Shown here: in pieces, positions 1 to 64,000 of the stretch | Numbering within the stretch: position 1 is the stretch's first letter | How the letters are laid out: each line of letters starts with the position of its first letter | Assembly: GCA_903944345.1 (NCBI GenBank) | Contig: CAJARJ010000014.1 | Coordinates: 990 to 64,989, forward strand | DNA from: Candidatus Omnitrophota bacterium | GTDB taxonomy: Bacteria > Omnitrophota > Gorgyraeia > Zapsychrales > Fredricksoniimonadaceae | Length of the DNA: 64,000 nucleotides | Direction: 5' to 3' | Notes under the pieces: model-generated | What the model saw: the letters and a program-made list of their open reading frames with translations, nothing else | Told to the model about the DNA's origin: nothing | Database searches by the model: none | Made by a program: the position numbers and the translations under genes

Positions 1-2356
1 CAGGGAAACCCACGTCGACCTTGGCATTAAAATCCTGTCCGAAATCAAACCGCAGCCCGACTCCGACTCCCGCAATTTCATAATCACTGTACTCACCTAC
101 CTGCGGATTGTTCAGATACGCCGTTCCGTAATCAACAAAACCGGCGATACGGATAACTTCATCCACATATTTTCTGGTAAAGGGAATCCTGATCTCTTCC
201 GAGAAAGGTATCGGTGCCAACAGTTCGGAATTCAGCACCACACCATAATCACCTGTATGCCTGGACTGACTAAACCCTCTTACAGTATTGGCGCCACCAA
301 TAGAAAACTGCTCGACAGAAGGTAAAATATCTCCGGAAAACTGCGCCCGGGCTCTGGTTGTAATAATACTTCTGAAAGGAAGCTTCTGAAACCGGGCCAA
401 CTCAACATTAGTCTTGGCAAACTCCCCGCCCGCGCCCACTCTGGAAGCCAAATCGTCATTGGCTCCTGAACCGCCCAACATATCGGGAATGCCCTGGGAA
501 ACTTCCAAACTCAAAGTGTTCCTGCCATTGCGGGAAGCGTCCATTCTGTCCGCGTTCAATGCCATCCGGAGCACCCGCAAATTATCTTCACTGCTTAACT
601 GTCCCAGCATGTGATTCTGGGATTTTTTAATATCAAAACCGAGCTGAACATCCGCTTTCTGATTCAGATCCCGGTAAACAGGATGCGTCAAAAAGAATGA
701 AAGCGTTTCGGAAGCGCCTTTGGCGTCGATAGCCCGAAATTCTTTTTGCACCTCAAAGGCCGTTTTATCGTAAGAAACTCCGAAACGGGTCCCGGCTCTG
801 TTGACTGCAAGAGAATAGTCAATTTTTCCATAAGCCAGCGTATTGACAGGAACACCCAGAACACCCTGAACCTGGACCTTGTCCCCGTCCACAAGAAGGT
901 TGGAGCGATCCATTCCCATCCCGCCAAAATATTTGGTCACATTCCTCGAACCATAGTTATTGGCATCCACGAAGAAACGCGTCGGTGACTTGTCATTAAC
1001 CTTAAGAACAATATCAGCCGTTCCTGGCAGCTGCCCCTTGCGCATAACGACCTTGACAAAAATATTAGGATATTCATTGAGCAATAACAGGGATCTGTAC
1101 ATCTCACGATAATTAATGACTCCCTTGATAGAACACGAGAAATGACTCTTGATAAAATCGGTTGTATAGTGCTTGTTTCCATCCACAACAACCTCACCCA
1201 AACGCCCCTCAACAACAACGACCTTCAACACCCAGTTACTGAAATCCTGTGCCGGAAGAATGGCCCGGGCGAGGAAGAAGCCCTTTTTCTTGTAGTGAGA
1301 GTTAATAACACCCAGAATTTCCTGAAGATCCTTGAAACGCAGCGGCTTGAGCAAGTACGGTTCAAGCAGAGCTGAAAGTTCGTGCCCCGTAAAAATAGTA
1401 TTGCCGTCGAAGCTGAAACTGCCAACCTCGATCTTCTGCTCCTCTAACATTTTGAGTTCACTCTCGGGATAATCCAGTCGCCGGGATACATCGCCGGTCT
1501 GCCCGGAGGATTCTGTTTTTCCGGCAGTTACCACTCGGGAAGCATCGCCTTGCGGAACTCCACCTGCGGCAGCGACATCCTGAAAAGCCGAAGATGAGAA
1601 ATAATCGCGGTCACACACTTCGAATCCCAGTTTTTTCTCAAGATCCAGCTTGTCAGCACCCACGACCAGATCTGCAAGTTCAAAAGTCTCTGCGTCCTTG
1701 CGGGGAGAAACATCAAGCAAAACATCAACAGCACCAGGTTGCGCCCCTGAACTCAGCACAGCCCGTACGACCGAAGCCTCACTTTTGTTAAGCGACTGAA
1801 GAGATGCGGCAAACTTGTTGTAATTGAGCACACCATTAACCGTGCATGAAAAATATTTTTTAATAGCTTCCTGATCTTGCCCGCCCTTGACCGATACTTC
1901 TCCGAGACGTCCTTCAACAATCACAATCTTGAGAATCCATTTGTTAAATTCCTGAACAGGGAAAACAGCACGAGCAAGAAAGAAGCCCTTTTTACGGTAC
2001 TGGGCATTGATCACATCCAGCATTTCCTTTAACTCTTCGGAACGAAGTGGACGCAGAGCATACTGTTCCAGCATTCGAGAAAGCTCATGTGCGGTAAAAA
2101 CCGTGTTGCCGGAAAAATCAAAACTTCCGACAATAATTTCGCGATCTCTCTCTACAGCCGGATCTTCTGATGGCTGGAGTGCCTGCGGGTTTAAATCATT
2201 AGTCCACCCCATAGCCCCTCCGGCACGGGAAGACAATATCCCCTTTTCGACCACACCGGACATCGCATCAAGAGGGACCTGCTGAGACCAGGCAACAGAA
2301 GATGAAGAAAGGAAAGCAAATACCAGAAACAAGTTAAAAAGACGCAGGAATAGCAT
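1..2356 (-). CDS. TpsB/ShlB/FhaC-family two-partner-secretion outer-membrane transporter (C-terminal residues run off window start)
   Basis: Minus-strand ATG at 2354-2356 opens MLFLRLFNLFLVFAFLSSSS (signal peptide). Two ShlB-type POTRA modules follow (GNTxFTxxELSxxLExYxxxPL...KKGFFLARA...VEGRLGEV). The Omp85-like barrel ends ...GLRFDFGQDFNAKVDVGFP at position 1. It is missing from the ORF track because no stop codon falls inside the window. Confidence 0.8.
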   Translation of the reverse strand, partial: MLFLRLFNLFLVFAFLSSSSVAWSQQVPLDAMSGVVEKGILSSRAGGAMGWTNDLNPQALQPSEDPAVERDREIIVGSFDFSGNTVFTAHELSRMLEQYALRPLRSEELKEMLDVINAQYRKKGFFLARAVFPVQEFNKWILKIVIVEGRLGEVSVKGGQDQEAIKKYFSCTVNGVLNYNKFAASLQSLNKSEASVVRAVLSSGAQPGAVDVLLDVSPRKDAETFELADLVVGADKLDLEKKLGFEVCDRDYFSSSAFQDVAAAGGVPQGDASRVVTAGKTESSGQTGDVSRRLDYPESELKMLEEQKIEVGSFSFDGNTIFTGHELSALLEPYLLKPLRFKDLQEILGVINSHYKKKGFFLARAILPAQDFSNWVLKVVVVEGRLGEVVVDGNKHYTTDFIKSHFSCSIKGVINYREMYRSLLLLNEYPNIFVKVVMRKGQLPGTADIVLKVNDKSPTRFFVDANNYGSRNVTKYFGGMGMDRSNLLVDGDKVQVQGVLGVPVNTLAYGKIDYSLAVNRAGTRFGVSYDKTAFEVQKEFRAIDAKGASETLSFFLTHPVYRDLNQKADVQLGFDIKKSQNHMLGQLSSEDNLRVLRMALNADRMDASRNGRNTLSLEVSQGIPDMLGGSGANDDLASRVGAGGEFAKTNVELARFQKLPFRSIITTRARAQFSGDILPSVEQFSIGGANTVRGFSQSRHTGDYGVVLNSELLAPIPFSEEIRIPFTRKYVDEVIRIAGFVDYGTAYLNNPQVGEYSDYEIAGVGVGLRFDFGQDFNAKVDVGFP
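1085..2135 (-). repeat. Internal tandem duplication (~715-bp period) inside tpsB, giving two near-identical POTRA_2-like modules
   Basis: DNA and protein of about 1085-1425 parallel about 1800-2135. Examples: GSFSFDGNTIFTGHELSALLEPYLLKPL...KKGFFLARAILPAQDFSNWVLKVVVVEGRLGEV versus GSFDFSGNTVFTAHELSRMLEQYALRPL...KKGFFLARAVFPVQEFNKWILKIVIVEGRLGEV. Confidence 0.7.
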
Positions 2357-2535
2357 AATGCAGTCTCCCGGTTTATATAACCACTTATAAGTATATATTA
2401 TTATTCAGAATAAAGATAATGACAGCAAAGATTTACTTTTTTATCTCGCCTTGCAACCTGACACAATCCAAATAAAGAAGGCTTTACCGACTCCCCGCAC
2501 ACAAGCTTCCCTCTTGTGGCATTTTCCCCGCACTC

Positions 2536-2575
2536 TTCTTGCAAGAACCAGAAGAAAACAGATTCTTGCGAGAAA
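2536..2575. promoter_or_regulatory. Candidate operator: perfect 12-bp palindrome TTCTTGCAAGAA (2536-2547) plus a near-copy TTCTTGCGAGAA (2564-2575) in the tpsB / lipoprotein divergent intergenic region
   Basis: Read directly from the sequence. The sites lie in a 540-bp AT-rich divergent promoter region. Confidence 0.3.
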
Positions 2576-2896
2576 TAAGTGGATAAAAGCGACACGCACT
2601 AACTCTGTTACCCCAATCAATGTTTACAGAAATCTGCGAAACAACGCTGAAAAGAACCATCATTTTCAACACTTTAATAACCGGAAATCTGACTTGAATT
2701 CATCCGTATCTTTTTTGTACGAATACTTTCGTCGACATCAAAAGCCTGGAGTTCAATCCGGGTTTATTATTCCAAATAAAAAATTGTATTAAACGAAATT
2801 CATCTTATATTAGTAATGATTCAAAAAAATCCGGCATTAACAAAATCATTGTTCTGTGCTAACCCGGAAATCTGAAAAAAAATCAACTCCCGGTAT

Positions 2897-4315
2897 ATGG
2901 CTTACCCGAAACCCTTAATCTCTGCAGTTGCCCTCATAGGCTGTTTAAGCGTGTCTTTGACTGCCTCGGGGGCTACTCCATCAATGGACCCTCTGGTTCT
3001 GCAGGATGAGCTTTTCTTCTGCCAGCAGGAAACTGTAAAAATCAGGGAAGATCTTGCCTTCAAGGAAAAGGAAATCCTCAAACTGCTCAGCGAAAGAGAC
3101 ATGTTCAGCCTGCGCGCCAACACCCTTCTGAAAAAAGATGCCGTCTCCAGTCTTTTTCTCAACGAATACGCCTCGAACATCAAGGCTCTTTCCTCCGAAA
3201 AAGAAACTGTCAAATCTCAACTTGCCAGGATCATTCGTGAAAAAGATGACCAAAATATTGAAATACGCCGCCTTAAACAAAAGCTTGCCCAAGTCAAACC
3301 TGCAGCACTCAAGGCAGCCTCGACCGTAGCTCAGGCCAAGATCGAACGAGTCCGCTTCGGTGCCGCCAGAACAATCGAGTCCCTGCGTTTTGAAGCTGAA
3401 AAATCTCATCTGACAGTTCTCGACGAAATGGACGAACTCAAAGAAGCTATCGACAAAAAAGACCTGATCATTAACAAAAAAGAACAGGCCATTTCAAAGA
3501 TATCATCAGAAGCAGTTGCAAAAACCGAAATTGAACGCATTCGTTACGGTGCGGCCAAAACAATCGAAGCTGTCCGCTTTGACGCTGAGAAAGCCCGCCA
3601 GGCGCTGGTCAATGAAATAGACCGGCTGAAGCGCTCTCTGGACGAGAAAAATCTGGAGTTCACCAGAATGGCCAGCGAATGCGAAACCCGGTCAACCACA
3701 CTGCAGAAAGAACTTGCCACACGAAAGATGCCTGCAACAGAAAGAAGCAATGCCCTTACCCAACAAATAGCCGAACTCAACAGCGCCCTTTTAAAAACCC
3801 AGGAAGAACTCAAAAACAAAACAAATCTGGCCGCCACAGCTGCTCGCGAACAGGAACGGCTTGTGTCCCTCCTTAATGAAGAGAAGAACTCCAAACAATC
3901 CGTAGAGAAAACAATTCTCCAACTGCAAAAACAAGCCGGCGACTCGGACGCTCTTTTTCAGCAGAAACTGAAAACAGCAACAGACCCCCTGACGAAGAAA
4001 CTTGAGACGGCAGAAAAAGAACTTAAAAAATCAAAAGAAGAAAACCTGAAATTATCAGCCGCCAAAGCTGACTCGGTGGTGGAATTTTCCAAACAGCTCG
4101 CCGAACTCAAACAAGACCTGTCCGAACAAAAATCAGCCACCAAGGAGCAACTAAAGCTTATTGACACTCTGAAACAGGAAGCCGCCAAGGCAGGGACACA
4201 ACATAAAACTCTTCTGGAAGAAAAAGCAGCACTGGAAAAAACAATCACCCGCTTGACGGCTGAACTAAAAAGCAAAAATACACCCGCAAAAACAGACGCA
4301 CCATCCGGCAAATAA
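2897..4315 (+). CDS. Exported coiled-coil protein, probable lipoprotein (lipobox-like ALIGC), with internal sequence repeats
   Basis: N-terminus MAYPKPLISAVALIGC, followed by about 440 aa of heptad-rich K/E/L sequence. The unit K.EIER.R.GAA.TIE..RF.AEK occurs twice (around 3331-3400 and 3517-3590). Confidence 0.6.
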   Translation: MAYPKPLISAVALIGCLSVSLTASGATPSMDPLVLQDELFFCQQETVKIREDLAFKEKEILKLLSERDMFSLRANTLLKKDAVSSLFLNEYASNIKALSSEKETVKSQLARIIREKDDQNIEIRRLKQKLAQVKPAALKAASTVAQAKIERVRFGAARTIESLRFEAEKSHLTVLDEMDELKEAIDKKDLIINKKEQAISKISSEAVAKTEIERIRYGAAKTIEAVRFDAEKARQALVNEIDRLKRSLDEKNLEFTRMASECETRSTTLQKELATRKMPATERSNALTQQIAELNSALLKTQEELKNKTNLAATAAREQERLVSLLNEEKNSKQSVEKTILQLQKQAGDSDALFQQKLKTATDPLTKKLETAEKELKKSKEENLKLSAAKADSVVEFSKQLAELKQDLSEQKSATKEQLKLIDTLKQEAAKAGTQHKTLLEEKAALEKTITRLTAELKSKNTPAKTDAPSGK

Positions 4316-4350
4316 CTTACCTGTAGACCATCAATAGCGGCCAGACTTTT

Positions 4351-6348
4351 CTATTCATAACGTAAAGCTTCGACCGGATTTAATCCGGCAGCCTGCATGG
4401 CGGGTCGCAGCCCGAATACAATACCAACAAGTACCGAAAAAGACGTAGCCATTACCACAGACACCCAGGAAACTTTGGTCGTCCAACCGGCCAAAACAGA
4501 CAACAAAAATGCCGCTGAAACCCCCAGCAGCACTCCGGCCAGACCACCAGCGACTGTCATCAGTATGGATTCGATCAAAAATTGCGCTGTAATATCTGAA
4601 CGCCGAGCCCCTATAGCTTTTCTCAGTCCGATCTCCCTGGTTCTTTCCGTCACGGAAACCAGCATAATATTCATGATTCCGATCCCGCCGACCAAAAGAG
4701 AAATGGCCGCAATCGATCCCAATAAAACTGTCATCGTCTGGGTCGTGGCCTCAAGTGTCTGACGAAGTTCAGCCATATTCCTGATCTGAAAAGCTTCTTC
4801 ATTCCCGCTACTCAAGTTCTGACGCCTGATGATCAGCGATTTCAAGTCCTGCTGAACCTGCTCCATAAAAACCGGATCCGTCACCTCAACATCAATCGAG
4901 TCAACATACTGCTTGCCCAACAACCGGTTCATAGCCGTCGAAATCGGGACCAGAACCGTATCATCCTCATCCCGGAAACCTGAAGCTCCCTTCTCTGGCA
5001 ATACTCCAATAACCCGAAATCCTGTCCGGTTTATCCTGATGGATCGCCCGACAGGATCCTCATTGATAAACAGGGCGCTGGCTACAGTCTGTCCGATGAC
5101 AGCCACCCGTTCGCGCTGCAGAAGCTCTTTTTCATCAAAAAAACGCCCCAAAACAGGAACCGCCGAACGCATCAAGGGATACTCAACTCCAACGCCCTGC
5201 ACCTCGGAATTCCAATTTTTATCACCATACACCAGTTGCACCCGTCCTCTGACTGAAGGAGAAACCCGGCTGACATTATTTACAATTTTCATGGCTGCAC
5301 TGTCTTGCAAGGTAAATCGGGTAACCGTCCCTGCCTCAAGTGCCACGCCGTGCATCTGCGAAGACCCGGGGCGCACCATCAAAAGATTGGATCCCAAAGA
5401 AGAAAGCCGCTGCTCAATCGAGTCCCGGGCTCCCTGCCCCAGAGCCAGCATGGCAATAACAGCAGCCACTCCAATCAATATCCCTAACATGGACAACAAA
5501 GAACGTAAACGGTTGGCCAATATCGCATCCAGCGATTGACGAACATGATCCGAAAACTCGGCGCGGCCAAAAACTGACCCGGTGCGAGTCAAAACCTGGG
5601 AAATACTCCTGTTCTCACGAAGAACGACCGGCTTGAAATCCTTTTTTCGCTCATCCGAAATGATACGACCATCCCGCATCGTAATAATCCGGCCGGCATG
5701 CTCTGCAACCTCAAGCTCATGCGTGACCATAACAATGGTCTTGCCCTGTTGATTAAGCTGACGCAAAATCGCCATAATTTCCGCTTCACTTCTGGTGTCC
5801 AGATTTCCGGTAGGTTCATCTGCAAAAATAATCAAAGGCTCGTTGACCAGCGAACGGGCAATAGCAACCCGCTGGCGTTCCCCTCCGGACAGTTCTCCAG
5901 GAAGATGCCGGGCACGAGCCGCAAGTCCGACTGCGGACAATTTCTCCGCCGCCAGTCGTCTGTCAGCCTGCGGTCCGGCATACGTCAAGGGCAAAGCAAC
6001 ATTGGCCAAAGCGCTGATACGGGGTAAAAGATGAAACTGCTGAAAAACAAAACCGGCAATCTGATTACGTAAAACCGCCATCTGATCGTCGTCCAAACCG
6101 CTTATATCTGTACCATTGAGCAAATATGCCCCTGTATCAGGACGGTCAAAAAAACCAAGAATATGCAGCATCGTGGATTTACCGGAACCGGATGCCCCCA
6201 TGACCGCCACAAATTCTCCGGCTTCGATCCGCAAAGAAACATTATCCAGCGCCCGCACTTCCTCGCTCCCCATCCGATATGCCCTTGAAACATTTCTTAA
6301 CTCAATCATGGCATCCTTATCTGGCCGCACGCGGTCTGGATGGAACAA
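4351..6348 (-). CDS. macB: MacB-type ABC transporter (ATPase fused to FtsX-like permease); alternative start at 6309 (MIELRNV)
   Basis: Walker A GASGSGKST, signature LSGGERQRVAIAR and Walker B IIFADEPTGNLD. This is followed by a periplasmic domain and four C-terminal TM helices typical of MacB/LolCE. Confidence 0.85.
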   Translation of the reverse strand: MFHPDRVRPDKDAMIELRNVSRAYRMGSEEVRALDNVSLRIEAGEFVAVMGASGSGKSTMLHILGFFDRPDTGAYLLNGTDISGLDDDQMAVLRNQIAGFVFQQFHLLPRISALANVALPLTYAGPQADRRLAAEKLSAVGLAARARHLPGELSGGERQRVAIARSLVNEPLIIFADEPTGNLDTRSEAEIMAILRQLNQQGKTIVMVTHELEVAEHAGRIITMRDGRIISDERKKDFKPVVLRENRSISQVLTRTGSVFGRAEFSDHVRQSLDAILANRLRSLLSMLGILIGVAAVIAMLALGQGARDSIEQRLSSLGSNLLMVRPGSSQMHGVALEAGTVTRFTLQDSAAMKIVNNVSRVSPSVRGRVQLVYGDKNWNSEVQGVGVEYPLMRSAVPVLGRFFDEKELLQRERVAVIGQTVASALFINEDPVGRSIRINRTGFRVIGVLPEKGASGFRDEDDTVLVPISTAMNRLLGKQYVDSIDVEVTDPVFMEQVQQDLKSLIIRRQNLSSGNEEAFQIRNMAELRQTLEATTQTMTVLLGSIAAISLLVGGIGIMNIMLVSVTERTREIGLRKAIGARRSDITAQFLIESILMTVAGGLAGVLLGVSAAFLLSVLAGWTTKVSWVSVVMATSFSVLVGIVFGLRPAMQAAGLNPVEALRYE

Positions 6349-7273
6349 ATGGACTGCTTGTGCCCTTCACTTTTCTGGAGGCCAACGACAAACTTTTTCT
6401 GATGACAACATCCCCGGCCTCAAGTCCGCCCAAAACTTCGGTATTCTCCTCGTCTGAAATTCCGGTCAAGATCTCCTGTTTTTGCGGTTTTGTTTCTCCT
6501 GCACGAAAAACTGTCACAAAAGAACTCCCGTCCTGTCGGTCGATATACTCCGAAGGAACCAACAAGACATTCTCTCTCAGATCAGAAATAATCCGGACAT
6601 CAGCACTCATGCCGGAACGAAACACCTGCGGGATCTCGTCAGGGATAAGGTCAACGTAGTAGACAGTAACATTACTGACAACCTTTGATTCGTAATAGAC
6701 ATGCTCGACCGTTGCCCGCACAACCGTCTCTGGATACGCATCCAGCGTGATGCTAGCTCTTTGCCCGGTCTGCACCCTGCCGATATCTGTTTCATCCACC
6801 TGAGCCTGGACAATCAAGCGATCGGAAAGGACAACAACAGCATCAGCCGCCGTGACAACCTGTCCCGGATTTACCGCCTTGACAATGACATCCCCGTCAA
6901 TAGGCGCCAACAAGGGAATCGGCTTGTATGCATCTTCCCATTTACGCCGGGAATCTTCCCCCTGAAGGTAAGCTGCATCCAGTAACGCTGCCCGGTCAGT
7001 CGAACTCATAAACGCCAGAACGTCTCCGGTTTTTACCACCGCCCCTTCTTGAACAAGAATTTGTTCAATACGACCGCTAATCGGAGGCTTGACCTCAAGA
7101 CGATTTCTGGGTTTGACCGTACCCGTGGCTGTTATGGCTGACTCCAGCCTCCCCAGCGACAAACGCGTTCTTTTCTCGGCAGGATCCGGAGCAGTGTTGC
7201 GACGAAAGACCAAAAACAAAACACACAAGAGAGCCACCGGCACTATGACGAAAACAATGATCTTCTTAATCAT
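6317..7273 (-). CDS. macA: HlyD-family membrane-fusion (periplasmic adaptor) protein, MacA-like; ORF-track start is 7315
   Basis: Single N-terminal TM helix (IIVFVIVPVALLCVLFLVF) followed by biotinyl/lipoyl-like and beta-barrel segments typical of HlyD/MacA. It overlaps or abuts the macB start. Confidence 0.8.
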   Translation of the reverse strand: MIKKIIVFVIVPVALLCVLFLVFRRNTAPDPAEKRTRLSLGRLESAITATGTVKPRNRLEVKPPISGRIEQILVQEGAVVKTGDVLAFMSSTDRAALLDAAYLQGEDSRRKWEDAYKPIPLLAPIDGDVIVKAVNPGQVVTAADAVVVLSDRLIVQAQVDETDIGRVQTGQRASITLDAYPETVVRATVEHVYYESKVVSNVTVYYVDLIPDEIPQVFRSGMSADVRIISDLRENVLLVPSEYIDRQDGSSFVTVFRAGETKPQKQEILTGISDEENTEVLGGLEAGDVVIRKSLSLASRKVKGTSSPFVPSRPRAAR

Positions 7274-8534
7274 GCAAAGTCTCTCCTTTCGCCTGTTGCC
7301 AGGCAGCCTGCGCAATCAGGGCATTCATCCTGGCCTGCAAAAGCGTTTTCTGATCACGAACCAGATCATCCTCAATAATCGACCACTCGTTGAAAGATGC
7401 CTGTCCTGCCGTATACTGTGCTCCAACAATGCTGGAACGCTGGGTGGATGCCTCCAAAAACTTGATCTGAACATCCACCAGATCAAGACTATCCTGCCAA
7501 CTGGTCCAAGCCTGGGCAAGTGTCAATAAAAGCCCGTTTTTTTCAACACGATACTCTGCTTCGGCCTGCTGTAATCCTGCCTTGGCCCGATCCAAAGCCG
7601 CTTTCCGAGCCCCACCCTGAAATAAAGGGAACGAGAGTGTCAACCCGGAAGACCAGTCACTTGTATCAGCTGGCCAATCCGCACCTGTTTTCCCTGCGCC
7701 GGCATCAAAAAAAATCTGCGGCCAGAAGTTCGAACGCGCAGACTTAAGCGCATATCTTGCCGATTCTCTTTTCGCCAAAGAATATTTCAATACTGGCGTA
7801 CTATCAATCAATAGCTCAAAATCAGGCCGCTGCCGGTCAGCCGATCCGCTGTCCAGTTGGCCCTGCGCTCTTATCGATTTGAACTGATCCCGGCCCAAAG
7901 CCCGGGATAAACGAATCTGCGCCAACTCAACATTACGCAAAGCCTGTTCATACTCGCAAGCAGCTCTGGCCGTATTAGCACGAGCCGTCAGCAGGGAGCC
8001 TTTGTGCTCTCTTCCAACCTGGTATTGCAGATTAACGATATCCTCATTCTGCTGTCGTCTGGCAAGAATACCATCTGTCACTCCCAAAAACTCCTGTGCG
8101 TTCAAAAGCTCCACAAAGGCCGTCCGCAAATTAAGCCGGACATTGGCGGAAACAACCAGATAATGATATTCCGCCGCAGATATTTCTTTTCGCTGCGCTG
8201 CAGCGTCATTGGCTGTCTTAAACCCGTCAAACAACAGCTGTCTGGCAGATAACCGGTAAGAATGTTCTTCATTACGGGATCGTCCGGACACTTTACCGAT
8301 AGATGACCCCGCAGAGGCGCTCAACTGGGGAAGCCGGGTTGAGTTAACCTCTTTCAACCCGGACTTTATTCCATCGAGAACTGCCTGCGCAGCAACAAGA
8401 TCTGGATGGTTCTTCCGGGCCTCCGCAAGACAACTCTCCCAGCTCAACTCACCCTCGGCCCGGGCCAGTCCTGTACAAATCAACAAACCAAGAACCGGCA
8501 AGCCCCACCATGATATTCTGATCAAACGGCTCAT
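7266..8534 (-). CDS. TolC-like outer-membrane efflux protein (OMF)
   Basis: Signal peptide MSRLIRISWWGLPVLGLLICTGLARA, followed by two OEP-type repeats with helical/barrel alternation. The stop overlaps the macA start. Confidence 0.8.
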   Translation of the reverse strand: MSRLIRISWWGLPVLGLLICTGLARAEGELSWESCLAEARKNHPDLVAAQAVLDGIKSGLKEVNSTRLPQLSASAGSSIGKVSGRSRNEEHSYRLSARQLLFDGFKTANDAAAQRKEISAAEYHYLVVSANVRLNLRTAFVELLNAQEFLGVTDGILARRQQNEDIVNLQYQVGREHKGSLLTARANTARAACEYEQALRNVELAQIRLSRALGRDQFKSIRAQGQLDSGSADRQRPDFELLIDSTPVLKYSLAKRESARYALKSARSNFWPQIFFDAGAGKTGADWPADTSDWSSGLTLSFPLFQGGARKAALDRAKAGLQQAEAEYRVEKNGLLLTLAQAWTSWQDSLDLVDVQIKFLEASTQRSSIVGAQYTAGQASFNEWSIIEDDLVRDQKTLLQARMNALIAQAAWQQAKGETLHD

Positions 8535-9052
8535 TCCATATCCTCAGGAGGCATATCTCCGGAAAACTTTCCGTGTTTTTTGCCTTTTAGACCATTTTTA
8601 CGCATCTGATCATGTTTCTGACGAAAATGCCGGCCTTTTTCATCAAATTTCATAAATTGTTCGACTGTCAGCACCTTGCGAATTTCAAGAATAAAGGCCA
8701 ATCGTTGATCTTCCTGCTGATTTTTCAGCCCCTTAAGTTCATTATGAATACGCGTCACTTCCTGCTCATTGAGAGTTGCTGACTGCAGGGCGGCTGTCAA
8801 CTGCTGCCGTTTTTCATCCATAAGCGTCTTTAGATTCTCCCTGGCTTTTTCACTATTCTGGCGGATCTCCTTCAACTGGGTCTTTTGTTCTTCCGACAAC
8901 CCCAACTCTTCAAAAATCTTCTCCGGACCTTGCCCTCGCTGATGCCACTGGCGAGCCTCTCTGCCTTCGGACACTTCCTGGGCCGCAACCAAACTTGAAC
9001 CACTCAAAAGAAAAACTAATCCCGTAATGATCATAAGAAATTTTGTCTTCAT
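8531..9052 (-). CDS. CpxP/Spy/ZraP-family periplasmic LTXXQ-motif protein
   Basis: Signal peptide, then LSEEQKTQLKEIRQ and LTVEQFMKF (LTXXQ motifs), a helical K/E/Q-rich sequence and a basic tail. Confidence 0.65.
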   Translation of the reverse strand: MKTKFLMIITGLVFLLSGSSLVAAQEVSEGREARQWHQRGQGPEKIFEELGLSEEQKTQLKEIRQNSEKARENLKTLMDEKRQQLTAALQSATLNEQEVTRIHNELKGLKNQQEDQRLAFILEIRKVLTVEQFMKFDEKGRHFRQKHDQMRKNGLKGKKHGKFSGDMPPEDME

Positions 9053-9070
9053 TTTCCTGCCTCCATAGTT

Positions 9071-9553
9071 TTATAAAAAGTACTGCTCAATAAGTGTCCC
9101 GTAATCCGTTGCCCCGTTATCCCCCTCAATCAGCTCTGCCAGTACAAGAACAGATTGATCCTTATTCTCCTGCTCAACCAAAACCTGCGGCCCCGTAGTA
9201 ACATGAAGCAGCGAAAACACACCCAAAAGAACCACCAGCGACCACGCCAAGGCAGGCGCCGGAACCAAAAAACATTTCCGGATACCCATCAAGAAATCGC
9301 CTGCAATTTCCGCCAGGTCAGGAACCTGCCGTTTTTCTGTTTTCTCACGTATTCGCTGCCAGACAGATGGATCCACCGACTCGACTGGAGCTCCGACAAA
9401 AGGAGAAACAGTACGACTTTGAATCATCTCAAGAAGCTGACGGCATTCGGGACAAATCTTGAGATGCCCATCAACCAACGCCAGTCGTTCTGGTTCACAG
9501 CAGCCGTCGATATAGTCCGTCAACAAAATATCTCTTATTGTCTTACAATTCAT
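9071..9553 (-). CDS. Anti-sigma factor (zf-HC2 HxxxCxxC zinc finger plus one TM helix)
   Basis: N-terminal HLKICPECRQ motif and TM segment LVPAPALAWSLVVLLGVFSLLHV. It overlaps the upstream ECF sigma gene by 11 nt. Confidence 0.7.
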   Translation of the reverse strand: MNCKTIRDILLTDYIDGCCEPERLALVDGHLKICPECRQLLEMIQSRTVSPFVGAPVESVDPSVWQRIREKTEKRQVPDLAEIAGDFLMGIRKCFLVPAPALAWSLVVLLGVFSLLHVTTGPQVLVEQENKDQSVLVLAELIEGDNGATDYGTLIEQYFL

Positions 9554-10100
9554 CGGCCATCACCTCCTCTTTGATCCCCAGCAGTTTCTCGCGTCCGCGC
9601 TTGAGCCTCGAACGCACAACATTAATATTCACATTCAACGCCGCAGCAATCTGCTCATAAGTCAGACCTTCGATAGCGCGCAGGATCATGCAAACCCGCT
9701 GCTCGGGTGAAAGCGCGTCCAGCAATCGCCGGATCAGTCCTTCCTTATATTCTTTCTCTGCCGCCTGCGTTACTTCCGGCAAGGCCGCTCCGCTAAAAGC
9801 ATCATCATATTCAACCGTCCGGAATCTTTCCTTGCCTCTTTTACGGTAATAATTGATAGAAGTATTCACCGTAATCCGGTACAACCAGGTGCTTAAGGAA
9901 GACTCCGCACGAAACTCTTTAAGTCTGCTATGCATGGTCACAAAAACCTCCTGCACAATCTCACCGGCATCCTCACGGTTGCGCAAAATCCGCAAACTGA
10001 TGTTATACAGCTGATCCGCATACGTTCGGTAAATCTCTTCAAACGCTCCCACATCACCAGCCGCCGCCCGCTGAATCACTTCGCTGGATACATCCTTCAT
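9543..10100 (-). CDS. ECF (sigma-70 group 4, RpoE-like) sigma factor
   Basis: Region 2 (TWLYRITVNTSINYYRKR) and region 4 HTH (LTYEQIAAALNVNINVVRSRLKRGREKL). Confidence 0.85.
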   Translation of the reverse strand: MKDVSSEVIQRAAAGDVGAFEEIYRTYADQLYNISLRILRNREDAGEIVQEVFVTMHSRLKEFRAESSLSTWLYRITVNTSINYYRKRGKERFRTVEYDDAFSGAALPEVTQAAEKEYKEGLIRRLLDALSPEQRVCMILRAIEGLTYEQIAAALNVNINVVRSRLKRGREKLLGIKEEVMADEL

Positions 10101-10202
10101 TCAAACTCCTTACACCCAACCGGTTTAGGCTTGCCCGTTGAAAGACACTGGCATGCCTTTCAATTATTTAGACAAATCCTGGCAGAAAAAAGTTACGGTA
10201 AA

Positions 10203-13022
10203 ATGGAAATTTATCCTGCCACTGATACTAGCAAATATCCCCCCCGCCACCCAACACCTTCCTCTATTGTTTTCTCAGCCGGTTTCCGGCTATACTTGCT
10301 TATGTTTCCCGGCACCTTACACACATTAATACGTCTTTTTCTCTGCTTTTGCCTCGTGGCGGTTTACCACCCATTCCCTGCGAGCTCCCAGTCTCAGTCT
10401 GTTGTCATAAAACATGATCCACAAACTTTAAGCGCGGATTTCTATCCTGAACAATTAAAAGCCATAACCGTATCGCTCCAAGATCCGCTGCATTTCGACT
10501 TTTATATCGACTCAAGGAATGAAAATTCTTCTGCCTCCGATGAGCAACGGCGTTACCTAGTCCTTATAAAAGATTTCTTTACCGCACTGACTATTCCTGA
10601 GACAGACATCTGGGTTAATCTTTCCCCTTTGGAACAAAATCGTATTATTGAAGAACGATTTGGTCTGACCGATACAGGAAGAGATCTTCTGGCACAGGAT
10701 TTGCTGCTCAAACAAATCGCCTCTGCCCTGCTTTATCCGGAAGACGCCTCCGGCCGCCATTTCTGGGATGAAGTCTACCGCAGAATATGGGAAGAATACG
10801 GAACAACCGATATTCCTGTTGATATTTTTAACCGGGTCTGGATCGTTCCTGAGCAGGCTGAAGTCTATCAGGAAGGCTCCTCGGCCATAATCCTTGAAGG
10901 ACATATGAAAGTCATGCTTGAAAAAGACTATCTGGCCTCGGATCTGTCTGCCGGAATTCGTTCCCATATGCCCCGTGCGCCCGATGAAAACAGCCAGACT
11001 ATCCCTGCAGAGGCTCTGCGTGAAATCATCATTCCTCTTCTGGAGAAAGAAGTCAATGAAGGCAAGACTTTCTTCCGTCTGCGGCAAATTTACCAGGCGC
11101 TGATCCTTTCCACCTGGTACAAAAAAACAATGCGCGAATCCTTTCTTGGTAAAACCTATGCTGACCGTTCCAAAACCGGAGGTATCCGGCAAACCGATCC
11201 GGAAGACAACCAGCGCATTTACAACCGCTATGTTGAAACATACCGCAAGGGGGCCTTTAACTTCATCCGTGAAGAAATTGACAGAAACAGCGGAGAACCA
11301 ATACAACGAAAATACTTTTCCGGCGGTTTTAGTGCTGAAAATTTTTCCCAAAAAGTCATTATCCGAAAGGAGTCAGATTTCGACGCCTCCCAGCCCCCCA
11401 AGCCTGGCCCGACCAAGCGAATAAAGAAAGTCTCGACTTCACTAAGACCATCTTCTGCCGATAATCCTTATCCATTTGATGAGGAAGTCCAAAGACTATC
11501 CAACACACTAAGAAACTTGCACCAACAAATTAAAAACGAGGATCTTGTAGCCAGTGCACAAGTTCTGGGCCCCGACCAGACAACTCTCAACGCTGTTCTG
11601 ACCCAGATCAAACAGAACGCCTCTAACGCGATAGACATTGTATTATCAAATGAGGAACAAAAAAACCTGGTCATGAGTGAATTAGCCGAAAAAATAGTTA
11701 ACGGTGAGAAAACAACCCTGCAATCCCTGCTTTTTGATGGCACTCATACAACAGAAGTTCTCCGGCATCTTCTGGCGGTTACCATGCTCGCCCGCCAGGA
11801 TGCTCCCGTGCCTACCGAAGAAATTCTAAAACTCATGGGGTTACGTGCCGGATCAGTCGCAGCAACCGCTGGTGTCATTGAAAATTCTCAGGATATCTAC
11901 GAACTGGAAGATCTCGAAAACGGATTATTCGGTCTTCTTAAAACAAGACCTTCGGGGCTTAAAGAACCCGGTATCGACCACACCGCCACCCTCCATCGTT
12001 TGCGAGCAGAAGAAGGTGTTTTCCGGTCTCATTTCGATCGCCCGACCCAGAGGCCGCCCTATTTCAAAAAAATCATCCAGGATGCCCAGCGACTGCTACC
12101 GCGTGCCCAGAAAATCGTCGACGTACTGACACATTTCGCGCGCGCTGTAGATCTGCGCGTAAAAACCGGATCGAGCGCCAGCAGAAAATCCAACCTCAAG
12201 CCTCTGATGGAAATATCTGACTTTATCGGAGGACGCGCCATTTACAAAGACCTCAGCGACATGGAAACACAGATTCAGCGGCTGCTTAACAGAACCTCCA
12301 ATGACAAAGTCGATATTCTGGATGAGTGGATAGATCGCGTTAAAGAAGAACAAGATGCTCTGGAGAAAAGATTAAGCCGGTTTAAAAAGACCTCTGCCCA
12401 ATACCAGGCACTCCAGCAGGAACTGGCAGATCACAATAACAGAAGACGCAACCTGATGAACTCAAAACCGCTTATGATCGAGTTTGATAACAAGTTCATG
12501 AGCAACCGCGACTCCTACTACAGAGCCATGCAGTTTCTTTTCGCGGTGGGAACCGGAACATGGACTTTTGAACTGCAAATGAAGACATTGCCAGCGGCAA
12601 TAACACAGGACATGGAACACACATTTTACAAAAACAAAAAGAAAAACTCTCCACTACTGTCCGCGATCAGACGACACAACCGCTTGGTCAATATCATTGA
12701 ACTCATCAACTACCTTTACAGCCGTCAGGATATCAACCCAAACTGGATTCTTTTTGAAATCAACAAACACCTGCCGCCACAAGGCGAAAAAACTTCCTCC
12801 GTCGACCCGGCAGCGGTTAGCGTAGCCAGTCCCACCGGAGGTATCGATGCCCGGCATATTGAAAACAAGGTGTTTCTCAGCGGTAGCAACGATATGCCAG
12901 CGCTAATTCAGGAGTTTCAGAATACAGACTATCCGGACGGCTTTGAAGCGGAAATCCTTTCCATCCACCCGGCGGATGATCTTTCATCCGTTTTTCCTGC
13001 ACAATATCCACTCGCCAAATGA
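10203..13022 (+). CDS. Large exported hypothetical protein with a C-terminal RelA/SpoT (RSH) synthetase-like motif set (alternative start 10302)
   Basis: The ORF-track start at 9930 would overlap the sigma gene on the opposite strand, so I took ATG 10203 or 10302. Signal-peptide-like MFPGTLHTLIRLFLCFCLVAVYHPFPASS. C-terminal motifs: LRVKTGSSASRK (RxKxxxSxxxK), DFIGGR (DxxGxR), ELQMKTL (ExQxRT-like) and MEHTFYK (EHxxY). Confidence 0.6.
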   Translation: MEIYPATDTSKYPPRHPTPSSIVFSAGFRLYLLMFPGTLHTLIRLFLCFCLVAVYHPFPASSQSQSVVIKHDPQTLSADFYPEQLKAITVSLQDPLHFDFYIDSRNENSSASDEQRRYLVLIKDFFTALTIPETDIWVNLSPLEQNRIIEERFGLTDTGRDLLAQDLLLKQIASALLYPEDASGRHFWDEVYRRIWEEYGTTDIPVDIFNRVWIVPEQAEVYQEGSSAIILEGHMKVMLEKDYLASDLSAGIRSHMPRAPDENSQTIPAEALREIIIPLLEKEVNEGKTFFRLRQIYQALILSTWYKKTMRESFLGKTYADRSKTGGIRQTDPEDNQRIYNRYVETYRKGAFNFIREEIDRNSGEPIQRKYFSGGFSAENFSQKVIIRKESDFDASQPPKPGPTKRIKKVSTSLRPSSADNPYPFDEEVQRLSNTLRNLHQQIKNEDLVASAQVLGPDQTTLNAVLTQIKQNASNAIDIVLSNEEQKNLVMSELAEKIVNGEKTTLQSLLFDGTHTTEVLRHLLAVTMLARQDAPVPTEEILKLMGLRAGSVAATAGVIENSQDIYELEDLENGLFGLLKTRPSGLKEPGIDHTATLHRLRAEEGVFRSHFDRPTQRPPYFKKIIQDAQRLLPRAQKIVDVLTHFARAVDLRVKTGSSASRKSNLKPLMEISDFIGGRAIYKDLSDMETQIQRLLNRTSNDKVDILDEWIDRVKEEQDALEKRLSRFKKTSAQYQALQQELADHNNRRRNLMNSKPLMIEFDNKFMSNRDSYYRAMQFLFAVGTGTWTFELQMKTLPAAITQDMEHTFYKNKKKNSPLLSAIRRHNRLVNIIELINYLYSRQDINPNWILFEINKHLPPQGEKTSSVDPAAVSVASPTGGIDARHIENKVFLSGSNDMPALIQEFQNTDYPDGFEAEILSIHPADDLSSVFPAQYPLAK

Positions 13023-13025
13023 AGG

Positions 13026-14588
13026 CTATTCCGGCCACAGACCAAGAATCCTTTCAACACGAAACATGCGCACCGCCTGGCGCAGCTCGCAGCGTGCCAG
13101 CATACCGCAAAAAGAAGTGTCTTTGTAACTCTGATCTCCTACCCTTTGCGGCCAGACCCTGCGCCGGGAAACTTCACCGTTATTGCTGAGATACTCAATC
13201 TCCAGAGAACTTCCCCGGGCGACGGCGTCCTCGATGATCCGGACTTTCTGCTCCCGGGATAATCGCAAAGAAACCTCTGGTTGCCTGAAAGAAAGCATAA
13301 AATCCACCACCCTCCAGTCTGTAAAAACATGCGCCCTGCGAATGGGGGTTTTTAACGCTATTCCCTCCAGGGTTCTTGCCCGGCTGAGCGCCACATACGT
13401 CTGCCCGTAAGCGAATGCGCCCCGCCCCATATCAATAATCACCCGGTCAAAGGTCTTGCCCTGACTCTTGTGAATCGTCACCGCCCAGGCCAGTTTAAGC
13501 GGATATTGACGGAATGTTCCGGCAACTTCAGCATCTATCTTGCGGGCCTCCGCATCCCAGGTATAGTCAAACATATCCCAGATATTAGGCGAAACTTCCA
13601 CTTCCTCACCATTCTCCAGGCGAACTATAACCAAAGGCTCAAGCCCCGATTTCTCAATAGCCGTCACCACTCCCATACTTCCATTAACCCAGCGCCCCTG
13701 GGAGTCGTTATTAAGCAACATCACCTGCGCGCCCTGCCTGAGCATGACCTCTTCATCCGCAGGGAAAGATGACGTTTTGAACGCACCTTCAATCTCGGCC
13801 CGCAAGCTGACCGTGCGTCCGCCAAGGCCGGACAAATAACGATGATTAATCTCCAAAGCCTGGGCATTGGCCGGAACCAGAGTCACCGTAAAACCGGCCC
13901 CCTCACCCCTGAAATCGGCCCCCAAACGGGAATTTAATATCGCCAGTTGCTCCTGGCTGACTTCATTGCTGCGGATGGCATTCAACACGGCAATAAAAGA
14001 GGCATCCTTTTGCCGATAAATCTTTTCCAGTTCAACCAGCGTCAGTTGTGTCCCGGAATGCTCCAGCCCCGGTGTCATGGCTTCAGCGCTGAAGAAATAC
14101 GGACTGGCATAGCGCCCCCTGAAAAGGTCTTTCTCATGGGGCAAAACTACCGGTGGAAGCTGATACAAATCGCCGATCAAAATTAGCTTGATACCACCAA
14201 ATGGGACTTTCTTGTCCCGCCCATTTTTGCGCAAGGACCGGTCGATGCAGTCCATAAGATCCGCGCGAACCATGGACACCTCATCGATCACGATCGCATC
14301 CAGCTCCCTCACCAGTTCTCTGCGGTCAGCGGGTAACCTGCGTACTTTTTCCGGAGTTATATCCGGCTTAAACTGGAAGAACGAATGAATCGTCTGTCCG
14401 CCTACATTAACCGCAGCCACACCGGTCGGGGCGAGCACAATGATGCGTCGGGAGGTATGCTCACGAAAATACTGAAGTAATGTCGATTTTCCTGTACCAG
14501 CCTTGCCTGTAATAAAAACATGCCGACCGGGAGTTTCCATAAGATCCAGGGCTTGTTTAAAACGGTCATTAATCTCGATCTGGCTCAT
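13026..14588 (-). CDS. Pif1/RecD-family (AAA_30) helicase with C-terminal WYL domain
   Basis: Walker A GKAGTGKST and Walker B IVIDEVSMV. The C-terminal segment LEIEYLSNNGEVSRRRVWPQRV...FRVERI is WYL-like. Confidence 0.8.
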   Translation of the reverse strand: MSQIEINDRFKQALDLMETPGRHVFITGKAGTGKSTLLQYFREHTSRRIIVLAPTGVAAVNVGGQTIHSFFQFKPDITPEKVRRLPADRRELVRELDAIVIDEVSMVRADLMDCIDRSLRKNGRDKKVPFGGIKLILIGDLYQLPPVVLPHEKDLFRGRYASPYFFSAEAMTPGLEHSGTQLTLVELEKIYRQKDASFIAVLNAIRSNEVSQEQLAILNSRLGADFRGEGAGFTVTLVPANAQALEINHRYLSGLGGRTVSLRAEIEGAFKTSSFPADEEVMLRQGAQVMLLNNDSQGRWVNGSMGVVTAIEKSGLEPLVIVRLENGEEVEVSPNIWDMFDYTWDAEARKIDAEVAGTFRQYPLKLAWAVTIHKSQGKTFDRVIIDMGRGAFAYGQTYVALSRARTLEGIALKTPIRRAHVFTDWRVVDFMLSFRQPEVSLRLSREQKVRIIEDAVARGSSLEIEYLSNNGEVSRRRVWPQRVGDQSYKDTSFCGMLARCELRQAVRMFRVERILGLWPE

Positions 14589-14604
14589 GAACGTCCCGGT
14601 TCCT

Positions 14605-15609
14605 TTATAATATCAGCATCGCATCGCCGTAACTGTAGAAACGGTATTTGTTCCTGACAGCTTCCTCGTAGGCATGGCGAATCAATTCAAGACCGCCCAG
14701 CGCACAAACCAGCATAAAAAGCGTGCTGCGCGGCAAATGGAAATTGGTTATCAATCCGTTTACAATATGAAAACGCTCCCCGGGATACAAAAAAAGACGT
14801 GTATCTCCGCGCACAGATGCATAGCGTGCATAGGACTCCAGCACCCGGCAACTGGTTGTACCGACCGCTATGACCGGACGGGAAGAATCGGATGCCTGGC
14901 GAATAAGTTTAAGTGCCGCCGGGCGAATATGATAATCCTCGCTATGCATTGGATGGGACACAACGTCCTGCGCTTCTACGGGTTTAAACGTACCGTAATT
15001 CACATGCAGCGTAACTTCAGCAAACGTATGTCCCGCCCGTTTGAGTTCGCTGATCAATGGACGGGTAAAATGTAAACCGGCCGTAGGGGCCGCTACTGAT
15101 CCGTTATGTTTCGCATAAACCGTCTGATAGTCTTTCCGGTCGGCCTCGTCATCCTCACGCGCAATATATGGTGGAAGAGGAATATGTCCGGTTTTCTCCA
15201 GGAATGCCGCCACATCATCCCGGTCAAACTCTACCAAGCGACGGGAACGATCAATCAGTCGGGCTTTGAGCCCTCCGGGAAAAACCAGAGGCTCCTCATC
15301 CCTGATCCGTCGTAATGGCCTGAGCATGGCCTCATAAACCCTGCCTTGGTGATGCCGCAGCAAAAACAGTTCGACCTCGCCTCCGGAACGCTCTTTAATC
15401 CCCAAAAGACGAGCCGGAATAACCCGGCTGTTATTAACAACCATAAGCGCGGCCTCGGGCAGATATCTCACAATATTGCGAAAAACATCGTGGTGCAATG
15501 TGCCGGTTGCGCGGTTAACCACCAGAAGTCGGGATGAATCTCTGGGATTAACCGGACGCTGGGCAATCAACTCCCGGGGAAGGTCATAGTCAAAATCAGA
15601 TATGTTCAT
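14605..15609 (-). CDS. queA: S-adenosylmethionine:tRNA ribosyltransferase-isomerase
   Basis: MNISDFDYDLPRELIAQRP..., with full-length QueA-like sequence. The ORF-track start at 15648 is probably too long. Confidence 0.9.
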   Translation of the reverse strand: MNISDFDYDLPRELIAQRPVNPRDSSRLLVVNRATGTLHHDVFRNIVRYLPEAALMVVNNSRVIPARLLGIKERSGGEVELFLLRHHQGRVYEAMLRPLRRIRDEEPLVFPGGLKARLIDRSRRLVEFDRDDVAAFLEKTGHIPLPPYIAREDDEADRKDYQTVYAKHNGSVAAPTAGLHFTRPLISELKRAGHTFAEVTLHVNYGTFKPVEAQDVVSHPMHSEDYHIRPAALKLIRQASDSSRPVIAVGTTSCRVLESYARYASVRGDTRLFLYPGERFHIVNGLITNFHLPRSTLFMLVCALGGLELIRHAYEEAVRNKYRFYSYGDAMLIL

Positions 15610-15741
15610 AATAACTGGCAGAAAAGACTCCGAAGAAAACTCAATCAAGCTTTTCCTTGAAAGCCGAAAAGATCAGGACTATATTCAAAGAAAGTTGCAA
15701 CGCCTCAAACATCTGTCAAAACATTAAAGGACTTTTCAGAA

Positions 15742-16104
15742 ATGAACTACGACAAAATCATGAATACGATCAAGCAGTGGGATAACCGCAGCAGTCAATG
15801 GTTCTTTCGTCATTTCTATCTCATGTTCTTTCAAATTATTCTGGTCGGAATTTTTGTAGTCTTTTTTATCTCGACCATCAACACCATTAACCTGGCTTCG
15901 GAAGTCAACAATGACTCCCTGATCGAACGTCTGCTTCTCTCACAAAATACAGTTCAGCTCATGATGATATTTTTGATGATCCTTAATTCTTTCTGGATGC
16001 TTATATTGCTGGCCAGCGTTTTTCGTGTCCGGTCTTTACTTAAAAACATCGATTTCAGCCTGTCACGCCGCTCGAACAACACACAAAAAGGGCGCGAGGA
16101 CTGA
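15742..16104 (+). CDS. Small hypothetical membrane protein (2 TM)
   Basis: 120-aa ORF with two hydrophobic helices. It sits where ftsZ would be expected. Confidence 0.4.
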   Translation: MNYDKIMNTIKQWDNRSSQWFFRHFYLMFFQIILVGIFVVFFISTINTINLASEVNNDSLIERLLLSQNTVQLMMIFLMILNSFWMLILLASVFRVRSLLKNIDFSLSRRSNNTQKGRED

Positions 16105-16114
16105 CCCCCTGGTA

Positions 16115-17362
16115 TCAAAAATATTCGTTGCAAATCTCGTCCAGTCTTGTTCGAAACGCCTGCCACCAGTCCTCCGGCTTGCGAGAGTCAAAAATGTATC
16201 GTTTACTTCCTTTATAAGCCGTCTCGGCGACACTGGTACAGGCACAAAATGCAGCCGCATTGTTCAAGCCATTGATCGGCCGCCCCAGCCTGACCGAAAG
16301 ACCGCAGGCTGATTCAACTCTCTCGGCCAGACCGGGTAAAAGACACCCTCCTCCGGTCATCACCATGCCCCCTTTGAACGCAGATGAAGTGCCCGCATCC
16401 CGGAGAGCTCCATTGATCAGGTCGACCAGCCTTACAACCTCTGTTTCAATTGTGTTGTTAAGCAAAAGCCTCTTGACCGGAACAAACGACTGCTCTTTTT
16501 TGATCAAAATCTCTTCATCCTCGAAAGAACTTTTTGCCTCGGAAACCCGCGCGTAGGAACGCTTGATATCTTCAGCCAGATCTCTCGCGACACCAAGGGT
16601 CTGGGCAATACGCAAGGTCATATCTTCGCCGCCAAAGTCCGACCGCACATAATTCTTGAGCAGACCATCCTTATAAACCAGAACCTGTGTGCTGCGGGCA
16701 CCAAGATCAACCAGAACCGCCCCGTCCAGCCGCTGACGCTTGTCCAGCAAAGCCTCCGAAAGAACATGCGCACCAAAAAAAATCTTGTTAACCTCGAACC
16801 CGGCCTGTTTGACTGCCTTGGAAATGTTACGCATGCGCGTAACATTGGTTACCGCCAAAAGAGACTCGACCTCAAGTTTGCGTCCGTAAAGTCCCAGTGG
16901 ATTAAGCGCTATATTGACATCATCAACCCGGAACTGCTGGACAAAATCATGCAGCACATCATCGTCCAGGCGAACCCCAAGTATCCTCGCCTGGGAACGT
17001 ACCCGGTCGATATCGTGCAGGGTGATAACCTTGTTGCCTCTTTCAGCCAAAGGAATAACCGCCCGGCTCGGACGCGTTTCGACAAGATCCCCTCCTACGG
17101 AAAGATACACATCCCGAAAACGAATCTGGGTCTTTTTGACCAGAATATCCACAGTGCTGCCTATGGCTGAAGAAAACTCGCTGATGTCGTTAACCGAAGT
17201 ATCCTGAAAGCCCTTTGTATCCAATTCGCTTACGGCCAGAAGATCAAGATCCTGAGGATTGCGCACATAAAAAAGACAAGCTTTAATCTTGCGCGAGCCT
17301 ATATCCAGTCCGCAGAAATAGGAATCATTAAAGAATTGCCCAATAACATTCCTGAAGTTCAT
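16115..17362 (-). CDS. ftsA: Cell division protein FtsA
   Basis: Actin-like ATPase with FCGLDIGSRKIKA and later ...LVDLGARSTQV... ...VMTGGGCLLPGL. Confidence 0.9.
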   Translation of the reverse strand: MNFRNVIGQFFNDSYFCGLDIGSRKIKACLFYVRNPQDLDLLAVSELDTKGFQDTSVNDISEFSSAIGSTVDILVKKTQIRFRDVYLSVGGDLVETRPSRAVIPLAERGNKVITLHDIDRVRSQARILGVRLDDDVLHDFVQQFRVDDVNIALNPLGLYGRKLEVESLLAVTNVTRMRNISKAVKQAGFEVNKIFFGAHVLSEALLDKRQRLDGAVLVDLGARSTQVLVYKDGLLKNYVRSDFGGEDMTLRIAQTLGVARDLAEDIKRSYARVSEAKSSFEDEEILIKKEQSFVPVKRLLLNNTIETEVVRLVDLINGALRDAGTSSAFKGGMVMTGGGCLLPGLAERVESACGLSVRLGRPINGLNNAAAFCACTSVAETAYKGSKRYIFDSRKPEDWWQAFRTRLDEICNEYF

Positions 17363-18150
17363 GTTTTTCGCGCCTTCTTTTTGCCAATAACGGGTTCCCG
17401 AAAACGCAGGTCTATATAATTGATTTGGGAGAAATCAATCTCCTGATGAGACAACAGCATTTGCAAAATATTCAGCTGGGAAGAATATTTATCCAGATCA
17501 AGGTAAACATCCAGTTCCCCTTTCTGCGAATCAATCGAAGCGACAATACGAGTTTTATCCGCAACATTCAGGCTGGAAAGAGCGCTATCGAGCAGCACCG
17601 GGTTCTTTTTAAACTCCCCGATAATGGCTACCGCAGACTGGAAAACCGAATCCACAATCCGCTCCCCCGCGGCGGGACGTTGATCCTTTATGCCTTTAAC
17701 CAGAACCAAGTCTTCCGTAGCCTTGTCTGCTGGTCTGATAAGCCAGCCGTCACGATCCGCCAAAAATGTCTTGCCGGCCAACGTAACCTTGACAAAAGGA
17801 TCTCTTCTGACAGCCATCACCACAATCTGGTCAGGAAACCGGCGCAGAACCCTGATTTCGGCGAGCGACGAATGTTTTTCCCGCAGCCGGGACTCGATCT
17901 TGCGAATATCAACAGCGAAAATCCGCTGCCCCTTGATCTTTTGCAGCTCGGAGAGATCCATCTTCTGCAATTCTTCAGTCAGTACAATATCTTTAACCGC
18001 GAACACCGGAGAATTGCGCAGATAACCGGACACTCCCCAAACCAGAAAAATCCCGGTCGAAAGAATGATCAGCATTATAGCGCCGATGCGAACTCCCTCA
18101 ACGGAGGGCTGCCGCCGATCTTTCTTTCTTTTTACCATAAGCCATTTCAA
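17359..18150 (-). CDS. ftsQ: Cell division protein FtsQ/DivIB
   Basis: Basic N-terminus, one TM helix and a POTRA-containing periplasmic domain. It lies between murC-ddl and ftsA. Confidence 0.75.
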   Translation of the reverse strand: MKWLMVKRKKDRRQPSVEGVRIGAIMLIILSTGIFLVWGVSGYLRNSPVFAVKDIVLTEELQKMDLSELQKIKGQRIFAVDIRKIESRLREKHSSLAEIRVLRRFPDQIVVMAVRRDPFVKVTLAGKTFLADRDGWLIRPADKATEDLVLVKGIKDQRPAAGERIVDSVFQSAVAIIGEFKKNPVLLDSALSSLNVADKTRIVASIDSQKGELDVYLDLDKYSSQLNILQMLLSHQEIDFSQINYIDLRFREPVIGKKKARKT

Positions 18151-20482
18151 CCAGTGTCAAACAAAGCTTTTGAAAGTCCATCCCCGCTGCCATCGCCGCT
18201 TTGGGCAGAAGGCTGCTTGAAGTAAAACCGGGAATGGTATTGATCTCAAGAACATACCCGCGATAATCACTGCCCAGCAAAACATCCACCCGGCCAAAAC
18301 CTTCACAGCCAAGAGCCTTGTACGCCGCCAACGCTTCTGACTGAACCTTGAGCGCGACATCTTCCGGGATCTGGGCCGGGACAATATACCGGGTTTCCTG
18401 AGACTGATACTTGGCCTTAAAGTCATAGAAATTCTCCCCCGAGCGGATCTCAACCACCGGCAAAGGATTATTTCCGATAATGCCTACCGTCAATTCCCGT
18501 CCGCGGACAAAAGTCTGGATCAAAACTTCCGCTCCGAATTCAAAAGCCTTGCGAACACCTGAAATCAGACTTTCCCGCCCAAGAACAAGACTCACTCCGA
18601 TACTGGAACCTTCACAGGCAGGCTTGACAACAAAAGGATATTCACCAAGCGCCTGCTCGACTGCCTCGTAATCAAACGCATCCGGAGCGGGAAGAATCAA
18701 AGTCCCGGGGGTTCTGATTCCGGCAGATTCAAACAGCCGCTGGGCAACACATTTGTTAAAAGCGGCATAACTGGACGATGGCCCGCATCCATTGTAGGGG
18801 ATGTCCATTTCATCCAGAATCGATTGTATTCCGCCGTCCTCTCCAAACCTCCCGTGCAAAGCAATAAAAGCGACGTCCAGTCCTTCTCTCTTGATCCATT
18901 CTTTAACCTGATGCCGGTCTTCGGTCAATAAATCCATAGGCACAACCCGGCAACCCGCTTCGGTCAAAGCCTTGATCACCGCAGCCCCGGAACGCAGGGA
19001 AACCTCCCGTTCGGAAGATTTCCCCCCCATGATAACTCCGATCTTCCCCAACTGAGCTGCGGAAAAAGATAATGCCGTGGTTCGAGACTCGGCGGCCAGC
19101 CGTCCGAGCAACTCGTCGGAAACATGAGTAATATCTCCCGCGCCCAGAGTCAATACAAGATCCCCGGGTCTGACCTCTGCTGCCAGCCGATCGACCAGCT
19201 GCTCTTTTTTTAAATAAGAAATATCCCGTACGCCATTATTTTTCATAAGGGTAAACAGCTTCTCTGCCGAAACATCCTCAATCGGCTTTTCCCCTGCGGG
19301 ATAAATATCGGTCAAAAAGACCTTGTCTGCCAGACTAAAGGAAGCCGCAAATTCCTGCATCAGAAACTTTGTCCGGCTGTAGCGATGCGGCTGAAAAGCA
19401 ACCAGCAGTCGTTTGCGATCAAGAGTTTTGGCTGTCTGCAGTGTTGCGGCAATCTCCGTGGGATGATGCCCGTAATCATCCACGACCAGAACTCCCGCAG
19501 CTTCACCTTTACGCTGGAAGCGACGCTGGACGCCGCAGAAATCAGCCAGGGCTTCGGCAATCACCCCGGGCTGAATCTTCAGCTCATTACCGAGCGCAAC
19601 AACTGCCAGAGAATTCAAAACATTGTGCTTTCCGGGAATCCTGAGTGAAAAACGGGAAAAAAACCTGCCCCGATGGTAACAGTCATAGGAGGATCCGGAA
19701 GCGTCACACTGGATATTACCGGCTGTCCAGTCATGCCCTTCGCCAAAACCGTAAGACACCACCCGGCGTCCGCTGGCAGTGACAATCCTGGATAAATTCA
19801 GATCATCGCCACAAGCAATAATAACCCCTCCGGGAACTGTTCTTGCGGCGAAAACGGCATACGCCTCTTTAACCCCGTCAAAAGTGTGATAATGATCCAG
19901 GTGCTCCGCATCAACATTCGTGATAATCGAAAAATGCGGCGAAAAATACAAAAAAGATCCGTCACTTTCGTCAACCTCAGCCACAATATGTCGCCCCATA
20001 CCAAGACTGGCATTATAATTTCCCTGGTTGACAATGCCCCCCACAAACGTGGTTGGCTTCAGTCCGGCCTTGATCAGAAGTAATGAGGCCAATGACGAGG
20101 TTGTGGTCTTGCCGTGTGCCCCGGCCACCGTGATCCCCACCTCCTTGTTGACCAAATGCGCCAATAGCTCGGCCCGGCGCAAAACAGGAACATGCTGGCT
20201 GTGCGCATGAAACATTTCGGGATTATCCATCTTGACTGCCGAGGAATACACAACGCAATCGGCCGATCCGATATTGCGGATATCATGGCCGATATGCACC
20301 CGCGCTCCTTTTTCAGTCAACTGCCGGGTCAGGTCACTTTCTTTCAAATCCGAGCCACTGACCTGATAACCTTTGGCCAGCATTAACAAGGCAAGGTTCC
20401 CCATCCCCATCCCGCCGATACCAATAAAGTGATAATGTTTGTGGGCTTTTTTAGGCTCGCTGCGACCTTCACTCATTTTCAT
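18098..20482 (-). CDS. Fused UDP-N-acetylmuramate--L-alanine ligase / D-alanine--D-alanine ligase (MurC-Ddl)
   Basis: N-terminal MurC (HFIGIGGMGMGNLA... ...GAHGKTTT). In the same frame with no stop, Ddl follows (KIGVIMGGKSSEREVSLRSG... ...VEINTIPG). Confidence 0.85.
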   Translation of the reverse strand: MKMSEGRSEPKKAHKHYHFIGIGGMGMGNLALLMLAKGYQVSGSDLKESDLTRQLTEKGARVHIGHDIRNIGSADCVVYSSAVKMDNPEMFHAHSQHVPVLRRAELLAHLVNKEVGITVAGAHGKTTTSSLASLLLIKAGLKPTTFVGGIVNQGNYNASLGMGRHIVAEVDESDGSFLYFSPHFSIITNVDAEHLDHYHTFDGVKEAYAVFAARTVPGGVIIACGDDLNLSRIVTASGRRVVSYGFGEGHDWTAGNIQCDASGSSYDCYHRGRFFSRFSLRIPGKHNVLNSLAVVALGNELKIQPGVIAEALADFCGVQRRFQRKGEAAGVLVVDDYGHHPTEIAATLQTAKTLDRKRLLVAFQPHRYSRTKFLMQEFAASFSLADKVFLTDIYPAGEKPIEDVSAEKLFTLMKNNGVRDISYLKKEQLVDRLAAEVRPGDLVLTLGAGDITHVSDELLGRLAAESRTTALSFSAAQLGKIGVIMGGKSSEREVSLRSGAAVIKALTEAGCRVVPMDLLTEDRHQVKEWIKREGLDVAFIALHGRFGEDGGIQSILDEMDIPYNGCGPSSSYAAFNKCVAQRLFESAGIRTPGTLILPAPDAFDYEAVEQALGEYPFVVKPACEGSSIGVSLVLGRESLISGVRKAFEFGAEVLIQTFVRGRELTVGIIGNNPLPVVEIRSGENFYDFKAKYQSQETRYIVPAQIPEDVALKVQSEALAAYKALGCEGFGRVDVLLGSDYRGYVLEINTIPGFTSSSLLPKAAMAAGMDFQKLCLTLVEMAYGKKKERSAAALR

Positions 20483-20531
20483 GACAACTTTTCTCCATAG
20501 ACATAATCATTTCCAAATGCTTCCTTGCGGA

Positions 20532-21632
20532 TCATTCCGGCACAGCTTGTCCTGCCCGGGCGCACGAAAGTATCTCATCCGCCAGTTTTTGCCCCGGATC
20601 AGGATAAAATTCATCGATAACACTGTTTTGAAGAATTTGGCTGGAATGCGTCAGCGCCAGTACCTTGAAAATCTTATCTCCAAGGATAGCCGAACTCAAG
20701 AACTTTTCCTCAATTATTGCAGTTGCCTGCCTGCGCTCAAGAACACAGGCATTCATCCACTGATGATGGCCGGCACCAGGAAACGGAACAAGAACCGCAG
20801 GCACCCCCAGAACGCCCAGCTCGGTCACAGTTCCCGCACCGGCGCGGGTAACGGCGCAATCACAGGCCGCATAAGCCTCGTCAATATTGGCGATAAAAGG
20901 CCGTACGCAAGAAGGCTTTCCCAGATCATGATACTTCTTTTGATAAAAAGAATATTCCGTCTGTCCGCAAGATAAAATCACCTGAAAAGATTTCTCCGGG
21001 GGCAAGGAAGAGTACATCTCAAAAAAACACTCGTTGATACGCCGACTGCCCTGGCTGCCGCCAAAGACCAGAACCACTTTCTGCGCAGGATCAAGATTGA
21101 AACGGCGCACCGCATCCGCCCGGCTTAAAGATGTGTCGAACGAACGTACCGGAGTACCGGTCCAGACTGTTTTTGCGCGAGGGAAATATTCAAGTCCGGC
21201 ACGAAACCCTACGCATACTTTGCTGACAAATCCGGCCAACAGCCTGTTCGCTGATCCGGGAACAACATTCTGCTCATGGATTATCGTCGGAACAAAATGC
21301 AGGAGTCCGGCCAGAACCGCCGGGAATGAACTGTAGCCGCCAAAACCAATCACCACATCCGGCCTGAAACGCCCGATCACCCGCGCCGACCTAAGAACGC
21401 CCCTTACCATCATTCCGACAGACAAAAACTTGTCAGTGACCTTTTTGGCAACAAATCCCCTGGCAGGAACAATTTCAAACAAAAAACCGCGCTGACGCAA
21501 AACAGCTTCTGCCGAACCAAGCGCCCCAACGAAAAAGACATCAACGCCGCGACGACGCAACTCTTCGGCAACAAAAACAGCGGGATAAATATGCCCGCCT
21601 GTCCCTCCGGTGGCAATCAAAACTCTGGCCAT
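20532..21632 (-). CDS. murG: UDP-GlcNAc:undecaprenyl-PP-MurNAc-pentapeptide GlcNAc transferase
   Basis: MARVLIATGGTGGHIYPA... ...GGSQGSRRINE. Confidence 0.9.
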   Translation of the reverse strand: MARVLIATGGTGGHIYPAVFVAEELRRRGVDVFFVGALGSAEAVLRQRGFLFEIVPARGFVAKKVTDKFLSVGMMVRGVLRSARVIGRFRPDVVIGFGGYSSFPAVLAGLLHFVPTIIHEQNVVPGSANRLLAGFVSKVCVGFRAGLEYFPRAKTVWTGTPVRSFDTSLSRADAVRRFNLDPAQKVVLVFGGSQGSRRINECFFEMYSSLPPEKSFQVILSCGQTEYSFYQKKYHDLGKPSCVRPFIANIDEAYAACDCAVTRAGAGTVTELGVLGVPAVLVPFPGAGHHQWMNACVLERRQATAIIEEKFLSSAILGDKIFKVLALTHSSQILQNSVIDEFYPDPGQKLADEILSCARAGQAVPE

Positions 21633-21636
21633 AAAC

Positions 21637-22731
21637 TTAACCCCCCAGATCCTGCGCTCGGGAAACATTCAAGACAAGACCAACAATCGTCATATTAAAT
21701 ATCAGGGCCGATCCGCCATAACTGATGAAAGGCAACGGCAGTCCTTTAGTCGGTAAAGCACCTATGCTGACCCCGAAGTTAACCAGAACCTGGATAGAGA
21801 TCATAATCATGATCCCCAGACAAAGATAATACCCGAAAGGCTCATGGGTATTGCGAATAATTCTTGTTCCATACCAGATAAAAAGCGTAAAAAGAATAAT
21901 GACTGTCATAACTCCTAGGAATCCCAGTTCCTCGCCGATAATCGCAAAAATGAAATCCGTGTGCGCCGCAGGAAGATAAAACAACTTTTGTACACTTTTG
22001 CCAAGGCCGACACCCCAGAGTCCCCCGGATCCAAGAGCGATCTGGGACTGTGATAACTGAAAGCCTGCCCCCAAAGGATCACTCCAGGGATCAAGAAAAG
22101 CCACCACCCGCCGCAAACGGTACGGTGCCGAAATAATCAAGGCGGCCGCAACCGGCAACGCCATCAGAAAAATCCCCAGCAAGTGGGCTTTCTTTCCTCC
22201 AGCCAGACAAAGCATCATAAGCGCAATTGTAAACACCAAAACAGTATTGCCCATATCCGGCTGCTTGATGATCAAGCCACAGAGCAGTCCGGTCACAATC
22301 ATAACCGGAAGAAAGCCTTTTTTGAAACTGCGCAGGCATTCCTGTCTTCTGGTAAGAAAGTCCGCCATATAAAGAATCAGGGCAATTTTGGCAAACTCTG
22401 AAGGCTGGAAATTAATCGGCCCGAGACTAAACCAGCGTCGGGCTCCGGAAGAAATTCTTCCTATACCAGGCACCAGCACCAGAACAAGCAGCCCAATAGC
22501 AACCAGCAGAATCAATCTTGAATGCTTCTGCAGATCCCGATAATCCACAATCATCGCAATCCACATCATGACACTCCCGATCAGCATAAACATCAAATGC
22601 CGGGTCAGAAAATGCGAAGAATTTTTCATGACCTCCTGAGCGTAAATCGCGCTGGAACTGTAAATCATAACCGTTCCCAGCGCGAGCAAAACGCAAAAAA
22701 CCATGAAAAAACGGATACGAATATCCCGCAT
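21637..22731 (-). CDS. ftsW: FtsW/RodA/SpoVE-family peptidoglycan glycosyltransferase (FtsW by context)
   Basis: Ten-TM SEDS protein located in the dcw cluster. Confidence 0.9.
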   Translation of the reverse strand: MRDIRIRFFMVFCVLLALGTVMIYSSSAIYAQEVMKNSSHFLTRHLMFMLIGSVMMWIAMIVDYRDLQKHSRLILLVAIGLLVLVLVPGIGRISSGARRWFSLGPINFQPSEFAKIALILYMADFLTRRQECLRSFKKGFLPVMIVTGLLCGLIIKQPDMGNTVLVFTIALMMLCLAGGKKAHLLGIFLMALPVAAALIISAPYRLRRVVAFLDPWSDPLGAGFQLSQSQIALGSGGLWGVGLGKSVQKLFYLPAAHTDFIFAIIGEELGFLGVMTVIILFTLFIWYGTRIIRNTHEPFGYYLCLGIMIMISIQVLVNFGVSIGALPTKGLPLPFISYGGSALIFNMTIVGLVLNVSRAQDLGG

Positions 22732-22740
22732 AAGTCCTCT

Positions 22741-23994
22741 CTACAAACTATTAACAACATCCTTGAACACTCGTCCACGCTGTTCAAAATTGTCAAACAT
22801 ATCGTAACTGGCAAACATCGGACTGAGCAATACCTTCTGCCCGGCTGCGGCATGCCGTCGGGCAGCCAAAACAGCAGCGGACATGTCCGTATATTCTTCC
22901 AGCGGCACCACCCCTTCGAAGGCCTCGCGCAAAGTTTTGCGCACCGCATCTTCCCTGGTCAGAACGATCATCACTTTGACCGTCGCCCGCACCAGCTCTC
23001 GTAATCCGCGATAATCCATACCCTTGTCATGCCCGCCGCAAATAAGAACCAGTGGCCCGGGAGTGTTCGCCAGCGCCCAGCGCCCCGATTCAACGGTGGT
23101 GGACTTTGAATCATTGATATACTCAACGCCGTCCAACAACCTGACTTTTTCCAAGCGGTGTTCAACGCCCGCAAAGGAATCAAAAACACCACGGGCGACC
23201 TCGGCAGTCACTCCAAAAATTCTGCCTACAGCCGCGGCAGCCGTCTGGTTGGGATTCCCCTTTTCTTCAGGAGCATTAAAATACCGGATTCCGGCCTTTA
23301 GACCTTCCGGCAAACCGCGGGACCATTCATCCTGAGCATTGATCAAGGCATAATCAGAAGACTCCTGGTTACGAAAAATCTTCTTCTTGGCCTCGAAATA
23401 ATCCTGCATGTCCGGATGCCGGTCAAGATGGTTCTGGCTGAAATTGGTGATCAAGGCCACATACGGACGAAAAGTTTCTGTCAATTCCAGCTGAAAAGAG
23501 CTGATCTCGACCACAAACACATCAAACTGATCACCGGAAACATACTGCGAGAACGGCTGGCCAATATTCCCGCACAAACAAACTTTTTTCCCCCCGGCCT
23601 CAAGTACCCTGGCAATCAGGGTCACTGTCGTGGTTTTCCCGTTGCTTCCGGTAACCGCAACCACCGGTTTACGGCAAAAACGCCAGGCAAATTCAATCTC
23701 CCCGATCACGGGAATGCTTTGGGCACGCGCCCACTGCAGCGCGAGCGCGTCACGCCAGACTCCCGGACTGGCCACAACATAATCACTGGCCTGAATAAAA
23801 GCCGGAGTGTGCCCCCCGCTTTCAATCTGAACCCGGCTGCGATCCCTCAGCCCTTTTAAAGCCGCTTCCAGTTCACTTAACGGTCTAGTATCCGTTATAC
23901 GCACATCCGCCCCGGACGCAAGGGCAAGGTTGGCGGCAGCAATTCCGCTACGCGCGGCTCCCACAATAGTTACAATCCTGTTGTGCAAATCCAT
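22741..23994 (-). CDS. murD: UDP-N-acetylmuramoylalanine--D-glutamate ligase
   Basis: Mur ligase with ...VTGSNGKTTT... Confidence 0.9.
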   Translation of the reverse strand: MDLHNRIVTIVGAARSGIAAANLALASGADVRITDTRPLSELEAALKGLRDRSRVQIESGGHTPAFIQASDYVVASPGVWRDALALQWARAQSIPVIGEIEFAWRFCRKPVVAVTGSNGKTTTVTLIARVLEAGGKKVCLCGNIGQPFSQYVSGDQFDVFVVEISSFQLELTETFRPYVALITNFSQNHLDRHPDMQDYFEAKKKIFRNQESSDYALINAQDEWSRGLPEGLKAGIRYFNAPEEKGNPNQTAAAAVGRIFGVTAEVARGVFDSFAGVEHRLEKVRLLDGVEYINDSKSTTVESGRWALANTPGPLVLICGGHDKGMDYRGLRELVRATVKVMIVLTREDAVRKTLREAFEGVVPLEEYTDMSAAVLAARRHAAAGQKVLLSPMFASYDMFDNFEQRGRVFKDVVNSL

Positions 23995-24028
23995 AAAACC
24001 TTCCCGCCTGATTTTGCCTGGACTTCTA

Positions 24029-25123
24029 CTAACGTATCTTCAGGGTTGTCAACGTCAGTAAAACCAGAATAATACCCACTATCCAAAAACGTATTACGAT
24101 TTTCGATTCCTTCCAGTTCAGCTTTTGTAAATGATGATGAAAAGGAGAGCACAAAAAAATACGCTTGCCTGTCAGCTTGAAGGATGTGACCTGCATAATA
24201 ACCGACAAAGCCTCCCAGACGAAAACACCGCCCAAAATCCCCAGAAGCATTTCTTTCTTGATAAAAACAGCAATAATTCCCAGAGTGCCCCCCAGAGAGA
24301 GCGCTCCAACATCCCCCATAAAAACCGATGCGGGATGACAATTAAACCACAGAAAACCCAGACTGGCACCGATAATTGCAGTACAAAACACCGTCAGCTC
24401 ACCCGCATTGGGAATATAGGGAATAAAAAGATACTGACTAAAAGCAATATGTCCTGTTATATAAGCCAAAATGCTCAGTGCTATCGCCACCATCAGTGTG
24501 CATCCAATGGCCAACCCGTCCAGGCCATCCGTCAGATTAACAGCATTGGACGTTCCAACAACAATCAGCATAACGAGAATAATATAGCCCGCCCCCAAAT
24601 CAACCACCATCTTCTTCATGAAAGGGATATCGAGGGTTGTATCAACATGCAACTGGGTATACAAATACAAACTTACAATCGCCGCCAAAAGAACCTGCCA
24701 GATAATCTTGGTACGGGAACTCATCCCGTTCTTGTTGATGCCGGAAATTTTCAGATAATCATCAAAGAAGCCCACCACCGCCAGCCAGATCATGGTCACC
24801 AGCGTCAAAAGAATGTATGGATTGGATAAGTCTGCCCATAGAAGAACCGACACGGCAATACTACCGATAATCAGTATCCCTCCCATCGTGGGTGTCCCCT
24901 GCTTGGACTGATAATGTGCCGCGCCCAACGCAGCCTCACGTCCCCCGCCAGTCACCGGCTTTTCGCCTAAATTCCATTCCTTAAGCTTACGGATAAACCA
25001 CGGACCGATTACAACACACAGAAGAAATGTAGTCACCGCAGCCATGCCGGCACGAAATGTAATATACTTGAAAATATTCAAAGGAAAAAACTCAAAGCGA
25101 AACTGCGAAAGCCAATAAAGCAT
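24029..25123 (-). CDS. mraY: Phospho-N-acetylmuramoyl-pentapeptide transferase
   Basis: Polytopic membrane protein with ...NAVNLTDGLDGLA... Confidence 0.9.
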   Translation of the reverse strand: MLYWLSQFRFEFFPLNIFKYITFRAGMAAVTTFLLCVVIGPWFIRKLKEWNLGEKPVTGGGREAALGAAHYQSKQGTPTMGGILIIGSIAVSVLLWADLSNPYILLTLVTMIWLAVVGFFDDYLKISGINKNGMSSRTKIIWQVLLAAIVSLYLYTQLHVDTTLDIPFMKKMVVDLGAGYIILVMLIVVGTSNAVNLTDGLDGLAIGCTLMVAIALSILAYITGHIAFSQYLFIPYIPNAGELTVFCTAIIGASLGFLWFNCHPASVFMGDVGALSLGGTLGIIAVFIKKEMLLGILGGVFVWEALSVIMQVTSFKLTGKRIFLCSPFHHHLQKLNWKESKIVIRFWIVGIILVLLTLTTLKIR

Positions 25124-25126
25124 ACG

Positions 25127-26494
25127 CTATCCTTTCAGGAACAAAAGCAGATCCTTAACCACATTCTCCATCTTCATCCCGCGCGAACCTTTAACCAGAA
25201 CCGCATCCCCCGAACGGACATTCTCGCGTAAAAATGACAAAACCTCCTGCTGATCAGAACAGGAAACAACCCGGGTCTGTCCAGCGCCCTGCACAGCCCC
25301 TTGGGCGATATGTCGGGCCAGATTCCCGCAAGTCAAAAGAATATCAATCTTCCTGTCGGTCACGAATTCTCCGGCCTGTCGATGCAGATCTTGCGCTCCA
25401 GATCCCAATTCCAGCATATCAGCCGCCACCAGAATCGAGCGCGCGGGTCTTAGCATCTGCAGTGTACACACAGCATTCCTGAAAGAAACCGGATTGGCGT
25501 TATAGGCATCATCGATAACCGTCACACGCCCGGCACGGTGAAAGCACTGCCGCCCCGCCGGAGCACGGAAACGCAGCAACCCGCGGCGTATCTCGGAAAA
25601 AGGAATCTTCATCTCCCGGGCACAGGCGATCGCCGCCAAGGCATTATACAGGTTTCCGGGAACAGGGTCCTTCAGACGAAAAGCCTCTTTCCCCACACAA
25701 AAAGCCAGACCTTTGCGGCTGATTTCAACCTTTGTCGCCCGGATATCAGAAGGCTTGTCCACCGAGAACGTCACAGTTCTTAACGATGAAAACATCCCGG
25801 GCAGCCGAAATAAGCGGGCATCATCATTATTGACCACTAATAATCCTCCGGCGCGCACATACGCGGCCAGAGCCGCTTTCTCCTGAAAAACCCCGTCAGG
25901 AGAACCCAACCCTTCCAGATGCGATGGCCCGACATTGGTAAAAACCGCCACATCCGGCTCGACAATAGCCGCCAGACGGGCAATCTCGCCATGATGATTG
26001 GTTCCGGCCTCGATTACAGCCGCCTGATGCAAGGACTTCATTTTAAGCAGGGTTGCAGGCACCCCTATATGATTATTTTCTGTCCCTTTGTTAAACAGAA
26101 CGCGAAAGCGCGTCCCAAGAACAGCAGCGATCATTTCTTTGGTGGTGGTCTTTCCTGCACTTCCTGTCACCGCACAAATCCGGACACGGGAAAAGCTCTT
26201 CCGGTAAAACCGTGCCAGATCCCCGTAAGCCAGTACAGTATCCTTGACCGCAATCGCTACAACTCCAGCAGGAACAGGACAATTCCGGTCACTGATCAGC
26301 AGCGCCACCGCCCCGCCGGCAACAGCCTGGGCAAGGAAACAATGAGCATCAAAATGTTCGCCTTTAATCGCAACAAAAAGATCTCCTTTGCGGATATCGC
26401 GCGTATCTGTTGCTATCCGCCTGATCCGGATATCCGCCCCCCCCTGCAACAACTCTCCTGCAGTCGCCTGAAGGACTTCGCCTGCCGTCAGCAT
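25127..26494 (-). CDS. murF: UDP-MurNAc-tripeptide--D-alanyl-D-alanine ligase
   Basis: Mur ligase with ...VTGSAGKTTTKEM... Confidence 0.9.
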   Translation of the reverse strand: MLTAGEVLQATAGELLQGGADIRIRRIATDTRDIRKGDLFVAIKGEHFDAHCFLAQAVAGGAVALLISDRNCPVPAGVVAIAVKDTVLAYGDLARFYRKSFSRVRICAVTGSAGKTTTKEMIAAVLGTRFRVLFNKGTENNHIGVPATLLKMKSLHQAAVIEAGTNHHGEIARLAAIVEPDVAVFTNVGPSHLEGLGSPDGVFQEKAALAAYVRAGGLLVVNNDDARLFRLPGMFSSLRTVTFSVDKPSDIRATKVEISRKGLAFCVGKEAFRLKDPVPGNLYNALAAIACAREMKIPFSEIRRGLLRFRAPAGRQCFHRAGRVTVIDDAYNANPVSFRNAVCTLQMLRPARSILVAADMLELGSGAQDLHRQAGEFVTDRKIDILLTCGNLARHIAQGAVQGAGQTRVVSCSDQQEVLSFLRENVRSGDAVLVKGSRGMKMENVVKDLLLFLKG

Positions 26495-27969
26495 AAAACC
26501 TTTCCGTCCTGCCGCAAGCGCTTGCCGAGGAAACAGGACACAACAGAACTTTCCACAAAATCCAGCGTTTTATCTTTGAAAATCTGATAAGTTTCATGCC
26601 CTTTCCCGGCGAGCAGGACAATATCGTTCCTGCCGGCCATGGCCAGTGCCCGCTCAATGGCCTGCTGACGGTCTGGCTCAACTTCGTAATTCTCCCGGCT
26701 GAAACCAGGCAGGATTTCCTCAATAATAGCCAGCGGATCCTCGTTACGGGGATTATCCGAAGTAATGATGCAATAATCCGCCATCTCACCGGCCACACGC
26801 CCCATACGCGGACGTTTGGTCCGATCCCGGTCACCTCCGCAACCAAAAACAAGAATGAGACGATTATGCGCAACCCCCTTAAGACATTGCAAAACGTTAC
26901 GCAGACCATCATCCGTATGCGCGTAATCAATGTAAACACCAAAATCCTGTCCACAGTCAACCGGTTCCAGTCGTCCGGGAACATGTGCCAGCATATTGAT
27001 GCCCCGGCAAAGAACATCCAGCGAAAAACCTTCCGCCAGGCCGGCAGAGAATGCGGCCAGAATATTATAGATATTATGCTGACCTATAAAGGTGGTTTTG
27101 ACCTCGCATTCCCGGCCAAAAGCTTTGACCAGCAGACGGGTTCCCTTGAGACCAATCTCGCGCACCTCGGCGGTAATGTCCGCGGCAGAATGCAGGGCAT
27201 AAGAAATAACCCTCGCCCGGGTCAAGTTGCAAAGGCGGATTGCATAAGGATCATCATTATTGATCACCGCATAAGCATCCTCACTCAAAGACCGGAACAA
27301 AAGACTTTTGGCTGTAAAATATTCTTCCATTGTTCCGTGATAATCCAGATGGTCTCCGGTAAGATTGGTAAAAATGGCACCACAAAAATCAATCATATCC
27401 ACCCGTCCCTGAGCCAGGGCATGGGATGAAACTTCCATAACAGAATAAAGGATATTCTGAGTCGAAAGTGTGTGCAGAAACATCTGATTGTCCAGCATCC
27501 CGGGAGTGGTATTCTTCGCGGGCGAAACTTTTCCGCCTATACGGCAATTGACCGTTCCCGTAACGCCACAGGAGTGTCCTGCGGCGTTTAAAATCGACTC
27601 CAGCAGATAGGTAACAGTTGTCTTGCCATTAGTTCCCGTAACGCCAAGCACCCTGACCTGTCCGGAAGGCCTTGCGTAAAAACGCAATAATATCTGCTTA
27701 AACGCTTCGCGAGGATCTTCGACCGGAACCAACAGTGCCTGCGGATAGCTTTCCGAAAGAGAACGTGCCGTACGGCTATCAGCCAGCAAAACCGCTGCGC
27801 CTCGCTCCAGACCCTGACCGGCAAAATGTTCCGCACCCCGCATCAAAACCAGCAGGGATCCAGACATGACCCTCCGGGAATCATCCCACACGGAAGGAAC
27901 GCTGAGCGCTGGCAATCCGGCAATGACAGCCGGATCGGCCAGGCCAGACAAAAGTTCCCGCAAATTCAT
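26488..27969 (-). CDS. murE: UDP-MurNAc-L-Ala-D-Glu--2,6-diaminopimelate ligase
   Basis: Mur ligase with ...VTGTNGKTTVTYL... ...DNPRNEDP. Confidence 0.9.
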   Translation of the reverse strand: MNLRELLSGLADPAVIAGLPALSVPSVWDDSRRVMSGSLLVLMRGAEHFAGQGLERGAAVLLADSRTARSLSESYPQALLVPVEDPREAFKQILLRFYARPSGQVRVLGVTGTNGKTTVTYLLESILNAAGHSCGVTGTVNCRIGGKVSPAKNTTPGMLDNQMFLHTLSTQNILYSVMEVSSHALAQGRVDMIDFCGAIFTNLTGDHLDYHGTMEEYFTAKSLLFRSLSEDAYAVINNDDPYAIRLCNLTRARVISYALHSAADITAEVREIGLKGTRLLVKAFGRECEVKTTFIGQHNIYNILAAFSAGLAEGFSLDVLCRGINMLAHVPGRLEPVDCGQDFGVYIDYAHTDDGLRNVLQCLKGVAHNRLILVFGCGGDRDRTKRPRMGRVAGEMADYCIITSDNPRNEDPLAIIEEILPGFSRENYEVEPDRQQAIERALAMAGRNDIVLLAGKGHETYQIFKDKTLDFVESSVVSCFLGKRLRQDGKVLC

Positions 27970-29654
27970 TCTTTACTCCTTGTTTCGGCCGAAAGATATT
28001 TCAGGGAATCCTCCACAATTTCCTTGAAAACAGGACCGGCCACCACTCCACCATAATAGGCAGGATGCGGCTCATCAATAGTGACAATAATTGCAAACTT
28101 CGGATCTTCCACCGGGGCAAATCCGATAAATGAAGCCACGAACTTGCTGTGAGAATACGTCCCGCCAACGACTTTCTGCGCCGTACCCGTCTTGCCCCCT
28201 GCCGAAACATCCTTCATCTTGACCGCGCGTCCTGTCCCGTTATCAATAACCCCCTGCAAAATCAATTTAAGCCTCTGGGCGGTTTTCTCGTGCATAACAC
28301 GTGACACCATCTTGGGCCGGAATGAATGAACCACTCCCCCGTCCTGATGACGCACCATTTTTACATAATGCGGCTTCATATAAATTCCGTCATTGGCCAC
28401 CGCCGCAATCATGCCCGCCAATTGAACGGCTGTTACAGTAACTTCCTGCCCCATGGGGATAGCCCCGATTGATGTTTTTGACCAGGAAGAGACGGGTTTA
28501 AACATTCCGTTAACCTCGCCAATCATACCGATATCTGTCCTCATCCCGAAACGAAAACGCCGGCCGTATTCATAAACCTTGTCGGCTCCCAGTTTCTGGG
28601 CAATTTTGGCAAAGCCAATGTTACTGGACATCTCAACCACCCCCTGGAATGTCAGATTGCCATGCGGGTGCGCATCTTTGAGGATATGATTCGCTATCCG
28701 GTATTTTCCGTTCTCGCAAAAAATAACATCTTCCTCGTTAAATGCGCCCTCTTCCAGAGCCGCGGCCGCCGTAACGATCTTGAAAACCGATCCCGGCTCA
28801 AAAACAAAAGCCACCGCCCGATTAGTCCGGCTTTCCACACCGGTTGCGTCCGGCGCGTCCGGACGAAAAGTCGGACGATTGGCAAAAGCCAGAATTTCTC
28901 CGGTTCGAGGATCCATGACAATAACCGTTCCGGCGCGGGCATTATGTTTTGTTACCGCCTTGTCCAATGCCCTTTCAGCAATAAACTGTATTGTTTCATC
29001 AATAGTCAGAACAACATCATCCCCGTCTTTAGCCGGTAAATATTCTTTTTCGATCAGAAGATCACGTTGTCTGGCATCGCGCAAAACCTGCGCCATTCCT
29101 TTCTCACCCCGCAAATAACGGTCATACTCGTATTCGACGCCCTGCAGTCCGATATTGTCAATATTGGCAAAACCGATCACATGCGCCGCCATATTCCCGT
29201 TGGGATAAAAACGACGACTCTCTTTTACAAAAGCCGTGCCCGGCAGTTTGAGAGCCTTGATCTTCTCATAAACGTCCGCAGACAACTTTCTGGCCAGCCA
29301 AACAAAATACTTGGACTTACCCAGCTTTTCAAAAACAACAGACCGATTGAAGCCAAGAACCTTTGAAAGTTTTTCTGCCACAAGAGCCTTGTCGGCGTCA
29401 CTCATGGCACGGGGATTGGCATAGAGCGAATAAACCATGACATTCAGGGCCAGCGCCCGTCCGTTACGATCCAGAATACCGCCCCGTCTTGGCTCAAGCT
29501 CAACTGTATGATTCTGCTGCCTTTCTGCCTTGTCCGAAAGGTATCCTGACCTGAAAATCTGAATGGACGAAAGCTTGATTGTAAACAGAATCAGAAAGAA
29601 GAATATGACAGAAAAAAACAGACCGACTCGCAAGGGATGTTTGGTAAGAAACAC
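27966..29654 (-). CDS. ftsI: Penicillin-binding protein 3 (FtsI), class B transpeptidase, GTG start
   Basis: N-terminal TM anchor, then STIK- and SxN-type motifs and KTGTA. Confidence 0.9.
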   Translation of the reverse strand: MFLTKHPLRVGLFFSVIFFFLILFTIKLSSIQIFRSGYLSDKAERQQNHTVELEPRRGGILDRNGRALALNVMVYSLYANPRAMSDADKALVAEKLSKVLGFNRSVVFEKLGKSKYFVWLARKLSADVYEKIKALKLPGTAFVKESRRFYPNGNMAAHVIGFANIDNIGLQGVEYEYDRYLRGEKGMAQVLRDARQRDLLIEKEYLPAKDGDDVVLTIDETIQFIAERALDKAVTKHNARAGTVIVMDPRTGEILAFANRPTFRPDAPDATGVESRTNRAVAFVFEPGSVFKIVTAAAALEEGAFNEEDVIFCENGKYRIANHILKDAHPHGNLTFQGVVEMSSNIGFAKIAQKLGADKVYEYGRRFRFGMRTDIGMIGEVNGMFKPVSSWSKTSIGAIPMGQEVTVTAVQLAGMIAAVANDGIYMKPHYVKMVRHQDGGVVHSFRPKMVSRVMHEKTAQRLKLILQGVIDNGTGRAVKMKDVSAGGKTGTAQKVVGGTYSHSKFVASFIGFAPVEDPKFAIIVTIDEPHPAYYGGVVAGPVFKEIVEDSLKYLSAETRSKE

Positions 29655-29777
29655 AGCTGAAGTTCTCTAAATTAATTTTCGAAGTGGATATCCCGGCCCC
29701 TGGCTGAAAGGACAGAACGATTTTATTACAAACCCGCAGCTTTAGAAACACTTTTTACTGGCAAAAAAAACAACTAG

Positions 29778-29787
29778 CCCCCCCCCC
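29778..29787. repeat. C10 (G10 on coding strand) homopolymer in the unusually long 143-nt ftsL-ftsI spacer
   Basis: tagCCCCCCCCCCttgaacg, read directly. Confidence 0.6.
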
Positions 29788-29797
29788 TTGAACGCGA

Positions 29798-30157
29798 TTA
29801 ACGCGCGGCAAAAGCCAGGGCCATTTTTGAAAAGAAGCCTTCGGTCTTCTGTGCTCCGGTTTCCATCATCCTGGCAAGAGAAGAGGTTGAATCGGACGCC
29901 ACTTCGACAATATTCTTGCTGCTGACAAACTGATATTGACCGTTTTTATCCAGCAATTCCCGGCCAATATGATCCGAGGATCGCAAACGAATAATATCAT
30001 TTCTGACCCGGCCATTAATTTCCGCCAGCTGCTGGATATCCTGCTGCTTAACCTTACCTCGGTAAGCAAAAGAATAAATTTTGACCTGCAGATTAATATA
30101 CAAAACCGACATAACCGTAACCAAAACTACAATCCTCAAAAAATCGGACACTTTCAT
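29798..30157 (-). CDS. ftsL: FtsL-like small bitopic cell-division protein
   Basis: About 120 aa with one TM helix (LRIVVLVTVMSVLYINL) and a coiled-coil-like tail. It sits between rsmH and ftsI. Confidence 0.55.
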   Translation of the reverse strand: MKVSDFLRIVVLVTVMSVLYINLQVKIYSFAYRGKVKQQDIQQLAEINGRVRNDIIRLRSSDHIGRELLDKNGQYQFVSSKNIVEVASDSTSSLARMMETGAQKTEGFFSKMALAFAAR

Positions 30158-31053
30158 ACTACCCTTTCCAAACACCTTACCCGTGCACTTCTAGCCCTGG
30201 AATTTTCCACCGCTTCCTGACGCCCCGGCATCAACGGCTTTTTGGTAACCAGCCGCCCCTGATTGGTTCGCGCCAAAAGACGAAACATCTCTTTAACAAT
30301 CCGGTCTTCCAAAGAATGAAAGGCAATCACACAAAGACGCCCTCCCGGATTCAAAACTGAAAAAGCCTTCTCGATCCCTTCGCTCAAAGAATCCAGCTCC
30401 CGGTTCACCGCAATGCGCAAAGCCTGGAAGGTTCTCGTCGCCGGATGCAATGCTCCGCGCTGATAGCCTTTGGGCAGAGACCGTAAAATCAACGCGGCAA
30501 GCTCGGTTGTTGTTCGCAGTGGCGCTGACGCACGTGTCCGGATAATGGCTGCCGCGATTCTTCTGGAAAAACGCTCTTCTCCATAACGAAAAATAATATC
30601 AGCCAGCTCCCGCTCGGACATGGTATTGACCAGATCGCAGGCTGTTAACCCCTCGCCCTGGTTCATCCGCATGTCCAAAGGAGCCTCAACCCGAAAACTG
30701 AAACCGCGCTCCCCATCGTCCAACTGAAGGCTCGAAACCCCCAGATCAAACAAAACTGTATCCACCCGCGCAACCCCAAGTCCATCCAGAACCTGGGTCA
30801 TCTGACAAAAATTGGCCTGGACAATGTCCAGCCGACAGGAAACCTGCGCCAGCCGCTCTCTGGCCCTGACAATGGCCTGGGCATCCTGATCGATGCCAAT
30901 CAGTCGACCGGTCGAACCCAGCGCCTGCGCGGCCAATAATGCATGCCCGCCCAGACCAAGAGTCCCGTCCACATGCACGGTGCCAGGGCGTATGCTTAAA
31001 AGAGTCTCGACCTCAACCGGCATGACCGGAATATGCCCTGCTTCAACTGCCAT
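30154..31053 (-). CDS. rsmH: 16S rRNA m4C1402 methyltransferase RsmH (MraW)
   Basis: GHIPVMPVEVE... ...DGTLGLGGH... ...DLGVSSLQLD. Confidence 0.9.
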   Translation of the reverse strand: MAVEAGHIPVMPVEVETLLSIRPGTVHVDGTLGLGGHALLAAQALGSTGRLIGIDQDAQAIVRARERLAQVSCRLDIVQANFCQMTQVLDGLGVARVDTVLFDLGVSSLQLDDGERGFSFRVEAPLDMRMNQGEGLTACDLVNTMSERELADIIFRYGEERFSRRIAAAIIRTRASAPLRTTTELAALILRSLPKGYQRGALHPATRTFQALRIAVNRELDSLSEGIEKAFSVLNPGGRLCVIAFHSLEDRIVKEMFRLLARTNQGRLVTKKPLMPGRQEAVENSRARSARVRCLERVV

Positions 31054-31069
31054 AAAAATCGCCCTTCAA

Positions 31070-31357
31070 TCAGACTCCGGCGAAAGACATTGCTGATGCC
31101 ACAAAACTTGGAATTTTACGCTCGAGAATGGCTTGCTCAAACCCTTCCCATACCGATTCGTATTCTTCGGGATCAAGAACTTCTTCCCAATTACCTCTAA
31201 TACCGCAACGCATATAAATCTTGCGCCGATCGCGAAAAACAAGAAAAAGCCGGATCCGTCCACTTTCTTCTTCCTGGGTGGAACAAAAAACACATTCGCA
31301 ATGCGGCAACTCGACCATATGCCTGAAAACAAACTTGTGATGAATACAATTCACCAT
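31070..31357 (-). CDS. Small Cys/His-rich hypothetical protein inserted between mraZ and rsmH
   Basis: ATG at 31355-31357 is preceded by GGGGAGG at 5 nt. The product MVNCIHHKFVFRHMVELPHCECVFC... is 95 aa. Confidence 0.45.
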   Translation of the reverse strand: MVNCIHHKFVFRHMVELPHCECVFCSTQEEESGRIRLFLVFRDRRKIYMRCGIRGNWEEVLDPEEYESVWEGFEQAILERKIPSFVASAMSFAGV

Positions 31358-31394
31358 AAAGACCTCCCCGGGCAGAAAGGTTGACACACACAGC

Positions 31395-31838
31395 TCAACT
31401 CTGAATATCAAAAAGCGTTTCCGCTGTCTGTTCAAAGACCGACGCTGACTTGGTAAAGAACTCCTGCCACACGGCCCGATCCCAGATTTCGATCCGGCTG
31501 GACACCCCGATAATGACCGACTCTTCCTTGATGCCGGCAAAATCTTTTAGATACTGAGGAATAATAAAGCGTCCCTGCTTGTCGGGAATAACATCCACCG
31601 CTCCGGAGAAAAACATCCGGTTAAAAGTACGCGAGCTTTCTTTGGTAAACGAAAGTGTTTTGAGTTTCTGCTCTATTGCGCGCCACTCCGGCTCGCTAAA
31701 CATGAACACGCAACGCTCTAAACCTCTAGTAACGAAGAACTTATTAATTGACTGATCTCTGGCTGTTTCACGAAAACGCGCAGGCAGAATTAATCTGCCC
31801 TTACTGTCAAGCGCGTGCGTGTATTCGCCGTAAAACAT
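31395..31838 (-). CDS. mraZ: Transcriptional regulator MraZ
   Basis: MFYGEYTHALDSKGRLILPARFRE... with a second half-domain ...PDKQGRFIIPQYL. The ORF-track 5' extension to 31946 is unlikely. Confidence 0.85.
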   Translation of the reverse strand: MFYGEYTHALDSKGRLILPARFRETARDQSINKFFVTRGLERCVFMFSEPEWRAIEQKLKTLSFTKESSRTFNRMFFSGAVDVIPDKQGRFIIPQYLKDFAGIKEESVIIGVSSRIEIWDRAVWQEFFTKSASVFEQTAETLFDIQS

Positions 31839-31870
31839 GAGCAACTCCTCCAGCCAGGATGCCAGTAAAC

Positions 31871-31907
31871 CACTTTGTGGCACTTCCCTCCACCATCTGC
31901 CACAAGT
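31871..31907 (-). promoter_or_regulatory. Candidate MraZ operator: four GTG[G/C]N direct repeats at 10-bp periodicity, 33-70 nt upstream of the mraZ start
   Basis: Minus strand reads cttGTGGCagatgGTGGAgggaaGTGCCacaaaGTGGt. Confidence 0.4.
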
Positions 31908-32150
31908 ATATCCCTCCCCCAAGGGCTTGTCAATACTGAAAGCCACAAAACAACGTAAAAATACCGCTTTAAAAACAAAGACTCTTGCCGTCGGGATAAA
32001 TAAGAAATAACATTCCTAGTGGAGTGAAATACCAGAGAAAATGGGGAAAATTAAACGGAAATCGCGCCCCGGAACTCAATAACGACGAGTCCGTATGCAG
32101 GCAGGATATATGCCATCAAGCGAGCTTGCGAGCTGCAGAAACCGAAAAAT

Positions 32151-33090
32151 CTAATGGGGATTTCGGGCAAACCAGGCCCGAGCCGAAGATTCATCCTGAC
32201 GAATCTGGGAAACCAGATCCTCTGAACTGGAAAAACAACGATCCTCACGGATTCGGGCCAATATTTCAATATCCAGCTGACAGCCATAAATGCGGCTGGA
32301 AAAATCCAGAATATTGACCTCGACCACCACCCGCGCGGACAGACTTTTAAACGAAGGACGCCGTCCGACGTAAATCATGGACTGGTAGCGCTTGCCCCGC
32401 AGAATGACACATCCAAGATATATACCCTGCGGCGGAATGACCACATCCCCGTGCGCGATATTAGCCGTCGGGTATCCCAGCAAACGTCCCCGTCCATCCC
32501 CCTTAACAACCCGTCCGCGCAAGGTGTAAGGACGCCCCAAGAGGACACCCACTCGCGACAAATCTCCCTGCACAATACATTCGCGAATAAGGGAACTTTT
32601 AATGCCAACATCTCCTTTTAGAAGCAACTGCTCAGGGGCAACTTCAAATCCATGCAACCTGCCCAGCGCTTCAAGCTGAAGAATCGACCCTTCGCGGTCA
32701 TGGCCAAAATGAAAATCCTGACCCACTACAACCTTGAAAACGCCCAATCCGGCGCACAAATAACGCCTGACAAAATCTTCGGGAGCCATCTGGGCAAAAC
32801 GACGGGTAAAGCGCACAACCAGACAAGCCGAAACACCCAGAGCAGAAAAAAGCTCCAGCCTCTGCGGTAAATCCGTTATATAGGAATGAAAATGCCCTGG
32901 ATAAAGAACACGAACAGGGTGCGGATGAAAAGTCACCACGACACTCTTGCCGCCGGCTCTTCGGGCGTCCTCTACAGCATGCGCAATGACCCGCTGATGC
33001 CCGCAATGAACCCCGTCAAAAACACCGATGGCTGCCACGGTTTTTTTGAAAGAATTACGCAGCTGGCCAATGCCGCAAATGACCTGCATT
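32151..33090 (-). CDS. ribF: Bifunctional riboflavin kinase / FMN adenylyltransferase
   Basis: AIGVFDGVHCGHQ (HxGH nucleotidyltransferase motif) and C-terminal riboflavin kinase ...GYPTANI... Confidence 0.85.
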
Positions 33091-33723
33091 AAGATCCTCC
33101 AGAGATACCGCCTGATCAATCGTGAATGTCCCCACCCGGGTTCTGCGAATCGCCGTAATACAAGCTCCACAACCCAGCAACTCCCCGACATCCTCGGCGA
33201 TCTGCCGGACATACGTTCCCTTGGAGCAATCAAGAAAAAAACTGGCATAAGGACTGTCAAAAGAAACCAGCTCCAGGCGGTTGACCTGAACTTTACGTGG
33301 CGTACGCTCAACAACCACACCCTTGCGGGCCAACCGGTAAAGCCGTTCACCATTATGCTTGACGGCCGAAACCATGGGAGGCAATTGCTCAATAGCGCCG
33401 GTAAATTTCTTGAAAGCATCAACAAGCCCCTCACGTGTCACATGCCCGAAAGGCCGGTTCTCAAGAACATCCCCCTTGATATCCGCGCTCAACGTTTTAA
33501 GGCCCAGCTGTAAAGTCGCCTCATAGGCCTTGTCGAATCCCACAAACTTGTCAAACAGCTTGGTGGCCGGACCAACCAGTATGACCAGTACGCCTGTCGC
33601 CAGCGGATCCAGCGTTCCCGCATGCCCCACCCGCTTTGTACGAAGAATCCGGCGCACCCGGGCAACCACATCATGGGAGGTAATCCCGGATGGTTTATCA
33701 ACAACAATAATCCCCTCGGTCAT
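33055..33723 (-). CDS. truB: tRNA pseudouridine-55 synthase
   Basis: [22 protein letters not shown]... [16 protein letters not shown]. Confidence 0.9.
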
Positions 33724-34706
33724 ATCAGTTTTCCTATCGTCTTTAGTATAATTTCCCTCGAACGGGAAAGGTTTTCATCCAGATAGCCGCCACTGGCTTT
33801 CTTGTGCCCGCCGCCATTGAAACCGGAGGCCAGGCGGGCTACATCGATATCGCCGCGGCTGCGAAAATTCAGCCGGGTCCGGACTTTCCCAGCCTCTTTG
33901 GGATCCTGTTCCGTCAAAATGACAATAACCTCAAGACCATTCACAGAGCGCAGAAAATTGAAGATCTTGTCTTTCAAATCAAAAGAGCCGGAGAAACCGG
34001 CGACCTGCCTTCTGCTCAGGGACAAACAAGCCACCCGGTCATCACAAAAAAGTTCCAGCCGGCTCATAAGTTTTAAAAATGTTTTCAAATCCTGCCGGGG
34101 CAAAGTTTCGTAGACCCGACGATACAGATCACTGACCGAAAAGTCAAATTTTAAAAGATCCGCAATTATGGCATGCGTATGCGAACGGGTGGAATCAAAA
34201 CCAAAAGAGCCGGTATCCGTAAGAATGCCCAAATACAACAAAATGGCCATATCTCTTGAAAGATCAGACCCCGCTTCCTTGAAGAGCTGGCAAAGAATTT
34301 CTGACGTGGACGAATAGTCCTCCAGAACATGGTTGTAATCACCAAAAAGAGTATTGGTCACATGATGATCAATATTAATAACCTTGGCCCCATTTTCGGC
34401 AAACCTGGCAACCCGTCCGATCCGGCTGAGCTCCCCGCAATCAAGCACCACCAGGGCTTCAGGCTTGAAAGACAAATGCTTGCTCTCGTCAAACTGCTCG
34501 TAAAGCGACGCGCGTGGAACAAATTCCAGCCATTGCGGACAAACGTCACTGTTAAAGACCCTGACTTTCTTACCGCGGGCTTTAAGAAAAAGCGCCATGG
34601 AAAGCGCGGAAGCCACCGCGTCCGGATCAGGGTGAACATGCATGGTTACGACAAAACGGGAATAGCGTTCAAAAGCCGAAAGCACCGACCGCAGCGAATT
34701 CTTCAT
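33720..34706 (-). CDS. nrnA: DHH/DHHA1 phosphoesterase, NrnA-like oligoribonuclease / pAp phosphatase
   Basis: INIDHH motif and DHHA1 [10 protein letters not shown]. Confidence 0.8.
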
Positions 34707-35143
34707 AAATCATCCTTCTTTGGATCCTGATCATCGCTCGGCTGCACGGCTTCCGGCCCCAACCGGGACTCCCTCTCGGAGCGAATATCTTCCAGTTTAA
34801 CCGACATACGGAAGTTTTCCAAGACAGAACTGTCATATACAAACTTCAGCTGCGGCATATAACGAACCTCCACCCTGTCAGCAAGCAAACAACGCATACG
34901 CCCGCTGGCAGAGGAAAGGCCATTTAACGCAGCCTGAATCGCAGAAGGTCCGTCATTAAGAACGCTAAATCCTACATGGGCCCAGCTTAAATCCTTGCTG
35001 ACATCCACATAAGTAATCGTGACCGATGATACGCGCGGATCGGTGATCTCCCCCATAAGAATAAGGCGACTGATTTCGCGTTTAAAAACCTGATTTATAC
35101 GGTCCATTCGACTCATAATCCTGCTCCTTGAATTCGGGCGCAT
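34703..35143 (-). CDS. rbfA: Ribosome-binding factor A
   Basis: RINQVFKREISRLI... ...VTITYVDVSKDLSWAHV. Confidence 0.85.
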   Translation of the reverse strand: MRPNSRSRIMSRMDRINQVFKREISRLILMGEITDPRVSSVTITYVDVSKDLSWAHVGFSVLNDGPSAIQAALNGLSSASGRMRCLLADRVEVRYMPQLKFVYDSSVLENFRMSVKLEDIRSERESRLGPEAVQPSDDQDPKKDDL

Positions 35144-35169
35144 CTTTTTGTAGCCCGTGTACGATACCC

Positions 35170-36057
35170 TTATGCCCTGGGATGAAAATCCTTGTGCACC
35201 CCCCGCAAGCGCTCACGGTCCACATGCGTATAAATCTGCGTTGTCGATATATCCGAATGGCCCAGCATTTCCTGAACACTGCGCAAATCCGCTCCGTGCG
35301 ACAACAGATGCGTTGCAAAGGTATGCCGCAACGTATGTGGTTTGATGCCCGCCTTTAGTCCGGCTTTGCGAACATAAAACTTGATGATCTTCCAGACACC
35401 CTGACGCGTCATTCCCTTGCCCAATCGGCTGACAAAAACATGCGAAGACATTCTTCCTCTTAAAATTTTCGTCCTGGCGTCATTCATATAATCCAGCATT
35501 GCCTGGCGGGCTTTGCTGCCAAAAGGCACCAGACGCTCCTTGCTGCCCTTGCCCAGGCAACGAACTACCCCGACTTCAAAATTAACCCTGTCCACTGTCA
35601 AATCTGTCAATTCGGAAACGCGCAGCCCGCTGGCATAGAACAGCTCCAATATCGCCCGGTCCCGGGCATCAATATTCTCCACTCCGGCTGCCGCAGCTAT
35701 GAGGCTGGTCACATCTTGCTGGGACATGACATCCGGTATCTTTTTCCATGCCTTGGGCGTCTCGATCAATTCGCTGGGGTCCGACCCGGACAAATTCTCC
35801 CGAACCAGAAAACGATGAAACATACGCACAGCCGAAAGTTGACGACAAATTGACGCTGTGGCATTCCCCGCTTTTTTGCGATCCTGCATAAACTCTGCAA
35901 TCATATCCCTGGTTACACCCTCGGGAGCACCGACACCTTTCTTGTCCGCCAAAAACAAAACATAGGCCTCCAAGTCTCGCGCATAAGAAACAAGGGTATT
36001 CTTCGACAGTCCTCTCTCGACGGAAAGATGCCCGATGAACTCCTTGGCAAGGCTCTT
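35170..36057 (-). CDS. Tyrosine site-specific recombinase XerC/XerD
   Basis: ...LSKNTLVSYARDL... and catalytic HTLRHTFATHLLSHGADLRSVQEMLGHSDISTTQIYTHV. Confidence 0.8.
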   Translation of the reverse strand, partial: KSLAKEFIGHLSVERGLSKNTLVSYARDLEAYVLFLADKKGVGAPEGVTRDMIAEFMQDRKKAGNATASICRQLSAVRMFHRFLVRENLSGSDPSELIETPKAWKKIPDVMSQQDVTSLIAAAAGVENIDARDRAILELFYASGLRVSELTDLTVDRVNFEVGVVRCLGKGSKERLVPFGSKARQAMLDYMNDARTKILRGRMSSHVFVSRLGKGMTRQGVWKIIKFYVRKAGLKAGIKPHTLRHTFATHLLSHGADLRSVQEMLGHSDISTTQIYTHVDRERLRGVHKDFHPRA

Positions 36058-36061
36058 CATA

Positions 36062-36577
36062 TCAGTCCTGCAAGGCCTCTTGCAGCATTCTTGGACGAAA
36101 AGACGTACGGATCGCGCGCTCCAGCTTGCCCAAATCCTGACGGATACGGTCATAACGCCGCCTGGCACTGGTCTGCTGCAAATCTTTCTCCATCTGGGCC
36201 AACTGTCCGGACATCTCCTTGAGCTGCTGCCTGAGAGCTTCATCATCCAGCTCCTGGGCCATCAAGTCCAGACGGACCGTCATTTCAGCCAGCAAATAAC
36301 GCTCACGCTTATCGTTTTCTCCCCGGCCTATAATCTGCAGCAGATCAGAAAAATATGCCTGCAGCATTGTGTAATGCATCTGATAAACTTCCCGGGAAGA
36401 TCTGGTTACGGGAGCATACTCGACAGGCTCCAGCAAAGGAACAATCTCCTCCGATTTCTGCGGCCCCTTGGGCTTGCGAATAAACTTTTTGCGCAGACCT
36501 GTACAGCCCGACAAAGACACCGTCAAAAATACAAATACTGCCAGCGTAAACAGAAAATATTTTGAATTACGTGTCAT
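36062..36577 (-). CDS. Hypothetical lipoprotein (lipobox LSGC) with coiled-coil region
   Basis: MTRNSKYFLFTLAVFVFLTVSLSGC... Confidence 0.5.
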   Translation of the reverse strand: MTRNSKYFLFTLAVFVFLTVSLSGCTGLRKKFIRKPKGPQKSEEIVPLLEPVEYAPVTRSSREVYQMHYTMLQAYFSDLLQIIGRGENDKRERYLLAEMTVRLDLMAQELDDEALRQQLKEMSGQLAQMEKDLQQTSARRRYDRIRQDLGKLERAIRTSFRPRMLQEALQD

Positions 36578-38588
36578 TTTTTGTCATCTCCTCGAACTGT
36601 TGCTCGTTGACAATCCTGAGCCCAAGCCGGCGAGCTTTCTCCAGCTTTGCTCCGGCCTGATCCCCCGCCACCACATAAGTCACGGAAGCACTGACCGTAT
36701 CCGAAATGTCTGCTCCCAACGAACGAACCAATGCCTGGGCCTGTACGCGAGTCATCCCCAGCATTGTACCCGTAAAAACAAATACCTGACCGGAAAATTT
36801 TCCTGTTATATCCTGATCCGGTTCGGACAAGTTCAACTCCGCCAAAGCAAGCTGCCGCAAAAGCTCACAAGTTTCCTCCTGAAGAAAAAAACGCCTGAGA
36901 GCATCCGCACAAACCGGACCGATCTCCGGCAGTGCCGTCAATTCTTCCAGAGAAGCCCGGGAGAGTTCCGCCATGGTTCTGAAACGACGCGCCAGTGTCC
37001 AGGCCGCTTTAGCGCCAATATTCACAATACCCAGCGCAAACAGAAGCCTGGATAAGGGCCGGTCCTTGCTACGTTCAATGGCTCCCAGCAAATTATCTGC
37101 TTTCTTGTCAGAGAAAAGACGCAATGACAAAAGACCGCTCCTGGTCAAAGAATAAATCCCTGCCACAGAACGTACCAAACCCGCCTCGACCAGCTGGGAG
37201 GCCACCGACTCGCCAAGACCATCAATATCCATCCCCCCACGGGAGGAAAAATGCACCAGCCGCCTTTGCAACTGACGGGGACAGGAAGGATTCATGCAGC
37301 GATACGCCACTTCATCCTCGTCTCGACAGATAAAATCCGGACGGCAGTCCGGACAATCCGAGGGAACCGGAGAAATTACGGGACGCTCCAGAGCCGGACG
37401 CTCAAGCACCTTCACTACACGGGGAATAACATCTCCCGCCCGTTCTATCAGCACCAGATCACCAGGCGCAATATCCAGTCGTTTGACCTCATCAAAATTA
37501 TGCAAAGTGGAACGAGAAATGGTAACTCCGCCGCAAGCCACCGGTTCAAGCTCGGCCACAGGGGTCAGGACACCGCTGCGGCCAACCTGAACACTGAGGG
37601 CGCGCACCCGGGTTACGGCCTGACTCGCAGAAAACTTGAATGCTACCGCCCAGCGGGGACTCTTCATGGTCTCCCCCAGCTCCACCTGCAGGGCCATATC
37701 ATTGACCTTGATCACCACTCCATCAACATCATAAGGCAAAGATGAACGCAGTCCTTCCAGCCGTGTACATTCCTGTGGCAAATGCCGGGCATCTGGACAT
37801 AAAACGCTGTTGGGCTCAACGGGCAGTCCCCATTCCCGGGCCGCCTCAAGAAAATCGTGATGCGAACCGATCCGTCCCTGCCACCCCGTAACACGCCCGA
37901 AAGAATGAGCAAAGAAACGAAGTTTCCGACGGGAAGACTCTCGAGGATCCATCAACTTCAAAGACCCGCTGGCCGCATTACGCGGATTAACAAACGGTTC
38001 TTCTTTCAATCTTTCACGTTCCTGATTCAGGCATGAAAGATCCTCCCGATTCATATAAACCTCACCCCGAATCTCCAAAAATTCCGGAACAGGAATCCGG
38101 CGGGAAACAAGCTGCAGAGGCACCGACGCAATAGCCCTGATATTATGCGTTACATCTTCACCGACCTGGCCATCACCCCGCGTGGCCCCCATAACCAGAA
38201 TACCGCGCTCATAAATCAGGGACGCACTGACACCATCAATCTTGAACTCGACCGCCAGCGCAGGCTCCACCCCATCAAGCGACTTGACAACTCGCTCATG
38301 CCATCGCAAAACTTCTTCTATTGAATACGTGTTATCCAGAGACAACATCTTGAACTCATGCCGCACGGTTCTGGCGCCGGAAGGAACCTTGGCGCCAATG
38401 CGTTGTGAAGGAGAGTGTGCAACGCGATGCTCGGGAAAACGCTCCTCAAGACCAATCAGGACTCGCAACAAGCGATCATATTCCTCGTCAGAAACAACCG
38501 GCTTGTCGAGCACATAATAGCAATAATTGTGCTCCTGAATCTGCTCAACAAGACGAACAATCTCTTCCCGGGCCTGATCACTATCCAT
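36567..38588 (-). CDS. ligA: NAD-dependent DNA ligase
   Basis: Adenylation motif EFKIDGVSASL, zinc finger CPDCRPDFIC..., HhH domain and C-terminal BRCT. Confidence 0.9.
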   Translation of the reverse strand: MDSDQAREEIVRLVEQIQEHNYCYYVLDKPVVSDEEYDRLLRVLIGLEERFPEHRVAHSPSQRIGAKVPSGARTVRHEFKMLSLDNTYSIEEVLRWHERVVKSLDGVEPALAVEFKIDGVSASLIYERGILVMGATRGDGQVGEDVTHNIRAIASVPLQLVSRRIPVPEFLEIRGEVYMNREDLSCLNQERERLKEEPFVNPRNAASGSLKLMDPRESSRRKLRFFAHSFGRVTGWQGRIGSHHDFLEAAREWGLPVEPNSVLCPDARHLPQECTRLEGLRSSLPYDVDGVVIKVNDMALQVELGETMKSPRWAVAFKFSASQAVTRVRALSVQVGRSGVLTPVAELEPVACGGVTISRSTLHNFDEVKRLDIAPGDLVLIERAGDVIPRVVKVLERPALERPVISPVPSDCPDCRPDFICRDEDEVAYRCMNPSCPRQLQRRLVHFSSRGGMDIDGLGESVASQLVEAGLVRSVAGIYSLTRSGLLSLRLFSDKKADNLLGAIERSKDRPLSRLLFALGIVNIGAKAAWTLARRFRTMAELSRASLEELTALPEIGPVCADALRRFFLQEETCELLRQLALAELNLSEPDQDITGKFSGQVFVFTGTMLGMTRVQAQALVRSLGADISDTVSASVTYVVAGDQAGAKLEKARRLGLRIVNEQQFEEMTKNDT

Positions 38589-38594
38589 ATAAAA

Positions 38595-38864
38595 TCAATC
38601 CTTGATCGTGAAATCCTGAAAAGCGGCGGAAGCGGGCAGCGATTGCAGATGAATATCCCGAATAAAACCCTGGAAATGATGACTCACACGGCTGATCATC
38701 TGCTGAAGTACAGCCTCTTCGGCCTCAGCCTTCATTTCAACTGAACGATCCGGCAGGTTCCTCACCCATCCTGTAACCCCCAGATCCCGGGCAGCCAAAA
38801 GTACAAAAAACCGAAATCCCACCCCCTGGACTTTGCCCGAAAAAAGAACATGATAACAGATCAT
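38595..38864 (-). CDS. acyP: Acylphosphatase
   Basis: VLFSGKVQGVGFRFF... GWVRNLPDRSVE. Confidence 0.85.
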   Translation of the reverse strand: MICYHVLFSGKVQGVGFRFFVLLAARDLGVTGWVRNLPDRSVEMKAEAEEAVLQQMISRVSHHFQGFIRDIHLQSLPASAAFQDFTIKD

Positions 38865-39367
38865 GTCTGGCGGTCCCGACGAGAGAGATTATCAAACAGG
38901 CTCATAAAGGCACAAAGCACAATAAAAACACTGGCTCCGGCTTTAAGCACGCCGGGAAGCGGCACTTTTGAAGTTTCTATATAAACCTGGGCAGGATCAT
39001 TATCAGAATAGCGGACAGCCACCTGCTTATGGGCAGGATAACGATCCACCACCGCTTCAGCTTCAACCCTTAATGGATAGATTTTATCGATTAACGTCAG
39101 CGATTTGGAAACAAATCTATCCGGGCCCAACGCATAAGAAAACCAGACTCTGGGCACATATCCTTTTATATTGCCGGACCCAAAGCCACCATTTCTCTCC
39201 TCGATGTGAGAAGAAATCACCTGCCCCTCCACCGAAGGCCACTTCGGAGCCGAAATCAAAAGAAACATGACTCGAAACGGTTCGAATCCCAGATAAATTC
39301 CGGAGAACAATAGCAGAACGCTTATAAGGGGCGCGAAGAAAAAAAAGGGAGTGGAAGGTCGGGACAT
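38861..39367 (-). CDS. DUF3592-like membrane protein
   Basis: TM helix, then a beta-rich middle (VEGQVIS... YVPRVWFSYA... VAVRYSDNDPAQVYI), then a second TM helix. Confidence 0.45.
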   Translation of the reverse strand: MSRPSTPFFFFAPLISVLLLFSGIYLGFEPFRVMFLLISAPKWPSVEGQVISSHIEERNGGFGSGNIKGYVPRVWFSYALGPDRFVSKSLTLIDKIYPLRVEAEAVVDRYPAHKQVAVRYSDNDPAQVYIETSKVPLPGVLKAGASVFIVLCAFMSLFDNLSRRDRQT

Positions 39368-39416
39368 AGGTTCTATTCTGAAAAGATAAGCTCAGGCTCT
39401 GCCTGTTGAATCAAAA

Positions 39417-39493
39417 TGGTCGGGAGAGGGGGATTTGAACCCCCGACCTCAACGTCCCGAACGTTGCGCGCTAGCCACCTGCGCTATCTCCCG
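39417..39493 (-). tRNA. tRNA-Pro (anticodon CGG)
   Basis: Minus strand CGGGAGATAGCGCAGGTGGCTAGCGCGCAACGTTCGGGACGTTGAGGTCGGGGGTTCAAATCCCCCTCTCCCGACCA. The acceptor stem is 7 bp, the anticodon loop is UUCGGGA, and CCA is encoded. Confidence 0.85.
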
Positions 39494-39533
39494 AAAAAAA
39501 GATGCGATATAGTAACACCGAACTGCTGCTTAG

Positions 39534-39968
39534 TCAAACTCTCTTCACTCCAAACCCTATTTCGGCTGACACCGCCAGCTCGTCACCAACATAAGCCTTG
39601 CAATCCAGAAAGCCCGCCATAGCCAGTAATTTAACCGTTCTGACCTCGATACGCAGCTGATCTCCCGGCACAACCACACGATGGAACTTGGCCGAAGTTT
39701 TAGCCAGATAATAAATCAGCCGGGAGCCTTCCATATTCTTGGAATAATAGAAATAAATACAGCCTGCCTGGGCCATGGCCTCGATCATCAAGACTCCGGG
39801 CATCACTTTTTCATCGGGAAAATGTCCCTGAAACTGCGCTTCATTGACTGAAACATTCTTGATTGCCACCAGGCGCTCATTGGGGACACATTCAATAACC
39901 CGGTCAATCATCAAAAAAGGAAACCGATGCGGAATGATCTTCTGAATCTCCTGGATATTCAGCTCCAT
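39534..39968 (-). CDS. fabZ: 3-hydroxyacyl-ACP dehydratase
   Basis: IIPHRFPFLMIDRV... ...HFPDEKVMPGVLMIEAMAQ. Confidence 0.9.
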   Translation of the reverse strand: MELNIQEIQKIIPHRFPFLMIDRVIECVPNERLVAIKNVSVNEAQFQGHFPDEKVMPGVLMIEAMAQAGCIYFYYSKNMEGSRLIYYLAKTSAKFHRVVVPGDQLRIEVRTVKLLAMAGFLDCKAYVGDELAVSAEIGFGVKRV

Positions 39969-40039
39969 AAAACAACTCCTTTACATGTCATTGACTTGAA
40001 CAGATTCTAATACAACTTCGGCTGTCCGCATAAAACTTT

Positions 40040-40969
40040 TCAGAACTGCACACCCAGCCTGGCTCCTATCGCCAGAGAAGTATTTGCAGGCTCATACCCT
40101 TCTATCGTCCCGAACTGATTGGACGCTGTCTGAACTTTGGACTGACTGATGTTCCAGTAACGCACATAAGGAGAAACAAGATAATTGATTTTATCTCCTT
40201 TTTTAATTAAATCAACTGACCCGCGCAAACCATACCCGCGGGTCTGATCGTTATTCAGATCCGGGTAGATCTCGCCGGGCGTCCCTGTCGGCACCTGATG
40301 AAGGTAAGATGTCTGCCAGCCGTGAAGAAACAAATCATACTCACCATTCAGTTTCAGTTCCCAGCCGTATGCCGGAACCAAAGCCCACTCAATACCTACG
40401 GGGATATAAAGATACTGTGACCGTCGGTCATAACCATAATGACCTGTTGAGGTAATCTTCCCGCCAAAATTGTCCATCAAATAACGATAACCAAGCCCTA
40501 CATACGGCGTGAAGCGACTGTCCTGAGCCAGAATGAAATCTTTACCAACCCAAATACGCGGCTCAATGATGACATCAACGATATCATCAACTTGTCCCGA
40601 ACCGGTGTACTCCATCTGACCGAAATCAAAACTCAGATCAAAATGATAGACGTTCAAAATCCTGGCGGCAAAATACTCACCGGGCATCCGGTAATTATAA
40701 ACACCAAAAAGACCATACGCCATCCCCTTCGAGCTCATTCCCTCACCCGGCTCACGATAAGTGATCTGGGATATTTGTGTGCCGGCTTCAAGCTGATGTC
40801 CATTGTCATCAGCAGAGTCATTAATCCGGCTGCCTTTTTCCGTCATCAGACGCTCGAATGTTTCCTCATCTTCCTCGTTCAGATAAGAATTATCTGCCCT
40901 GGCCGCATCCGCCGCCAGTGCCGCGCAGGCCAGAAAGAAAGAAACAATCATCCATCTCAGGTACAACAT
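40040..40969 (-). CDS. Outer-membrane beta-barrel protein (MipA/OmpV-like?)
   Basis: Signal peptide, alternating aromatic and beta-strand pattern, and a C-terminal ...GARLGVQF ending in Phe. Confidence 0.55.
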   Translation of the reverse strand: MLYLRWMIVSFFLACAALAADAARADNSYLNEEDEETFERLMTEKGSRINDSADDNGHQLEAGTQISQITYREPGEGMSSKGMAYGLFGVYNYRMPGEYFAARILNVYHFDLSFDFGQMEYTGSGQVDDIVDVIIEPRIWVGKDFILAQDSRFTPYVGLGYRYLMDNFGGKITSTGHYGYDRRSQYLYIPVGIEWALVPAYGWELKLNGEYDLFLHGWQTSYLHQVPTGTPGEIYPDLNNDQTRGYGLRGSVDLIKKGDKINYLVSPYVRYWNISQSKVQTASNQFGTIEGYEPANTSLAIGARLGVQF

Positions 40970-41015
40970 AACTCCCGCCTTTCTCAAACTTCAGATATAA
41001 AGTACATCCTAACCG

Positions 41016-41606
41016 TCAATCGCCTTTTGATTTCTTAAGCAAATACTTGGCCAAAAGATCCGTCTCGATATTGACCAGGTCTCCGGCTTTCTTGCGGCCA
41101 ATGGTCGTGACCGCCAGAGTATGCGGAATAAAGTACACCGCAAACCATTGCGGAGCTACCTTTCCCACCGTAAGACTTATCCCGTCAATTGTTACCGATC
41201 CTTTGGGCACCACATAGCGCATCAGCGGTCTGGGAATGCTCAACCTGTATTCCACATAATTAGGCAGAACCCGGATCGCCTTGATTGTACCGGTCGCATC
41301 CACATGCCCGGTCACAAAGTGCCCGCCAATACGCGCCTGAGCCTGCATGGCTCTTTCCAGATTAACTTCACTGCCACACACCAGCCGACCCAAAGTCGTG
41401 GCTTCAAGCGTTTCTTTCATTAGATCGAAGTAAAGGCAGCCCTTTTTTATTGCCGTAACCGTCAGGCATACCCCGTCATTGGACACGCTGTCGCCGACAC
41501 GAACATCCGTAAAGATCCCGGGCTTTTTGAGCACCAACGTATAAAGATTTTCTTTCTTACTTAACTCAACCACCTTGCCGAGCGTTTCAACAATTCCGGT
41601 GAACAT
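41016..41606 (-). CDS. ribE: Riboflavin synthase alpha subunit
   Basis: MFTGIVETLGKV... ...GHVDATG and a duplicated lumazine-binding half. Confidence 0.9.
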   Translation of the reverse strand: MFTGIVETLGKVVELSKKENLYTLVLKKPGIFTDVRVGDSVSNDGVCLTVTAIKKGCLYFDLMKETLEATTLGRLVCGSEVNLERAMQAQARIGGHFVTGHVDATGTIKAIRVLPNYVEYRLSIPRPLMRYVVPKGSVTIDGISLTVGKVAPQWFAVYFIPHTLAVTTIGRKKAGDLVNIETDLLAKYLLKKSKGD

Positions 41607-42696
41607 GCAACACCTCCGCTTCAATAAAAAGATCCCCAAAACTTTGTTCGACCCCCAGAAATCTTAAAGGAAAGGCTCTGGAAATCTTTGCAGGCATCAA
41701 CCCGCTGACGCTCCCCCGGGCCTGGTCATCGCCCAGAAGCTTGGGCGCCACATAAAGATGCAGCCGGTCCACCAGCCCCTTTTTAAGAGCACTGCCTATG
41801 ACCTTGGGGCCGCCTTCAACAAGAATATTGATGAGTCCGCGCTTGCCCAACAGGCACAAAAGCCAACCAAGATCCACTCCCGAATCTGTCCGGGGACATA
41901 CAATCACATCCACCCGTCGCTGCCTAAAGCTGGTGATCAGAGCAGCCGGAGCCTTCCTGGTGGTTGCCAGAATAACCTGGCCGTCCGCTGTGGCGTCAAA
42001 CAGCCTGGCTTTAAGCGGAATTCTCAGGGAAGAATCCAGAACAACTTTGACCAAAGGCTTGCCGTTAACGTCAAGCCGGGGGTTATCCATCAGGACTGTA
42101 TTAACCCCTGTCACAATAGCGTCAAAGAGAAACCGCTTGCCCCGCGACTTTTCTCTTGTTTGATCTGAAGTGATCCATTTTGAATCCCCGCCCCGGCAGG
42201 CAACCCTGCCATCAAGCGTCTGGGCAATTTTTGCCGTAACAAAAGGCAATCCGGTTGTCATGTATTTGATAAAAGCCGCATTCAGCTGCAGGAGTTCGTC
42301 TTCACAAACGCCACAGCAGACCTCAACGCCTGCCCGGCGCAATTTACGCAAGGATTTTCCAGCCGTCAGCGGATTAGGATCAACCATGCCAATCACTACC
42401 CTGCGGACACCAGCCTTGATCACGGCATCCACACACGGCGGAGTACGTCCATAATGAAAACACGGCTCAAGAGTTACATACATCTCCGCGCCCCGGGAGG
42501 CTGTCCCGGCTTTTTTCAGCGCATCAATTTCGGCGTGATCCTGCCCGCAAGCCCGATGCCAACCCCGTGCAATAACCCGTCCAGCCTTGACCAGTACACA
42601 CCCGACCATCGGGTTGGGCGATGTCCTGCCCCGCCCCTTCTGTGCCAGGGCTATGGCCTGACGCATAAAAGCAATATCTTTATCAGTCTTCGACAT
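41587..42696 (-). CDS. ribD: Bifunctional diaminohydroxyphosphoribosylaminopyrimidine deaminase / 5-amino-6-(5-phosphoribosylamino)uracil reductase
   Basis: Deaminase HAEIDALKKAG...TLEPC and a C-terminal reductase domain. Confidence 0.9.
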   Translation of the reverse strand: MSKTDKDIAFMRQAIALAQKGRGRTSPNPMVGCVLVKAGRVIARGWHRACGQDHAEIDALKKAGTASRGAEMYVTLEPCFHYGRTPPCVDAVIKAGVRRVVIGMVDPNPLTAGKSLRKLRRAGVEVCCGVCEDELLQLNAAFIKYMTTGLPFVTAKIAQTLDGRVACRGGDSKWITSDQTREKSRGKRFLFDAIVTGVNTVLMDNPRLDVNGKPLVKVVLDSSLRIPLKARLFDATADGQVILATTRKAPAALITSFRQRRVDVIVCPRTDSGVDLGWLLCLLGKRGLINILVEGGPKVIGSALKKGLVDRLHLYVAPKLLGDDQARGSVSGLMPAKISRAFPLRFLGVEQSFGDLFIEAEVLHVHRNC

Positions 42697-42709
42697 ATCT
42701 ATGAATATT

Positions 42710-43540
42710 TCAGGACGCAGCAAGACGCTGTTTCATTCTTTCTACAACAGAAAAGTCCACGTAGGCCTTTGAAATCCAGGTACTGGTTTTACCCCGGCCA
42801 TGTGCATCTGACCCCCCGGTTGCCAACAAACCATACTTGGTAGTCAGGTTTAGATAAAAATCAGTCACCGCTGGCGAACAATTCGGATAATAGCACTCAA
42901 TACCATCAAGGCCTGCAGACACCATTCCGCGAATCAGCTCGTCTTTACGGGTCAACATAGGATGAGCAAGAACCGCAAGCCCACCGGAATCCTTGATCAA
43001 GCGTATTGCTTCATAAGGGGTTTGCTGATATTTAGGAAAATAAGCCTGCGCCCCCTCCCCAAGATAACGGGTAAAGGCCATGTCCAGCGATGCCACATGC
43101 CCCTTCTGCACCAGCAACTTGGCCAGATGCAGCCGGCCGACAGCATCCGAGCGCACCTGTCCGGACACTTCATCGAAGGCGATATCATTAATCCCGAGGC
43201 TGATTAATTTATCGATCATCTTTCTCATCCGCTCCACCCGTCCGGACTGAATCAGAGAAAGTTTCTCAAGCAGAGGATTGTCGGAAAGTCCGAATAAATA
43301 ACCCAGAATATGAATATCTTTTCCGGAAAAATCAGAAGAAAGCTCAACACCGGTAATAACCTCGACTCCCAAAGACTGCCCGACAGCAACAGCCTCGGAG
43401 ACACCGTCCAGCGTATCATGATCGGTTATAGCGATTGCCGCAAGACCGCAGGCTGCGGCCTCAGACACAACCTCGGCAGGAGACTGTGTGCCATCAGAAT
43501 AATAGGTATGAATATGAAGGTCGGCGCGCCGCTCGCTCAT
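42710..43540 (-). CDS. PHP-domain phosphoesterase (TrpH/YciV-like)
   Basis: [16 protein letters not shown]... ...[10 protein letters not shown]... ...GGSDAHG. Confidence 0.75.
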
Positions 43541-43956
43541 GCTCCGGAGACGACTTCCTGCTTGTGAATACGATCCAGAATACCGTTAACAAACTTTCCC
43601 GATTCCATGTCGCCATACTTCTTGGCCAGTTCGACCGCCTCGTTTATTGCCACCTTGGGAGGAATCCCCTGGGTGTATTTCAGCTCATACAATCCCATCC
43701 GTAAAACATTACGGTCAATAACAGCCATCCGGTTAAGCTGCCAATTGGTTGCATAACTTGAAACTTTTTCATCTATCGCTGAAAGGTTGGTCCAAATCCC
43801 CTTCACCATATCCGAGGCGAACTGCCGGACTTCCTGGTCATGCTCCGACTCCTGCTCCCAGAAAAGTTCCAGACTTTTGCCAACGTCCGTATGAGTCATC
43901 TCAAGCTGATAAAGGACTTTCAGCGCACATTCCCGCGCCTGACTGCGTTTTCGCAT
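43537..43956 (-). CDS. nusB: Transcription antitermination factor NusB
   Basis: [17 protein letters not shown]... ...[13 protein letters not shown]. Confidence 0.9.
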
Positions 43957-43958
43957 GC

Positions 43959-44435
43959 CTACAAACCTTTCAAAAGCGGTCCCATTTCAAAAGCCGTGCG
44001 TGCCGCACAGGCTCCTTTGTTATCCCGATCCCCTTTTCTGGCTCTGGCCACACACAGCTCAATTGTGTCGGCCACCAGCACTTCGAAAACCACAGGCTTG
44101 CCGGTTGACAGGGCAACAGACTGCAATCCACGAGCGGTTTCCGCTGCCACCAGTTCATAATGGGCCGTTTGCCCTTTAATAATGGCACCAAGACAAATCA
44201 CCGCTTCAATATTCTTTTTTCTGGCCAAATAAAGAGCTGTTACCGGCAACTCGAAAGCCCCGGGGACATTGACCACCTCAAGAGCATCCCGACTTATACC
44301 AAGACGGGCAAACTCGCCAAGGCAAGCCTCAAGCAGATTGTTGGTAATAAAATCATTAAAACGGGAAACGACAACCGCAAAGCGAATCCTGGAAGGAGAA
44401 CGCCGGGAGGCGGATAAACGTCTAGCCATATCCAA
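43959..44435 (-). CDS. ribH: 6,7-dimethyl-8-ribityllumazine synthase
   Basis: [21 protein letters not shown]... ...VPGAFELP... ...[16 protein letters not shown]. Confidence 0.9.
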
Positions 44436-44460
44436 ACCTTGTTAAAACACGCTAAGAAAA

Positions 44461-45663
44461 TTACGACAACAAATGCCCTAACTTGACTTTTTTGGTCTCG
44501 AGGTATTTCTTGTTCTTTTCCGTGTGAGCAATTTGCAACGGCACCCGCTCGATCACGGTCAGGCCATATCCTTCAAGTCCAACAATCTTGCGGGGATTAT
44601 TGGTTAGCAGCCGTATTTGTCTGACACCCAAATCAACCAGAATCTGGGCGCCTATGCCATAATCGCGCAAATCAGCGGCGAACCCCAAAGCCTCGTTGGC
44701 CTCGACAGTATCCATGCCCTTGTCCTGCAAGGCATACGCTTTTAATTTATTGACCAAGCCAATCCCCCGGCCCTCCTGGCGCATATACAAAAGAACCCCT
44801 GAACCATCTTTGCTGATTTGTTTCATGGCCTCTTCAAGCTGACCATTACAGTCGCAGCGCAAGGAACCAAAAACATCTCCTGTAAGACACTCGGATTGTA
44901 CTCTGACCAGAACAGGGGTATCCTTCTCAGGTTTTCCTTTAATCAAGGCCACATGCTGAAAATCATCAATTTTTGAAGAATACACCACCATATGAAAATT
45001 GCCATATTTAGTGGGAAGATCAACCTCCGCCTGACGGGTGATAAAACGTTCGTTCTTGCGACGATATTCAATAAGACTGTCAATGGTGCATATCTTGAGC
45101 CCATGCCGACGGGAAAATTCTTTAAGATCCTGTGTTCTGGCCATGGTACCATCTTCGTTCATGATCTCGCAAATGACACCTGCCGGATAAAGACCAGCCA
45201 TCTTGGTCAGATCAACCGAAGCCTCGGTATGCCCGGCGCGAACCAATACTCCGCCCTTCTTGGCACGAAGAGGAAACAAATGACCAGGAGTCACAAAATC
45301 TTTGGGACCTGATTTCTGGTCGATCAGAAGTTTTACAGTATACGCACGGTCTGCCGCGGAAATCCCGGTCGTAATGCCATGAGCCGCATCCACCGAAATC
45401 GCCCAGCCAGTATTACATGGCTGATGAATATCACTGGCAGCATCTTTCATGGGATGCAATCCGAGCGCGTCCAGCCTTTTAGCTTCCATCGGAACACATA
45501 CCAGCCCACGGGCATGGCGAGCCATAAAATTAATCGCATCAGGGGTAACAAACTCGGCAGCCATCAGAACATCACCTTCGTTCTCCCGCCCTTCATCGTC
45601 CATAACGATCACCATGCGTCCGGCTTTTAGCTCGGCTATGATCTCTGGAATAGAATGGAACAT
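44461..45663 (-). CDS. ribBA: Bifunctional 3,4-dihydroxy-2-butanone-4-phosphate synthase / GTP cyclohydrolase II
   Basis: [11 protein letters not shown]... (DHBP synthase) and a C-terminal cyclohydrolase II with CxxC...C plus ...LLTNNPRK. Confidence 0.9.
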
Positions 45664-45716
45664 ATCAACCCCTTAGCAGTGCTGGTCCCCATTAATTTGA
45701 TTTAAACTATCTGGTC

Positions 45717-45745
45717 ATGATACGGGAGAGGCAAATGCTTGTCAA
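45717..45745 (-). promoter_or_regulatory. Sigma-70-type promoter for ribBA: -35 TTGACA (45740-45745), 17-nt spacer, -10 TATCAT (45717-45722)
   Basis: Minus strand reads cTTGACAagcatttgcctctcccgTATCATgacc. The AAGGGG ribosome-binding site and ribBA ATG lie about 50 nt downstream. The leader is too short for an FMN riboswitch. Confidence 0.5.
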
Positions 45746-45790
45746 GGTCTTTGTCCTCCCCCTGCAGAAACAAATTCTTTTTTCTTGTGA

Positions 45791-48076
45791 TTGTTCTTTT
45801 ATGATATATTTTCTTTCATGAAATGCCTGTCCGACATGGCCTCAAACCTTATTTGCGCCCTATCCCGCTGTAAACAAACGCCAACCATACGCTTGCTACT
45901 CCCTTTTCTTATCTGGCTGTACCTGTTCAAAGATTTCGTCAACGGAACAATTCCGGTATCCGTAGACAGCATGTTTGAATATTTTTCCGTCAAATTCTTC
46001 CTGAACAACCTCCTTAACGGAGTTTTTCCTTTATGGGATCCTTTCGTTTTTCAGGGCCGTCCTTTTATTTCGCTTATATCTGACAGCCTTTTTAATCCTT
46101 TAATCATTCTTCCCGCCATCCTGGTGTCTTGCGGAATCAATTACTACCACGCTTTTCTGGTCTTTATTGTCGTCTACTTCTTTATTGGTATGCTAGGGTT
46201 CTATCTCCTGTCCAGACAACTGCTGAAAAACGAACTTTTTGCTTTTATTGCTTACACCCTTCTGCTTTTTTCGGGATTAGGGGCGATGGTCTTTAATCAG
46301 TTTCTGGCCATTCTTTTATTCTGCCCTACTGTATGGTTCTTTTTCTTTCTGCTGCGCTTTGGCGAATCACCAAAAAAAAAATACGTTCTCGGACTGACGT
46401 TTGCGCTCATAACAATGGCGGGGTCTTACTACCCTTTCTATTTTATGACTCTGCTACTGATTCTGGTTGGCTACCTTACCCTTTTCAGTCACCAGACTTT
46501 ATTTCTTCTCTTGCGCCAAAGCGTTACCTTTATCAGCAATCATCGTCGCACCAGCCTGATCTGTCTTGTCGCCCTGATATTGGGATTACAGCCGCTCGTT
46601 TTCTACTGGCTCCGGGATCGGGCTCCCGAAATTGTATCTCCGGCCAGACACCAGATTTCCTGTATCCAGTCCGTTGACAAGTGTTTTCAGGGATCAAAGC
46701 TGGATCTTATTGATGCCACTATCCCTGCCAGTCTGGCTGAACGATTTAACATTAACCGTCCTTTTTCCAACCTCGCCGAACAGGACTTTTATTCCGATGA
46801 CATGTTTTATCTGCCCTTCCTGACGTATTTACTGATTGCTTTATCTATATTTACCCCTATTAGCCGCCACGGACTCATTCTGCTCTTTTCGTGTACAACT
46901 CTTTTTCTGATCTCGCTGGGCTATGCCACACCTGTGCATCCTTTTCTGTTTAAACACATCCCGTTTTTTGCCTACTTCCGCAACCTGTTTATTTTCAGCG
47001 CCTTCCTGCTTCCAATGCTGGTTCTTTTCTCTGTCTTTCAGCTAAAAACATGGTACGAGCAAAACCATCTGTCACTTTCCCGGTTCAAAAAATTACTCCT
47101 TTTTTCAATACCAGTTCTCCTGTTTTTCAAACTCCGATCTGATGGCAACATTCTGCCTTCAACCTATATAACGCTCTGGACTGGTACCCTGCTGTTTATT
47201 CCGGCAATTTCCGCAAAAGCCAACAGCAAAAAACTGTTTCTAACCGGCATCATGACCCTGCTATTGCTGGAACCTGTCGCGGTCTTTTCCCATTACAGAG
47301 ACAACCTCCCGGCAAAAAACCTGTGTCGCTACCCTGACGACCACGCAATCCCCGTTTTTTCTTTCACCAGGCCGCTCCGCTATGACGGACAGAGCTGTCG
47401 ATCATCGGAAAGATACCCTGAACTGGTGCCCAGCATGAGCCTGAAAGATTCCAACGGTCACCTGAACATCCTGCCAGACACAGTGTCCTACTGGCAATAC
47501 CTCCTTTACCTGACTGTAGGCGAATCCACCCTGAATCAGTACATTCAAAACAAGCTGATCCTTTACCGGCACACCCAAAATATCGAATCTTTACCGCAAG
47601 ACCAACGGACAGAGATTGTTGCTCGCCGGCTGCAATACACTCTCGAACCAGCACTGATCTGTGACCTGCCTCAAGAATCTTCAACACACCAGGAAGAAGC
47701 CACCGAAAGCCCTGCAGAAATCATCAAAGAAGCAAACCCTCAAATCAAAATCCTGCATTTTGACGTCAATTCATTACTATTATCTATCCATCTGAACGAA
47801 GAAAAATTCCTGGTCTACACCGGAGCATTCCACAGTGCCTGGAAAGTCCTTCTGGACGGGAAGCCTGCTCCTCTTTACCGCACCAATATTGCTTTTATAG
47901 GCCTCCGGATTCCTGCGGGAACCAGTATCATTGAACTAAGATTCGCGCCACTGGGGGGCATATGGATATACTGGATACCGGGCATTTTTTCCTGGTTTAT
48001 CTTTTTATGGCTGGCATTATGCTGTCTTAAACCGGATTCGTGCGACAAACGCGCCACCAAGGACAACCACCTTTAG
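45791..48076 (+). CDS. Large polytopic membrane protein, YfhO-like / GT-C-like (tentative), in a low-GC island
   Basis: 761 aa with about 12 TM helices in the first 470 aa, then a soluble C-terminal domain. FPLWDPFVFQGRP resembles the YfhO N-terminal motif. Local GC is about 42%, against about 52% in the flanks. Confidence 0.5.
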   Translation: MFFYDIFSFMKCLSDMASNLICALSRCKQTPTIRLLLPFLIWLYLFKDFVNGTIPVSVDSMFEYFSVKFFLNNLLNGVFPLWDPFVFQGRPFISLISDSLFNPLIILPAILVSCGINYYHAFLVFIVVYFFIGMLGFYLLSRQLLKNELFAFIAYTLLLFSGLGAMVFNQFLAILLFCPTVWFFFFLLRFGESPKKKYVLGLTFALITMAGSYYPFYFMTLLLILVGYLTLFSHQTLFLLLRQSVTFISNHRRTSLICLVALILGLQPLVFYWLRDRAPEIVSPARHQISCIQSVDKCFQGSKLDLIDATIPASLAERFNINRPFSNLAEQDFYSDDMFYLPFLTYLLIALSIFTPISRHGLILLFSCTTLFLISLGYATPVHPFLFKHIPFFAYFRNLFIFSAFLLPMLVLFSVFQLKTWYEQNHLSLSRFKKLLLFSIPVLLFFKLRSDGNILPSTYITLWTGTLLFIPAISAKANSKKLFLTGIMTLLLLEPVAVFSHYRDNLPAKNLCRYPDDHAIPVFSFTRPLRYDGQSCRSSERYPELVPSMSLKDSNGHLNILPDTVSYWQYLLYLTVGESTLNQYIQNKLILYRHTQNIESLPQDQRTEIVARRLQYTLEPALICDLPQESSTHQEEATESPAEIIKEANPQIKILHFDVNSLLLSIHLNEEKFLVYTGAFHSAWKVLLDGKPAPLYRTNIAFIGLRIPAGTSIIELRFAPLGGIWIYWIPGIFSWFIFLWLALCCLKPDSCDKRATKDNHL

Positions 48077-48103
48077 AAGCCCGTTCTGAAATGGTGAGAG
48101 AAA

Positions 48104-48382
48104 ATGATAAAGAATAAAACAAAAAAAACTGACCTTCAATGCAAAGAAACCTTGATAAACACATCTTTGTTCTGGATCTTTCTTGCAATCAGCGCGATCT
48201 GCCTTTTAACCAACTTCAATCTCGCTTTCCAATACTATCTCAATTATAATTGCGGCAAGCATAAACTATTTCCCGACCAAAAAGATTACAAAATTATCTG
48301 CTCCGAGAACAAGCTCTGGGCTTATCGAACCGGGAACCAGAAAATCATCACCTTCCTCCGCTCTAACCTGGAAAAGAAATAA
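48104..48382 (+). CDS. Small hypothetical protein with one TM helix (low GC)
   Basis: 92-aa ORF, codirectional with the upstream gene and in the same low-GC stretch. Confidence 0.3.
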   Translation: MIKNKTKKTDLQCKETLINTSLFWIFLAISAICLLTNFNLAFQYYLNYNCGKHKLFPDQKDYKIICSENKLWAYRTGNQKIITFLRSNLEKK

Positions 48383-48405
48383 TAAATCAACTTCTTGCTT
48401 GACCT

Positions 48406-48867
48406 ATGACTTTAGCCCTAAACACAGCACAACACCTGATGCAGCTCAAACTTTCCCTGACGACAGCCGAATCCTGCACCGGCGGATTGCTGGCCAACAC
48501 CCTGACCAACATTCCTGGTGCATCCTCGTTCTTCCATACGGGCTTTATTACTTATGCCAACGAATCAAAAACACGTCAACTGGGAGTTTCTCCTGAAGTT
48601 ATCCGGCGTTTCGGAGCCGTCAGCGCCCAGGTCGCGCTGGCCATGGCTAAAGGCGCCCGCAAACAGGCCAAAACAAGCCTGGCCATTGCCCTGACCGGTA
48701 TAGCCGGACCGGGCGGGGCTACTGAAAAAAAACCTGTCGGCCTCGTTTTTATTGCTCTGGTGTCTTCCGAAGAAAATTCGGTTCAACGTTGCCTTTTTAA
48801 AGGCACACGACTGCAGATAAAAAAACAGGCGGTTGATACCGCCTTGACAATGCTAGGCCAAGTCTGA
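48406..48867 (+). CDS. pncC: CinA C-terminal domain protein / NMN amidohydrolase PncC-like
   Basis: LSLTTAESCTGGLLANTLTNIPGASSFF... ...IALTGIAGPGG. Confidence 0.8.
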   Translation: MTLALNTAQHLMQLKLSLTTAESCTGGLLANTLTNIPGASSFFHTGFITYANESKTRQLGVSPEVIRRFGAVSAQVALAMAKGARKQAKTSLAIALTGIAGPGGATEKKPVGLVFIALVSSEENSVQRCLFKGTRLQIKKQAVDTALTMLGQV

Positions 48868-48870
48868 GCC

Positions 48871-49764
48871 CTACCCGCCTGACTCACCAGAGACTTCCCT
48901 GTCCAGATCAGACAGGTTGAACTCTATGCCGGCAGCAGTGACTGCGGAAGCTGTTGCATTCTCTACCGGAAAAATCACCAGGCGGACAAGATAATTACGG
49001 CGAGAACCATAATAGACATGAAAAACAGAATCCGGGGAGAAAACCGGATCTTTAAGCGCTTTTTGCAAACGCGGAAAAAGTCTTTGCAGCAGATATTTCA
49101 CCCGATCCATTCGAATGATCTCGCCAATATCCATCTCATCGACAAGAGTCTCTTCGCCCTGCCATCCCCGGGAAAACTCCGCTCCGCTCTGCAGAACTAC
49201 CCGAACGTGAAGTGAGGCGGTATCTTCCCCTTTGTCCAAAACCTGCTCAATCAGCCTTGCGAAAAGTTCGCTGATCCGCCCCCAGGCTGCAACAATACTT
49301 GTAAACTCGCCTGCCGAAAGATTAAGACCAGCCCCCTCCAAAGGAGGAAACCACACGGTCCAGACGGCGTGCACTTTCTGCCAGATATCTGAAAGAGAAG
49401 AATCCACCTCCACTGCACGGCGCATAATATTGCTCGCCTCAATGCGTGCATCGTAGGGAATATCCCGGATAAATTTGGCTTCAAGAGGCGTGCTGGGATC
49501 CTGCGGATCACGGTGTGTGATATACAGCATCGTGCCATCACTCCTGATCACCATGCCACCGGAACTTCCAGCAGACTGCTGGGGAATCACCAGACCATCC
49601 TCAATCACAACATCCAAGGGATCAAGCCCCCTCTCTGCAGCTGATGGCAACGTCAGAGTAATCGTGTGCCGATCCAAATATTGCGGAAACTTGTCCGGAC
49701 CTTCAAACCCGAATTCATGCAGACGACTGATGGGTATCATATTCTGTCTTCCAAAACCGTACAC
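48871..49764 (-). CDS. Hypothetical protein (297 aa, no recognised domain)
   Basis: Long ORF with its own promoter region and a terminator-flanked 5' side. No motifs recognised. Confidence 0.4.
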   Translation of the reverse strand: MYGFGRQNMIPISRLHEFGFEGPDKFPQYLDRHTITLTLPSAAERGLDPLDVVIEDGLVIPQQSAGSSGGMVIRSDGTMLYITHRDPQDPSTPLEAKFIRDIPYDARIEASNIMRRAVEVDSSLSDIWQKVHAVWTVWFPPLEGAGLNLSAGEFTSIVAAWGRISELFARLIEQVLDKGEDTASLHVRVVLQSGAEFSRGWQGEETLVDEMDIGEIIRMDRVKYLLQRLFPRLQKALKDPVFSPDSVFHVYYGSRRNYLVRLVIFPVENATASAVTAAGIEFNLSDLDREVSGESGG

Positions 49765-49776
49765 TGGCGCGTGTGT

Positions 49777-49805
49777 AAAAAAAGCCCGGAGTTCCTCCGG
49801 GCTTT
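49777..49805 (-). terminator. Rho-independent terminator closing the ftsK...yccA operon (hairpin GCCCGGAG / CTCCGGGC plus U7)
   Basis: Minus strand reads AAAGCCCGGAGGAACTCCGGGCTTTTTTT. Confidence 0.7.
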
Positions 49806-49828
49806 AAAGGGACCAATCTGACCCGTTA

Positions 49829-50608
49829 TTAATCTCGACTTCTCAGCTTCGATAAAAGTTTCAAAATTTCCATATACAGCCAGATAAGCGTGACCATAAG
49901 ACCAAAAGCGCTATACCACTCCATGTACTTGGGAGCACCAGCCTCTTCCCCGCGCTCGATAAAGTCAAAGTCCAGAACCAGATTCAACGCGGCAATCCCC
50001 ACAACAAAAAGACTGAAACCAATTCCTATAATCCCACCTTCATGAATATAAGGAACACGGATATTAAAAAATCCCAAAACAATCGTCACAAGATAAATCA
50101 AGGCTATAGCACCTGTGGCGACCAGCATTCCGGTCCTGAACTTCTCCGTAACCCGGATCAAACCAGCCTTGTAAGCCATCAACAGACAAAACAACGTTCC
50201 AATCGTCAAAGCCACCGCCTGCATGACAATGCCTGGATACATCCGCTCAAAAAAAGCCGAGATACCTCCCAAAACAAAACCTTCACAAAGCGCATAGAGC
50301 GGAGCCGTCACCATGGACCACTCTTTTTTGAAGACCGTAACCAAAGCCAGAATAAACCCCAAAATTCCGCCTCCAATAATAAAAGGCATCCACATCCCGC
50401 TGGAAACCGGTGCAGCAGAAGCCTCATAACCCAGCATAACATCTGAAGCCGGACGCAATATCTGGCTCCAGATCCATGCCGCAGGCAGCAATACCAGCGC
50501 CAACAAAATTAAAGTCTTGTTAACCGCACCCTGAACAGTCATAACCTGACCACCCGCAGCAGAGTGTGAAAAAACATTCTCTCCTAAAACCGGATTTGAT
50601 GAACGCAT
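49829..50608 (-). CDS. Bax-inhibitor-1 / YccA-family membrane protein
   Basis: Seven TM helices with a charged C-terminus (...LSKLRSRD). Confidence 0.8.
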   Translation of the reverse strand: MRSSNPVLGENVFSHSAAGGQVMTVQGAVNKTLILLALVLLPAAWIWSQILRPASDVMLGYEASAAPVSSGMWMPFIIGGGILGFILALVTVFKKEWSMVTAPLYALCEGFVLGGISAFFERMYPGIVMQAVALTIGTLFCLLMAYKAGLIRVTEKFRTGMLVATGAIALIYLVTIVLGFFNIRVPYIHEGGIIGIGFSLFVVGIAALNLVLDFDFIERGEEAGAPKYMEWYSAFGLMVTLIWLYMEILKLLSKLRSRD

Positions 50609-50623
50609 ACAACAACCTCCTGT

Positions 50624-51088
50624 TTAAAAAGTGTAGACTCCGCTAAAGCGGATCGCAACATGCAGAATCAGATTAGTATACAGCCCCGCCACAATATCGT
50701 CCAGCATGATACCTTTGGCTCCCCCTAAAGTCTCCATACTGTCAGCTGGCGGAATCTTGAACATATCAAAAGCACGGAAAAGAAAAAATCCAATAATCAT
50801 AACAGGGCCATACATGGGCAACATAAAAAAAGAAATCATGACGCCGGCAACTTCATCGATCACAATACAACCCGGATCCTTGCGGCCATAAGACTTTTCC
50901 GCAACTCCGGAAGCAACAAAGCCCAGAACGATAACCGCCGCCATAACCAACAAATAAGCCCAAAAGTTCCAGCGCAGAAACCACGCCAAAGCAAGCCCCG
51001 CAGCCGTTGCCAGCGTTCCGGGAGCCACCGGGAACTTCCCGCAATAAAAAAATGTTGCAATCATTCTTGCTATTTGTACGTTAATCAT
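50624..51088 (-). CDS. pgpA: Phosphatidylglycerophosphatase A
   Basis: FFYCGKFPVAPGTLATAAG... ...GCIVIDEVAG. Confidence 0.85.
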   Translation of the reverse strand: MINVQIARMIATFFYCGKFPVAPGTLATAAGLALAWFLRWNFWAYLLVMAAVIVLGFVASGVAEKSYGRKDPGCIVIDEVAGVMISFFMLPMYGPVMIIGFFLFRAFDMFKIPPADSMETLGGAKGIMLDDIVAGLYTNLILHVAIRFSGVYTF

Positions 51089-51659
51089 GGCTGAGCCTTA
51101 CAGAAACCGAATTAAGCCTGCGAAAATACTCTATGCCGGAAACAATAGTCAAGGCAACCACAATAATCATAAGCATATTAAGCACAAAAATCCAGAGAAA
51201 CCCGAAATTCCCTGTTGATCCCGTCGCCCGCTGCGCAAAAAGGCGGATCAAAAGAGCCAGAATGATGGTAACCATCTGAATGACTGTCTTTAACTTCCCC
51301 AACGTTTCTGCAGGAATAACCTGCCCCTTGGTCACCCGGAAAATTCTGGACAATGTAACCATAAGCTCTCTGACCGCCACCAGAACAACCAGCATGAAAG
51401 GAAAGAATCCTTCTGACGCAAGTGCAAAGAAAGCGGATAACGTCATAACCTTGTCCGCCACCGGGTCCATAATCTTGCCAAAAACCGTAATCAGACCATA
51501 ACGGCGGGCCAGATACCCGTCCGCCCAGTCCGTCACAGCAGCCAGCACAAACAGAAACAAGGCAGCGGCGGCAGCAGCCAATCCGGAAGAATAAAACGCC
51601 ATGACAAAAAAAATACTCAAAATCAGACGTAACACGGTCAATTGATTGGGAAGGTTCAT
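51081..51659 (-). CDS. pgsA: CDP-diacylglycerol--glycerol-3-phosphate 3-phosphatidyltransferase
   Basis: CDP-alcohol phosphatidyltransferase motif DWADGYLARRYGLITVFGKIMDPVADK. Confidence 0.85.
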   Translation of the reverse strand: MNLPNQLTVLRLILSIFFVMAFYSSGLAAAAAALFLFVLAAVTDWADGYLARRYGLITVFGKIMDPVADKVMTLSAFFALASEGFFPFMLVVLVAVRELMVTLSRIFRVTKGQVIPAETLGKLKTVIQMVTIILALLIRLFAQRATGSTGNFGFLWIFVLNMLMIIVVALTIVSGIEYFRRLNSVSVRLSHD

Positions 51660-52960
51660 GCCACCTCCCCGTTCAGATCATAATCGGTAGCTCCGGAAAT
51701 CCTGACCTCGACAAATGTGCCTGGCTTCAAAACAGTTTGGGAACGGACATAAACAACACCGTCAACATCCGGGGCATCATACTGGGATCGTCCAACATAA
51801 CAGTCAGGGGAATCCTCCTGACGTCCATCCAGAAGCACCCGCAATGTTCTGCCAATCATTTTTTCCTGGAACTCTCGCGAAATCGCTTGTTGTAATTCCA
51901 TAAGTTGATCCCGTCGCCGGCCGGCTTCTGCTGATGGAATCTGACTTTTAAGGTCGTAAGCCGGCGTATTTTTCTCGCGGGAAAAAGTAAAAACTCCCAC
52001 CCGTTCAAAAGGATAATCCCGGACAAAGCTCAACAATTCTGCAAACTCTTTGCGGGTCTCCCCGGGAAAGCCGGTAATATAGGTCGTCCGTAAAAAAACT
52101 CCGGGAATCTTCCGGCGCAGCTTTTCGATCAAGGCGATAGTTTGAGCTTTATTGATCCCCCGGTTCATTGCCTTCAGGATGCGGTCATTGACGTGCTGCA
52201 GCGGAACATCGATATATTTGCAAATCCGGGGTTCTGCCGCTATCAGGTCAATCAACCGATCAGTAACATGCGCAGGATAGGCATACAAAAGGCGTAACCA
52301 GCCAATACCCTTGGCTTTGGCCAATATACCGGAAAGCAGCACATCCAGACTGTGCGTGCGATAAAGATCCATCCCATAAGCGGTAATATCCTGTCCGACG
52401 ATATTCAGTTCCTGCACGCCGCGTTGCTCAAAGCGGAGCGCATCCTGCTCGATGGTTTCCCTTGTTCGTGAAACAAAGCGCCCCTTAAGAGAAGGAATGG
52501 CGCAAAAACTGCAATGGTTATAACAGCTTTCGCAAATTTTAAGATAAGCGTAATGCGGCGGCGTCAGCAGGGAAAGAGACTGGGACTGTCCGGAACGCAA
52601 GGCCTGCACCCCGACAAAAGCATCCACTTCGGGCAGTTCCTTGACCAACCGGGAGCCATACATCTGGGCCAGGCAGCCGGCGACAATAATTCTTTTGATC
52701 TTGCCCTGCTTCTTCAGATCTGCCAGAGACAAGATCATGTCAACTGATTCCTGCCTGGCCGCTTCAATAAAAGAACAAGTATTAACAATCACCGTCAAGG
52801 CACGATCAGGTGACAAAATATGATGCCCCTTGTGCTCGAGTCGACCGATTATGTTTTGAGAGTCCACCGTATTACGGGCGCAGCCAAGATTGATAACGGC
52901 CACCGAACCAGGACGGCTGTCAGAGAGTGCTTCGGGACTATAGTCTGGACGCAGGCTCAT
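51656..52960 (-). CDS. rimO: Radical-SAM methylthiotransferase, RimO-like (MiaB family) with C-terminal TRAM
   Basis: N-terminal MTTase Cys triad (NLGCARN... NTCSF... AGC), then CYNHCSFC radical-SAM cluster and a TRAM tail. Confidence 0.8.
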   Translation of the reverse strand: MSLRPDYSPEALSDSRPGSVAVINLGCARNTVDSQNIIGRLEHKGHHILSPDRALTVIVNTCSFIEAARQESVDMILSLADLKKQGKIKRIIVAGCLAQMYGSRLVKELPEVDAFVGVQALRSGQSQSLSLLTPPHYAYLKICESCYNHCSFCAIPSLKGRFVSRTRETIEQDALRFEQRGVQELNIVGQDITAYGMDLYRTHSLDVLLSGILAKAKGIGWLRLLYAYPAHVTDRLIDLIAAEPRICKYIDVPLQHVNDRILKAMNRGINKAQTIALIEKLRRKIPGVFLRTTYITGFPGETRKEFAELLSFVRDYPFERVGVFTFSREKNTPAYDLKSQIPSAEAGRRRDQLMELQQAISREFQEKMIGRTLRVLLDGRQEDSPDCYVGRSQYDAPDVDGVVYVRSQTVLKPGTFVEVRISGATDYDLNGEVA

Positions 52961-53898
52961 TTCTCGACAGAAAGCCCCTGGGAGGTCACCCGAATTTTTT
53001 TGCCCTTTACATCCCGGCGGCTGAGTCGACCGACAGTCTTGCCGTTGACCTCGAACTCCAGCAAGTCCATATCATTCCCCGAAATTTCAATGACCTTACG
53101 GGCTGTCCAGGTTTCGGAATTACCTTTTTTAAGGACTCCCTGAAAATTGACATTTCCATCCAGGCGCACCACCAGCCATGAATTGCTTTTGGCTCGAACA
53201 GTAACCACAACACTATCCGTCATTTTGGGTGCAACAGCGACTGGAGCAGCCTTGGCTGGTGGCGGAACTTCAACCTTGACTGCAGACGGGACTTCCACCT
53301 TAACGGGGATCGGCTTGACAACAGGTTTTATTTCCTGCACCACAGGCTTGGTTACCGGCTTTACCGGCAGTCTGGCAGCAGGAACAGCTTTGGCAGAAGT
53401 GACTGTTTTGACCGTTGCCTCCCTGGCTTTAGTCTGCCCGTTGAAGAAACGCTTAATCATTATTCCGACCCCAAAACAGGCGCCAACCAGAAATAAGAAC
53501 ACAAAAATCAGGGCAAGAACCCCTGCAACCTGCCTGGAAAAAAGAATGCCCACAAGCGCGGCGGGAGCAGTTTTAGCCGCAGGCCTTCCTGCGCTTTTTC
53601 TCGCTGATTTAGCCAGAGATCCACTCGCTTTGGGATTAACCACTTCATTGACAACAGTCTTCTCTGAAGGAATCAGGGCAACCAGTTTCTGCGCGTCCAT
53701 CCCGAGATACTGGGCATAAAGACGGACAAAATTCTTGTAATAGAACGAGGAAAGCATGCGCACCTTATACCCTTCCTCGATTGCTTTCAGCGAATCAATA
53801 GGGATTTTGGTGGCTTCATGCACCATTTCCAGCGTTTCCGATTTGCGCTGACGCTCCAGTTTTAACAAACGGCCGACATCATTGATTTCTTCAGGCAT
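52957..53898 (-). CDS. rodZ: RodZ-like cytoskeleton protein (XRE HTH, TM, Pro/Lys-rich linker, C-terminal DUF4115)
   Basis: LGRLLKLERQRKSETLEMVHEATKIPIDSLKAIEEG; TM helix; (KPV/PVK) repeats; C-terminal beta domain. Confidence 0.7.
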   Translation of the reverse strand: MPEEINDVGRLLKLERQRKSETLEMVHEATKIPIDSLKAIEEGYKVRMLSSFYYKNFVRLYAQYLGMDAQKLVALIPSEKTVVNEVVNPKASGSLAKSARKSAGRPAAKTAPAALVGILFSRQVAGVLALIFVFLFLVGACFGVGIMIKRFFNGQTKAREATVKTVTSAKAVPAARLPVKPVTKPVVQEIKPVVKPIPVKVEVPSAVKVEVPPPAKAAPVAVAPKMTDSVVVTVRAKSNSWLVVRLDGNVNFQGVLKKGNSETWTARKVIEISGNDMDLLEFEVNGKTVGRLSRRDVKGKKIRVTSQGLSVEK

Positions 53899-56194
53899 TC
53901 TTCACGGTCCCTTCCGGTTGCGTCCCGTCGACCGGTTGCGCATGCTCTGCCAGCCACTGCTCCCGGTCAATCATAATTGATCGCGACTTACTGCCTGCGT
54001 TAGGGCCAACCAGCCCTGCGCGCTCCATCTGATCAATAATCCGTCCAGCCCTCGAGAAGCCAAGACCAAGCCGGCGCTGCAGCATTGATGCCGAAGCCTG
54101 ACCGGTCTCCATCACCACCCTGACCGCTTCGTCAAAAATTTCATCCTTATCGTCTGCCGAGCCTCCGGCAACCGCGACCGGACGCGCCGTCACGGTATCA
54201 TCATATTTGGGTTTCTCCTGCTGTTTGATGAAATCGACCACCCGGTGAATTTCATCATCCGAAAGATAGCTGCATTGACCGCGGGTAGGCTTGGGATCCC
54301 CGGGGCGTAAAAACAACATGTCGCCGCGCCCTAAAAGATCGTCCGCGCCCTTCTCATCCAGAATGGTACGGGAATCTACCAACGCATTGACGCGAAACGC
54401 TATTCTCGCCGGAAGATTGGCTTTGATAACACCCGTAATCACATTAACCGATGGACGCTGTGTCGCCAGAATAAGATGTATGCCGACTGCGCGGGCCAAC
54501 TGGGCCAACCGGACAACCGCACTTTCAATCACCTTCCCGGATGTCTGCATAAGATCGGCGAACTCGTCGATCACCACCACAATATAGGGCATTTCAAAAC
54601 CCTTGGCATGATAAGCGGCAATATTTCGAACCTGGTTCTTGGCCAGCAACTTGTACCGGGACTCCATTTCGGAAACAACCCAACCAAGCGCCGCAACCAC
54701 TTTTTTATGATCCGTGATAGCCGGACACAACATATGCGGCAGATCGTTATACTGGTTTAATTCCACCATTTTAGGATCAACCATAATGAATTTAACTTCA
54801 TTGGGAGTCGCGTTAAAAAGAATCGACATGATAATCGCGTTAAGACATACCGACTTGCCCGAACCGGTAGACCCTGCCACCAGCAAATGCGGCATTGCTG
54901 CCAGGTCAGCCAGCATCGGTTTTCCGGAAATATCCTTGCCCAAAGCCAGCGTCAATTTGGACTTGCTGCGAATATCCCCGTTTTGTAAAACATCCTTGAG
55001 TACCACCGAAGCAGAGGATCCGTTAGGGACTTCAATCCCCACACGATTCTTTCCCGGGATCGGAGCCTGTATCCGAACCGAATGCGCCTGCATGGCCAGC
55101 GCGATATCATTGGAAAGAGCATTAATGCTCTGCACCCTGACGCCGGGAGCTGGCTCAATTTCATAACGGGTGATCACCGGGCCGCGCTCGATATCGGCCA
55201 CACGAGCAGCGACCCCGAAACTCAGCAGGGTTTGTTCCAGAGTTTTCGCTCCGGAAACAAGCAAACCCTGAACATTTTCCTGTGTGGCTTTCGGAGGATC
55301 CTGCAACAAATCGAAGGAAGGCAAACGATAAGCCCCCGCCACCAGAGGCTTGTCTTCCCGGTCTTTGGGCTGCACTACAACTTTTGGCTGCAATATACGA
55401 ATATTGGGAACTGCCGCAACCGGCTTGACCGGCACAACCGCAGGAGCATCCGTCTTACGATTATTCTTGCCCGCGGGCCCTTCCTGCCGGGAAGGCTTGC
55501 CTTTATCTTTTATCTCCGCCGCATCCTGGGCGTCATCCTCGACTTCATCTTCATCCCAGGCATTGTCCCTGGCTTTCTTTCTTGCAGGAGCGGCCTCCTT
55601 GCGAAACGATAGCATTAACGCCGACAACCATTCCCGGAATTTCTGCTCCCGCAAACCACGAGCCAACTCGATAAAACCCCGAGTCAGACGGACAAGAAGA
55701 GGAGAAACCAGAAAGTCCCCGGCTATCACCAGGCAAAGACAAGTCAGCGTCAAAGAAATAATATAGGCCCCGGCCATCCCGAAATAATTGACCAGAGCAT
55801 CAGCAAACAATAATCCCCCCAGACCCCCTCTCTGAAAACGGTCAGCTGTAACCGCAGAGCCGCTCAGACTAAAAAGACCGCTGATCACCACAAGCAGTAC
55901 AATCAAACTGCTCAATCGCCCAAAAGTAAACAACATCTGTCTTGAGGTAAAAATATTCCAGCTCCAGAAGAAAAGAAAGACCACCAGCAGGTAGGAACTA
56001 TACCCCAGAACAGAAAAAAGAATCCCGGCGCCATAAGCTCCGGCATGACTAATAAAGTTTTTAACCGGAATATTGGGATGCGTAGTAAACCAGACCAGAT
56101 CTTCCGGCACATAGGAAACAAGACTGGCTAGAATAATCAGCGCGAATGAAAGTAGAAGAATCCCTTTAATCTCATTGAGATGTTCAGGTCGCAT
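53891..56194 (-). CDS. ftsK: DNA translocase FtsK/SpoIIIE
   Basis: Four to five N-terminal TM helices, a linker, a motor with Walker A GSTGSGKSV, and a C-terminal gamma winged-helix domain. Confidence 0.9.
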   Translation of the reverse strand: MRPEHLNEIKGILLLSFALIILASLVSYVPEDLVWFTTHPNIPVKNFISHAGAYGAGILFSVLGYSSYLLVVFLFFWSWNIFTSRQMLFTFGRLSSLIVLLVVISGLFSLSGSAVTADRFQRGGLGGLLFADALVNYFGMAGAYIISLTLTCLCLVIAGDFLVSPLLVRLTRGFIELARGLREQKFREWLSALMLSFRKEAAPARKKARDNAWDEDEVEDDAQDAAEIKDKGKPSRQEGPAGKNNRKTDAPAVVPVKPVAAVPNIRILQPKVVVQPKDREDKPLVAGAYRLPSFDLLQDPPKATQENVQGLLVSGAKTLEQTLLSFGVAARVADIERGPVITRYEIEPAPGVRVQSINALSNDIALAMQAHSVRIQAPIPGKNRVGIEVPNGSSASVVLKDVLQNGDIRSKSKLTLALGKDISGKPMLADLAAMPHLLVAGSTGSGKSVCLNAIIMSILFNATPNEVKFIMVDPKMVELNQYNDLPHMLCPAITDHKKVVAALGWVVSEMESRYKLLAKNQVRNIAAYHAKGFEMPYIVVVIDEFADLMQTSGKVIESAVVRLAQLARAVGIHLILATQRPSVNVITGVIKANLPARIAFRVNALVDSRTILDEKGADDLLGRGDMLFLRPGDPKPTRGQCSYLSDDEIHRVVDFIKQQEKPKYDDTVTARPVAVAGGSADDKDEIFDEAVRVVMETGQASASMLQRRLGLGFSRAGRIIDQMERAGLVGPNAGSKSRSIMIDREQWLAEHAQPVDGTQPEGTVKNA

Positions 56195-56236
56195 AACAGA
56201 TGGGGATGCTGTTTTTGGGAAAGGCCTGTCCGGTCT

Positions 56237-56273
56237 AAAAAAATCCCGGCATGAAGCAAACCTTCATGCCGGG
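56237..56273 (-). terminator. Rho-independent terminator downstream of pnp (12-bp stem CCCGGCATGAAG plus U7)
   Basis: Minus strand reads CCCGGCATGAAGGTTTGCTTCATGCCGGGATTTTTTT. Confidence 0.7.
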
Positions 56274-56280
56274 ATAAATA

Positions 56281-58407
56281 CTACGAATTCTTTTCAGCGG
56301 CCGCGATGGCTTTCTTGCGGCTCAGATTATAACGACCTTTCTCATCGACTTCGACAAGAACGACCTGAAATTCGTCTCCGACTTTAATAATTTCGTTCGG
56401 ATCCTTGACATATTTAACCGCCAGCTCGGAAACATGAACCAAACCTTCCTTGCCGGGCATAAACTCACAAAAAGCTCCAAAATTCATGATACGCACAACA
56501 CGGGCATCATAAATCGTTCCAACTTCCGGCTCCTGCAACATCGAAGAAAGGAACTTCATGACTTTATCCAGTGCAGCCTGATCCGGAGCGGAAACAAGAG
56601 CCTTACCGTCATCGTCAATATCAATCGCCGAAGCTCCGGTCGTTTCGATAATCATACGAATTGTCTTGCCGCCAGGACCAATAACTTCCCCGATCCTGTC
56701 CTGGGGAATCTGGATGCTGGCAATACGCGGTGCATAAGCCGACGTTTGGGGACGCGCAGCCGGAATTGTCCGGTTCATCAACGCCAAAATCTGCTCACGC
56801 CCTTCTCTGGCCTGATCAATCGCTTTGCCAAGAAGCTCAAGCGAAATATGACGAATCTTGAGATCCAGCTGAATAGCCGTAATCCCTGTTGTTGTTCCAG
56901 CCACCTTGAAATCCATATCCCCAAAGTGATCTTCCAACCCCTGAATGTCTGTTATCAGAACCGCCCGTTTAGCATCGGAAATAAGTCCGACTGAAATACC
57001 AGCGACCGGAGCCTTGATCGGAACACCCGCATCCATAAGAGCCAGCGAACCGGCACATACAGTTGCCATACTGGACGAGCCATTGGACTCAAGAATTTCA
57101 GATACAACCCTGATTGTATAAGGAAACACTTCCTGATCCGGAACAACAGCTTCAAGAGCACGATGAGCCAAAGCACCATGCCCTATCTCGCGCCGGCCGG
57201 GGCCGCGCATCGGCTTGGTTTCTCCGACAGAAAATGACGGAAAATTATAATGCAACATAAATTTACGGTAACTTGTACCGGTAATAGACTCCATTAACTG
57301 CTCATCAACCTTGGTGCCCAAAGTAATAATAGCCAGACTTTGAGTCTGCCCGCGGGTAAAAAGACCAGTTCCATGAGTTCTGGGCAACAAACCGACCTCA
57401 GCTGCCAGGGAACGAACATCTTTAAGACCTCGCCCGTCAGCTCTCAATCCACGTTCAAAAATATTCTTTCGCATAACATCATACTGCATCAGCTCAAAAA
57501 CACTCCTGACGTCATTTTCGCAGACTTCATATTCGGCAGTATTAAATTCGGCGTAAATCGCAAGATCCGCCGTCAGGGAAGCATAAAGTTCATTGGTTTT
57601 ATTCTCGCGATCTTTTTTGTCCGCGATCCCCTCGAGAATCTGCTCAAGCCTGGACATACCCAAAGCCCGAACCTTGGCAGAAAACGCCGCAGGCAAAGTT
57701 CTGGTCTTAATAACCTGCTTTTCCTTGCCAGCCTGCTTGCGCAGTTCATTCTGAATTTCACGGGAAGCCTGAAAAGAACTGTGGGCAAAGGCCAACATTT
57801 CCTTGATTTTGGCATCCGGAACTTGTTTGCCCTCTCCCTCGATCATAACAATACCATCAGCATCACCGGCTACAATATAATCCAGTTCGCTAAGACTTCT
57901 TTGCTCATATGAAGGATTGGCAATAAAATTTCCATCGACCAGAGAAACCCGTACCGCGCTGATCGGCGCTTCAAAAGGAATGTCAGAAACCATCAGGGCA
58001 GCCGAAGCTCCAATGATGGAAAGAATATCCGGATCAACAGTATCGTCAGCAGAAAGAACCGTGGCCACAATCTGGACTTCGTTTAACAGCCCCTCGGGAA
58101 ACAAGGGACGAATCGGCCGGTCAATAAGACGGGAGGTCAGGACTTCCTTTTCGGTCGGCTTGCCTTCCCGCTTGAAAAATCCGCCAGGGATACGTCCGCT
58201 GGCATACGTTTTTTCCTGATACTCAACGGTAAGAGGAAAGAAATCTATTCCCGCTCTCGGCTGCTTGGCAATACAGGCAGTCACCAGAACAATTGTCCCT
58301 TGACAGGAAACAACAACCGCACCGTTAGCCTGTTTTGCATATTTGCCCGTCTCAATAACAAGAGTATGGGCGCCGTACGGAACTTCTACACGTGCAATAG
58401 CCATCAA
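56281..58407 (-). CDS. pnp: Polyribonucleotide nucleotidyltransferase (PNPase)
   Basis: Two RNase PH domains, then KH and S1 domains (...GRYNLS). Confidence 0.95.
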   Translation of the reverse strand: MMAIARVEVPYGAHTLVIETGKYAKQANGAVVVSCQGTIVLVTACIAKQPRAGIDFFPLTVEYQEKTYASGRIPGGFFKREGKPTEKEVLTSRLIDRPIRPLFPEGLLNEVQIVATVLSADDTVDPDILSIIGASAALMVSDIPFEAPISAVRVSLVDGNFIANPSYEQRSLSELDYIVAGDADGIVMIEGEGKQVPDAKIKEMLAFAHSSFQASREIQNELRKQAGKEKQVIKTRTLPAAFSAKVRALGMSRLEQILEGIADKKDRENKTNELYASLTADLAIYAEFNTAEYEVCENDVRSVFELMQYDVMRKNIFERGLRADGRGLKDVRSLAAEVGLLPRTHGTGLFTRGQTQSLAIITLGTKVDEQLMESITGTSYRKFMLHYNFPSFSVGETKPMRGPGRREIGHGALAHRALEAVVPDQEVFPYTIRVVSEILESNGSSSMATVCAGSLALMDAGVPIKAPVAGISVGLISDAKRAVLITDIQGLEDHFGDMDFKVAGTTTGITAIQLDLKIRHISLELLGKAIDQAREGREQILALMNRTIPAARPQTSAYAPRIASIQIPQDRIGEVIGPGGKTIRMIIETTGASAIDIDDDGKALVSAPDQAALDKVMKFLSSMLQEPEVGTIYDARVVRIMNFGAFCEFMPGKEGLVHVSELAVKYVKDPNEIIKVGDEFQVVLVEVDEKGRYNLSRKKAIAAAEKNS

Positions 58408-58417
58408 TCACATCCCT

Positions 58418-58687
58418 TTATTTGCGTAAGCCCAGCTTGTTAATGGTCTCTTCGTACTTAACAGCATCTGTCTTTTTAAGATACGAAAGCAAGCGGCGGC
58501 GGCGACCGATCATCAGCAAAAGACCACGACGCGAATGGTAATCTTTTTTGTGGGTCTTGAAATGCTCGTTCAGATGATTGATCTTTTCCGTAATAAGCGC
58601 AGCCTGGACAGACGCCGAACCTGTATCTTTGGCATGCAGCTTGAAATCACGGACAACTTGTGTCTTTTTTTCCTTAACGGGACTCAA
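58418..58687 (-). CDS. rpsO: 30S ribosomal protein S15 (TTG start, ribosome-binding site AGGAGGAG)
   Basis: ...[52 protein letters not shown]... Confidence 0.9.
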
Positions 58688-58765
58688 CGGTACTCCTCCT
58701 GATAACAAATATTAATTTTTTCTTTTTCCGATTGGCGGCCATTATACATATAGGGCCGAAGATAG

Positions 58766-59734
58766 TCAAGGACTGTTCTTGACCACCAGAGACTCTCTTT
58801 CAACCGGCTGAAATTCGTCGCTGCCAAAATGTTCAGGATACTCCCGCCATGGCCCCTCGCAAATATGATCGTGAATACAACGGCGGCACTGGGGGAATTT
58901 CATTTTCGCTTCATTCTTTCGAACAATTTCGAACTGCTCAATCCGCCACCCCTTATCCCAAAGATCAACGGGAGGAATGTACAGCTCGGAAACGGAATCT
59001 TCATATCCTTGCAAAAGACAGAAGGGCACTGCCTCCACCATGACCCTGATCCCTTTTTGTTTGCCGATCCTGATCCCTTCCCTGATATACGGGATAGCGT
59101 CCGTCTTCCTGGGCACGATTTCATCAAAAGACGAGCTGGCATGCCCCATGGCATGCACAAAAGCAAACTGCATGACGGACACGCGCAGACTGGCCAGAAG
59201 CTCGGCCAAAGCCGGTAAATGAGGATAATTGATTTTGGTCACCACACTATTGGTGAGAATCGGCACACGCCCACGGGCGATCTTGCGGATATTATGAATC
59301 CCCAAAACGGTCTGACGAAAACTTCCCGGGGCTCTGGTCAGCCGGTCATGAATTTCTGCGGTTGGCCCGTGCAAGGCCGGATTAAAGATCGTCATCCCGG
59401 CCAAAAGAATTTTTTCACAAAATGCCATGGACGAAAACATGCGCCCGTTAGTTTGCAGGTATACCTGCTCAAAACCCATTTTTCTGGCATGCGCCACCAA
59501 CTCAAAGATGTCCTCTCGGACAGAACATTCCCCTCCGGTAAACAAAACCTCCCGGGCACCATCCTTCCAGGAGTCGCCCATCTCCCGCATAATATCTTCT
59601 GTTGACTTGTCACCAAGGGTACGCTTGTCGGCGGCCACACAAAAATGACAGTCATTGATACATTTAAAACCGACAACAATCACAGCCCGCTTCTTGCGGC
59701 AACCGCAATGCTGCAAATTCTTTTTTACGGGCAT
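58766..59734 (-). CDS. Radical SAM enzyme with C-terminal SPASM/twitch-like auxiliary Cys cluster
   Basis: CINDCHFC (CxxxCxxC), a Gly-rich SAM motif VLFTGGEC, and C-terminal ...FCLL... QCRRCIHDHICEGPW. Confidence 0.75.
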   Translation of the reverse strand: MPVKKNLQHCGCRKKRAVIVVGFKCINDCHFCVAADKRTLGDKSTEDIMREMGDSWKDGAREVLFTGGECSVREDIFELVAHARKMGFEQVYLQTNGRMFSSMAFCEKILLAGMTIFNPALHGPTAEIHDRLTRAPGSFRQTVLGIHNIRKIARGRVPILTNSVVTKINYPHLPALAELLASLRVSVMQFAFVHAMGHASSSFDEIVPRKTDAIPYIREGIRIGKQKGIRVMVEAVPFCLLQGYEDSVSELYIPPVDLWDKGWRIEQFEIVRKNEAKMKFPQCRRCIHDHICEGPWREYPEHFGSDEFQPVERESLVVKNSP

Positions 59735-59751
59735 GGTACCTTCTTTCTCCC

Positions 59752-60297
59752 CTACTCCCCTTGTAAAAGAGGATCCGGCTCCATCTGCAGCTGGTTGCTG
59801 TTCTGAGTCTTGCGGGTCAATTCAAGAACCTTGACATTACCACCTTCGGCCAGAATCAGCAAAGGAGCCGATGTCTTGCTTGCCTCGGCGGCAAGGCCTG
59901 CGTTCATCTCCTGGATCGATGCCACTTTGCGGACAGGCTTACCGCCAGACGTCCGTGCTTCGAAAGAATCGATCCCGGCGACAAAACGCTCCACAAACTC
60001 GGCCGGCGGCTCAGCGCTTTTTTGATCAACAACTACCGTGCGCCAGCCATTCTCGTCAATAAACGGTTTTTCCGGGCTGGCCGCGGTCAACGGCTGATCA
60101 GACAGAACAACAGGCTTCAAATTTTCCTTTCGCCTGGCACGAAGATATTCTTCGACAGAGGCATATTTCTTTCCGGTAGCAAAAATTTCAATCTCCTGCT
60201 CCGGAAGCTGTTGCGCAAGGGATGCCGAACAGACAATAACCAGAACGGAAACGAAAAAAGAAATAAAGAAACTAACTGTTTGCGAAATCGATTGCAT
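59752..60297 (-). CDS. Hypothetical exported / membrane-anchored protein (181 aa)
   Basis: N-terminal hydrophobic anchor FFISFFVSVLVIVCSASLA, then a hydrophilic domain. Confidence 0.4.
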   Translation of the reverse strand: MQSISQTVSFFISFFVSVLVIVCSASLAQQLPEQEIEIFATGKKYASVEEYLRARRKENLKPVVLSDQPLTAASPEKPFIDENGWRTVVVDQKSAEPPAEFVERFVAGIDSFEARTSGGKPVRKVASIQEMNAGLAAEASKTSAPLLILAEGGNVKVLELTRKTQNSNQLQMEPDPLLQGE

Positions 60298-60327
60298 AGA
60301 AATAATGAAAAATACCCCAAAGAGCCT

Positions 60328-60528
60328 TCAGTTGAGATCACCTGCGGTCTGCTGCCTGATCATCCCGGCCGGACTAGCTGCTACATCATTAACCAGTCGA
60401 TGAAAAACCCCGTTCTGCGCCGCAAAATAAATGACGACTACAATAACCGCAGCAACAAGTATGATGTATTCCAACATCTGCTGGCCACAACGATTTGACC
60501 GGGAAAAATAAGAAAATTTTATGCACAT
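60328..60528 (-). CDS. Flp/Fap-type pilin-like small peptide (class III leader G/XXXXEY)
   Basis: MCIKFSYFSRSNRCG/QQMLEYIILVAAVIVVVIYFAAQNG...: a Gly, four residues, then EY and a hydrophobic helix. No tad genes adjacent. Confidence 0.4.
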   Translation of the reverse strand: MCIKFSYFSRSNRCGQQMLEYIILVAAVIVVVIYFAAQNGVFHRLVNDVAASPAGMIRQQTAGDLN

Positions 60529-60634
60529 AAAATCCTTATCTGCCTTAACCTACCAGTCCATCATCAGAAAAAGGACTGTAGTCCGGCTTTTACAACAAAT
60601 ATAACACGGTCAGAACCGAAACTCCAGCAAACAG

Positions 60635-62965
60635 TTAGCGGTTCTCCACAGCATTGAACAGACGATCATAGACTTTACGCAAATAATATTCCGTCCTGGG
60701 TCTGTAGTCCCGGTTCACCGGAAGTTTCCCGAACTTCTCCCGGATATAAGCCTGATCGCCAACAAGATTGCCCGCCGAATCCCCCTCCTGAATCTGCTCA
60801 AAACGCCGTATCTCGTTCTGGACATCATCCGGATACATCGCTAAAAGACTTTCTTTAAGCGTCACATCCAAACGCAGCGGAGAAACCGAAGCCAGACAAA
60901 AACTGCCATACAAACGGACAAATGGAAAAACCTCATGCAGGGTTCTGGGAATAATCTGGTACTCATTTGACCAGATCAATAAAACCCCTTCCGGAGCCAG
61001 ATGCTGCCTGATCAATTCAAAGAACTCTGCCGAATGCAAATTGTTGCTATACACTGTCGTGGCATGCAAAGGATCCATTAATACCAGATCATATCGCTCT
61101 TTACTGCCCAGTAAAAAGCGGCGGGCATCATCTATAACCAGCTTTAATCTGGGATTGGTCAGCATCTCGCGAAAGAAATCAATCTTGGTAATATTTTTCA
61201 TCAACGTACGATTGATCTCGACTAAAGTGATATTCCTCACCGACGGCATGTCGAGCAAAACCTCCGGTGTGGTTCCTGTGCCGTAACCGATCACCAGAAC
61301 TTTTTCCTGCTGACGGGTATGACTGACGGCCTCGATAGTTTTATGATAAAAATGCAGAGCCGGACGCCAGCCATGACCTACCCCGTCAATAAAGTTAATC
61401 AGCCTCCAGGCCGAACCCTGCGCGTAAACAACTCCCTCCACACCTTCTTCGAAAAACTCCTCTTCCTGGCGAATGTCTCCGGTGATCATGCTGGTGCCCA
61501 CCCGGAACACTTGCCTGTAAAGATCTCCACGTGCAGGAAAAAACAGAAACATACAAAACAGGACTCCCGCAATCAACGCCCCTTTGGGCATCAGCCCCAG
61601 GCGCAAGGATCGAGGCAACAAAGACCACCCGCCAAGAAGCATCCCTGCCGCAATAAAAAGCGCAAGCGTACGCTCTGTTCCCAGAAAAGGTAAGAAAACA
61701 AAGCCGGTCACAATTCCACCCAGCACGTTCCCGAGAATATTAAAAAAATACACCCTGGCCACAACACTGGCCTCGTGACCCGGTTTCCCGGAACAGAGAA
61801 AGGCTATAAGAGGAAAACTGGCTCCGATAAAAAGAGCGGGAACGAAAATAAAATACATCGGCCAAAGAATAAAATCTCCGACATAAAAACCATTAACCAG
61901 TGTTCTGGACAGCCAGGATAAAGAAGAAGTGTCCAGCGGCAGCAAGTCCAAAGGCGGATGCAGATTGGAGGTAAAAGATATCTCCGTAAGAATTCTCAAA
62001 GGTGTCTGCAGTGTTAAATAAAAAACAAAAACACTGGCCCAGACACTTAACGCAACTGCCGCCTGAATACCAAAAAAAAGGTGCCGACGATTAAGCGCGG
62101 GCCGCTTGTCCAGATAAAACTTCATCCCGTAACTGCCCAGAGCGATCCCGGCCAGATAAACTCCCAGCGAAGAAGAAAAATTATACGCCGAAGCTTTGGT
62201 TAAAATACTCATCAGCCGAAACCAGATAATTTCATAACCTATCGCCAGAAAACCGGAGACAAAAACCAGGAACAAGCCCGCTCGCCCCAGAAACTCCTCC
62301 GCACCCGGAATGTTATGCCCGGAAACATCAGGGGGCTGCTCTTGCCGTGCGGCCTGGGGCCTGGCGGAAAGTGCAGCAATCATGAGGGCCAGAACACAAT
62401 TTATTGCAGCCGCAATATAAACCGCCCGATCCAGGCCAAACAATGTGATAAAAACAAAACTTGCCGTCAGACAGCCGGCCGCAGCTCCTATGGTATTAAT
62501 AAAATAAAGATAACTGATCACATGAATAAAATCGCGCCTGATCCCGGTAAAAATCTTGATCAAGACCGGGAGAGTGATCCCCATCAACATGGTAGGTACA
62601 CACAAGAAAAGAAAAATGACCAGAAAAGACAGCCAGGTACCGGCGCCTGCCGTCTGGGCGGCCAATAACTGCAAAAAAGGCAAGCTGATAACACCGAAAA
62701 GACCAATCGCCAGCTCAATATAGAAATAAAAACGAATTCTGTTACTGAACTTCTCGGCACACAAACCGCCGATCAACGCTCCAGCGCCCAGGCCGAGCAT
62801 ATAAACACTGACAATGATAGTCGTGGAAACAGAACCTACCCCCCAATACAGCGTTAGCAGCCGCTGCCAGGCCACCTGGTAGACCAAAGACGCGAATCCC
62901 GAAAAGAAAAACACCAGCAGCAGAACATTTCTTTCCATGATCACCTCGGAAATATTGGAACGCAA
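60635..62965 (-). CDS. Fused polytopic membrane / spermidine-synthase-like (PABS) protein
   Basis: N-terminal FFFSGFASLVYQVAWQRLLTLYWG with about 13 TM helices, then a C-terminal aminopropyltransferase-like domain VLVIGYGTGTT... LVLMDP. Confidence 0.7.
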   Translation of the reverse strand: MRSNISEVIMERNVLLLVFFFSGFASLVYQVAWQRLLTLYWGVGSVSTTIIVSVYMLGLGAGALIGGLCAEKFSNRIRFYFYIELAIGLFGVISLPFLQLLAAQTAGAGTWLSFLVIFLFLCVPTMLMGITLPVLIKIFTGIRRDFIHVISYLYFINTIGAAAGCLTASFVFITLFGLDRAVYIAAAINCVLALMIAALSARPQAARQEQPPDVSGHNIPGAEEFLGRAGLFLVFVSGFLAIGYEIIWFRLMSILTKASAYNFSSSLGVYLAGIALGSYGMKFYLDKRPALNRRHLFFGIQAAVALSVWASVFVFYLTLQTPLRILTEISFTSNLHPPLDLLPLDTSSLSWLSRTLVNGFYVGDFILWPMYFIFVPALFIGASFPLIAFLCSGKPGHEASVVARVYFFNILGNVLGGIVTGFVFLPFLGTERTLALFIAAGMLLGGWSLLPRSLRLGLMPKGALIAGVLFCMFLFFPARGDLYRQVFRVGTSMITGDIRQEEEFFEEGVEGVVYAQGSAWRLINFIDGVGHGWRPALHFYHKTIEAVSHTRQQEKVLVIGYGTGTTPEVLLDMPSVRNITLVEINRTLMKNITKIDFFREMLTNPRLKLVIDDARRFLLGSKERYDLVLMDPLHATTVYSNNLHSAEFFELIRQHLAPEGVLLIWSNEYQIIPRTLHEVFPFVRLYGSFCLASVSPLRLDVTLKESLLAMYPDDVQNEIRRFEQIQEGDSAGNLVGDQAYIREKFGKLPVNRDYRPRTEYYLRKVYDRLFNAVENR

Positions 62966-62999
62966 ATAAAGCAGAACAGAATCAAACCCGAATGGCTGG

Positions 63000-63323
63000 C
63001 TAAAGAACGATGCGCTCGGACAAGGCAGATATGAAGGGTAATAAGACCTGCCGGCCTTTAAGAGCCATCAGCATGCCCCAAAAGGCCAACAAAAAACATG
63101 CAAACCAAAGCGGACGGGCAAGCCAGGGAATCAGAATTGTTAAAAGAAGCACCGCAACTTCACAAAGAAAAAGCGCCAGCCCCTGACGTGCGTGAGACTG
63201 GACAAATTGATCATCTTTACGATAAATCAGGGGAATTACGCAGAGAAAAAAAATGTACGAGAGAAAAGCGTAAACACGATTCTCATCTATCTTCTGAAAA
63301 AAAGGCACCGCAGACTTAGGCAT
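63000..63323 (-). CDS. DUF4870-family small membrane protein
   Basis: ...AFLSYIFFLCVIPLIY... ...HARQGLALFLCEV... Confidence 0.55.
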   Translation of the reverse strand: MPKSAVPFFQKIDENRVYAFLSYIFFLCVIPLIYRKDDQFVQSHARQGLALFLCEVAVLLLTILIPWLARPLWFACFLLAFWGMLMALKGRQVLLPFISALSERIVL

Positions 63324-64000
63324 TCAGTCCGACCTCAATCAGGGAATTCATATCACCAAAACCGTTGCTGACACGACGCTCATTGGCGGGATCCGATACC
63401 CAGCGGCCATCAACAACAAACTGGTACTGATATGATCCCGGCGGCAGAGACATGCGCAAAGACCATTTACCATCGGCCCCCTTCTCCATACGACACTCAT
63501 CATTGAGCGACCAGTCATTGAAAGATCCGGACAAATAAACCGACTGGGCTTCCGGAGCGACCAGTGCGAAAGTGGCCTGGGAAAGAACCTCCATCTCGCG
63601 GGAAACGATTTGCTGCATCTTCGGCGAAAACTCGGCAGACGAAGACTCCTGACGGGTGCGGCCTTCTTCGATGGCGATCAACTCCTTGGCCAGGCTGAGA
63701 TAATCCTTGGAACCACGGCAGTACTTGTCATAATGAATAACGGGCTTGCCGTCAACCGCAGCTTCCTTGAGCTTGACATTGACATGCACAATAGTTCCCA
63801 GAAGCATTTCGCCAAACTGGGAACGAATCTGATCGAGCATCACAAAAGAATGACGCAAACGGGAATCAAACATGGTCACCAGAACACGGGCCACCACCGG
63901 ATGATTCAGCCGGTCACGGATAAGCCGGACAATGTCCATCAAATGATCCACCCCCTGAACCGAAAAACGGCTCATTTCGACGGGAATCATAACCTCGTGA
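63316..64000 (-). CDS. ParA/Soj-family ATPase (5' part beyond window end) fused to a C-terminal AMPK-beta-type glycogen-binding domain (CBM48)
   Basis: The window-edge translation ...HEVMIPVEMSRFSVQGVDHLMDIVRLIRDRL... VLVTMFDSR... ...GKPVIHYDKYCRGSKDYLSLAKEL is a ParA C-terminal half. The tail VYLSGSFNDWSL... LPPGSYQYQFVVDGRWVSDP matches the AMPK-beta glycogen-binding domain. Confidence 0.75.
   Translation of the reverse strand, partial: HEVMIPVEMSRFSVQGVDHLMDIVRLIRDRLNHPVVARVLVTMFDSRLRHSFVMLDQIRSQFGEMLLGTIVHVNVKLKEAAVDGKPVIHYDKYCRGSKDYLSLAKELIAIEEGRTRQESSSAEFSPKMQQIVSREMEVLSQATFALVAPEAQSVYLSGSFNDWSLNDECRMEKGADGKWSLRMSLPPGSYQYQFVVDGRWVSDPANERRVSNGFGDMNSLIEVGLNA

Follow-up and report, generated by a model that had tools for sequence, protein, structure and literature searches.

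What role could an RSH (RelA/SpoT-type) enzyme have outside the cytoplasm of the cell that produces it? The question is raised by a gene on the forward strand of the window, a 64,000-nucleotide stretch of an Omnitrophota genome. The initial annotation described the gene product as a protein of ~900 aa with a Sec-type signal peptide and, in its C-terminal third, the motif series of RSH synthetases, and proposed it as a toxSAS-like effector.

Reading frame, start codon and signal peptide

The gene lies in a stop-to-stop frame of the + strand that the ORF list places at 9930-13022. Translation from the ATG at 10203 gives a protein of 939 aa that is identical to database protein P0001, and the JGI call of the same gene is 963 aa (P0262). 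The true start is likely to be the ATG at 10302 (M34) rather than that at 10203, because the former codon is kept in the closest orthologue (locus L055), whereas the position of the latter is ATA in that orthologue and there are in-frame stops just upstream. The frame and approximate length of the initial annotation therefore stand, while its start codon was revised (Table 1; residues are numbered from 10203 throughout). Substitution rates show the gene to be under purifying selection, with a dN/dS of 0.15 across the whole protein, and it is set not in an island but in a core chromosomal region, beside the dcw cluster.

To call the signal peptide, n/h/c-region rules were applied to the target and to 108 family members. 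It is typical only if translation begins at M34, which gives an n-region of 11 aa compared with a family median of 10.5. Its hydrophobic segment is the sole one in the protein, and no lipobox is present in it. Among the 108 family members, the n-region is positively charged in 107, the hydrophobic core has a median length of 14 aa with none reaching 19, and a small-x-small-Q cleavage motif was identified in 89. The Sec-type signal peptide of the initial annotation was borne out by these rules, and predicted export is supported at the level of the family.

Table 1. Positions of the features discussed in the text (nucleotides of the window; residues numbered from the ATG at 10203)
Feature	Residues	Nucleotides	Strand	Basis or remark
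Divergent operon		4351..10100	-	Pfam; ECF sigma, zf-HC2 anti-sigma, LTXXQ periplasmic protein, OEP/TolC, HlyD-type adaptor, MacB-type ABC transporter
Most likely coding sequence		10302..13022	+	906-aa precursor; ORF list, start conserved in L055
Sec-type signal peptide		10302..10388	+	MFPGTLHTLIR-LFLCFCLVAVY-HPFPASS/Q; predicted SPase I cleavage (slash) after S62
Omnitrophota-specific N-domain	71-379	10413..11339	+	HMM; common to ~1,900 protein clusters
Linker, poorly conserved	380-499	11340..11699	+	20% mean pairwise identity among orthologues, dN/dS 0.22
Helical domain before synthetase domain	500-640	11700..12122	+	AF2 helices; specific to this orthologue group
RSH synthetase domain, first part		12123..12302	+	Syn1 and Syn2; aligns to RelP 'sRVKSfeSivnKl ... 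ihDiaGvRii'
Motif LRVKTGSSASRK	651-662	12153-12188	+	Contains Syn1
Syn1 RxKxxxSxxxK	652-662	12156-12188	+	R652-V-K654-TGS-S658-ASR-K662
Syn2 DFIGGR (DxxGxR)	673-678	12219-12236	+	
Helical-hairpin (coiled-coil-like) insertion in synthetase domain	~701-755	12303..12467	+	AF2, orthologue alignment
RSH synthetase domain, second part		12468..12737	+	G-loop-like YYRAMQ, Syn4 ELQMKT, Syn5 EHTFYK
G-loop-like YYRAMQ	772-777		+	
ELQMKTL	790-796	12570-12590	+	Syn4 ELQMKT = 12570-12587
MEHTFYK	804-810	12612-12632	+	Syn5 EHTFYK = 12615-12632
C-terminal GGID tail	876-932	12828..12998	+	~55 aa; common to most N-domain proteins

The C-terminal RSH synthetase domain

The C-terminal third of the protein was confirmed to be an RSH synthetase-fold domain that is divergent in sequence but has its motifs intact. 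All four motifs of the initial annotation were found where it had placed them and in the canonical order. In RSH synthetases, Syn1 binds the phosphates of ATP, the Asp of Syn2 coordinates Mg, the Tyr and His of the G-loop (Syn3) contact the acceptor base and the Glu of Syn4 is catalytic. Across 12 orthologues R652, K654, K662, D673, E790, H806 and Y809 are invariant, even though these proteins are only 21-26% identical in their C-terminal halves, and S658, Y773, T788 and Q792 are nearly invariant. Two of these residues, D673 and E790, are the Asp and Glu with a putative catalytic role, to whose conservation in homologues the initial annotation had tied its proposal. Residue conservation thus shows the predicted ATP/Mg-binding and catalytic motifs to be all retained. 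The Gly and Arg of Syn2 are kept in most family members and D673 in all, and positions of Syn2 and Syn4 are eroded in two members, P0011 and P0012. In the G-loop, for which the family consensus is WYxAVH, the His position is occupied by Gln in the target and Asn in two members, and the Arg of Syn4 (ExQxRT) is Lys family-wide, with E790 retained. Given the Gln and Lys at these two positions, substrate choice, and even activity, could differ from those of RelP and RelQ.

The target alone matches the Pfam RelA_SpoT model below threshold (E 0.0097, 16.6 bits, cut-off 27), in a partial match that spans aa 754-813, and 8 of the 12 family members match PF04607 at E<=0.01 (best 5.1e-12). When a profile of the C-terminal half of the family was compared with PDB sequences, RelP (E 1.5e-8) and RelQ (E 1e-6) were aligned over both halves of the domain, motif on motif for Syn1/2 and for Syn3-5, with Syn1 aligning to RVKSFESIVNK of RelP. 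FaRel2 (E 1e-3), RelA and Rel were weaker matches and Tas1 was not recovered by this profile. The toxSAS-like label needs revision, since by sequence RelP and RelQ, which are of the housekeeping type, and not Tas1, CapRel or FaRel, are the closest solved relatives. Nine of the ten next-best proteins scanned outside the family are bona fide Pfam RelA_SpoT proteins. Within the target, dN/dS is lowest (0.04) over the second part of the domain, which carries Syn3-5.

Consistent with the sequence profiles, the structural comparison suggested in the initial annotation, run on an AlphaFold (AF2) model with a pLDDT of 76.6, gave only RSH-family proteins among the best 50 Foldseek matches in the PDB. 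TM scores were up to 0.72 (B. subtilis SAS2) and the probability was 1.0 for single-domain synthetases, with a sequence identity of only 10-16% over the structural alignments with RelP and RelQ. CapRel was also among the matches, as was structure 8vx3 of the exported alarmone synthetase SaEAS, which matched weakly (E 4.9e-3, rank 36). The model also clarified the coiled-coil insert of ~115 aa in the initial annotation, which is indeed a helical hairpin but has a true size of ~50-55 aa (aa ~700-752), as the spacing of 111 aa between DFIGGR and ELQMKT is not all insertion. Its two helices (construct residues 207-225 and 233-250, within aa 706-749) have pLDDT values of 81-94 per 10-residue block, and the region has weak coiled-coil-type Pfam matches. 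The hairpin is missing from orthologue P0005.

An N-domain and tail shared with ~1,900 protein clusters, and the neighborhood of the gene

The N-terminal 600 aa had been described as resembling nothing recognizable, a view that no longer holds for aa ~70-380, which form a domain that was found in all 120 of the best matches among ~1,900 protein clusters (counted at 90% identity). The domain is shared by these clusters at 44-54% identity and has no relative in Pfam, NCBIfam or the PDB. Almost all of the clusters are from Omnitrophota MAGs, a distribution that also ties the window itself, indirectly, to this phylum. No other part of the protein is as well conserved as the N-terminal region, which has 65% mean pairwise identity among orthologues. 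The second shared element, the GGID tail, matches its HMM over aa 876-930 of the target (E 6.5e-22), and G879, G880, I881, D882, R884, G913 and I918 are invariant in the orthologues. Among the same 120 best matches the tail was located at the extreme C-terminus in 74 by a narrow HMM and in 108 by a regex, and in genome loci every complete ORF with the N-domain also encodes the tail. The tail is disordered in the AF2 model and no NCBIfam sorting-signal model matched it.

Between these two elements the proteins vary. Most paralogue middles have no Pfam match; receiver domains were identified in 6 of 45, and WD40, LysM, HEAT, NUDIX and methyltransferase domains also occur. CheY-like receivers are odd in exported proteins, and there was one weak AvrB_AvrC-like match. 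In the target, the middle includes, ahead of the synthetase domain, a helical domain with pLDDT values of 72-94, except for a low block (58) at aa ~610-619. Its residues G513, L547 and R601 are conserved in orthologues, and it had no separate structural match in the Foldseek PDB search. Genomes encode several copies of these proteins, and tandem arrays occur. By its sequence features, the target has the layout of this family (putative signal peptide, N-domain, variable middle, GGID tail), which appears to be a large and previously undescribed one.

The target has a divergently transcribed ECF sigma gene on one side and, on the other, a PIF1-WYL helicase gene in convergent orientation, and neither the ORF list nor Pfam analysis of the neighbors revealed an immunity-like gene, in agreement with the initial annotation. 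A conserved small hydrolase gene, which it had suggested seeking, was not found, with no small neighbor gene of any kind conserved across the orthologue loci. It had also proposed the divergent MacB/TolC operon as a dedicated exporter, since pumps of the MacB type are able to carry proteins out of the periplasm. The operon adjoins the 80%-identical orthologue, also divergently, but is absent beside six more distant orthologues, and in five of these loci there is no MacB, HlyD or OEP neighbor. The P0005 locus has an OEP-containing efflux operon downstream, but of the MarR-OEP-AcrB type. A functional link of the MacB/TolC operon to the target is therefore not supported. In three orthologue loci the fourth gene downstream encodes a T2SS-E ATPase, and the neighbors at 53 wider-family loci include no recurrent gene family.

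Interpretation and comparison with known systems

The initial annotation took a delivered toxin to be the simplest explanation of an exported RSH protein. However, the exported alarmone synthetases (EAS) include Sec-dependent enzymes that lack an immunity gene and produce (p)ppGpp/(p)ppApp beyond the cytoplasm (PMC12691689), so that export alone does not imply a delivered toxin. The class was described by Ahmad et al. (mBio 2025; PMC12691689) for SaEAS of Streptomyces albidoflavus and VpEAS of Vibrio parahaemolyticus, was recognized only in 2025 and has so far been characterized in Streptomyces, Vibrio and Amycolatopsis; its members are toxic if retained in the cytoplasm, and there is no mention of Omnitrophota in that survey. 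We consider it probable, at roughly 60%, that the target is a Sec-exported, modular EAS-like protein in which the N-domain and the GGID tail form a scaffold and the RSH synthetase is the cargo. The scaffold would be the phylum-specific part, common to the ~1,900 exported paralogues with their different middles, and the RSH domain would be the cargo of this orthologue group. The enzyme would take the beta,gamma-pyrophosphate from ATP and attach it to a purine nucleotide at the 3'-OH, giving (p)ppGpp and/or (p)ppApp, or, less likely, would modify tRNA 3'-ends. By passing through Sec unfolded, the enzyme would be kept from the cytoplasm of its producer, and the cell could then do without an immunity gene. 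Its site of action might be the periplasm, the cell surface, the surrounding medium or a second cell, and we speculate that the N-domain and tail have a role in sorting, anchoring or delivery. Against this reading, the supply of ATP and GTP outside the cytoplasm is left unexplained, receiver domains occur among the cargo of the paralogues, no neighboring machinery is conserved, the N-domain has no structural relative, the tail lacks a confident model, and the target has a sub-threshold Pfam match of its own and substitutions in the G-loop and Syn4.

A different use of the same two elements is conceivable, though we think it unlikely: the N-domain and GGID tail may be the two parts of an address label for an undescribed pathway of export, delivery or surface display that spans the phylum, with hundreds to thousands of cargo domains, from which an alarmone synthetase would be delivered into partner cells and derail their nucleotide metabolism. 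In the form of an injected effector, whose terminal modules address an Omnitrophota delivery system and whose RSH cargo disrupts the nucleotide pools of a target cell, the idea is similarly doubtful. It would suit the paralogue cargo that needs a cytoplasm (CheY-like receivers, NUDIX, methyltransferases and the weak AvrB_AvrC-like match), the very large paralogue repertoire, with its frequent tandem arrays reminiscent of effector families, and the nearby T2SS-E ATPase gene, and a predatory or parasitic lifestyle with Tad/T2SS-like systems has been proposed for Omnitrophota (PMC10066038; bioRxiv 10.1101/2023.11.21.568195). However, no secretion machinery is consistently linked to the 53 wider-family loci, most middles have no recognizable domain, the gene is in the core chromosome by the dcw cluster and not in an island, and the features are equally compatible with a surface-anchor scaffold. 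Export by Sec followed by passage across the outer membrane through MacB/HlyD/OEP, with the poisoning of a competitor or prey by alarmone overproduction, is improbable. The divergent operon here and in the 80%-identical orthologue, the efflux operon at the P0005 locus and the ability of MacB pumps to accept periplasmic proteins speak for it, as does the toxicity of EAS enzymes in the cytoplasm (PMC12691689), whereas five orthologue loci have no such neighbor and no neighbor recurs in the wider family. In addition, the operon has its own ECF/anti-sigma/LTXXQ envelope-stress module, which is typical of efflux and stress systems, and both a cell-entry domain and an immunity gene are absent. A folded protein of 100 kDa would also be an unusually large substrate for MacB.

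It is also quite improbable that the domain is a catalytically dead or repurposed RSH fold, serving as a nucleotide-binding or structural module rather than as a pyrophosphokinase. The sub-threshold Pfam match, the Gln in place of the G-loop His, the large insertion that splits the domain and the eroded Syn2/Syn4 of P0011 and P0012 would fit such a role, but the ATP/Mg-binding and transfer residues of RelP/RelQ are invariant at 21-26% identity, purifying selection is strongest exactly at the catalytic part, and the insertion interrupts none of the motif-bearing elements, with P0005 doing without it. Least probable is a membrane-tethered cytoplasmic small alarmone synthetase that, with an uncleaved anchor, serves the cell's own stringent response. 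RSH substrates are cytoplasmic, the closest solved relatives by sequence are housekeeping enzymes and the gene is in the core chromosome; however, the positive n-region, the short hydrophobic core and the conserved cleavage motif suggest that the N-terminus stays inside, the C-terminal bulk is translocated and the signal is cleaved.

With an exported EAS-like enzyme as the preferred reading, the target would extend the EAS idea to the Omnitrophota, a phylum whose ultra-small, uncultivated bacteria may be predators. The ~1,900 clusters form a family of predicted exported proteins with a shared N-domain of no known structural relative, a shared tail and varying middles, and the function of this scaffold in sorting, anchoring or delivery could explain how Omnitrophota interact with other cells. 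The RSH member would be an enzymatically tractable reporter for the scaffold pathway.

As a scaffold, the protein is analogous to T9SS C-terminal-domain cargo, SLH-domain proteins and polymorphic toxins, which likewise combine a signal peptide and conserved terminal modules with variable parts and have many paralogues per genome, but no sequence or structural similarity to their modules was found. To our knowledge, no family of these kinds conserves both ends, as the N-domain and C-terminal tail do here. Tas1/Apk1, Apk2, CapRel and FaRel2 share with the target the RSH synthetase fold and the idea of acting outside the producer's cytoplasm. Unlike the T6SS-, T7SS- and phage-linked effectors (Tas1/Apk1, LXG-EAS and MuF-Apk2), the target lacks an immunity gene and their N-terminal domains, with no PAAR/Rhs, LXG/WXG, MuF, XopAD or DUF4157 targeting domain detected by Pfam/NCBIfam at E<=10, and unlike toxSAS (FaRel, CapRel and PhRel) it has a signal peptide and no co-oriented neighboring antitoxin gene. 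RelP/SAS2 (YwaC) and RelQ/SAS1 (YjbM) are the best matches by profile and structure and align in all five synthetase motifs, but differ from the target in having Arg in Syn4, His in the G-loop and no insertion. They are cytoplasmic, homotetrameric enzymes of ~210 aa. SaEAS was a weak structural match and was not found by the sequence profile. In contrast to the Sec-type EAS, which are single-domain proteins of ~200 aa, the target has ~900 aa and adds the 310-aa N-domain, the helical domain, the hairpin insertion in SYNTH and the C-terminal tail. Like these enzymes, it has a SYNTH domain preceded by a Sec signal peptide, as judged for the target from its n/h/c-regions, and its gene stands alone with no immunity gene next to it; the logic that export prevents self-intoxication fits as well. 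Judged by these features, the target is a candidate EAS-type protein with a predicted architecture unlike that of any described EAS.

The RelA/SpoT homologue synthetase domain

The motifs that the initial annotation had read as those of a RelA/SpoT homologue (RSH) synthetase are all present in the target protein, with residues counted from ATG 10203: LRVKTGSSASRK at aa 651, DFIGGR at aa 673, ELQMKTL at aa 790 and MEHTFYK at aa 804. The target alone fell below threshold against the Pfam RelA_SpoT model (PF04607; E 0.0097, aa 754-813 aligning to the second half of the model), and as such the RSH assignment was decided by family context. Eleven full-length orthologues were identified at 33-80% identity, and PF04607 was matched by 8 of the 12 family members (best E 5.1e-12). 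When a profile of aa 500-939 was compared with PDB sequences the best matches were RelP (1.5e-8) and RelQ (1e-6), with FaRel2, RelA and Rel weaker, and in these alignments Syn1/Syn2 and Syn3-5 coincided motif on motif. The C-terminal 390 aa alone returned no homologues, versus the 11 orthologues from the full-length query, a result we attribute to the word prefilter. In its place, a profile was run exhaustively against 1.84 billion representatives, and about 16 clusters of the target's orthologue group (E<1e-30) came first, followed by ordinary RSH proteins; 9 of 10 scanned RSH proteins ranking below the group passed the Pfam RelA_SpoT threshold. The Foldseek comparison that had been suggested as a check pointed to no unrelated fold, the top 50 PDB matches of the AlphaFold model (pLDDT 76.6) being exclusively RSH-family and including CapRel and SaEAS (8vx3), an exported alarmone synthetase (EAS). 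Together with the invariant motif residues described below, the family profile, PF04607 matches and modelled fold bear out the assignment of the C-terminal third as a genuine RSH synthetase domain.

Seven residues (R652, K654, K662, D673, E790, H806 and Y809) are invariant in a region that is only 21-26% identical between members, and among them are the putative catalytic Asp (D673) and Glu (E790) whose conservation had been proposed as a further check. The gene is under purifying selection, with a dN/dS relative to the closest orthologue (P0002) of 0.15 overall and of 0.04 across Syn3-5, lower than in any other segment. There are three departures from RelP and RelQ: the Syn4 Arg is Lys throughout the family, the consensus G-loop His is Gln in the target, and the domain contains an inserted helical hairpin (about 50 aa, aa ~700-752) that the orthologue P0005 does not have. 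We consider the domain probably active; the sequence does not reveal which acceptor it would use. A degenerate HD hydrolase domain in aa 500-640 was considered and rejected, as no HD motif was conserved and no structural match was found there. Scans against PHROGs and PADLOC gave just weak coiled-coil-type or marginal matches, one of the latter being to PbeC (E 5.8e-4) over Syn1-2 and the insert.

Start codon and signal peptide

A start at ATG 10203 yields a 939-aa product that matches database protein P0001 exactly; the JGI gene call is a 963-aa version. Both starts probably lie too far upstream, since in the 80%-identical orthologue P0002 (locus L055) the codon equivalent to 10203 is ATA, with in-frame stops immediately before it, and only the ATG equivalent to 10302 (M34) is kept. 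P0002 is itself annotated too short, without its signal peptide. Starting at M34, the N-terminal sequence is MFPGTLHTLIR / LFLCFCLVAVY / HPFPASS|Q. It contains the protein's sole hydrophobic segment, and no further transmembrane segments were found.

The same features were assessed in 108 members of the wider family described below that have complete N-termini, using rules rather than a trained predictor. A positively charged n-region was present in 107/108 (median 10.5 aa, net +2), the hydrophobic core had a median of 14 aa (range 8-18, none reaching 19), small-x-small-Q followed the core in 89/108, and the predicted cleavage position had a median of about 32. By these rules the family N-termini have the character of Sec/SPase I signal peptides rather than membrane anchors, and with translation from the conserved ATG 10302 the Sec-type signal peptide originally annotated for the target is supported. 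A lipoprotein signal was ruled out, there being no lipobox and no Cys conserved in the family.

A family defined by the N-domain and GGID tail

In view of the initial statement that the N-terminal 600 aa resemble nothing, it is important to note that aa ~70-380, the N-domain, recur widely. The full-length query matched 1,947 clusters (90% identity) at E<=0.001 among 8,000 candidates scored, and in 120/120 of the best of these the N-domain directly follows the signal peptide, the paralogues being 44-54% identical. Most also end in a GGID tail of ~55 aa (consensus GGIDxNxANLxLQIKRDGxGVPLPxxxQDxxxxxxIxGFxPxIIxIxPxxxLP), which was detected in 74/120 best matches by a narrow HMM and in 108/120 by a GGID regex; the target has its own variant, GGIDARHIE...GFEAEILSIHP. 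Between N-domain and tail the middles are wholly different, and the full proteins range in length from about 550 to >2,300 aa. Pfam scans, some precomputed and some newly run, matched a receiver domain in 6/45 and also WD40, LysM, HEAT, TPR, methyltransferase and DnaJ domains, with no match for most middles; one further member is named a NUDIX hydrolase by a source. No relatives of the N-domain were found in Pfam, NCBIfam or the PDB.

The N-domain occurs at 50 loci in GTDB species genomes, nearly all labelled Candidatus Omnitrophota/Omnitrophica; the few other labels are uncultured Planctomycetales, Lysobacterales or plain "bacterium" MAGs. Judged by where the N-domain occurs, the window itself is probably from Omnitrophota. 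Several genomes have multiple copies, often in tandem (loci L009, L014, L028, L034, L035, L039, L052 and L053), and another member lies about 2 kb downstream of the orthologue P0010. No paralogue of the target was found inside the window. In complete ORFs the N-domain and tail occur jointly. The tail-profile search returned only fragments of 45-127 aa, and the fragment examined on a long contig proved to be a piece of a family gene broken by two in-frame TAG codons, so there is no evidence of a tail apart from an N-domain. At locus L058 a family gene is split by two in-frame TAGs, one within the conserved N-domain; as the adjoining gene ends at a genuine TAG stop, a pseudogene is more probable here than recoding. 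No paper on the family was found in the open-access literature, and it appears to be undescribed. We consider it the most interesting lead of this analysis.

Genomic context and comparison with known systems

The window belongs to the core chromosome and carries a dcw cluster (Mur ligases, PBP and FtsA), LigA, FtsK and PNPase. Its long ORFs are almost all on the - strand, the target being among about four + strand genes that run against the local orientation, and GC skew is negative in all 2-kb bins (-0.07 to -0.22). A MurC-Ddl fusion is known from Chlamydiae, and the one found here fits a PVC-group organism.

Coordinates of the target, its parts, neighbouring features and family members at other loci
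Feature	Position	Strand	Description
ORF	window 2897-4315	+	472 aa, minority strand, no Pfam match
Divergent operon upstream of target	window 4351-10100	-	ECF sigma, zf-HC2 anti-sigma, LTXXQ/CpxP-like periplasmic protein, OEP, HlyD-type adaptor, fused ABC-MacB_PCD-FtsX transporter
Target frame	window 9930-13022	+	single long frame in ORF listing
N-domain	window 10413-11339	+	aa 71-379
GGID tail	window 12828-12998	+	aa 876-932
PIF1-like SF1 helicase	window 13026-14588	-	C-terminal WYL domain; convergent with target, 3 bp between stop codons
MurC-Ddl fusion	window 18098-20482	-	794 aa, MurC-type Mur ligase and D-Ala-D-Ala ligase, inside dcw cluster
Paralogue directly downstream of P0005	L002 8612-10031		461 aa, partial N-domain and tail
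Family member near P0010	L004 877-4072	-	1,046 aa, opposite strand
Split family gene	L058 3123-5336		three same-frame ORFs; weak AvrB_AvrC Pfam match in middle

The MacAB-TolC operon, previously suggested as a dedicated exporter, adjoins the gene only here and at the P0002 locus, where the whole of this self-contained envelope module is conserved. Six other orthologue loci differ: P0005 (L002) has QueA/TGT genes on one side and a paralogue followed by MarR-OEP-AcrB on the other; P0009, P0004 and P0007 adjoin OmpA, an unknown 176-178-aa protein, an M16 peptidase and a T2SS-E ATPase; and the neighbours of P0010 and P0003 are different again. When ORFs from 53 loci representing the wider family were clustered, no neighbour family turned up in more than four, those reaching 4/53 being one histidine kinase and one response regulator. 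The context thus points to neither a dedicated exporter nor an immunity gene; consistent with the original reading, no immunity gene adjoins the target, its flanks being the divergent ECF operon and the convergent helicase.

We propose that the protein would pass Sec unfolded and never fold in the producer's cytoplasm. Once exported, it would be an ATP-dependent pyrophosphokinase whose substrate would be a purine nucleotide or possibly tRNA; its site of action could be the periplasm, the cell surface, the medium or another cell. The same logic has been demonstrated for Sec-dependent EAS: they come without immunity genes, their (p)ppGpp/(p)ppApp is made outside the cytoplasm, and keeping them inside is toxic (PMC12691689). 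The N-domain and tail may serve sorting, anchoring or delivery. Delivery of family proteins into partner cells is attractive, as some paralogues carry cytoplasm-type cargo and a predatory or parasitic lifestyle has been proposed for Omnitrophota (PMC10066038; bioRxiv 10.1101/2023.11.21.568195), but a role of the N-domain and tail as a surface anchor suits the same data.

No Omnitrophota alarmone synthetase was found described in the open-access literature. Among known systems, a toxSAS (toxic small alarmone synthetase) TA module was ruled out because the target has no antitoxin and carries a signal peptide, and a T6SS, T7SS or phage-type RSH effector because PAAR, LXG and MuF domains are all missing, as is an immunity gene. 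RelP and RelQ are closest to the target by sequence and structure, whereas by predicted function the closest known class would be the EAS, from whose described members the target differs in its size, phylum-specific N-domain, helical domain, insertion and C-terminal tail.

What the first reader, a model, noticed from the sequence alone, without database searches (positions are those of the whole stretch)
58766..60528. Radical-SAM/SPASM enzyme in series with an exported 181-aa protein and an orphan Flp-type pilin-like peptide
Three codirectional minus-strand genes lie just upstream of rpsO-pnp. The first is a 66-aa peptide whose leader ends in the class-III prepilin motif G/XXXXEY (CG/QQMLEY) followed by a hydrophobic helix. 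The second is a 181-aa membrane-anchored protein. The third is a 322-aa radical SAM enzyme with CxxxCxxC and a C-terminal CxxCx5C auxiliary cluster. No tad/cpa pilus-assembly genes or prepilin peptidase are present. The arrangement of small leader-bearing peptide, partner protein and rSAM-SPASM enzyme is the layout of RiPP precursor/maturase loci. The peptide is therefore either an orphan Flp pilin or the substrate of a post-translational modification.
Basis: partly seen in the sequence, partly recalled or inferred. Interest (0 to 1): 0.55.

Follow-up and report, generated by a model that had tools for sequence, protein, structure and literature searches.

The report
Displaced HxsC-like radical SAM gene
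A well-conserved radical-SAM enzyme, which in related bacteria is part of a His-Xaa-Ser (HXS) protein-maturation cassette, sits here without its usual partners next to a small pilin-like protein and a lipoprotein; the three-gene "peptide-maturase" look is probably a recent juxtaposition, not a conserved system.

Summary
All three minus-strand ORFs are real and under purifying selection. The 322-aa enzyme is not a housekeeping radical SAM and not a canonical SPASM enzyme. It belongs to a deeply conserved clade (45-62% identity across Omnitrophota, DPANN archaea, Patescibacteria and Myxococcota). Its best curated matches are HxsC4 and HxsC, both below cutoff. In nearly all other Omnitrophota it lies in a variant His-Xaa-Ser cassette: HxsD, HxsD-like, this rSAM, HxsB, HxsA3, often with an A24 prepilin-type peptidase. 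HXS was shown in 2026 to be an antiphage system in which HxsC-HxsD modify HxsA. The 64-kb window holds no HxsA, HxsB, HxsD, A24 peptidase or tad genes. The 66-aa class-III-signal (Flp-like) protein and the 181-aa probable lipoprotein form a tiny lineage-specific pair. In a more distant Omnitrophota genome the pair occupies the same site next to rpsO-pnp-ftsK, and no rSAM lies there. None of 80 other rSAM loci has a Flp-like ORF nearby. Best reading: an HxsC-type maturase gene displaced from its cassette and now co-transcribed with an unrelated pilin-like/lipoprotein pair. A new enzyme-substrate pairing is not excluded (about 0.15-0.2).

The parts
58766..59734 (-). 322-aa radical SAM enzyme of an HxsC-like clade. 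It has C25x3C29x2C32 plus four invariant Cys (C239, C283, C286, C292) for a probable single auxiliary Fe-S cluster.
   Evidence: ORF. Pfam Radical_SAM only, 61.1 bits. NCBIfam HxsC4 166.3 bits (cutoff 500) and HxsC 95.6 bits (cutoff 267.9). Invariant residues. dN/dS 0.05-0.07. AF2 pLDDT 91.7. Foldseek best matches are BlsE, GDGT-MAS, SkfB, DesII and SuiB. It nests inside Hxs-linked Omnitrophota rSAMs.
59752..60297 (-). 181-aa exported protein, probably a lipoprotein: N-terminal hydrophobic segment ending in invariant Cys23. Conserved motifs are IEIFATGKKYxSVEEY and APLLILAEGGxVKVLEL. Function unknown.
   Evidence: ORF. No Pfam or NCBIfam hit. Only 3 true homologues among 1.84 billion representatives. 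Invariant Cys23. dN/dS 0.43-0.58. AF2 pLDDT 43.6, unusable.
60328..60528 (-). 66-aa Flp-like / class-III-signal small protein: variable 15-aa basic leader ending in G, then QQMLEY plus a hydrophobic helix, then a strongly conserved 51-aa 'mature' part.
   Evidence: ORF. Pfam Class_IIIsignal 20.4 bits, E 4.8e-4, below GA 23.7; homologues score 14.6-22.2 bits. Only 5 clusters among 5.8 billion proteins. Mature part pN 0.017-0.034 against pS 0.36-0.56.
58741..58769 (-). Sigma-70-like promoter match (TTGACT-17-TATAAT, 11 of 12) overlapping the rSAM stop codon and upstream of rpsO. It marks the downstream boundary of the three-gene transcription unit.
   Evidence: This is a consensus match only. 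Promoter-like counts in the region are no higher than in shuffles (2 against 2.4).
56281..58687 (-). rpsO and pnp, the conserved housekeeping anchor of the site (rpsO-pnp-ftsK-rodZ-miaB-like).
   Evidence: ORFs. Pfam of the equivalent genes in L001, L088 and L090. RodZ and the MiaB-like gene in the window.
60635..62965 (-). 776-aa fused MFS/spermidine-synthase membrane protein directly upstream. It is present in the window clade and absent from this site in L090.
   Evidence: NCBIfam NF037959 111.7 bits (cutoff 40) and Pfam Spermine_synth. Synteny.

Best explanation
The 322-aa gene encodes a functional cytoplasmic radical-SAM enzyme of an HxsC-like clade.

Inferred from the superfamily: it binds a [4Fe-4S] cluster through C25/C29/C32 and cleaves SAM to a 5'-deoxyadenosyl radical. 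With one auxiliary cluster on C239/C283/C286/C292, it abstracts a hydrogen from a protein or peptide substrate.

In its Omnitrophota relatives the orthologue occupies the HxsC position of a variant His-Xaa-Ser cassette (HxsD, HxsD-like, rSAM, HxsB, HxsA3). By analogy with the E. coli HXS antiphage system, it would there modify the His/Ser-rich exported effector together with the small adaptor HxsD.

In the lineage of this window the gene has been separated from that cassette. It now lies between a lineage-specific gene pair and rpsO, and is most likely transcribed by read-through from that pair (17-nt gap). The pair is a Flp-like class-III-signal protein plus a probable lipoprotein. It is an independent unit: the small protein is probably membrane-inserted and trimmed after Gly15 by an A24 peptidase encoded elsewhere, and the 181-aa protein is exported.

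The RiPP-like three-gene layout is therefore a secondary juxtaposition. The enzyme's substrate here is not identified. It could be an HxsA-like protein encoded outside the window.
For: The enzyme is intact and constrained. All family-invariant and near-invariant residues are kept and dN/dS is 0.05-0.07.

Family identity:
- The best curated matches are HxsC4 (E 1e-48) and HxsC (E 2.3e-27).
- Canonical plasmid-borne hxsC genes align over about 89% of its length at 21-24% identity.

Context in relatives:
- In L011 the flanking genes score as HxsB (388.3 bits, above cutoff 370), HxsD (39.5 bits), HxsD-like (23 bits) and HxsA3 (46.7 bits).
- PF27806:HxsD is precomputed for the gene two genes upstream of the rSAM in L091-L093.
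- 20 of 40 fully flanked loci have at least one Hxs partner within 8 kb.
- In an NJ tree the window clade nests within an Omnitrophota clade in which all but one other member is Hxs-linked.

The window lacks the partners: no HxsA, HxsB, HxsD, HxsD-like or A24 homologue and no HxS-repeat ORF in 64 kb.

Independence of the pair:
- L090 has ParA-CBM / MamF / 65-aa Flp-like / 203-aa homologue / rpsO / pnp / ftsK with no rSAM there.
- No homologue of either protein and no Flp-like ORF occurs in the other 80 rSAM loci.
- The peptide has no HxS motif and none of the conserved HxsA3 N-terminal leader.

HXS function: HxsC-HxsD complex, +8 Da on an SHRSS motif, maturation in the cytoplasm before export (PMC13128918).

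Against: - Only 64 kb of the genome could be read, so 'partners elsewhere' is untested.
- The three genes are tightly packed (30-nt and 17-nt gaps). The order is kept in all three sampled lineages of the clade at dS of about 1, as expected for a functional operon.
- The rSAM stays under strong purifying selection without HxsD or HxsB nearby.
- The polarity of the L090 difference is not resolved: rSAM gained in the window clade, or lost from L090.
- L090 may carry the rSAM elsewhere.
- The rSAM scores below the curated cutoffs of both HxsC models.
- Half of the family's fully flanked loci show no Hxs partner, so 'HxsC-like' is a family-level inference.
Confidence: 0.55

Rival explanations
1. 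Substrate switch. The displaced HxsC-like enzyme has been recruited to modify the adjacent 66-aa Flp-like protein (or the 181-aa lipoprotein) in the cytoplasm before export. The triad would then be a new small maturation system, a radical-SAM-modified pilin-like protein.
For: - Co-directional genes with 30-nt and 17-nt gaps and no separate promoter match for the rSAM.
- The arrangement is kept in all members of the clade.
- The rSAM is strongly constrained despite missing partners, and the mature part of the peptide is nearly invariant.
- The usual substrates of the family (HxsA3) are also small exported proteins with a basic N-terminus plus a hydrophobic segment. A24 prepilin-type peptidases occur in 26 of 80 loci of the family.
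- HxsA is modified before export (PMC13128918).
Against: - The pair persists with no rSAM at this site in L090.
- No other locus of the family has a Flp-like ORF.
- There is no HxsD adaptor, and HxsC works as an HxsC-HxsD complex in E. coli.
- The peptide lacks HxS motifs and the HxsA3 leader. Its only His is not conserved in L090.
- The 181-aa protein has no His at all.
- The leader is the variable part and the core is the conserved part, which is the opposite of the usual RiPP pattern (own knowledge).
Confidence: 0.18
2. The enzyme has a substrate that is not a ribosomal peptide, such as a sugar, lipid or cofactor intermediate. Its frequent Hxs neighbourhood would reflect only one of several uses of a versatile, horizontally mobile enzyme. 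Here it would be a stand-alone metabolic gene that happens to sit beside rpsO.
For: - Unusually high conservation (45-62% identity) across Bacteria and Archaea.
- It stands alone, with no conserved neighbour, in Myxococcota.
- 20 of 40 fully flanked loci have no Hxs partner.
- The nearest solved structures are the small-molecule or lipid enzymes BlsE, GDGT-MAS and DesII.
- The closest plasmid relative lies among nucleotidyltransferase, DUF6365, MtnK and MetK genes.
- DPANN loci hold glycosyltransferases and many other rSAMs.
Against: - The best curated family matches are HxsC4 and HxsC over the full length.
- In Omnitrophota the gene is embedded between HxsD-like and HxsB.
- SkfB and SuiB (peptide maturases) are equally close structurally.
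- The C. perfringens cluster also encodes an NHLP-type precursor.
Confidence: 0.15
3. The 66-aa ORF is simply an orphan Flp/Tad major pilin serving a tad locus elsewhere, and the 181-aa protein is a pilus accessory lipoprotein. The rSAM is irrelevant to them.
For: - G/XXXXEY motif plus a hydrophobic helix, and a length of 66 aa.
- Consistent though sub-threshold Class_IIIsignal hits in all five variants, and a weak Flp_Fap hit in one.
- Tad systems are widespread in Omnitrophota (PMC10066038).
- The pair is conserved with no adjacent rSAM in L090.
Against: - Scores are below Pfam gathering thresholds.
- L090 has Ala, not Gly, at position -1.
- No tad genes or A24 peptidase lie within 64 kb.
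- The family is tiny (5 clusters), which is unusual for a major pilin.
- The role of the 181-aa protein is unsupported by any domain hit.

This reading is compatible with the best explanation and largely contained in it.
Confidence: 0.4

Closest known systems
HXS (His-Xaa-Ser) antiphage system: HxsA/HxsB/HxsC/HxsD of E. coli and other Pseudomonadota (Li et al., Nat Commun 2026, PMC13128918); NCBIfam TIGR03976-03979
   Same: The rSAM's best curated matches are HxsC-type models. Its Omnitrophota orthologues sit between HxsD-like and HxsB genes, next to an HxS-rich small protein. The expected chemistry is radical-SAM modification of an exported protein before export.
   Different: The score is far below the HxsC cutoff (95.6 against 267.9). 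Identity to canonical hxsC is only 21-24%. The gene order in relatives is D, D-like, C-like, B, A, not D-B-C-A. The window has no HxsA, HxsB or HxsD at all. The published distribution is 99.7% Pseudomonadota.
NCBIfam NF038332 'radical SAM protein HxsC4', with the HxsA3 (NF038309) and HxsD-like (NF038315) variant-cassette models
   Same: It is the top hit for the window protein (E 1e-48) and, over the full length, for the L011 orthologue (E 2.8e-51, model positions 9-335 of 335). The cassettes in relatives contain HxsA3-like and HxsD-like proteins.
   Different: Scores of 166-175 bits against a cutoff of 500, so this is a sister clade and not HxsC4 itself. The partner proteins also score below their cutoffs.
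Flp/Fap (type IVb, Tad) pilins and archaeal class III signal peptides (Pfam PF04964, PF04021)
   Same: A short basic leader ending in Gly, Glu at +5 followed by Tyr, then a hydrophobic helix of about 17 residues, in a protein of about 66 aa.
   Different: It is below the gathering thresholds. No tad genes or A24 peptidase lie in 64 kb. The family is confined to five sequence clusters. It is always paired with a unique lipoprotein rather than with tad genes.
Twitch/SPASM-group radical SAM enzymes with solved structures: BlsE (7VOB), SkfB (6EFN), GDGT-MAS (7TOL), SuiB (5V1Q)
   Same: Same core fold. Foldseek E values range from 4.8e-14 to 4.1e-10 and TM about 0.56-0.65 normalised to the query. 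A C-terminal Cys-rich extension suits one auxiliary cluster.
   Different: Identity is only 14-23%. The 7-Cys SPASM signature is absent. No RRE or leader-binding domain was detected.

Membership tests
HxsC / HxsC4 radical SAM maturase (TIGR03977, NF038332) | Whole-protein score at or above the curated NCBIfam cutoff | tested here: not met
   HxsC4 166.3 bits against 500; HxsC 95.6 bits against 267.9.
HxsC / HxsC4 radical SAM maturase (TIGR03977, NF038332) | Radical SAM CX3CX2C core | tested here: met
   C25/C29/C32 are invariant in 25 sequences. Pfam Radical_SAM 61.1 bits.
HXS system (cassette level) | Adjacent second radical SAM/SPASM enzyme HxsB | tested here: not met
   phmmer with L011 HxsB finds nothing in the window. 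HxsB is present in 28 of 80 related loci and in almost all Omnitrophota relatives.
HXS system (cassette level) | Small adaptor HxsD (LLNDYxLRE family) that binds HxsC | tested here: not met
   HMMs of HxsD (C1) and HxsD-like (C6, C17) proteins give no hit at E<=1 in any window ORF.
HXS system (cassette level) | HxsA effector/substrate with His-Xaa-Ser repeats | tested here: not met
   The HxsA3 HMM gives no hit. No ORF in 64 kb has 3 or more clustered HxS motifs. The 66-aa and 181-aa proteins lack HxS.
HXS system (cassette level) | Orthology with rSAMs that occupy the HxsC slot of cassettes | tested here: met
   In the NJ tree the window clade nests inside Omnitrophota rSAMs flanked by HxsD, HxsB or HxsA3, with 55-62% identity to them.
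Radical SAM/SPASM RiPP maturase with adjacent precursor | SPASM domain (7-Cys, two auxiliary clusters; PF13186/TIGR04085) | tested here: not met
   No SPASM hit in Pfam at E<=0.1. Only four invariant C-terminal Cys, and CxxCx5C is not followed by x3C.
Radical SAM/SPASM RiPP maturase with adjacent precursor | Precursor peptide and maturase co-conserved across loci | tested here: not met
   The peptide and the 181-aa protein are absent from 80 other rSAM loci. The pair is present with no rSAM at the site in L090.
Radical SAM/SPASM RiPP maturase with adjacent precursor | RiPP recognition element (PqqD-like) in the enzyme or in a cytoplasmic partner | tested here: not met
   No PqqD/RRE hit in the three proteins. 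The 181-aa partner carries an export signal.
Flp/Fap type IVb pilin | G/XXXXEY processing motif followed by a hydrophobic helix in a protein of about 50-80 aa | tested here: met
   CG/QQMLEY plus IILVAAVIVVVIYFAA, 66 aa. It is the only such motif in the window.
Flp/Fap type IVb pilin | Pfam Flp_Fap (PF04964) or Class_IIIsignal (PF04021) at or above the gathering score | tested here: not met
   Class_IIIsignal 20.4 bits against 23.7. Homologues score 14.6-22.2 bits. Flp_Fap scores 13.8 against 32.2 in one variant.
Flp/Fap type IVb pilin | Prepilin peptidase (A24/TadV) and tad/cpa assembly genes in the genome | tested here: inconclusive
   None in the 64-kb window. The rest of the genome is not available. 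Tad systems are common in the phylum (PMC10066038).
Bacterial lipoprotein (181-aa protein) | Signal peptide ending in a lipobox with an invariant Cys | tested here: inconclusive
   Cys23 is invariant in 5 homologues, and the lipobox is good in some (LAAC, IAAC) and poor in others (VIVC, FLVC). No signal-peptide predictor was available.

The most novel reading that the evidence does not exclude
An HxsC-type radical SAM enzyme, freed from HxsA/HxsB/HxsD, has been re-wired to modify a class-III-signal (Flp-like) small protein before its export. This would be a radical-SAM-matured pilin-like protein. More broadly, this rSAM clade may act on prepilin-type substrates: A24 prepilin-type peptidases are embedded in the variant HXS cassettes of Omnitrophota, DPANN archaea and Patescibacteria.
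Probability: 0.15. Interest if true: 0.7.

Novelty: new variant of a known kind. Interest (0 to 1): 0.35.

Why it matters
HXS was described as an antiphage system only in 2026 and was reported as almost exclusive to Pseudomonadota. This finding points to a much wider, sequence-divergent HxsC-like clade in Omnitrophota, DPANN archaea, Patescibacteria and Myxococcota. That clade occurs in variant cassettes, in tandem paralogue arrays, and, as here, as a strongly conserved orphan. If the orphan works without HxsD, HxsB and HxsA, the enzyme has a function beyond the published system. If it acts on the neighbouring Flp-like protein, it would be the first radical-SAM-modified pilin-type protein. As it stands, the window itself shows an ordinary gene relocation, and the three-gene 'RiPP cassette' is not supported as a conserved system.

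Tried and rejected
- Searched for homologues of the 66-aa peptide, alone and as a 4-sequence profile. Only five near-identical or close clusters turned up, all in the same synteny, so no tad-linked relatives were found.
- Ran an exhaustive HMMER search with the 181-aa protein. It gave 3 true homologues; a fourth hit (P0127, 1346 aa, 10 repeats) was judged a low-complexity or Ig-repeat artefact.
- The AF2 model of the 181-aa protein had pLDDT 43.6, so no fold search was run on it.
- PADLOC gave only generic rSAM similarity to pVip.
- Rfam found nothing in 56000-64000.
- Tried to learn whether the L090 genome has the rSAM elsewhere, through cluster accessions and extra look-ups. This was unresolved.
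- Considered that translation might start at Met18 (MLEY...). Rejected as less likely: the upstream ATG, the ORF and the 15-codon length are kept in three diverged sequences, and only the upstream ATG has an AGGA. One ENA gene call does use the short form (P0124).
- Considered HxsA3 as a class III signal protein. Its N-terminus (EEGKISK...) is not a canonical prepilin site, so this stays a lead only.
Full report
**1. Observation**

The three minus-strand ORFs are exactly where stated:
- a 66-aa ORF at 60328-60528;
- a 181-aa ORF at 59752-60297;
- a 322-aa ORF at 58766-59734.

rpsO and pnp follow. A 776-aa fused MFS/spermidine-synthase gene lies upstream. The gaps are 30 nt and 17 nt.

- **rSAM.** It has C25-x3-C29-x2-C32 and C283-x2-C286-x5-C292.
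- **Peptide.** It reads MCIKFSYFSRSNRCG/QQMLEY, followed by an uncharged stretch of 17 residues.
- **181-aa protein.** It begins with a hydrophobic segment ending in Cys23, which is invariant in all five homologues. It is better described as a probable lipoprotein or exported protein than as membrane-anchored.

Comparison with two diverged relatives (dS 0.56-1.3) shows these are real genes:

| Gene | Measure |
|---|---|
| rSAM | dN/dS 0.05-0.07 |
| Peptide, mature part (residues 16-66) | pN 0.017-0.034, pS 0.36-0.56 |
| 181-aa protein | dN/dS 0.43-0.58 |

The peptide's 15-residue leader is highly variable. Its ATG, reading frame and length are nevertheless kept.

No tad/cpa genes, A24 peptidase, T2SS/T4P-type ATPase or further class-III-signal ORF is present in the 64 kb. 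This rests on motif scans, an A24 HMM built from related loci and Pfam scans of 36 window proteins. Those scans show ordinary housekeeping genes:
- MacB/HlyD/OEP efflux, an ECF sigma factor, QueA, FtsA, RibF, LigA and XerC-like;
- the riboflavin operon, CinA, PgsA and PgpA;
- a MiaB-like gene, RodZ, FtsK, PNPase and S15.

**2. What the enzyme is**

Pfam sees only the Radical_SAM core and no SPASM domain. In an alignment of 25 family members, the only invariant Cys besides the SAM-cluster triad are C239, C283, C286 and C292. This suits one auxiliary cluster (twitch-like) rather than a 7-Cys SPASM domain.

A high-confidence AF2 model (pLDDT 91.7) is closest to BlsE, GDGT-MAS, SkfB, DesII and SuiB. 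The sequence search of the PDB agrees. This places the enzyme in the twitch/SPASM group but does not give a substrate.

In NCBIfam the best hits are HxsC4 (166.3 bits, cutoff 500) and HxsC (95.6 bits, cutoff 267.9). It is therefore an HxsC-like protein, not a member of either curated family.

The family is large and unusually conserved. The top 120 database hits share 47-62% identity (one, a near relative, 94%). They come from Omnitrophota, Aenigmarchaeota, Woesearchaeota and Micrarchaeota. A genome scan confirmed 536 loci, including Patescibacteria and Myxococcota.

**3. Context of the family**

I called ORFs in 80 species-level genome loci and clustered the neighbours.

In Omnitrophota the recurrent layout is:
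- one or two secreted 'TITTYYPSPYGVY' proteins;
- a protein of about 137 aa;
- a protein of about 74 aa;
- this rSAM;
- an rSAM of about 470 aa;
- a His/Ser-rich protein of about 95 aa;
- a Cys-rich secreted protein;
- another rSAM, and a membrane protein of about 300 aa.

NCBIfam and Pfam name these for locus L011:

| Protein | Family | Score (bits) | Cutoff (bits) |
|---|---|---|---|
| ~137 aa | HxsD, TIGR03976 | 39.5 | 50 |
| ~74 aa | HxsD-like, NF038315 | 23 | 41 |
| ~470-aa rSAM | HxsB, TIGR03978 | 388.3 | 370 |
| ~95 aa | HxsA3, NF038309 | 46.7 | 65 |
| ~300-aa membrane protein | Peptidase_A24, PF01478 | 43.7 | 26.5 |

Precomputed Pfam also labels the upstream gene PF27806:HxsD in L091-L093.

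Counts across loci:
- 20 of 40 loci with at least 5 kb on both sides have at least one Hxs partner;
- 26 of 80 loci carry the A24 peptidase.

DPANN and Patescibacteria loci carry tandem arrays of 4-6 full-length paralogues of the same rSAM. Myxococcota copies stand alone.

The HXS system was shown in 2026 to be an antiphage system (PMC13128918). HxsC binds HxsD. Both rSAM active sites are needed. HxsA receives a +8 Da modification on an SHRSS motif and N-terminal processing before export. The system was reported as 99.7% Pseudomonadota with gene order D-B-C-A.

**4. The window is different**

HMMs built from every recurrent neighbour family find nothing in the window. These families were HxsD, HxsD-like, HxsA3, the A24 peptidase, and the secreted C4, C7 and C8 proteins. 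phmmer with HxsB also finds nothing. A search for HxS-repeat ORFs finds nothing either.

Yet in an NJ tree the window-clade rSAM (window, L001, L088) nests inside the Omnitrophota clade. All other members of that clade but one are Hxs-linked. The simplest reading is that an HxsC-type gene left its cassette.

**5. The peptide and the 181-aa protein**

Both are confined to a tiny lineage:
- the peptide has five sequence clusters among 5.8 billion proteins, searched alone and as a profile;
- the 181-aa protein has three true homologues among 1.84 billion representatives.

All close relatives keep the order spermidine-synthase fusion / peptide / lipoprotein / rSAM / rpsO / pnp / ftsK.

The most distant homologue of the 181-aa protein (P0128, 28% identity) is informative. 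It lies in Omnitrophica MAG contig JADFWR010000003.1 (L090). The order there is ParA-CBM / MamF-like / 65-aa Flp-like protein (...RSA/QSAIEYILLTTAVIVIVIALVV..., 35% identical to the window peptide) / 203-aa homologue / rpsO / pnp / ftsK / rodZ / miaB-like. No rSAM and no spermidine-synthase fusion lie there.

So the pair is a unit of its own at this site and can exist without an adjacent rSAM. Conversely, none of the 80 other rSAM loci contains a homologue of either protein or any Flp-like ORF.

All five peptide variants hit Pfam Class_IIIsignal just below threshold (14.6-22.2 bits against 23.7). One weakly hits Flp_Fap. [quoted passage not shown]

**6. Mechanism, and what is shown or inferred**

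Shown:
- the enzyme is intact and constrained;
- it is an HxsC-like clade member;
- its usual partners are missing from 64 kb;
- it is packed 17 nt behind the lipoprotein gene;
- a strong promoter-like site for rpsO overlaps its stop codon;
- the pair occurs in L090 with no rSAM at the site.

Inferred:
- reductive SAM cleavage and H-abstraction on a protein substrate, aided by one auxiliary cluster;
- co-transcription with the pair;
- processing of the 66-aa protein after Gly15 by an A24 peptidase encoded elsewhere;
- export and lipidation of the 181-aa protein.

I put 0.55 on 'displaced HxsC-type maturase, secondary juxtaposition, substrate elsewhere or unknown'.

The rivals are:
- a substrate switch to the Flp-like protein or the lipoprotein (0.18). 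It is supported by the tight, clade-wide operon and by strong constraint on an orphan enzyme. It is opposed by L090, by the missing HxsD, by the absence of HxS motifs, and by a variable leader with a conserved core;
- a substrate that is not a ribosomal peptide (0.15). It is supported by cross-domain conservation, the stand-alone Myxococcota copies and the BlsE/GDGT-MAS similarity.

The 'orphan Flp pilin' reading of the small ORF is compatible with the best explanation.

**7. Comparison with known systems, and novelty**

The enzyme probably works like HxsC. It fails the membership tests for HxsC/HxsC4 (scores) and for the HXS cassette (no HxsB, HxsD or HxsA). It is not a SPASM RiPP maturase.

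The small protein looks like a Flp pilin but fails the Pfam thresholds and lacks nearby tad genes.

I file the locus as a new variant of a known kind: an orphaned HxsC-like gene. Interest is modest (0.35).

The more interesting material lies outside the window. It consists of the variant HXS cassettes with A24 peptidases and the rSAM paralogue arrays, found in Omnitrophota, DPANN archaea and Patescibacteria.

Noticed in passing
L011 7323-13792; also L010, L013, L016, L091-L093: Variant His-Xaa-Ser cassettes in Omnitrophota, DPANN archaea and Patescibacteria (HxsD, HxsD-like, HxsC-like, HxsB, HxsA3). They often include a Peptidase_A24 (prepilin-type) membrane protein (26 of 80 loci) and a Cys-rich secreted protein. 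This lies outside the Pseudomonadota-centred distribution reported for HXS.
   Followed up: partly
L030 7995-13794; L058 7995-15911; L048; L085: Tandem arrays of 4-6 full-length paralogues (27-42% identity) of the same ~300-aa HxsC-like rSAM in DPANN and Patescibacteria genomes.
   Followed up: partly
L011 10290-10574 and 16 other HxsA3-like ORFs: HxsA3 N-termini share a conserved 'IKKxIxxFLxxEEGKISK' segment followed by a weakly hydrophobic stretch of about 15 residues. This may be the leader recognised by the maturases or the A24 peptidase. It is not a canonical class III signal.
   Followed up: partly
L014 6319-7266; L009 278-1091; L003 3946-4479: Pairs of secreted proteins with an N-terminal 'TITTYYPSPYGVY' motif lie just upstream of the Omnitrophota cassettes. 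The L003 copy hits Pfam PF26696 PTL_trimer.
   Followed up: no
window 63000-63990 (minus strand): A ParA/CbiA-type ATPase fused to a glycogen-binding AMPK1_CBM/CBM48 module (cut by the window end), followed by a 107-aa MamF_MmsF-like membrane protein. The pair is conserved in L001, L088 and L090.
   Followed up: no
window 60635-62965 (minus strand): A 776-aa fused MFS/spermidine-synthase membrane protein (NF037959 above cutoff). It is present at this site only in the clade that also has the rSAM and is absent from L090, so two genes flanking the peptide/lipoprotein pair differ between the lineages.
   Followed up: partly
window 58741-58769 (minus strand): A near-consensus sigma-70-type promoter match (TTGACT-17-TATAAT) overlaps the rSAM stop codon, upstream of rpsO.
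   Followed up: no
L095 (C. perfringens plasmid NZ_CP075938.1, 16971-27849): The closest plasmid-borne relative of the rSAM (26% identity, E 6e-26) lies in a cluster with an Os1348/NHLP-type precursor, two DUF6365 proteins, a sugar-phosphate nucleotidyltransferase, a second rSAM, MtnK and MetK.
   Followed up: no
L094 1-5921: In another Omnitrophica MAG the rSAM lies 2.4 kb downstream of a secretin and a CbiA/ParA-T2SSE fusion (Tad-like). A PemK toxin pair, a PAC2 gene and an AbpE_bact gene lie between them.
   Followed up: no
window 9930-13022 (+) and 2897-4315 (+): Two long ORFs (1030 aa and 472 aa) have no Pfam hit at E<=1e-4. The 1030-aa ORF overlaps the 5' end of the ECF sigma gene on the opposite strand.
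   Followed up: no

Follow-up and report, generated by a model that had tools for sequence, protein, structure and literature searches.

ATPases of the ParA/MinD family are the general means by which bacteria place large objects in the cytoplasm, namely chromosomes, plasmids, carboxysomes, chemoreceptor arrays and division sites. Glycogen is the commonest bacterial carbon store, and we know of no ParA/MinD positioning system for it; to our knowledge, the spacing and inheritance of glycogen particles are essentially unstudied. Among the systems described for other cargoes, the McdA/McdB pair of carboxysomes and similar orphan-ParA systems use a separate adaptor that reaches the cargo and stimulates the ATPase. 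An activator borne by the cargo is required for a true diffusion ratchet, and ParB, MinE and McdB contact their ATPases through short N-terminal peptides. PHB granules are tethered to the nucleoid by PhaM and PhaF, which are not ATPases and have histone-like tails and phasin domains. In AMPK beta and the plant proteins PTST and SEX4, a non-catalytic CBM48 brings a partner (a kinase scaffold, a coiled coil or a phosphatase) to glycogen or starch. Here we describe a bacterial gene, ParA-CBM48, in which the partner of the CBM48 module is a ParA ATPase and the product is cytoplasmic.

The gene lies at the end of the window, the stretch of 64,000 nucleotides from a Candidatus Omnitrophota contig that was analysed. 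Its 3′ part occupies positions 63316..64000 of the minus strand and comprises 227 codons plus a TAA stop at 63318-63316; the reading frame is open at the window edge at 64000, and the first ~140 codons, including those for Walker A, lie beyond it. Full-length orthologues were used to classify the ATPase half of this truncated gene. One database orthologue (P0001), 367 aa in length, is 98% identical to the window protein across all 227 residues, and the full-length window protein is estimated at ~367 aa, of which the window encodes the last 227. The N terminus of P0001 reads MKIITVANQKGGCGKTT, and its Walker A motif is NQKGGCGKTT, a deviant Walker A with the N-terminal signature lysine. In Pfam, P0001 matches AAA_31 (E = 2e-52), CbiA, CBP_BcsQ (E = 4.6e-11) and MipZ; the ATPase half of the window fragment is too short to be called by Pfam on its own, and NCBIfam gave weak BcsQ/MinD/ParA matches to that fragment. 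Because P0001 is intact, a complete deviant-Walker-A ATPase is predicted for the part missing from the window. The initial annotation had read the truncated gene as a ParA/Soj ATPase joined to a CBM48/AMPK-beta-type module and had named the Walker A motif KGGxxK[ST] as the thing to seek upstream. This architecture was confirmed, by AAA_31 in P0001 and by PF16561 and PF02922 on the window fragment, and in P0001 the motif is present within a complete ATPase.

The C-terminal half of the ATPase occupies positions 63664..64000 of the minus strand and corresponds to residues ~141-252 of the orthologue, an assignment made by PDB sequence search, Foldseek and family conservation. Across 120 diverse fusion representatives, the signature lysine (K10), the Walker A lysine (K15), the two Walker A′ aspartates (D37 and D39) and the Walker B aspartate (D124) are invariant; the motifs TMFDSRLRHSF, NVKLKE and DKYCRG.KDY are invariant in the C-terminal half in the family alignment. 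A PDB sequence search placed ParA 8ray at the top (E = 8.5e-50), followed by the Soj proteins of H. pylori (HpSoj) and T. thermophilus (TtSoj). Structural comparison used an AlphaFold (AF2) model built from 55 orthologues, with a mean pLDDT of 77.6. Foldseek returned B. subtilis Soj, ParA 8ray, HpSoj and TtSoj first (E of 4e-24 to 1e-18), with 38-41% identity in the alignments to chromosomal Soj/ParA; MinD, McdA, FlhG and BcsQ lay clearly below these, the McdA structure being a clear but more distant match. In sequence and in fold, the ATPase is closest to chromosomal Soj/ParA, and not to MinD, McdA or BcsQ. With the proteins of B. subtilis, T. thermophilus and H. pylori and with 8ray it shares the fold, the deviant Walker A with its signature lysine, the Walker A′ and B motifs and one DNA-contact lysine. 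It differs from them in adding a C-terminal linker and CBM48 and in a Walker A that reads KGGCGKT rather than KGGVGKT, the cysteine being present in 115 of the 120 representatives.

In the AF2 model, the ATPase is followed by a loosely arranged linker, in which a single short helix is predicted (residues 266-278, low to moderate pLDDT), and then by a beta-sandwich (residues 280-363). Because the C terminus is formed by this CBM48 sandwich, the protein has no MinD-type membrane-targeting helix; no min genes were found near ParA-CBM48 in the annotated neighbourhoods. Chromosomal ParA proteins bind DNA non-specifically by way of basic residues in helices alpha8/alpha9. The HpSoj DNA-contact residue K230 aligns with K216, where 93 of the 120 representatives have lysine or arginine, and the adjacent K218 position is basic (K or R) in 98. 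The other HpSoj DNA-binding lysines align with F (K199), with Y (K247) and with a gap (K227), so that only one of the four aligns with a conserved basic residue, a point against the coupler reading set out below. Further conserved basic residues lie nearby (R187, R189, K218, K232 and R235). The basic residue at K216, one aligned HpSoj DNA-contact position, was counted towards the nucleoid-coupling reading set out below.

The ATPase is joined by a linker of ~29-30 residues (63577..63663, minus strand), delimited from the AF2 model and linker statistics and containing a short predicted helix, FSxKMxxhVxxE, to a CBM48 or AMPK-beta-type glycogen-binding module (63328..63576, minus strand), identified by Pfam PF16561 and PF02922 and by alignment to 1z0n. 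Residues 150-224 of the fragment match PF16561 AMPK1_CBM (E = 3.8e-14; 53.1 bits against a cut-off of 26.8), and residues 140-200 match PF02922 CBM_48 (E = 1.4e-6; 28.9 bits against a cut-off of 22.4). The best match among solved structures is the glycogen-binding domain of rat AMPK beta-1 (1z0n/1z0m; E of ~3.5e-11 to 4e-11), and SEX4 was also matched in the structure-sequence search. Identity to the rat module amounts to 29 of 67 residues (43%), and the initial description of a match 'almost residue for residue' was therefore overstated. In rat AMPK beta-1, the residues W100, K126, W133 and N150 are critical for carbohydrate binding (PMC4032982). At these positions, in the alignment to 1z0n, the window protein has W, Q, W and N, and L146 is replaced by F; all five aligned positions are invariant within the Omnitrophota family, in which Q takes the place of K126. 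In the 120 fusion representatives, the equivalent of W100 is W in every one, that of K126 is K or R in 116 (with Q in the Omnitrophota clade), that of W133 is W in 116 and that of N150 is N or D in 113. This conservation is the pattern expected for retained sugar binding. The alpha-glucan site looks intact, the sugar-contact residues appear to be under strong purifying selection, and the module is accordingly predicted, from its residues, to bind glucan.

An alternative is that the module keeps the CBM48-like fold without binding carbohydrate and serves as a protein-protein or dimerization module of an orphan ParA with some other cargo. The CBM48 of AMPK also engages in protein contacts, the Omnitrophota clade has lost the lysine equivalent to K126 in favour of Q, and glg genes are not linked to the locus, all of which would suit such a role. 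However, both tryptophans and the asparagine are nearly invariant over at least 27 divergent groups, and outside the Omnitrophota the K126 position is K or R; we regard this alternative as quite improbable. What ParA-CBM48 shares with AMPK beta, PTST and SEX4 is the CBM48 fold, with the equivalents of W100, W133 and N150 kept. Linker length across the wider family ranges from 6 to 366 aa, and because the architecture is kept across those groups despite this variation, a flexibly tethered binding module fits.

To place the window gene in its family, homologues were collected at three depths. A first homology search gave 1,069 matches, and the 120 homologues listed from it are nearly all 360-390 aa in length with the two-domain architecture, those with a named source being Candidatus Omnitrophota. 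When a single genome was scanned for each species, with the C-terminal 190 residues as the query, relatives of the Omnitrophota type appeared in at least 425 species genomes. The best 80 of these 425 species are Omnitrophota or metagenome-assembled genomes (MAGs) mislabelled 'uncultured Planctomycetales' or 'Elusimicrobia', and the carriers among them include a complete 3.36-Mb chromosome. Finally, in an exhaustive HMMER search over 1.84 billion cluster representatives, 126 of the best 150 representatives combine the ATPase with one C-terminal CBM48, and the fusion representatives form at least 27 groups at 40% identity. With a profile built from fusions outside the Omnitrophota, 3,564 proteins were obtained at E ≤ 1e-20; those few that bear names belong to Sedimentisphaerales, Phycisphaerae and Tepidisphaeraceae, all of them Planctomycetota. 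The initial annotation had this fusion from a single truncated gene, and the survey extends it to at least 425 species and, by profile, to those 3,564 proteins. ParA-CBM48 is thus a large uncharacterized family of Omnitrophota and Planctomycetota and not a one-off fusion; its size and conservation suggest that the fusion is old and PVC-wide and that both the ATPase and the sugar sites are under purifying selection. Family members bear the database names 'AAA family ATPase' or 'chromosome partitioning protein'. A search for a canonical ParA or ParB in Omnitrophota, among representative matches of which almost none bears a name, did not yield one. The sole named Omnitrophota ParA found without a CBM (P0536) is 319 aa long and has the Walker A KGGCGKT; its gene is located at the ends of contigs and is followed by non-coding sequence. 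A published analysis has deduced glycogen synthesis from the genomes of Omnitrophota MAGs, including Candidatus Aceula, and the MAG of Candidatus Aceula meridiana carries a ParA-CBM48 gene (locus L068).

The genomic context was then examined for partners. For ParB, phmmer searches with B. subtilis Spo0J, a query validated on ParB proteins in the PDB (E = 3e-121), were run over the window and 94 related loci (1.47 Mb in all; ~10 kb around the gene). No ParB was found in them, nor was a second ParA, within sequence that represents a small part of each genome, and no neighbouring ParB is present in the Pfam-annotated contexts. One locus (L088) has a ParB_N gene of 209 aa at a distance of 5 kb, but it is unrelated and on the opposite strand. 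Because there is neither an adjacent parB nor a second parA within ~10 kb in the 94 loci, the gene does not belong to a plasmid or a classical parAB locus. The initial annotation had asked whether homologues sit in plasmid partition loci with parB; none of the 94 does. A partition ParA of a plasmid or phage, for which the ParA fold is the one point in favour, has next to no probability, since the gene is surrounded by syntenic housekeeping genes of the chromosome, on contigs as long as 3.4 Mb, parB is absent from the loci searched and the window itself otherwise holds housekeeping genes (dcw, rib, ligA, pnp and ftsK). The genomic context refutes it.

A more serious competitor is a chromosome-segregation ParA (Soj) that works with an unlinked ParB-parS, its CBM48 sensing or sequestering glycogen and so tying segregation or replication control to carbon storage, by analogy with AMPK beta. 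The likeness to chromosomal Soj/ParA in both sequence and structure searches favours such a role, as do the housekeeping synteny of the Omnitrophota gene with rpsO-pnp-ftsK-rodZ, a block that is syntenic across the phylum, and the position of one planctomycete copy ~6 kb from dnaN-gyrB. That no further ParA occurs in any fetched sequence would also fit, although this says little, since the fetched sequence is a small part of each genome. By contrast, parA normally adjoins parB, yet the two are adjacent in none of the 94 related loci, and ParA-CBM48 proteins form a separate clade marked by the KGGCGKT signature. On balance, we consider a segregation role unlikely.

Neighbouring glg genes, for which the initial annotation had advised a check, were not found in the window or in the Pfam-annotated contexts, and no glycogen-metabolism gene recurs near ParA-CBM48. 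Across all fetched loci, there is only one other CBM48-bearing ORF. The absence of glg neighbours counts against the glycogen-coupler reading developed below. Six planctomycete fusion genes stand alone, with unrelated neighbours of which none is conserved.

In the Omnitrophota, by contrast with the Planctomycetota, the gene has constant company. Comparison of 87 Omnitrophota loci showed ParA-CBM48 to lie between two other genes in an operon that hardly varies. A gene for a protein of ~192 aa lies directly upstream in all 78 loci with room for it, mostly across gaps of 14-45 nt, and in 80 of 86 loci the next gene downstream encodes a membrane protein of ~107 aa, mostly with an overlap of 1-8 nt. 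In the window, this downstream gene (63000..63323, minus strand, from the ORF list) encodes a small DUF4870-like membrane protein of 107 aa with three helices and is the third gene of the operon. The 8-nt overlap reported by the initial annotation is real, with the ATG at 63323-63321 and the ParA-CBM48 stop at 63318-63316, and it recurs in orthologues. As for the DUF4870 label of the downstream gene, the window copy has no Pfam match at E ≤ 0.01; 11 of 37 downstream orthologues match this family (best E = 9.2e-5), and precomputed annotations assign PF09685 to close orthologues. A DUF4870-like identity is thus weakly supported, and at the level of the family.

The upstream protein belongs to a family that is confined to Omnitrophota and has no Pfam domain. 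Its model (pLDDT 83) shows a predicted cytoplasmic N-terminal helix (residues 3-19), one transmembrane helix (32-66) and a beta jelly roll, which makes it a predicted bitopic membrane protein with the jelly roll placed in the periplasm. The jelly roll resembles CBM11, CBM4, CBM30 and CBM8 in Foldseek (E down to 3e-7). Conservation is highest in the N-terminal helix, an 18-residue segment, MTRDEIYDHLAxVYLGKR. Upstream of the cassette, 66 loci have an outer-membrane barrel of the Alginate_exp (AlgE-like) type. A fourth gene, which follows the operon in 57 of the 87 loci, encodes a protein with a basic disordered N terminus and a barrel like EF-Tu domain 2. It resembled an McdB-style adaptor but was rejected as a core part, because neither the window nor the closest relatives of the window locus nor the planctomycetes have it.

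The strict operon with two inner-membrane proteins hints at an envelope-linked role. In its explicit form, ParA-CBM48 of the Omnitrophota would be a BcsQ/TadZ-like organizer of an envelope complex that docks on the upstream helix and the DUF4870-like protein and places a polysaccharide or envelope machine, possibly with the AlgE-like barrel, while the CBM48 holds cytoplasmic or nascent glucan. The near-invariance and tight spacing of the operon, the Alginate_exp barrel in 66 loci, the CBM11/CBM4/CBM30-like fold of the upstream periplasmic domain and the CBP_BcsQ match all speak for such an organizer, and BcsQ offers a parallel in the pairing of the Omnitrophota gene with membrane proteins near an outer-membrane barrel of the polysaccharide-export type. 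However, the match to BcsQ is much weaker than that to Soj, Soj far outranks BcsQ and MinD in the structure search, and the protein ends without a MinD-like membrane helix. Neither bcs genes nor a synthase are present at the ParA-CBM48 locus, and the cassette contains no glycosyltransferase. Moreover, the upstream family is restricted to Omnitrophota, and the Planctomycetota fusion stands alone without these partners. An envelope organizer is therefore, in our judgement, a minority explanation and an unlikely one, comparable in standing to the segregation ParA.

Because the family shares a Soj-type switch, an intact-looking glucan site and a tether of variable length, the simplest reading is an ATP-dependent coupler of nucleoid and glycogen. 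We therefore propose that ParA-CBM48 is an ATP-switched tether or positioner that couples alpha-glucan (glycogen) particles to the nucleoid. Dimerization, DNA binding, glucan binding, tethering or positioning and the role of the membrane partner are all deduced from the domains, and because each functional step has this character we hold the probability of the coupler reading at roughly 0.45. In this mechanism, the ATP-bound ATPase domains would form a sandwich dimer that binds nucleoid DNA non-specifically. Each dimer would display two flexibly linked CBM48 modules to which glycogen particles could bind, and many weak contacts together would hold the particles on the nucleoid. ATP hydrolysis would free these contacts, such that particles may spread along the nucleoid and granules be spaced and inherited by both daughters. 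In the Omnitrophota, the best candidate for an ATPase partner is the cytoplasmic N-terminal helix of the upstream protein, which might tune the cycle at the inner membrane; we propose this part because ParB, MinE and McdB use short N-terminal peptides in an analogous way.

Comparison with the described systems shows where this proposal is strong and where it is strained. ParA-CBM48 resembles McdA and other orphan ParA proteins in being an ATPase of the ParA type, itself an orphan, whose plausible task is to position a cytoplasmic cargo other than DNA on the nucleoid. In McdAB-like systems, contact with the cargo and stimulation of the ATPase both fall to a separate adaptor; in ParA-CBM48, the cargo-binding module is fused to the ATPase and no granule-borne activator is evident. 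The lack of a visible activator on the granule or cargo weakens the coupler reading, and the membrane-anchored partner would not be located on the granule. McdAB-like systems also have a dedicated partner; in the Omnitrophota, ParA-CBM48 always occurs with the upstream membrane protein, whereas in Planctomycetota it has no conserved neighbour. Furthermore, a purely nucleoid-based model leaves the Omnitrophota operon with its two membrane proteins unexplained. PhaM and PhaF follow the logic proposed here, in which one protein holds on to DNA as well as to a storage granule and both daughters thereby receive granules; unlike ParA-CBM48, they act on another polymer and have no nucleotide switch.

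A broader form of the coupler reading, to which we give tentative and somewhat lower credence, is that ParA-CBM48 may be the core of an unrecognized nucleoid-based system for positioning or partitioning glycogen granules, widespread in the PVC lineages Omnitrophota and Planctomycetota. No earlier ParA-type system would have had a storage granule of polysaccharide as its cargo; the cargo module would be fused to the ATPase, and in the Omnitrophota the N-terminal helix of the membrane partner would set where hydrolysis happens. In the full-text literature, a corpus with most subscription journals outside its coverage, neither a ParA-CBM48 protein nor a positioning of glycogen that depends on ParA was found to be described. 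The proteins belong clearly to both the ParA superfamily and CBM48; they are ParA variants to which a presumptive cargo module is fused, and their class of cargo is probably new.

In this family, of thousands of members, the ATPase carries in its own sequence a pointer to the presumed cargo, a CBM48 with conserved sugar-contact residues. If the coupler reading is correct, ParA-CBM48 would be a rare ParA that binds its cargo directly, without an adaptor, and would help to show which parts of the diffusion-ratchet mechanism are really needed. If the module instead senses glycogen on behalf of a chromosomal ParA, the family would reveal a link between carbon storage and chromosome segregation that is equally unexplored.

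Directly 5′ of ParA–CBM48, a gene encoding a protein of about 192 aa is found in all Omnitrophota loci with room for it (for example, L001:9403-9984, L005:9404-9994, L006:9404-9982 and L007:9388-9972); it lies outside the window. The product is a bitopic membrane protein in which no Pfam domain was detected, and the family is restricted to Omnitrophota. Its cytoplasmic N-terminal helix is invariant (MTRDEIYDHLAxVYLGKR), and its periplasmic part is a jelly roll with likeness to CBM11, CBM4 and CBM30.

One Omnitrophota ParA lacks CBM48 (P0536; L092:5001-5960); it shares the KGGCGKT signature with ParA–CBM48 and carries a 66-aa charged tail in place of the CBM48 module; no ParB was visible near its gene on two contigs, both of which end shortly past the gene. 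In one planctomycete locus (L088), a 209-aa ParB_N-domain gene (L088:2423-3052) is found amid phage-like genes, 5 kb away from the fusion gene and on the other strand; it is no canonical parB neighbour. On the other side of the fusion gene in L088, at a distance of 6 kb, is dnaN–dciA–gyrB. Five database proteins from outside the window (P0241, P0247, P0250, P0318 and P0338) are giants of up to 1,920 aa with 6–18 tandem CBM48-like repeats, which share about 36–41% identity with the CBM of the ParA–CBM48 family.

Elsewhere in the window, a dcw cluster occupies positions 16118-31946 (− strand) in the order mraZ, mraW, ftsI, murE, murF, mraY, murD, ftsW, murG, murC–ddl, an ftsQ-like gene and ftsA. 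The murC–ddl fusion is a single 794-aa ORF (18101-20482, − strand) that joins MurC-type Mur ligase and D-Ala-D-Ala ligase domains in one reading frame. At the end of the cluster, queA directly follows ftsA and ftsZ is missing; an E. coli FtsZ query matched nothing in the window and nothing in the other loci retrieved. Positions 1-14588 contain a ShlB/FhaC-type two-partner-secretion barrel gene truncated by the window edge, a MacB–HlyD–OEP efflux set, a zf-HC2 anti-sigma-like protein, a PIF1-type helicase with a WYL domain, and two large ORFs without a Pfam match (472 aa, 2897-4315; 1,030 aa, 9930-13022).

A gene for a 776-aa polytopic membrane protein (60635-62965, − strand) comes immediately after the operon in four loci, all of the window's lineage, and in no other lineage; the N-terminal part of the protein is MFS-like, and another domain resembles spermine/spermidine synthase. 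A 66-aa ORF (60331-60528, − strand) carries a class III signal peptide/Flp-pilin-like motif (GQQMLEYIILVAAV; Pfam Class_IIIsignal, E = 5e-4), and some of the other Omnitrophota loci have similar small genes 3′ of the cassette. Next to the DUF4870-like gene, on its 3′ side, 57 of the 87 Omnitrophota loci have a fourth gene (for example, L007:11460-11975 and L005:11439-12104), which is absent from the window. Its product has a very basic, disordered N terminus rich in Lys, Arg, Ser and Thr, and ends in a small C-terminal barrel weakly resembling EF-Tu domain 2. The fourth-gene product looks like an McdB-style adaptor, but the lineage of the window lacks the gene.
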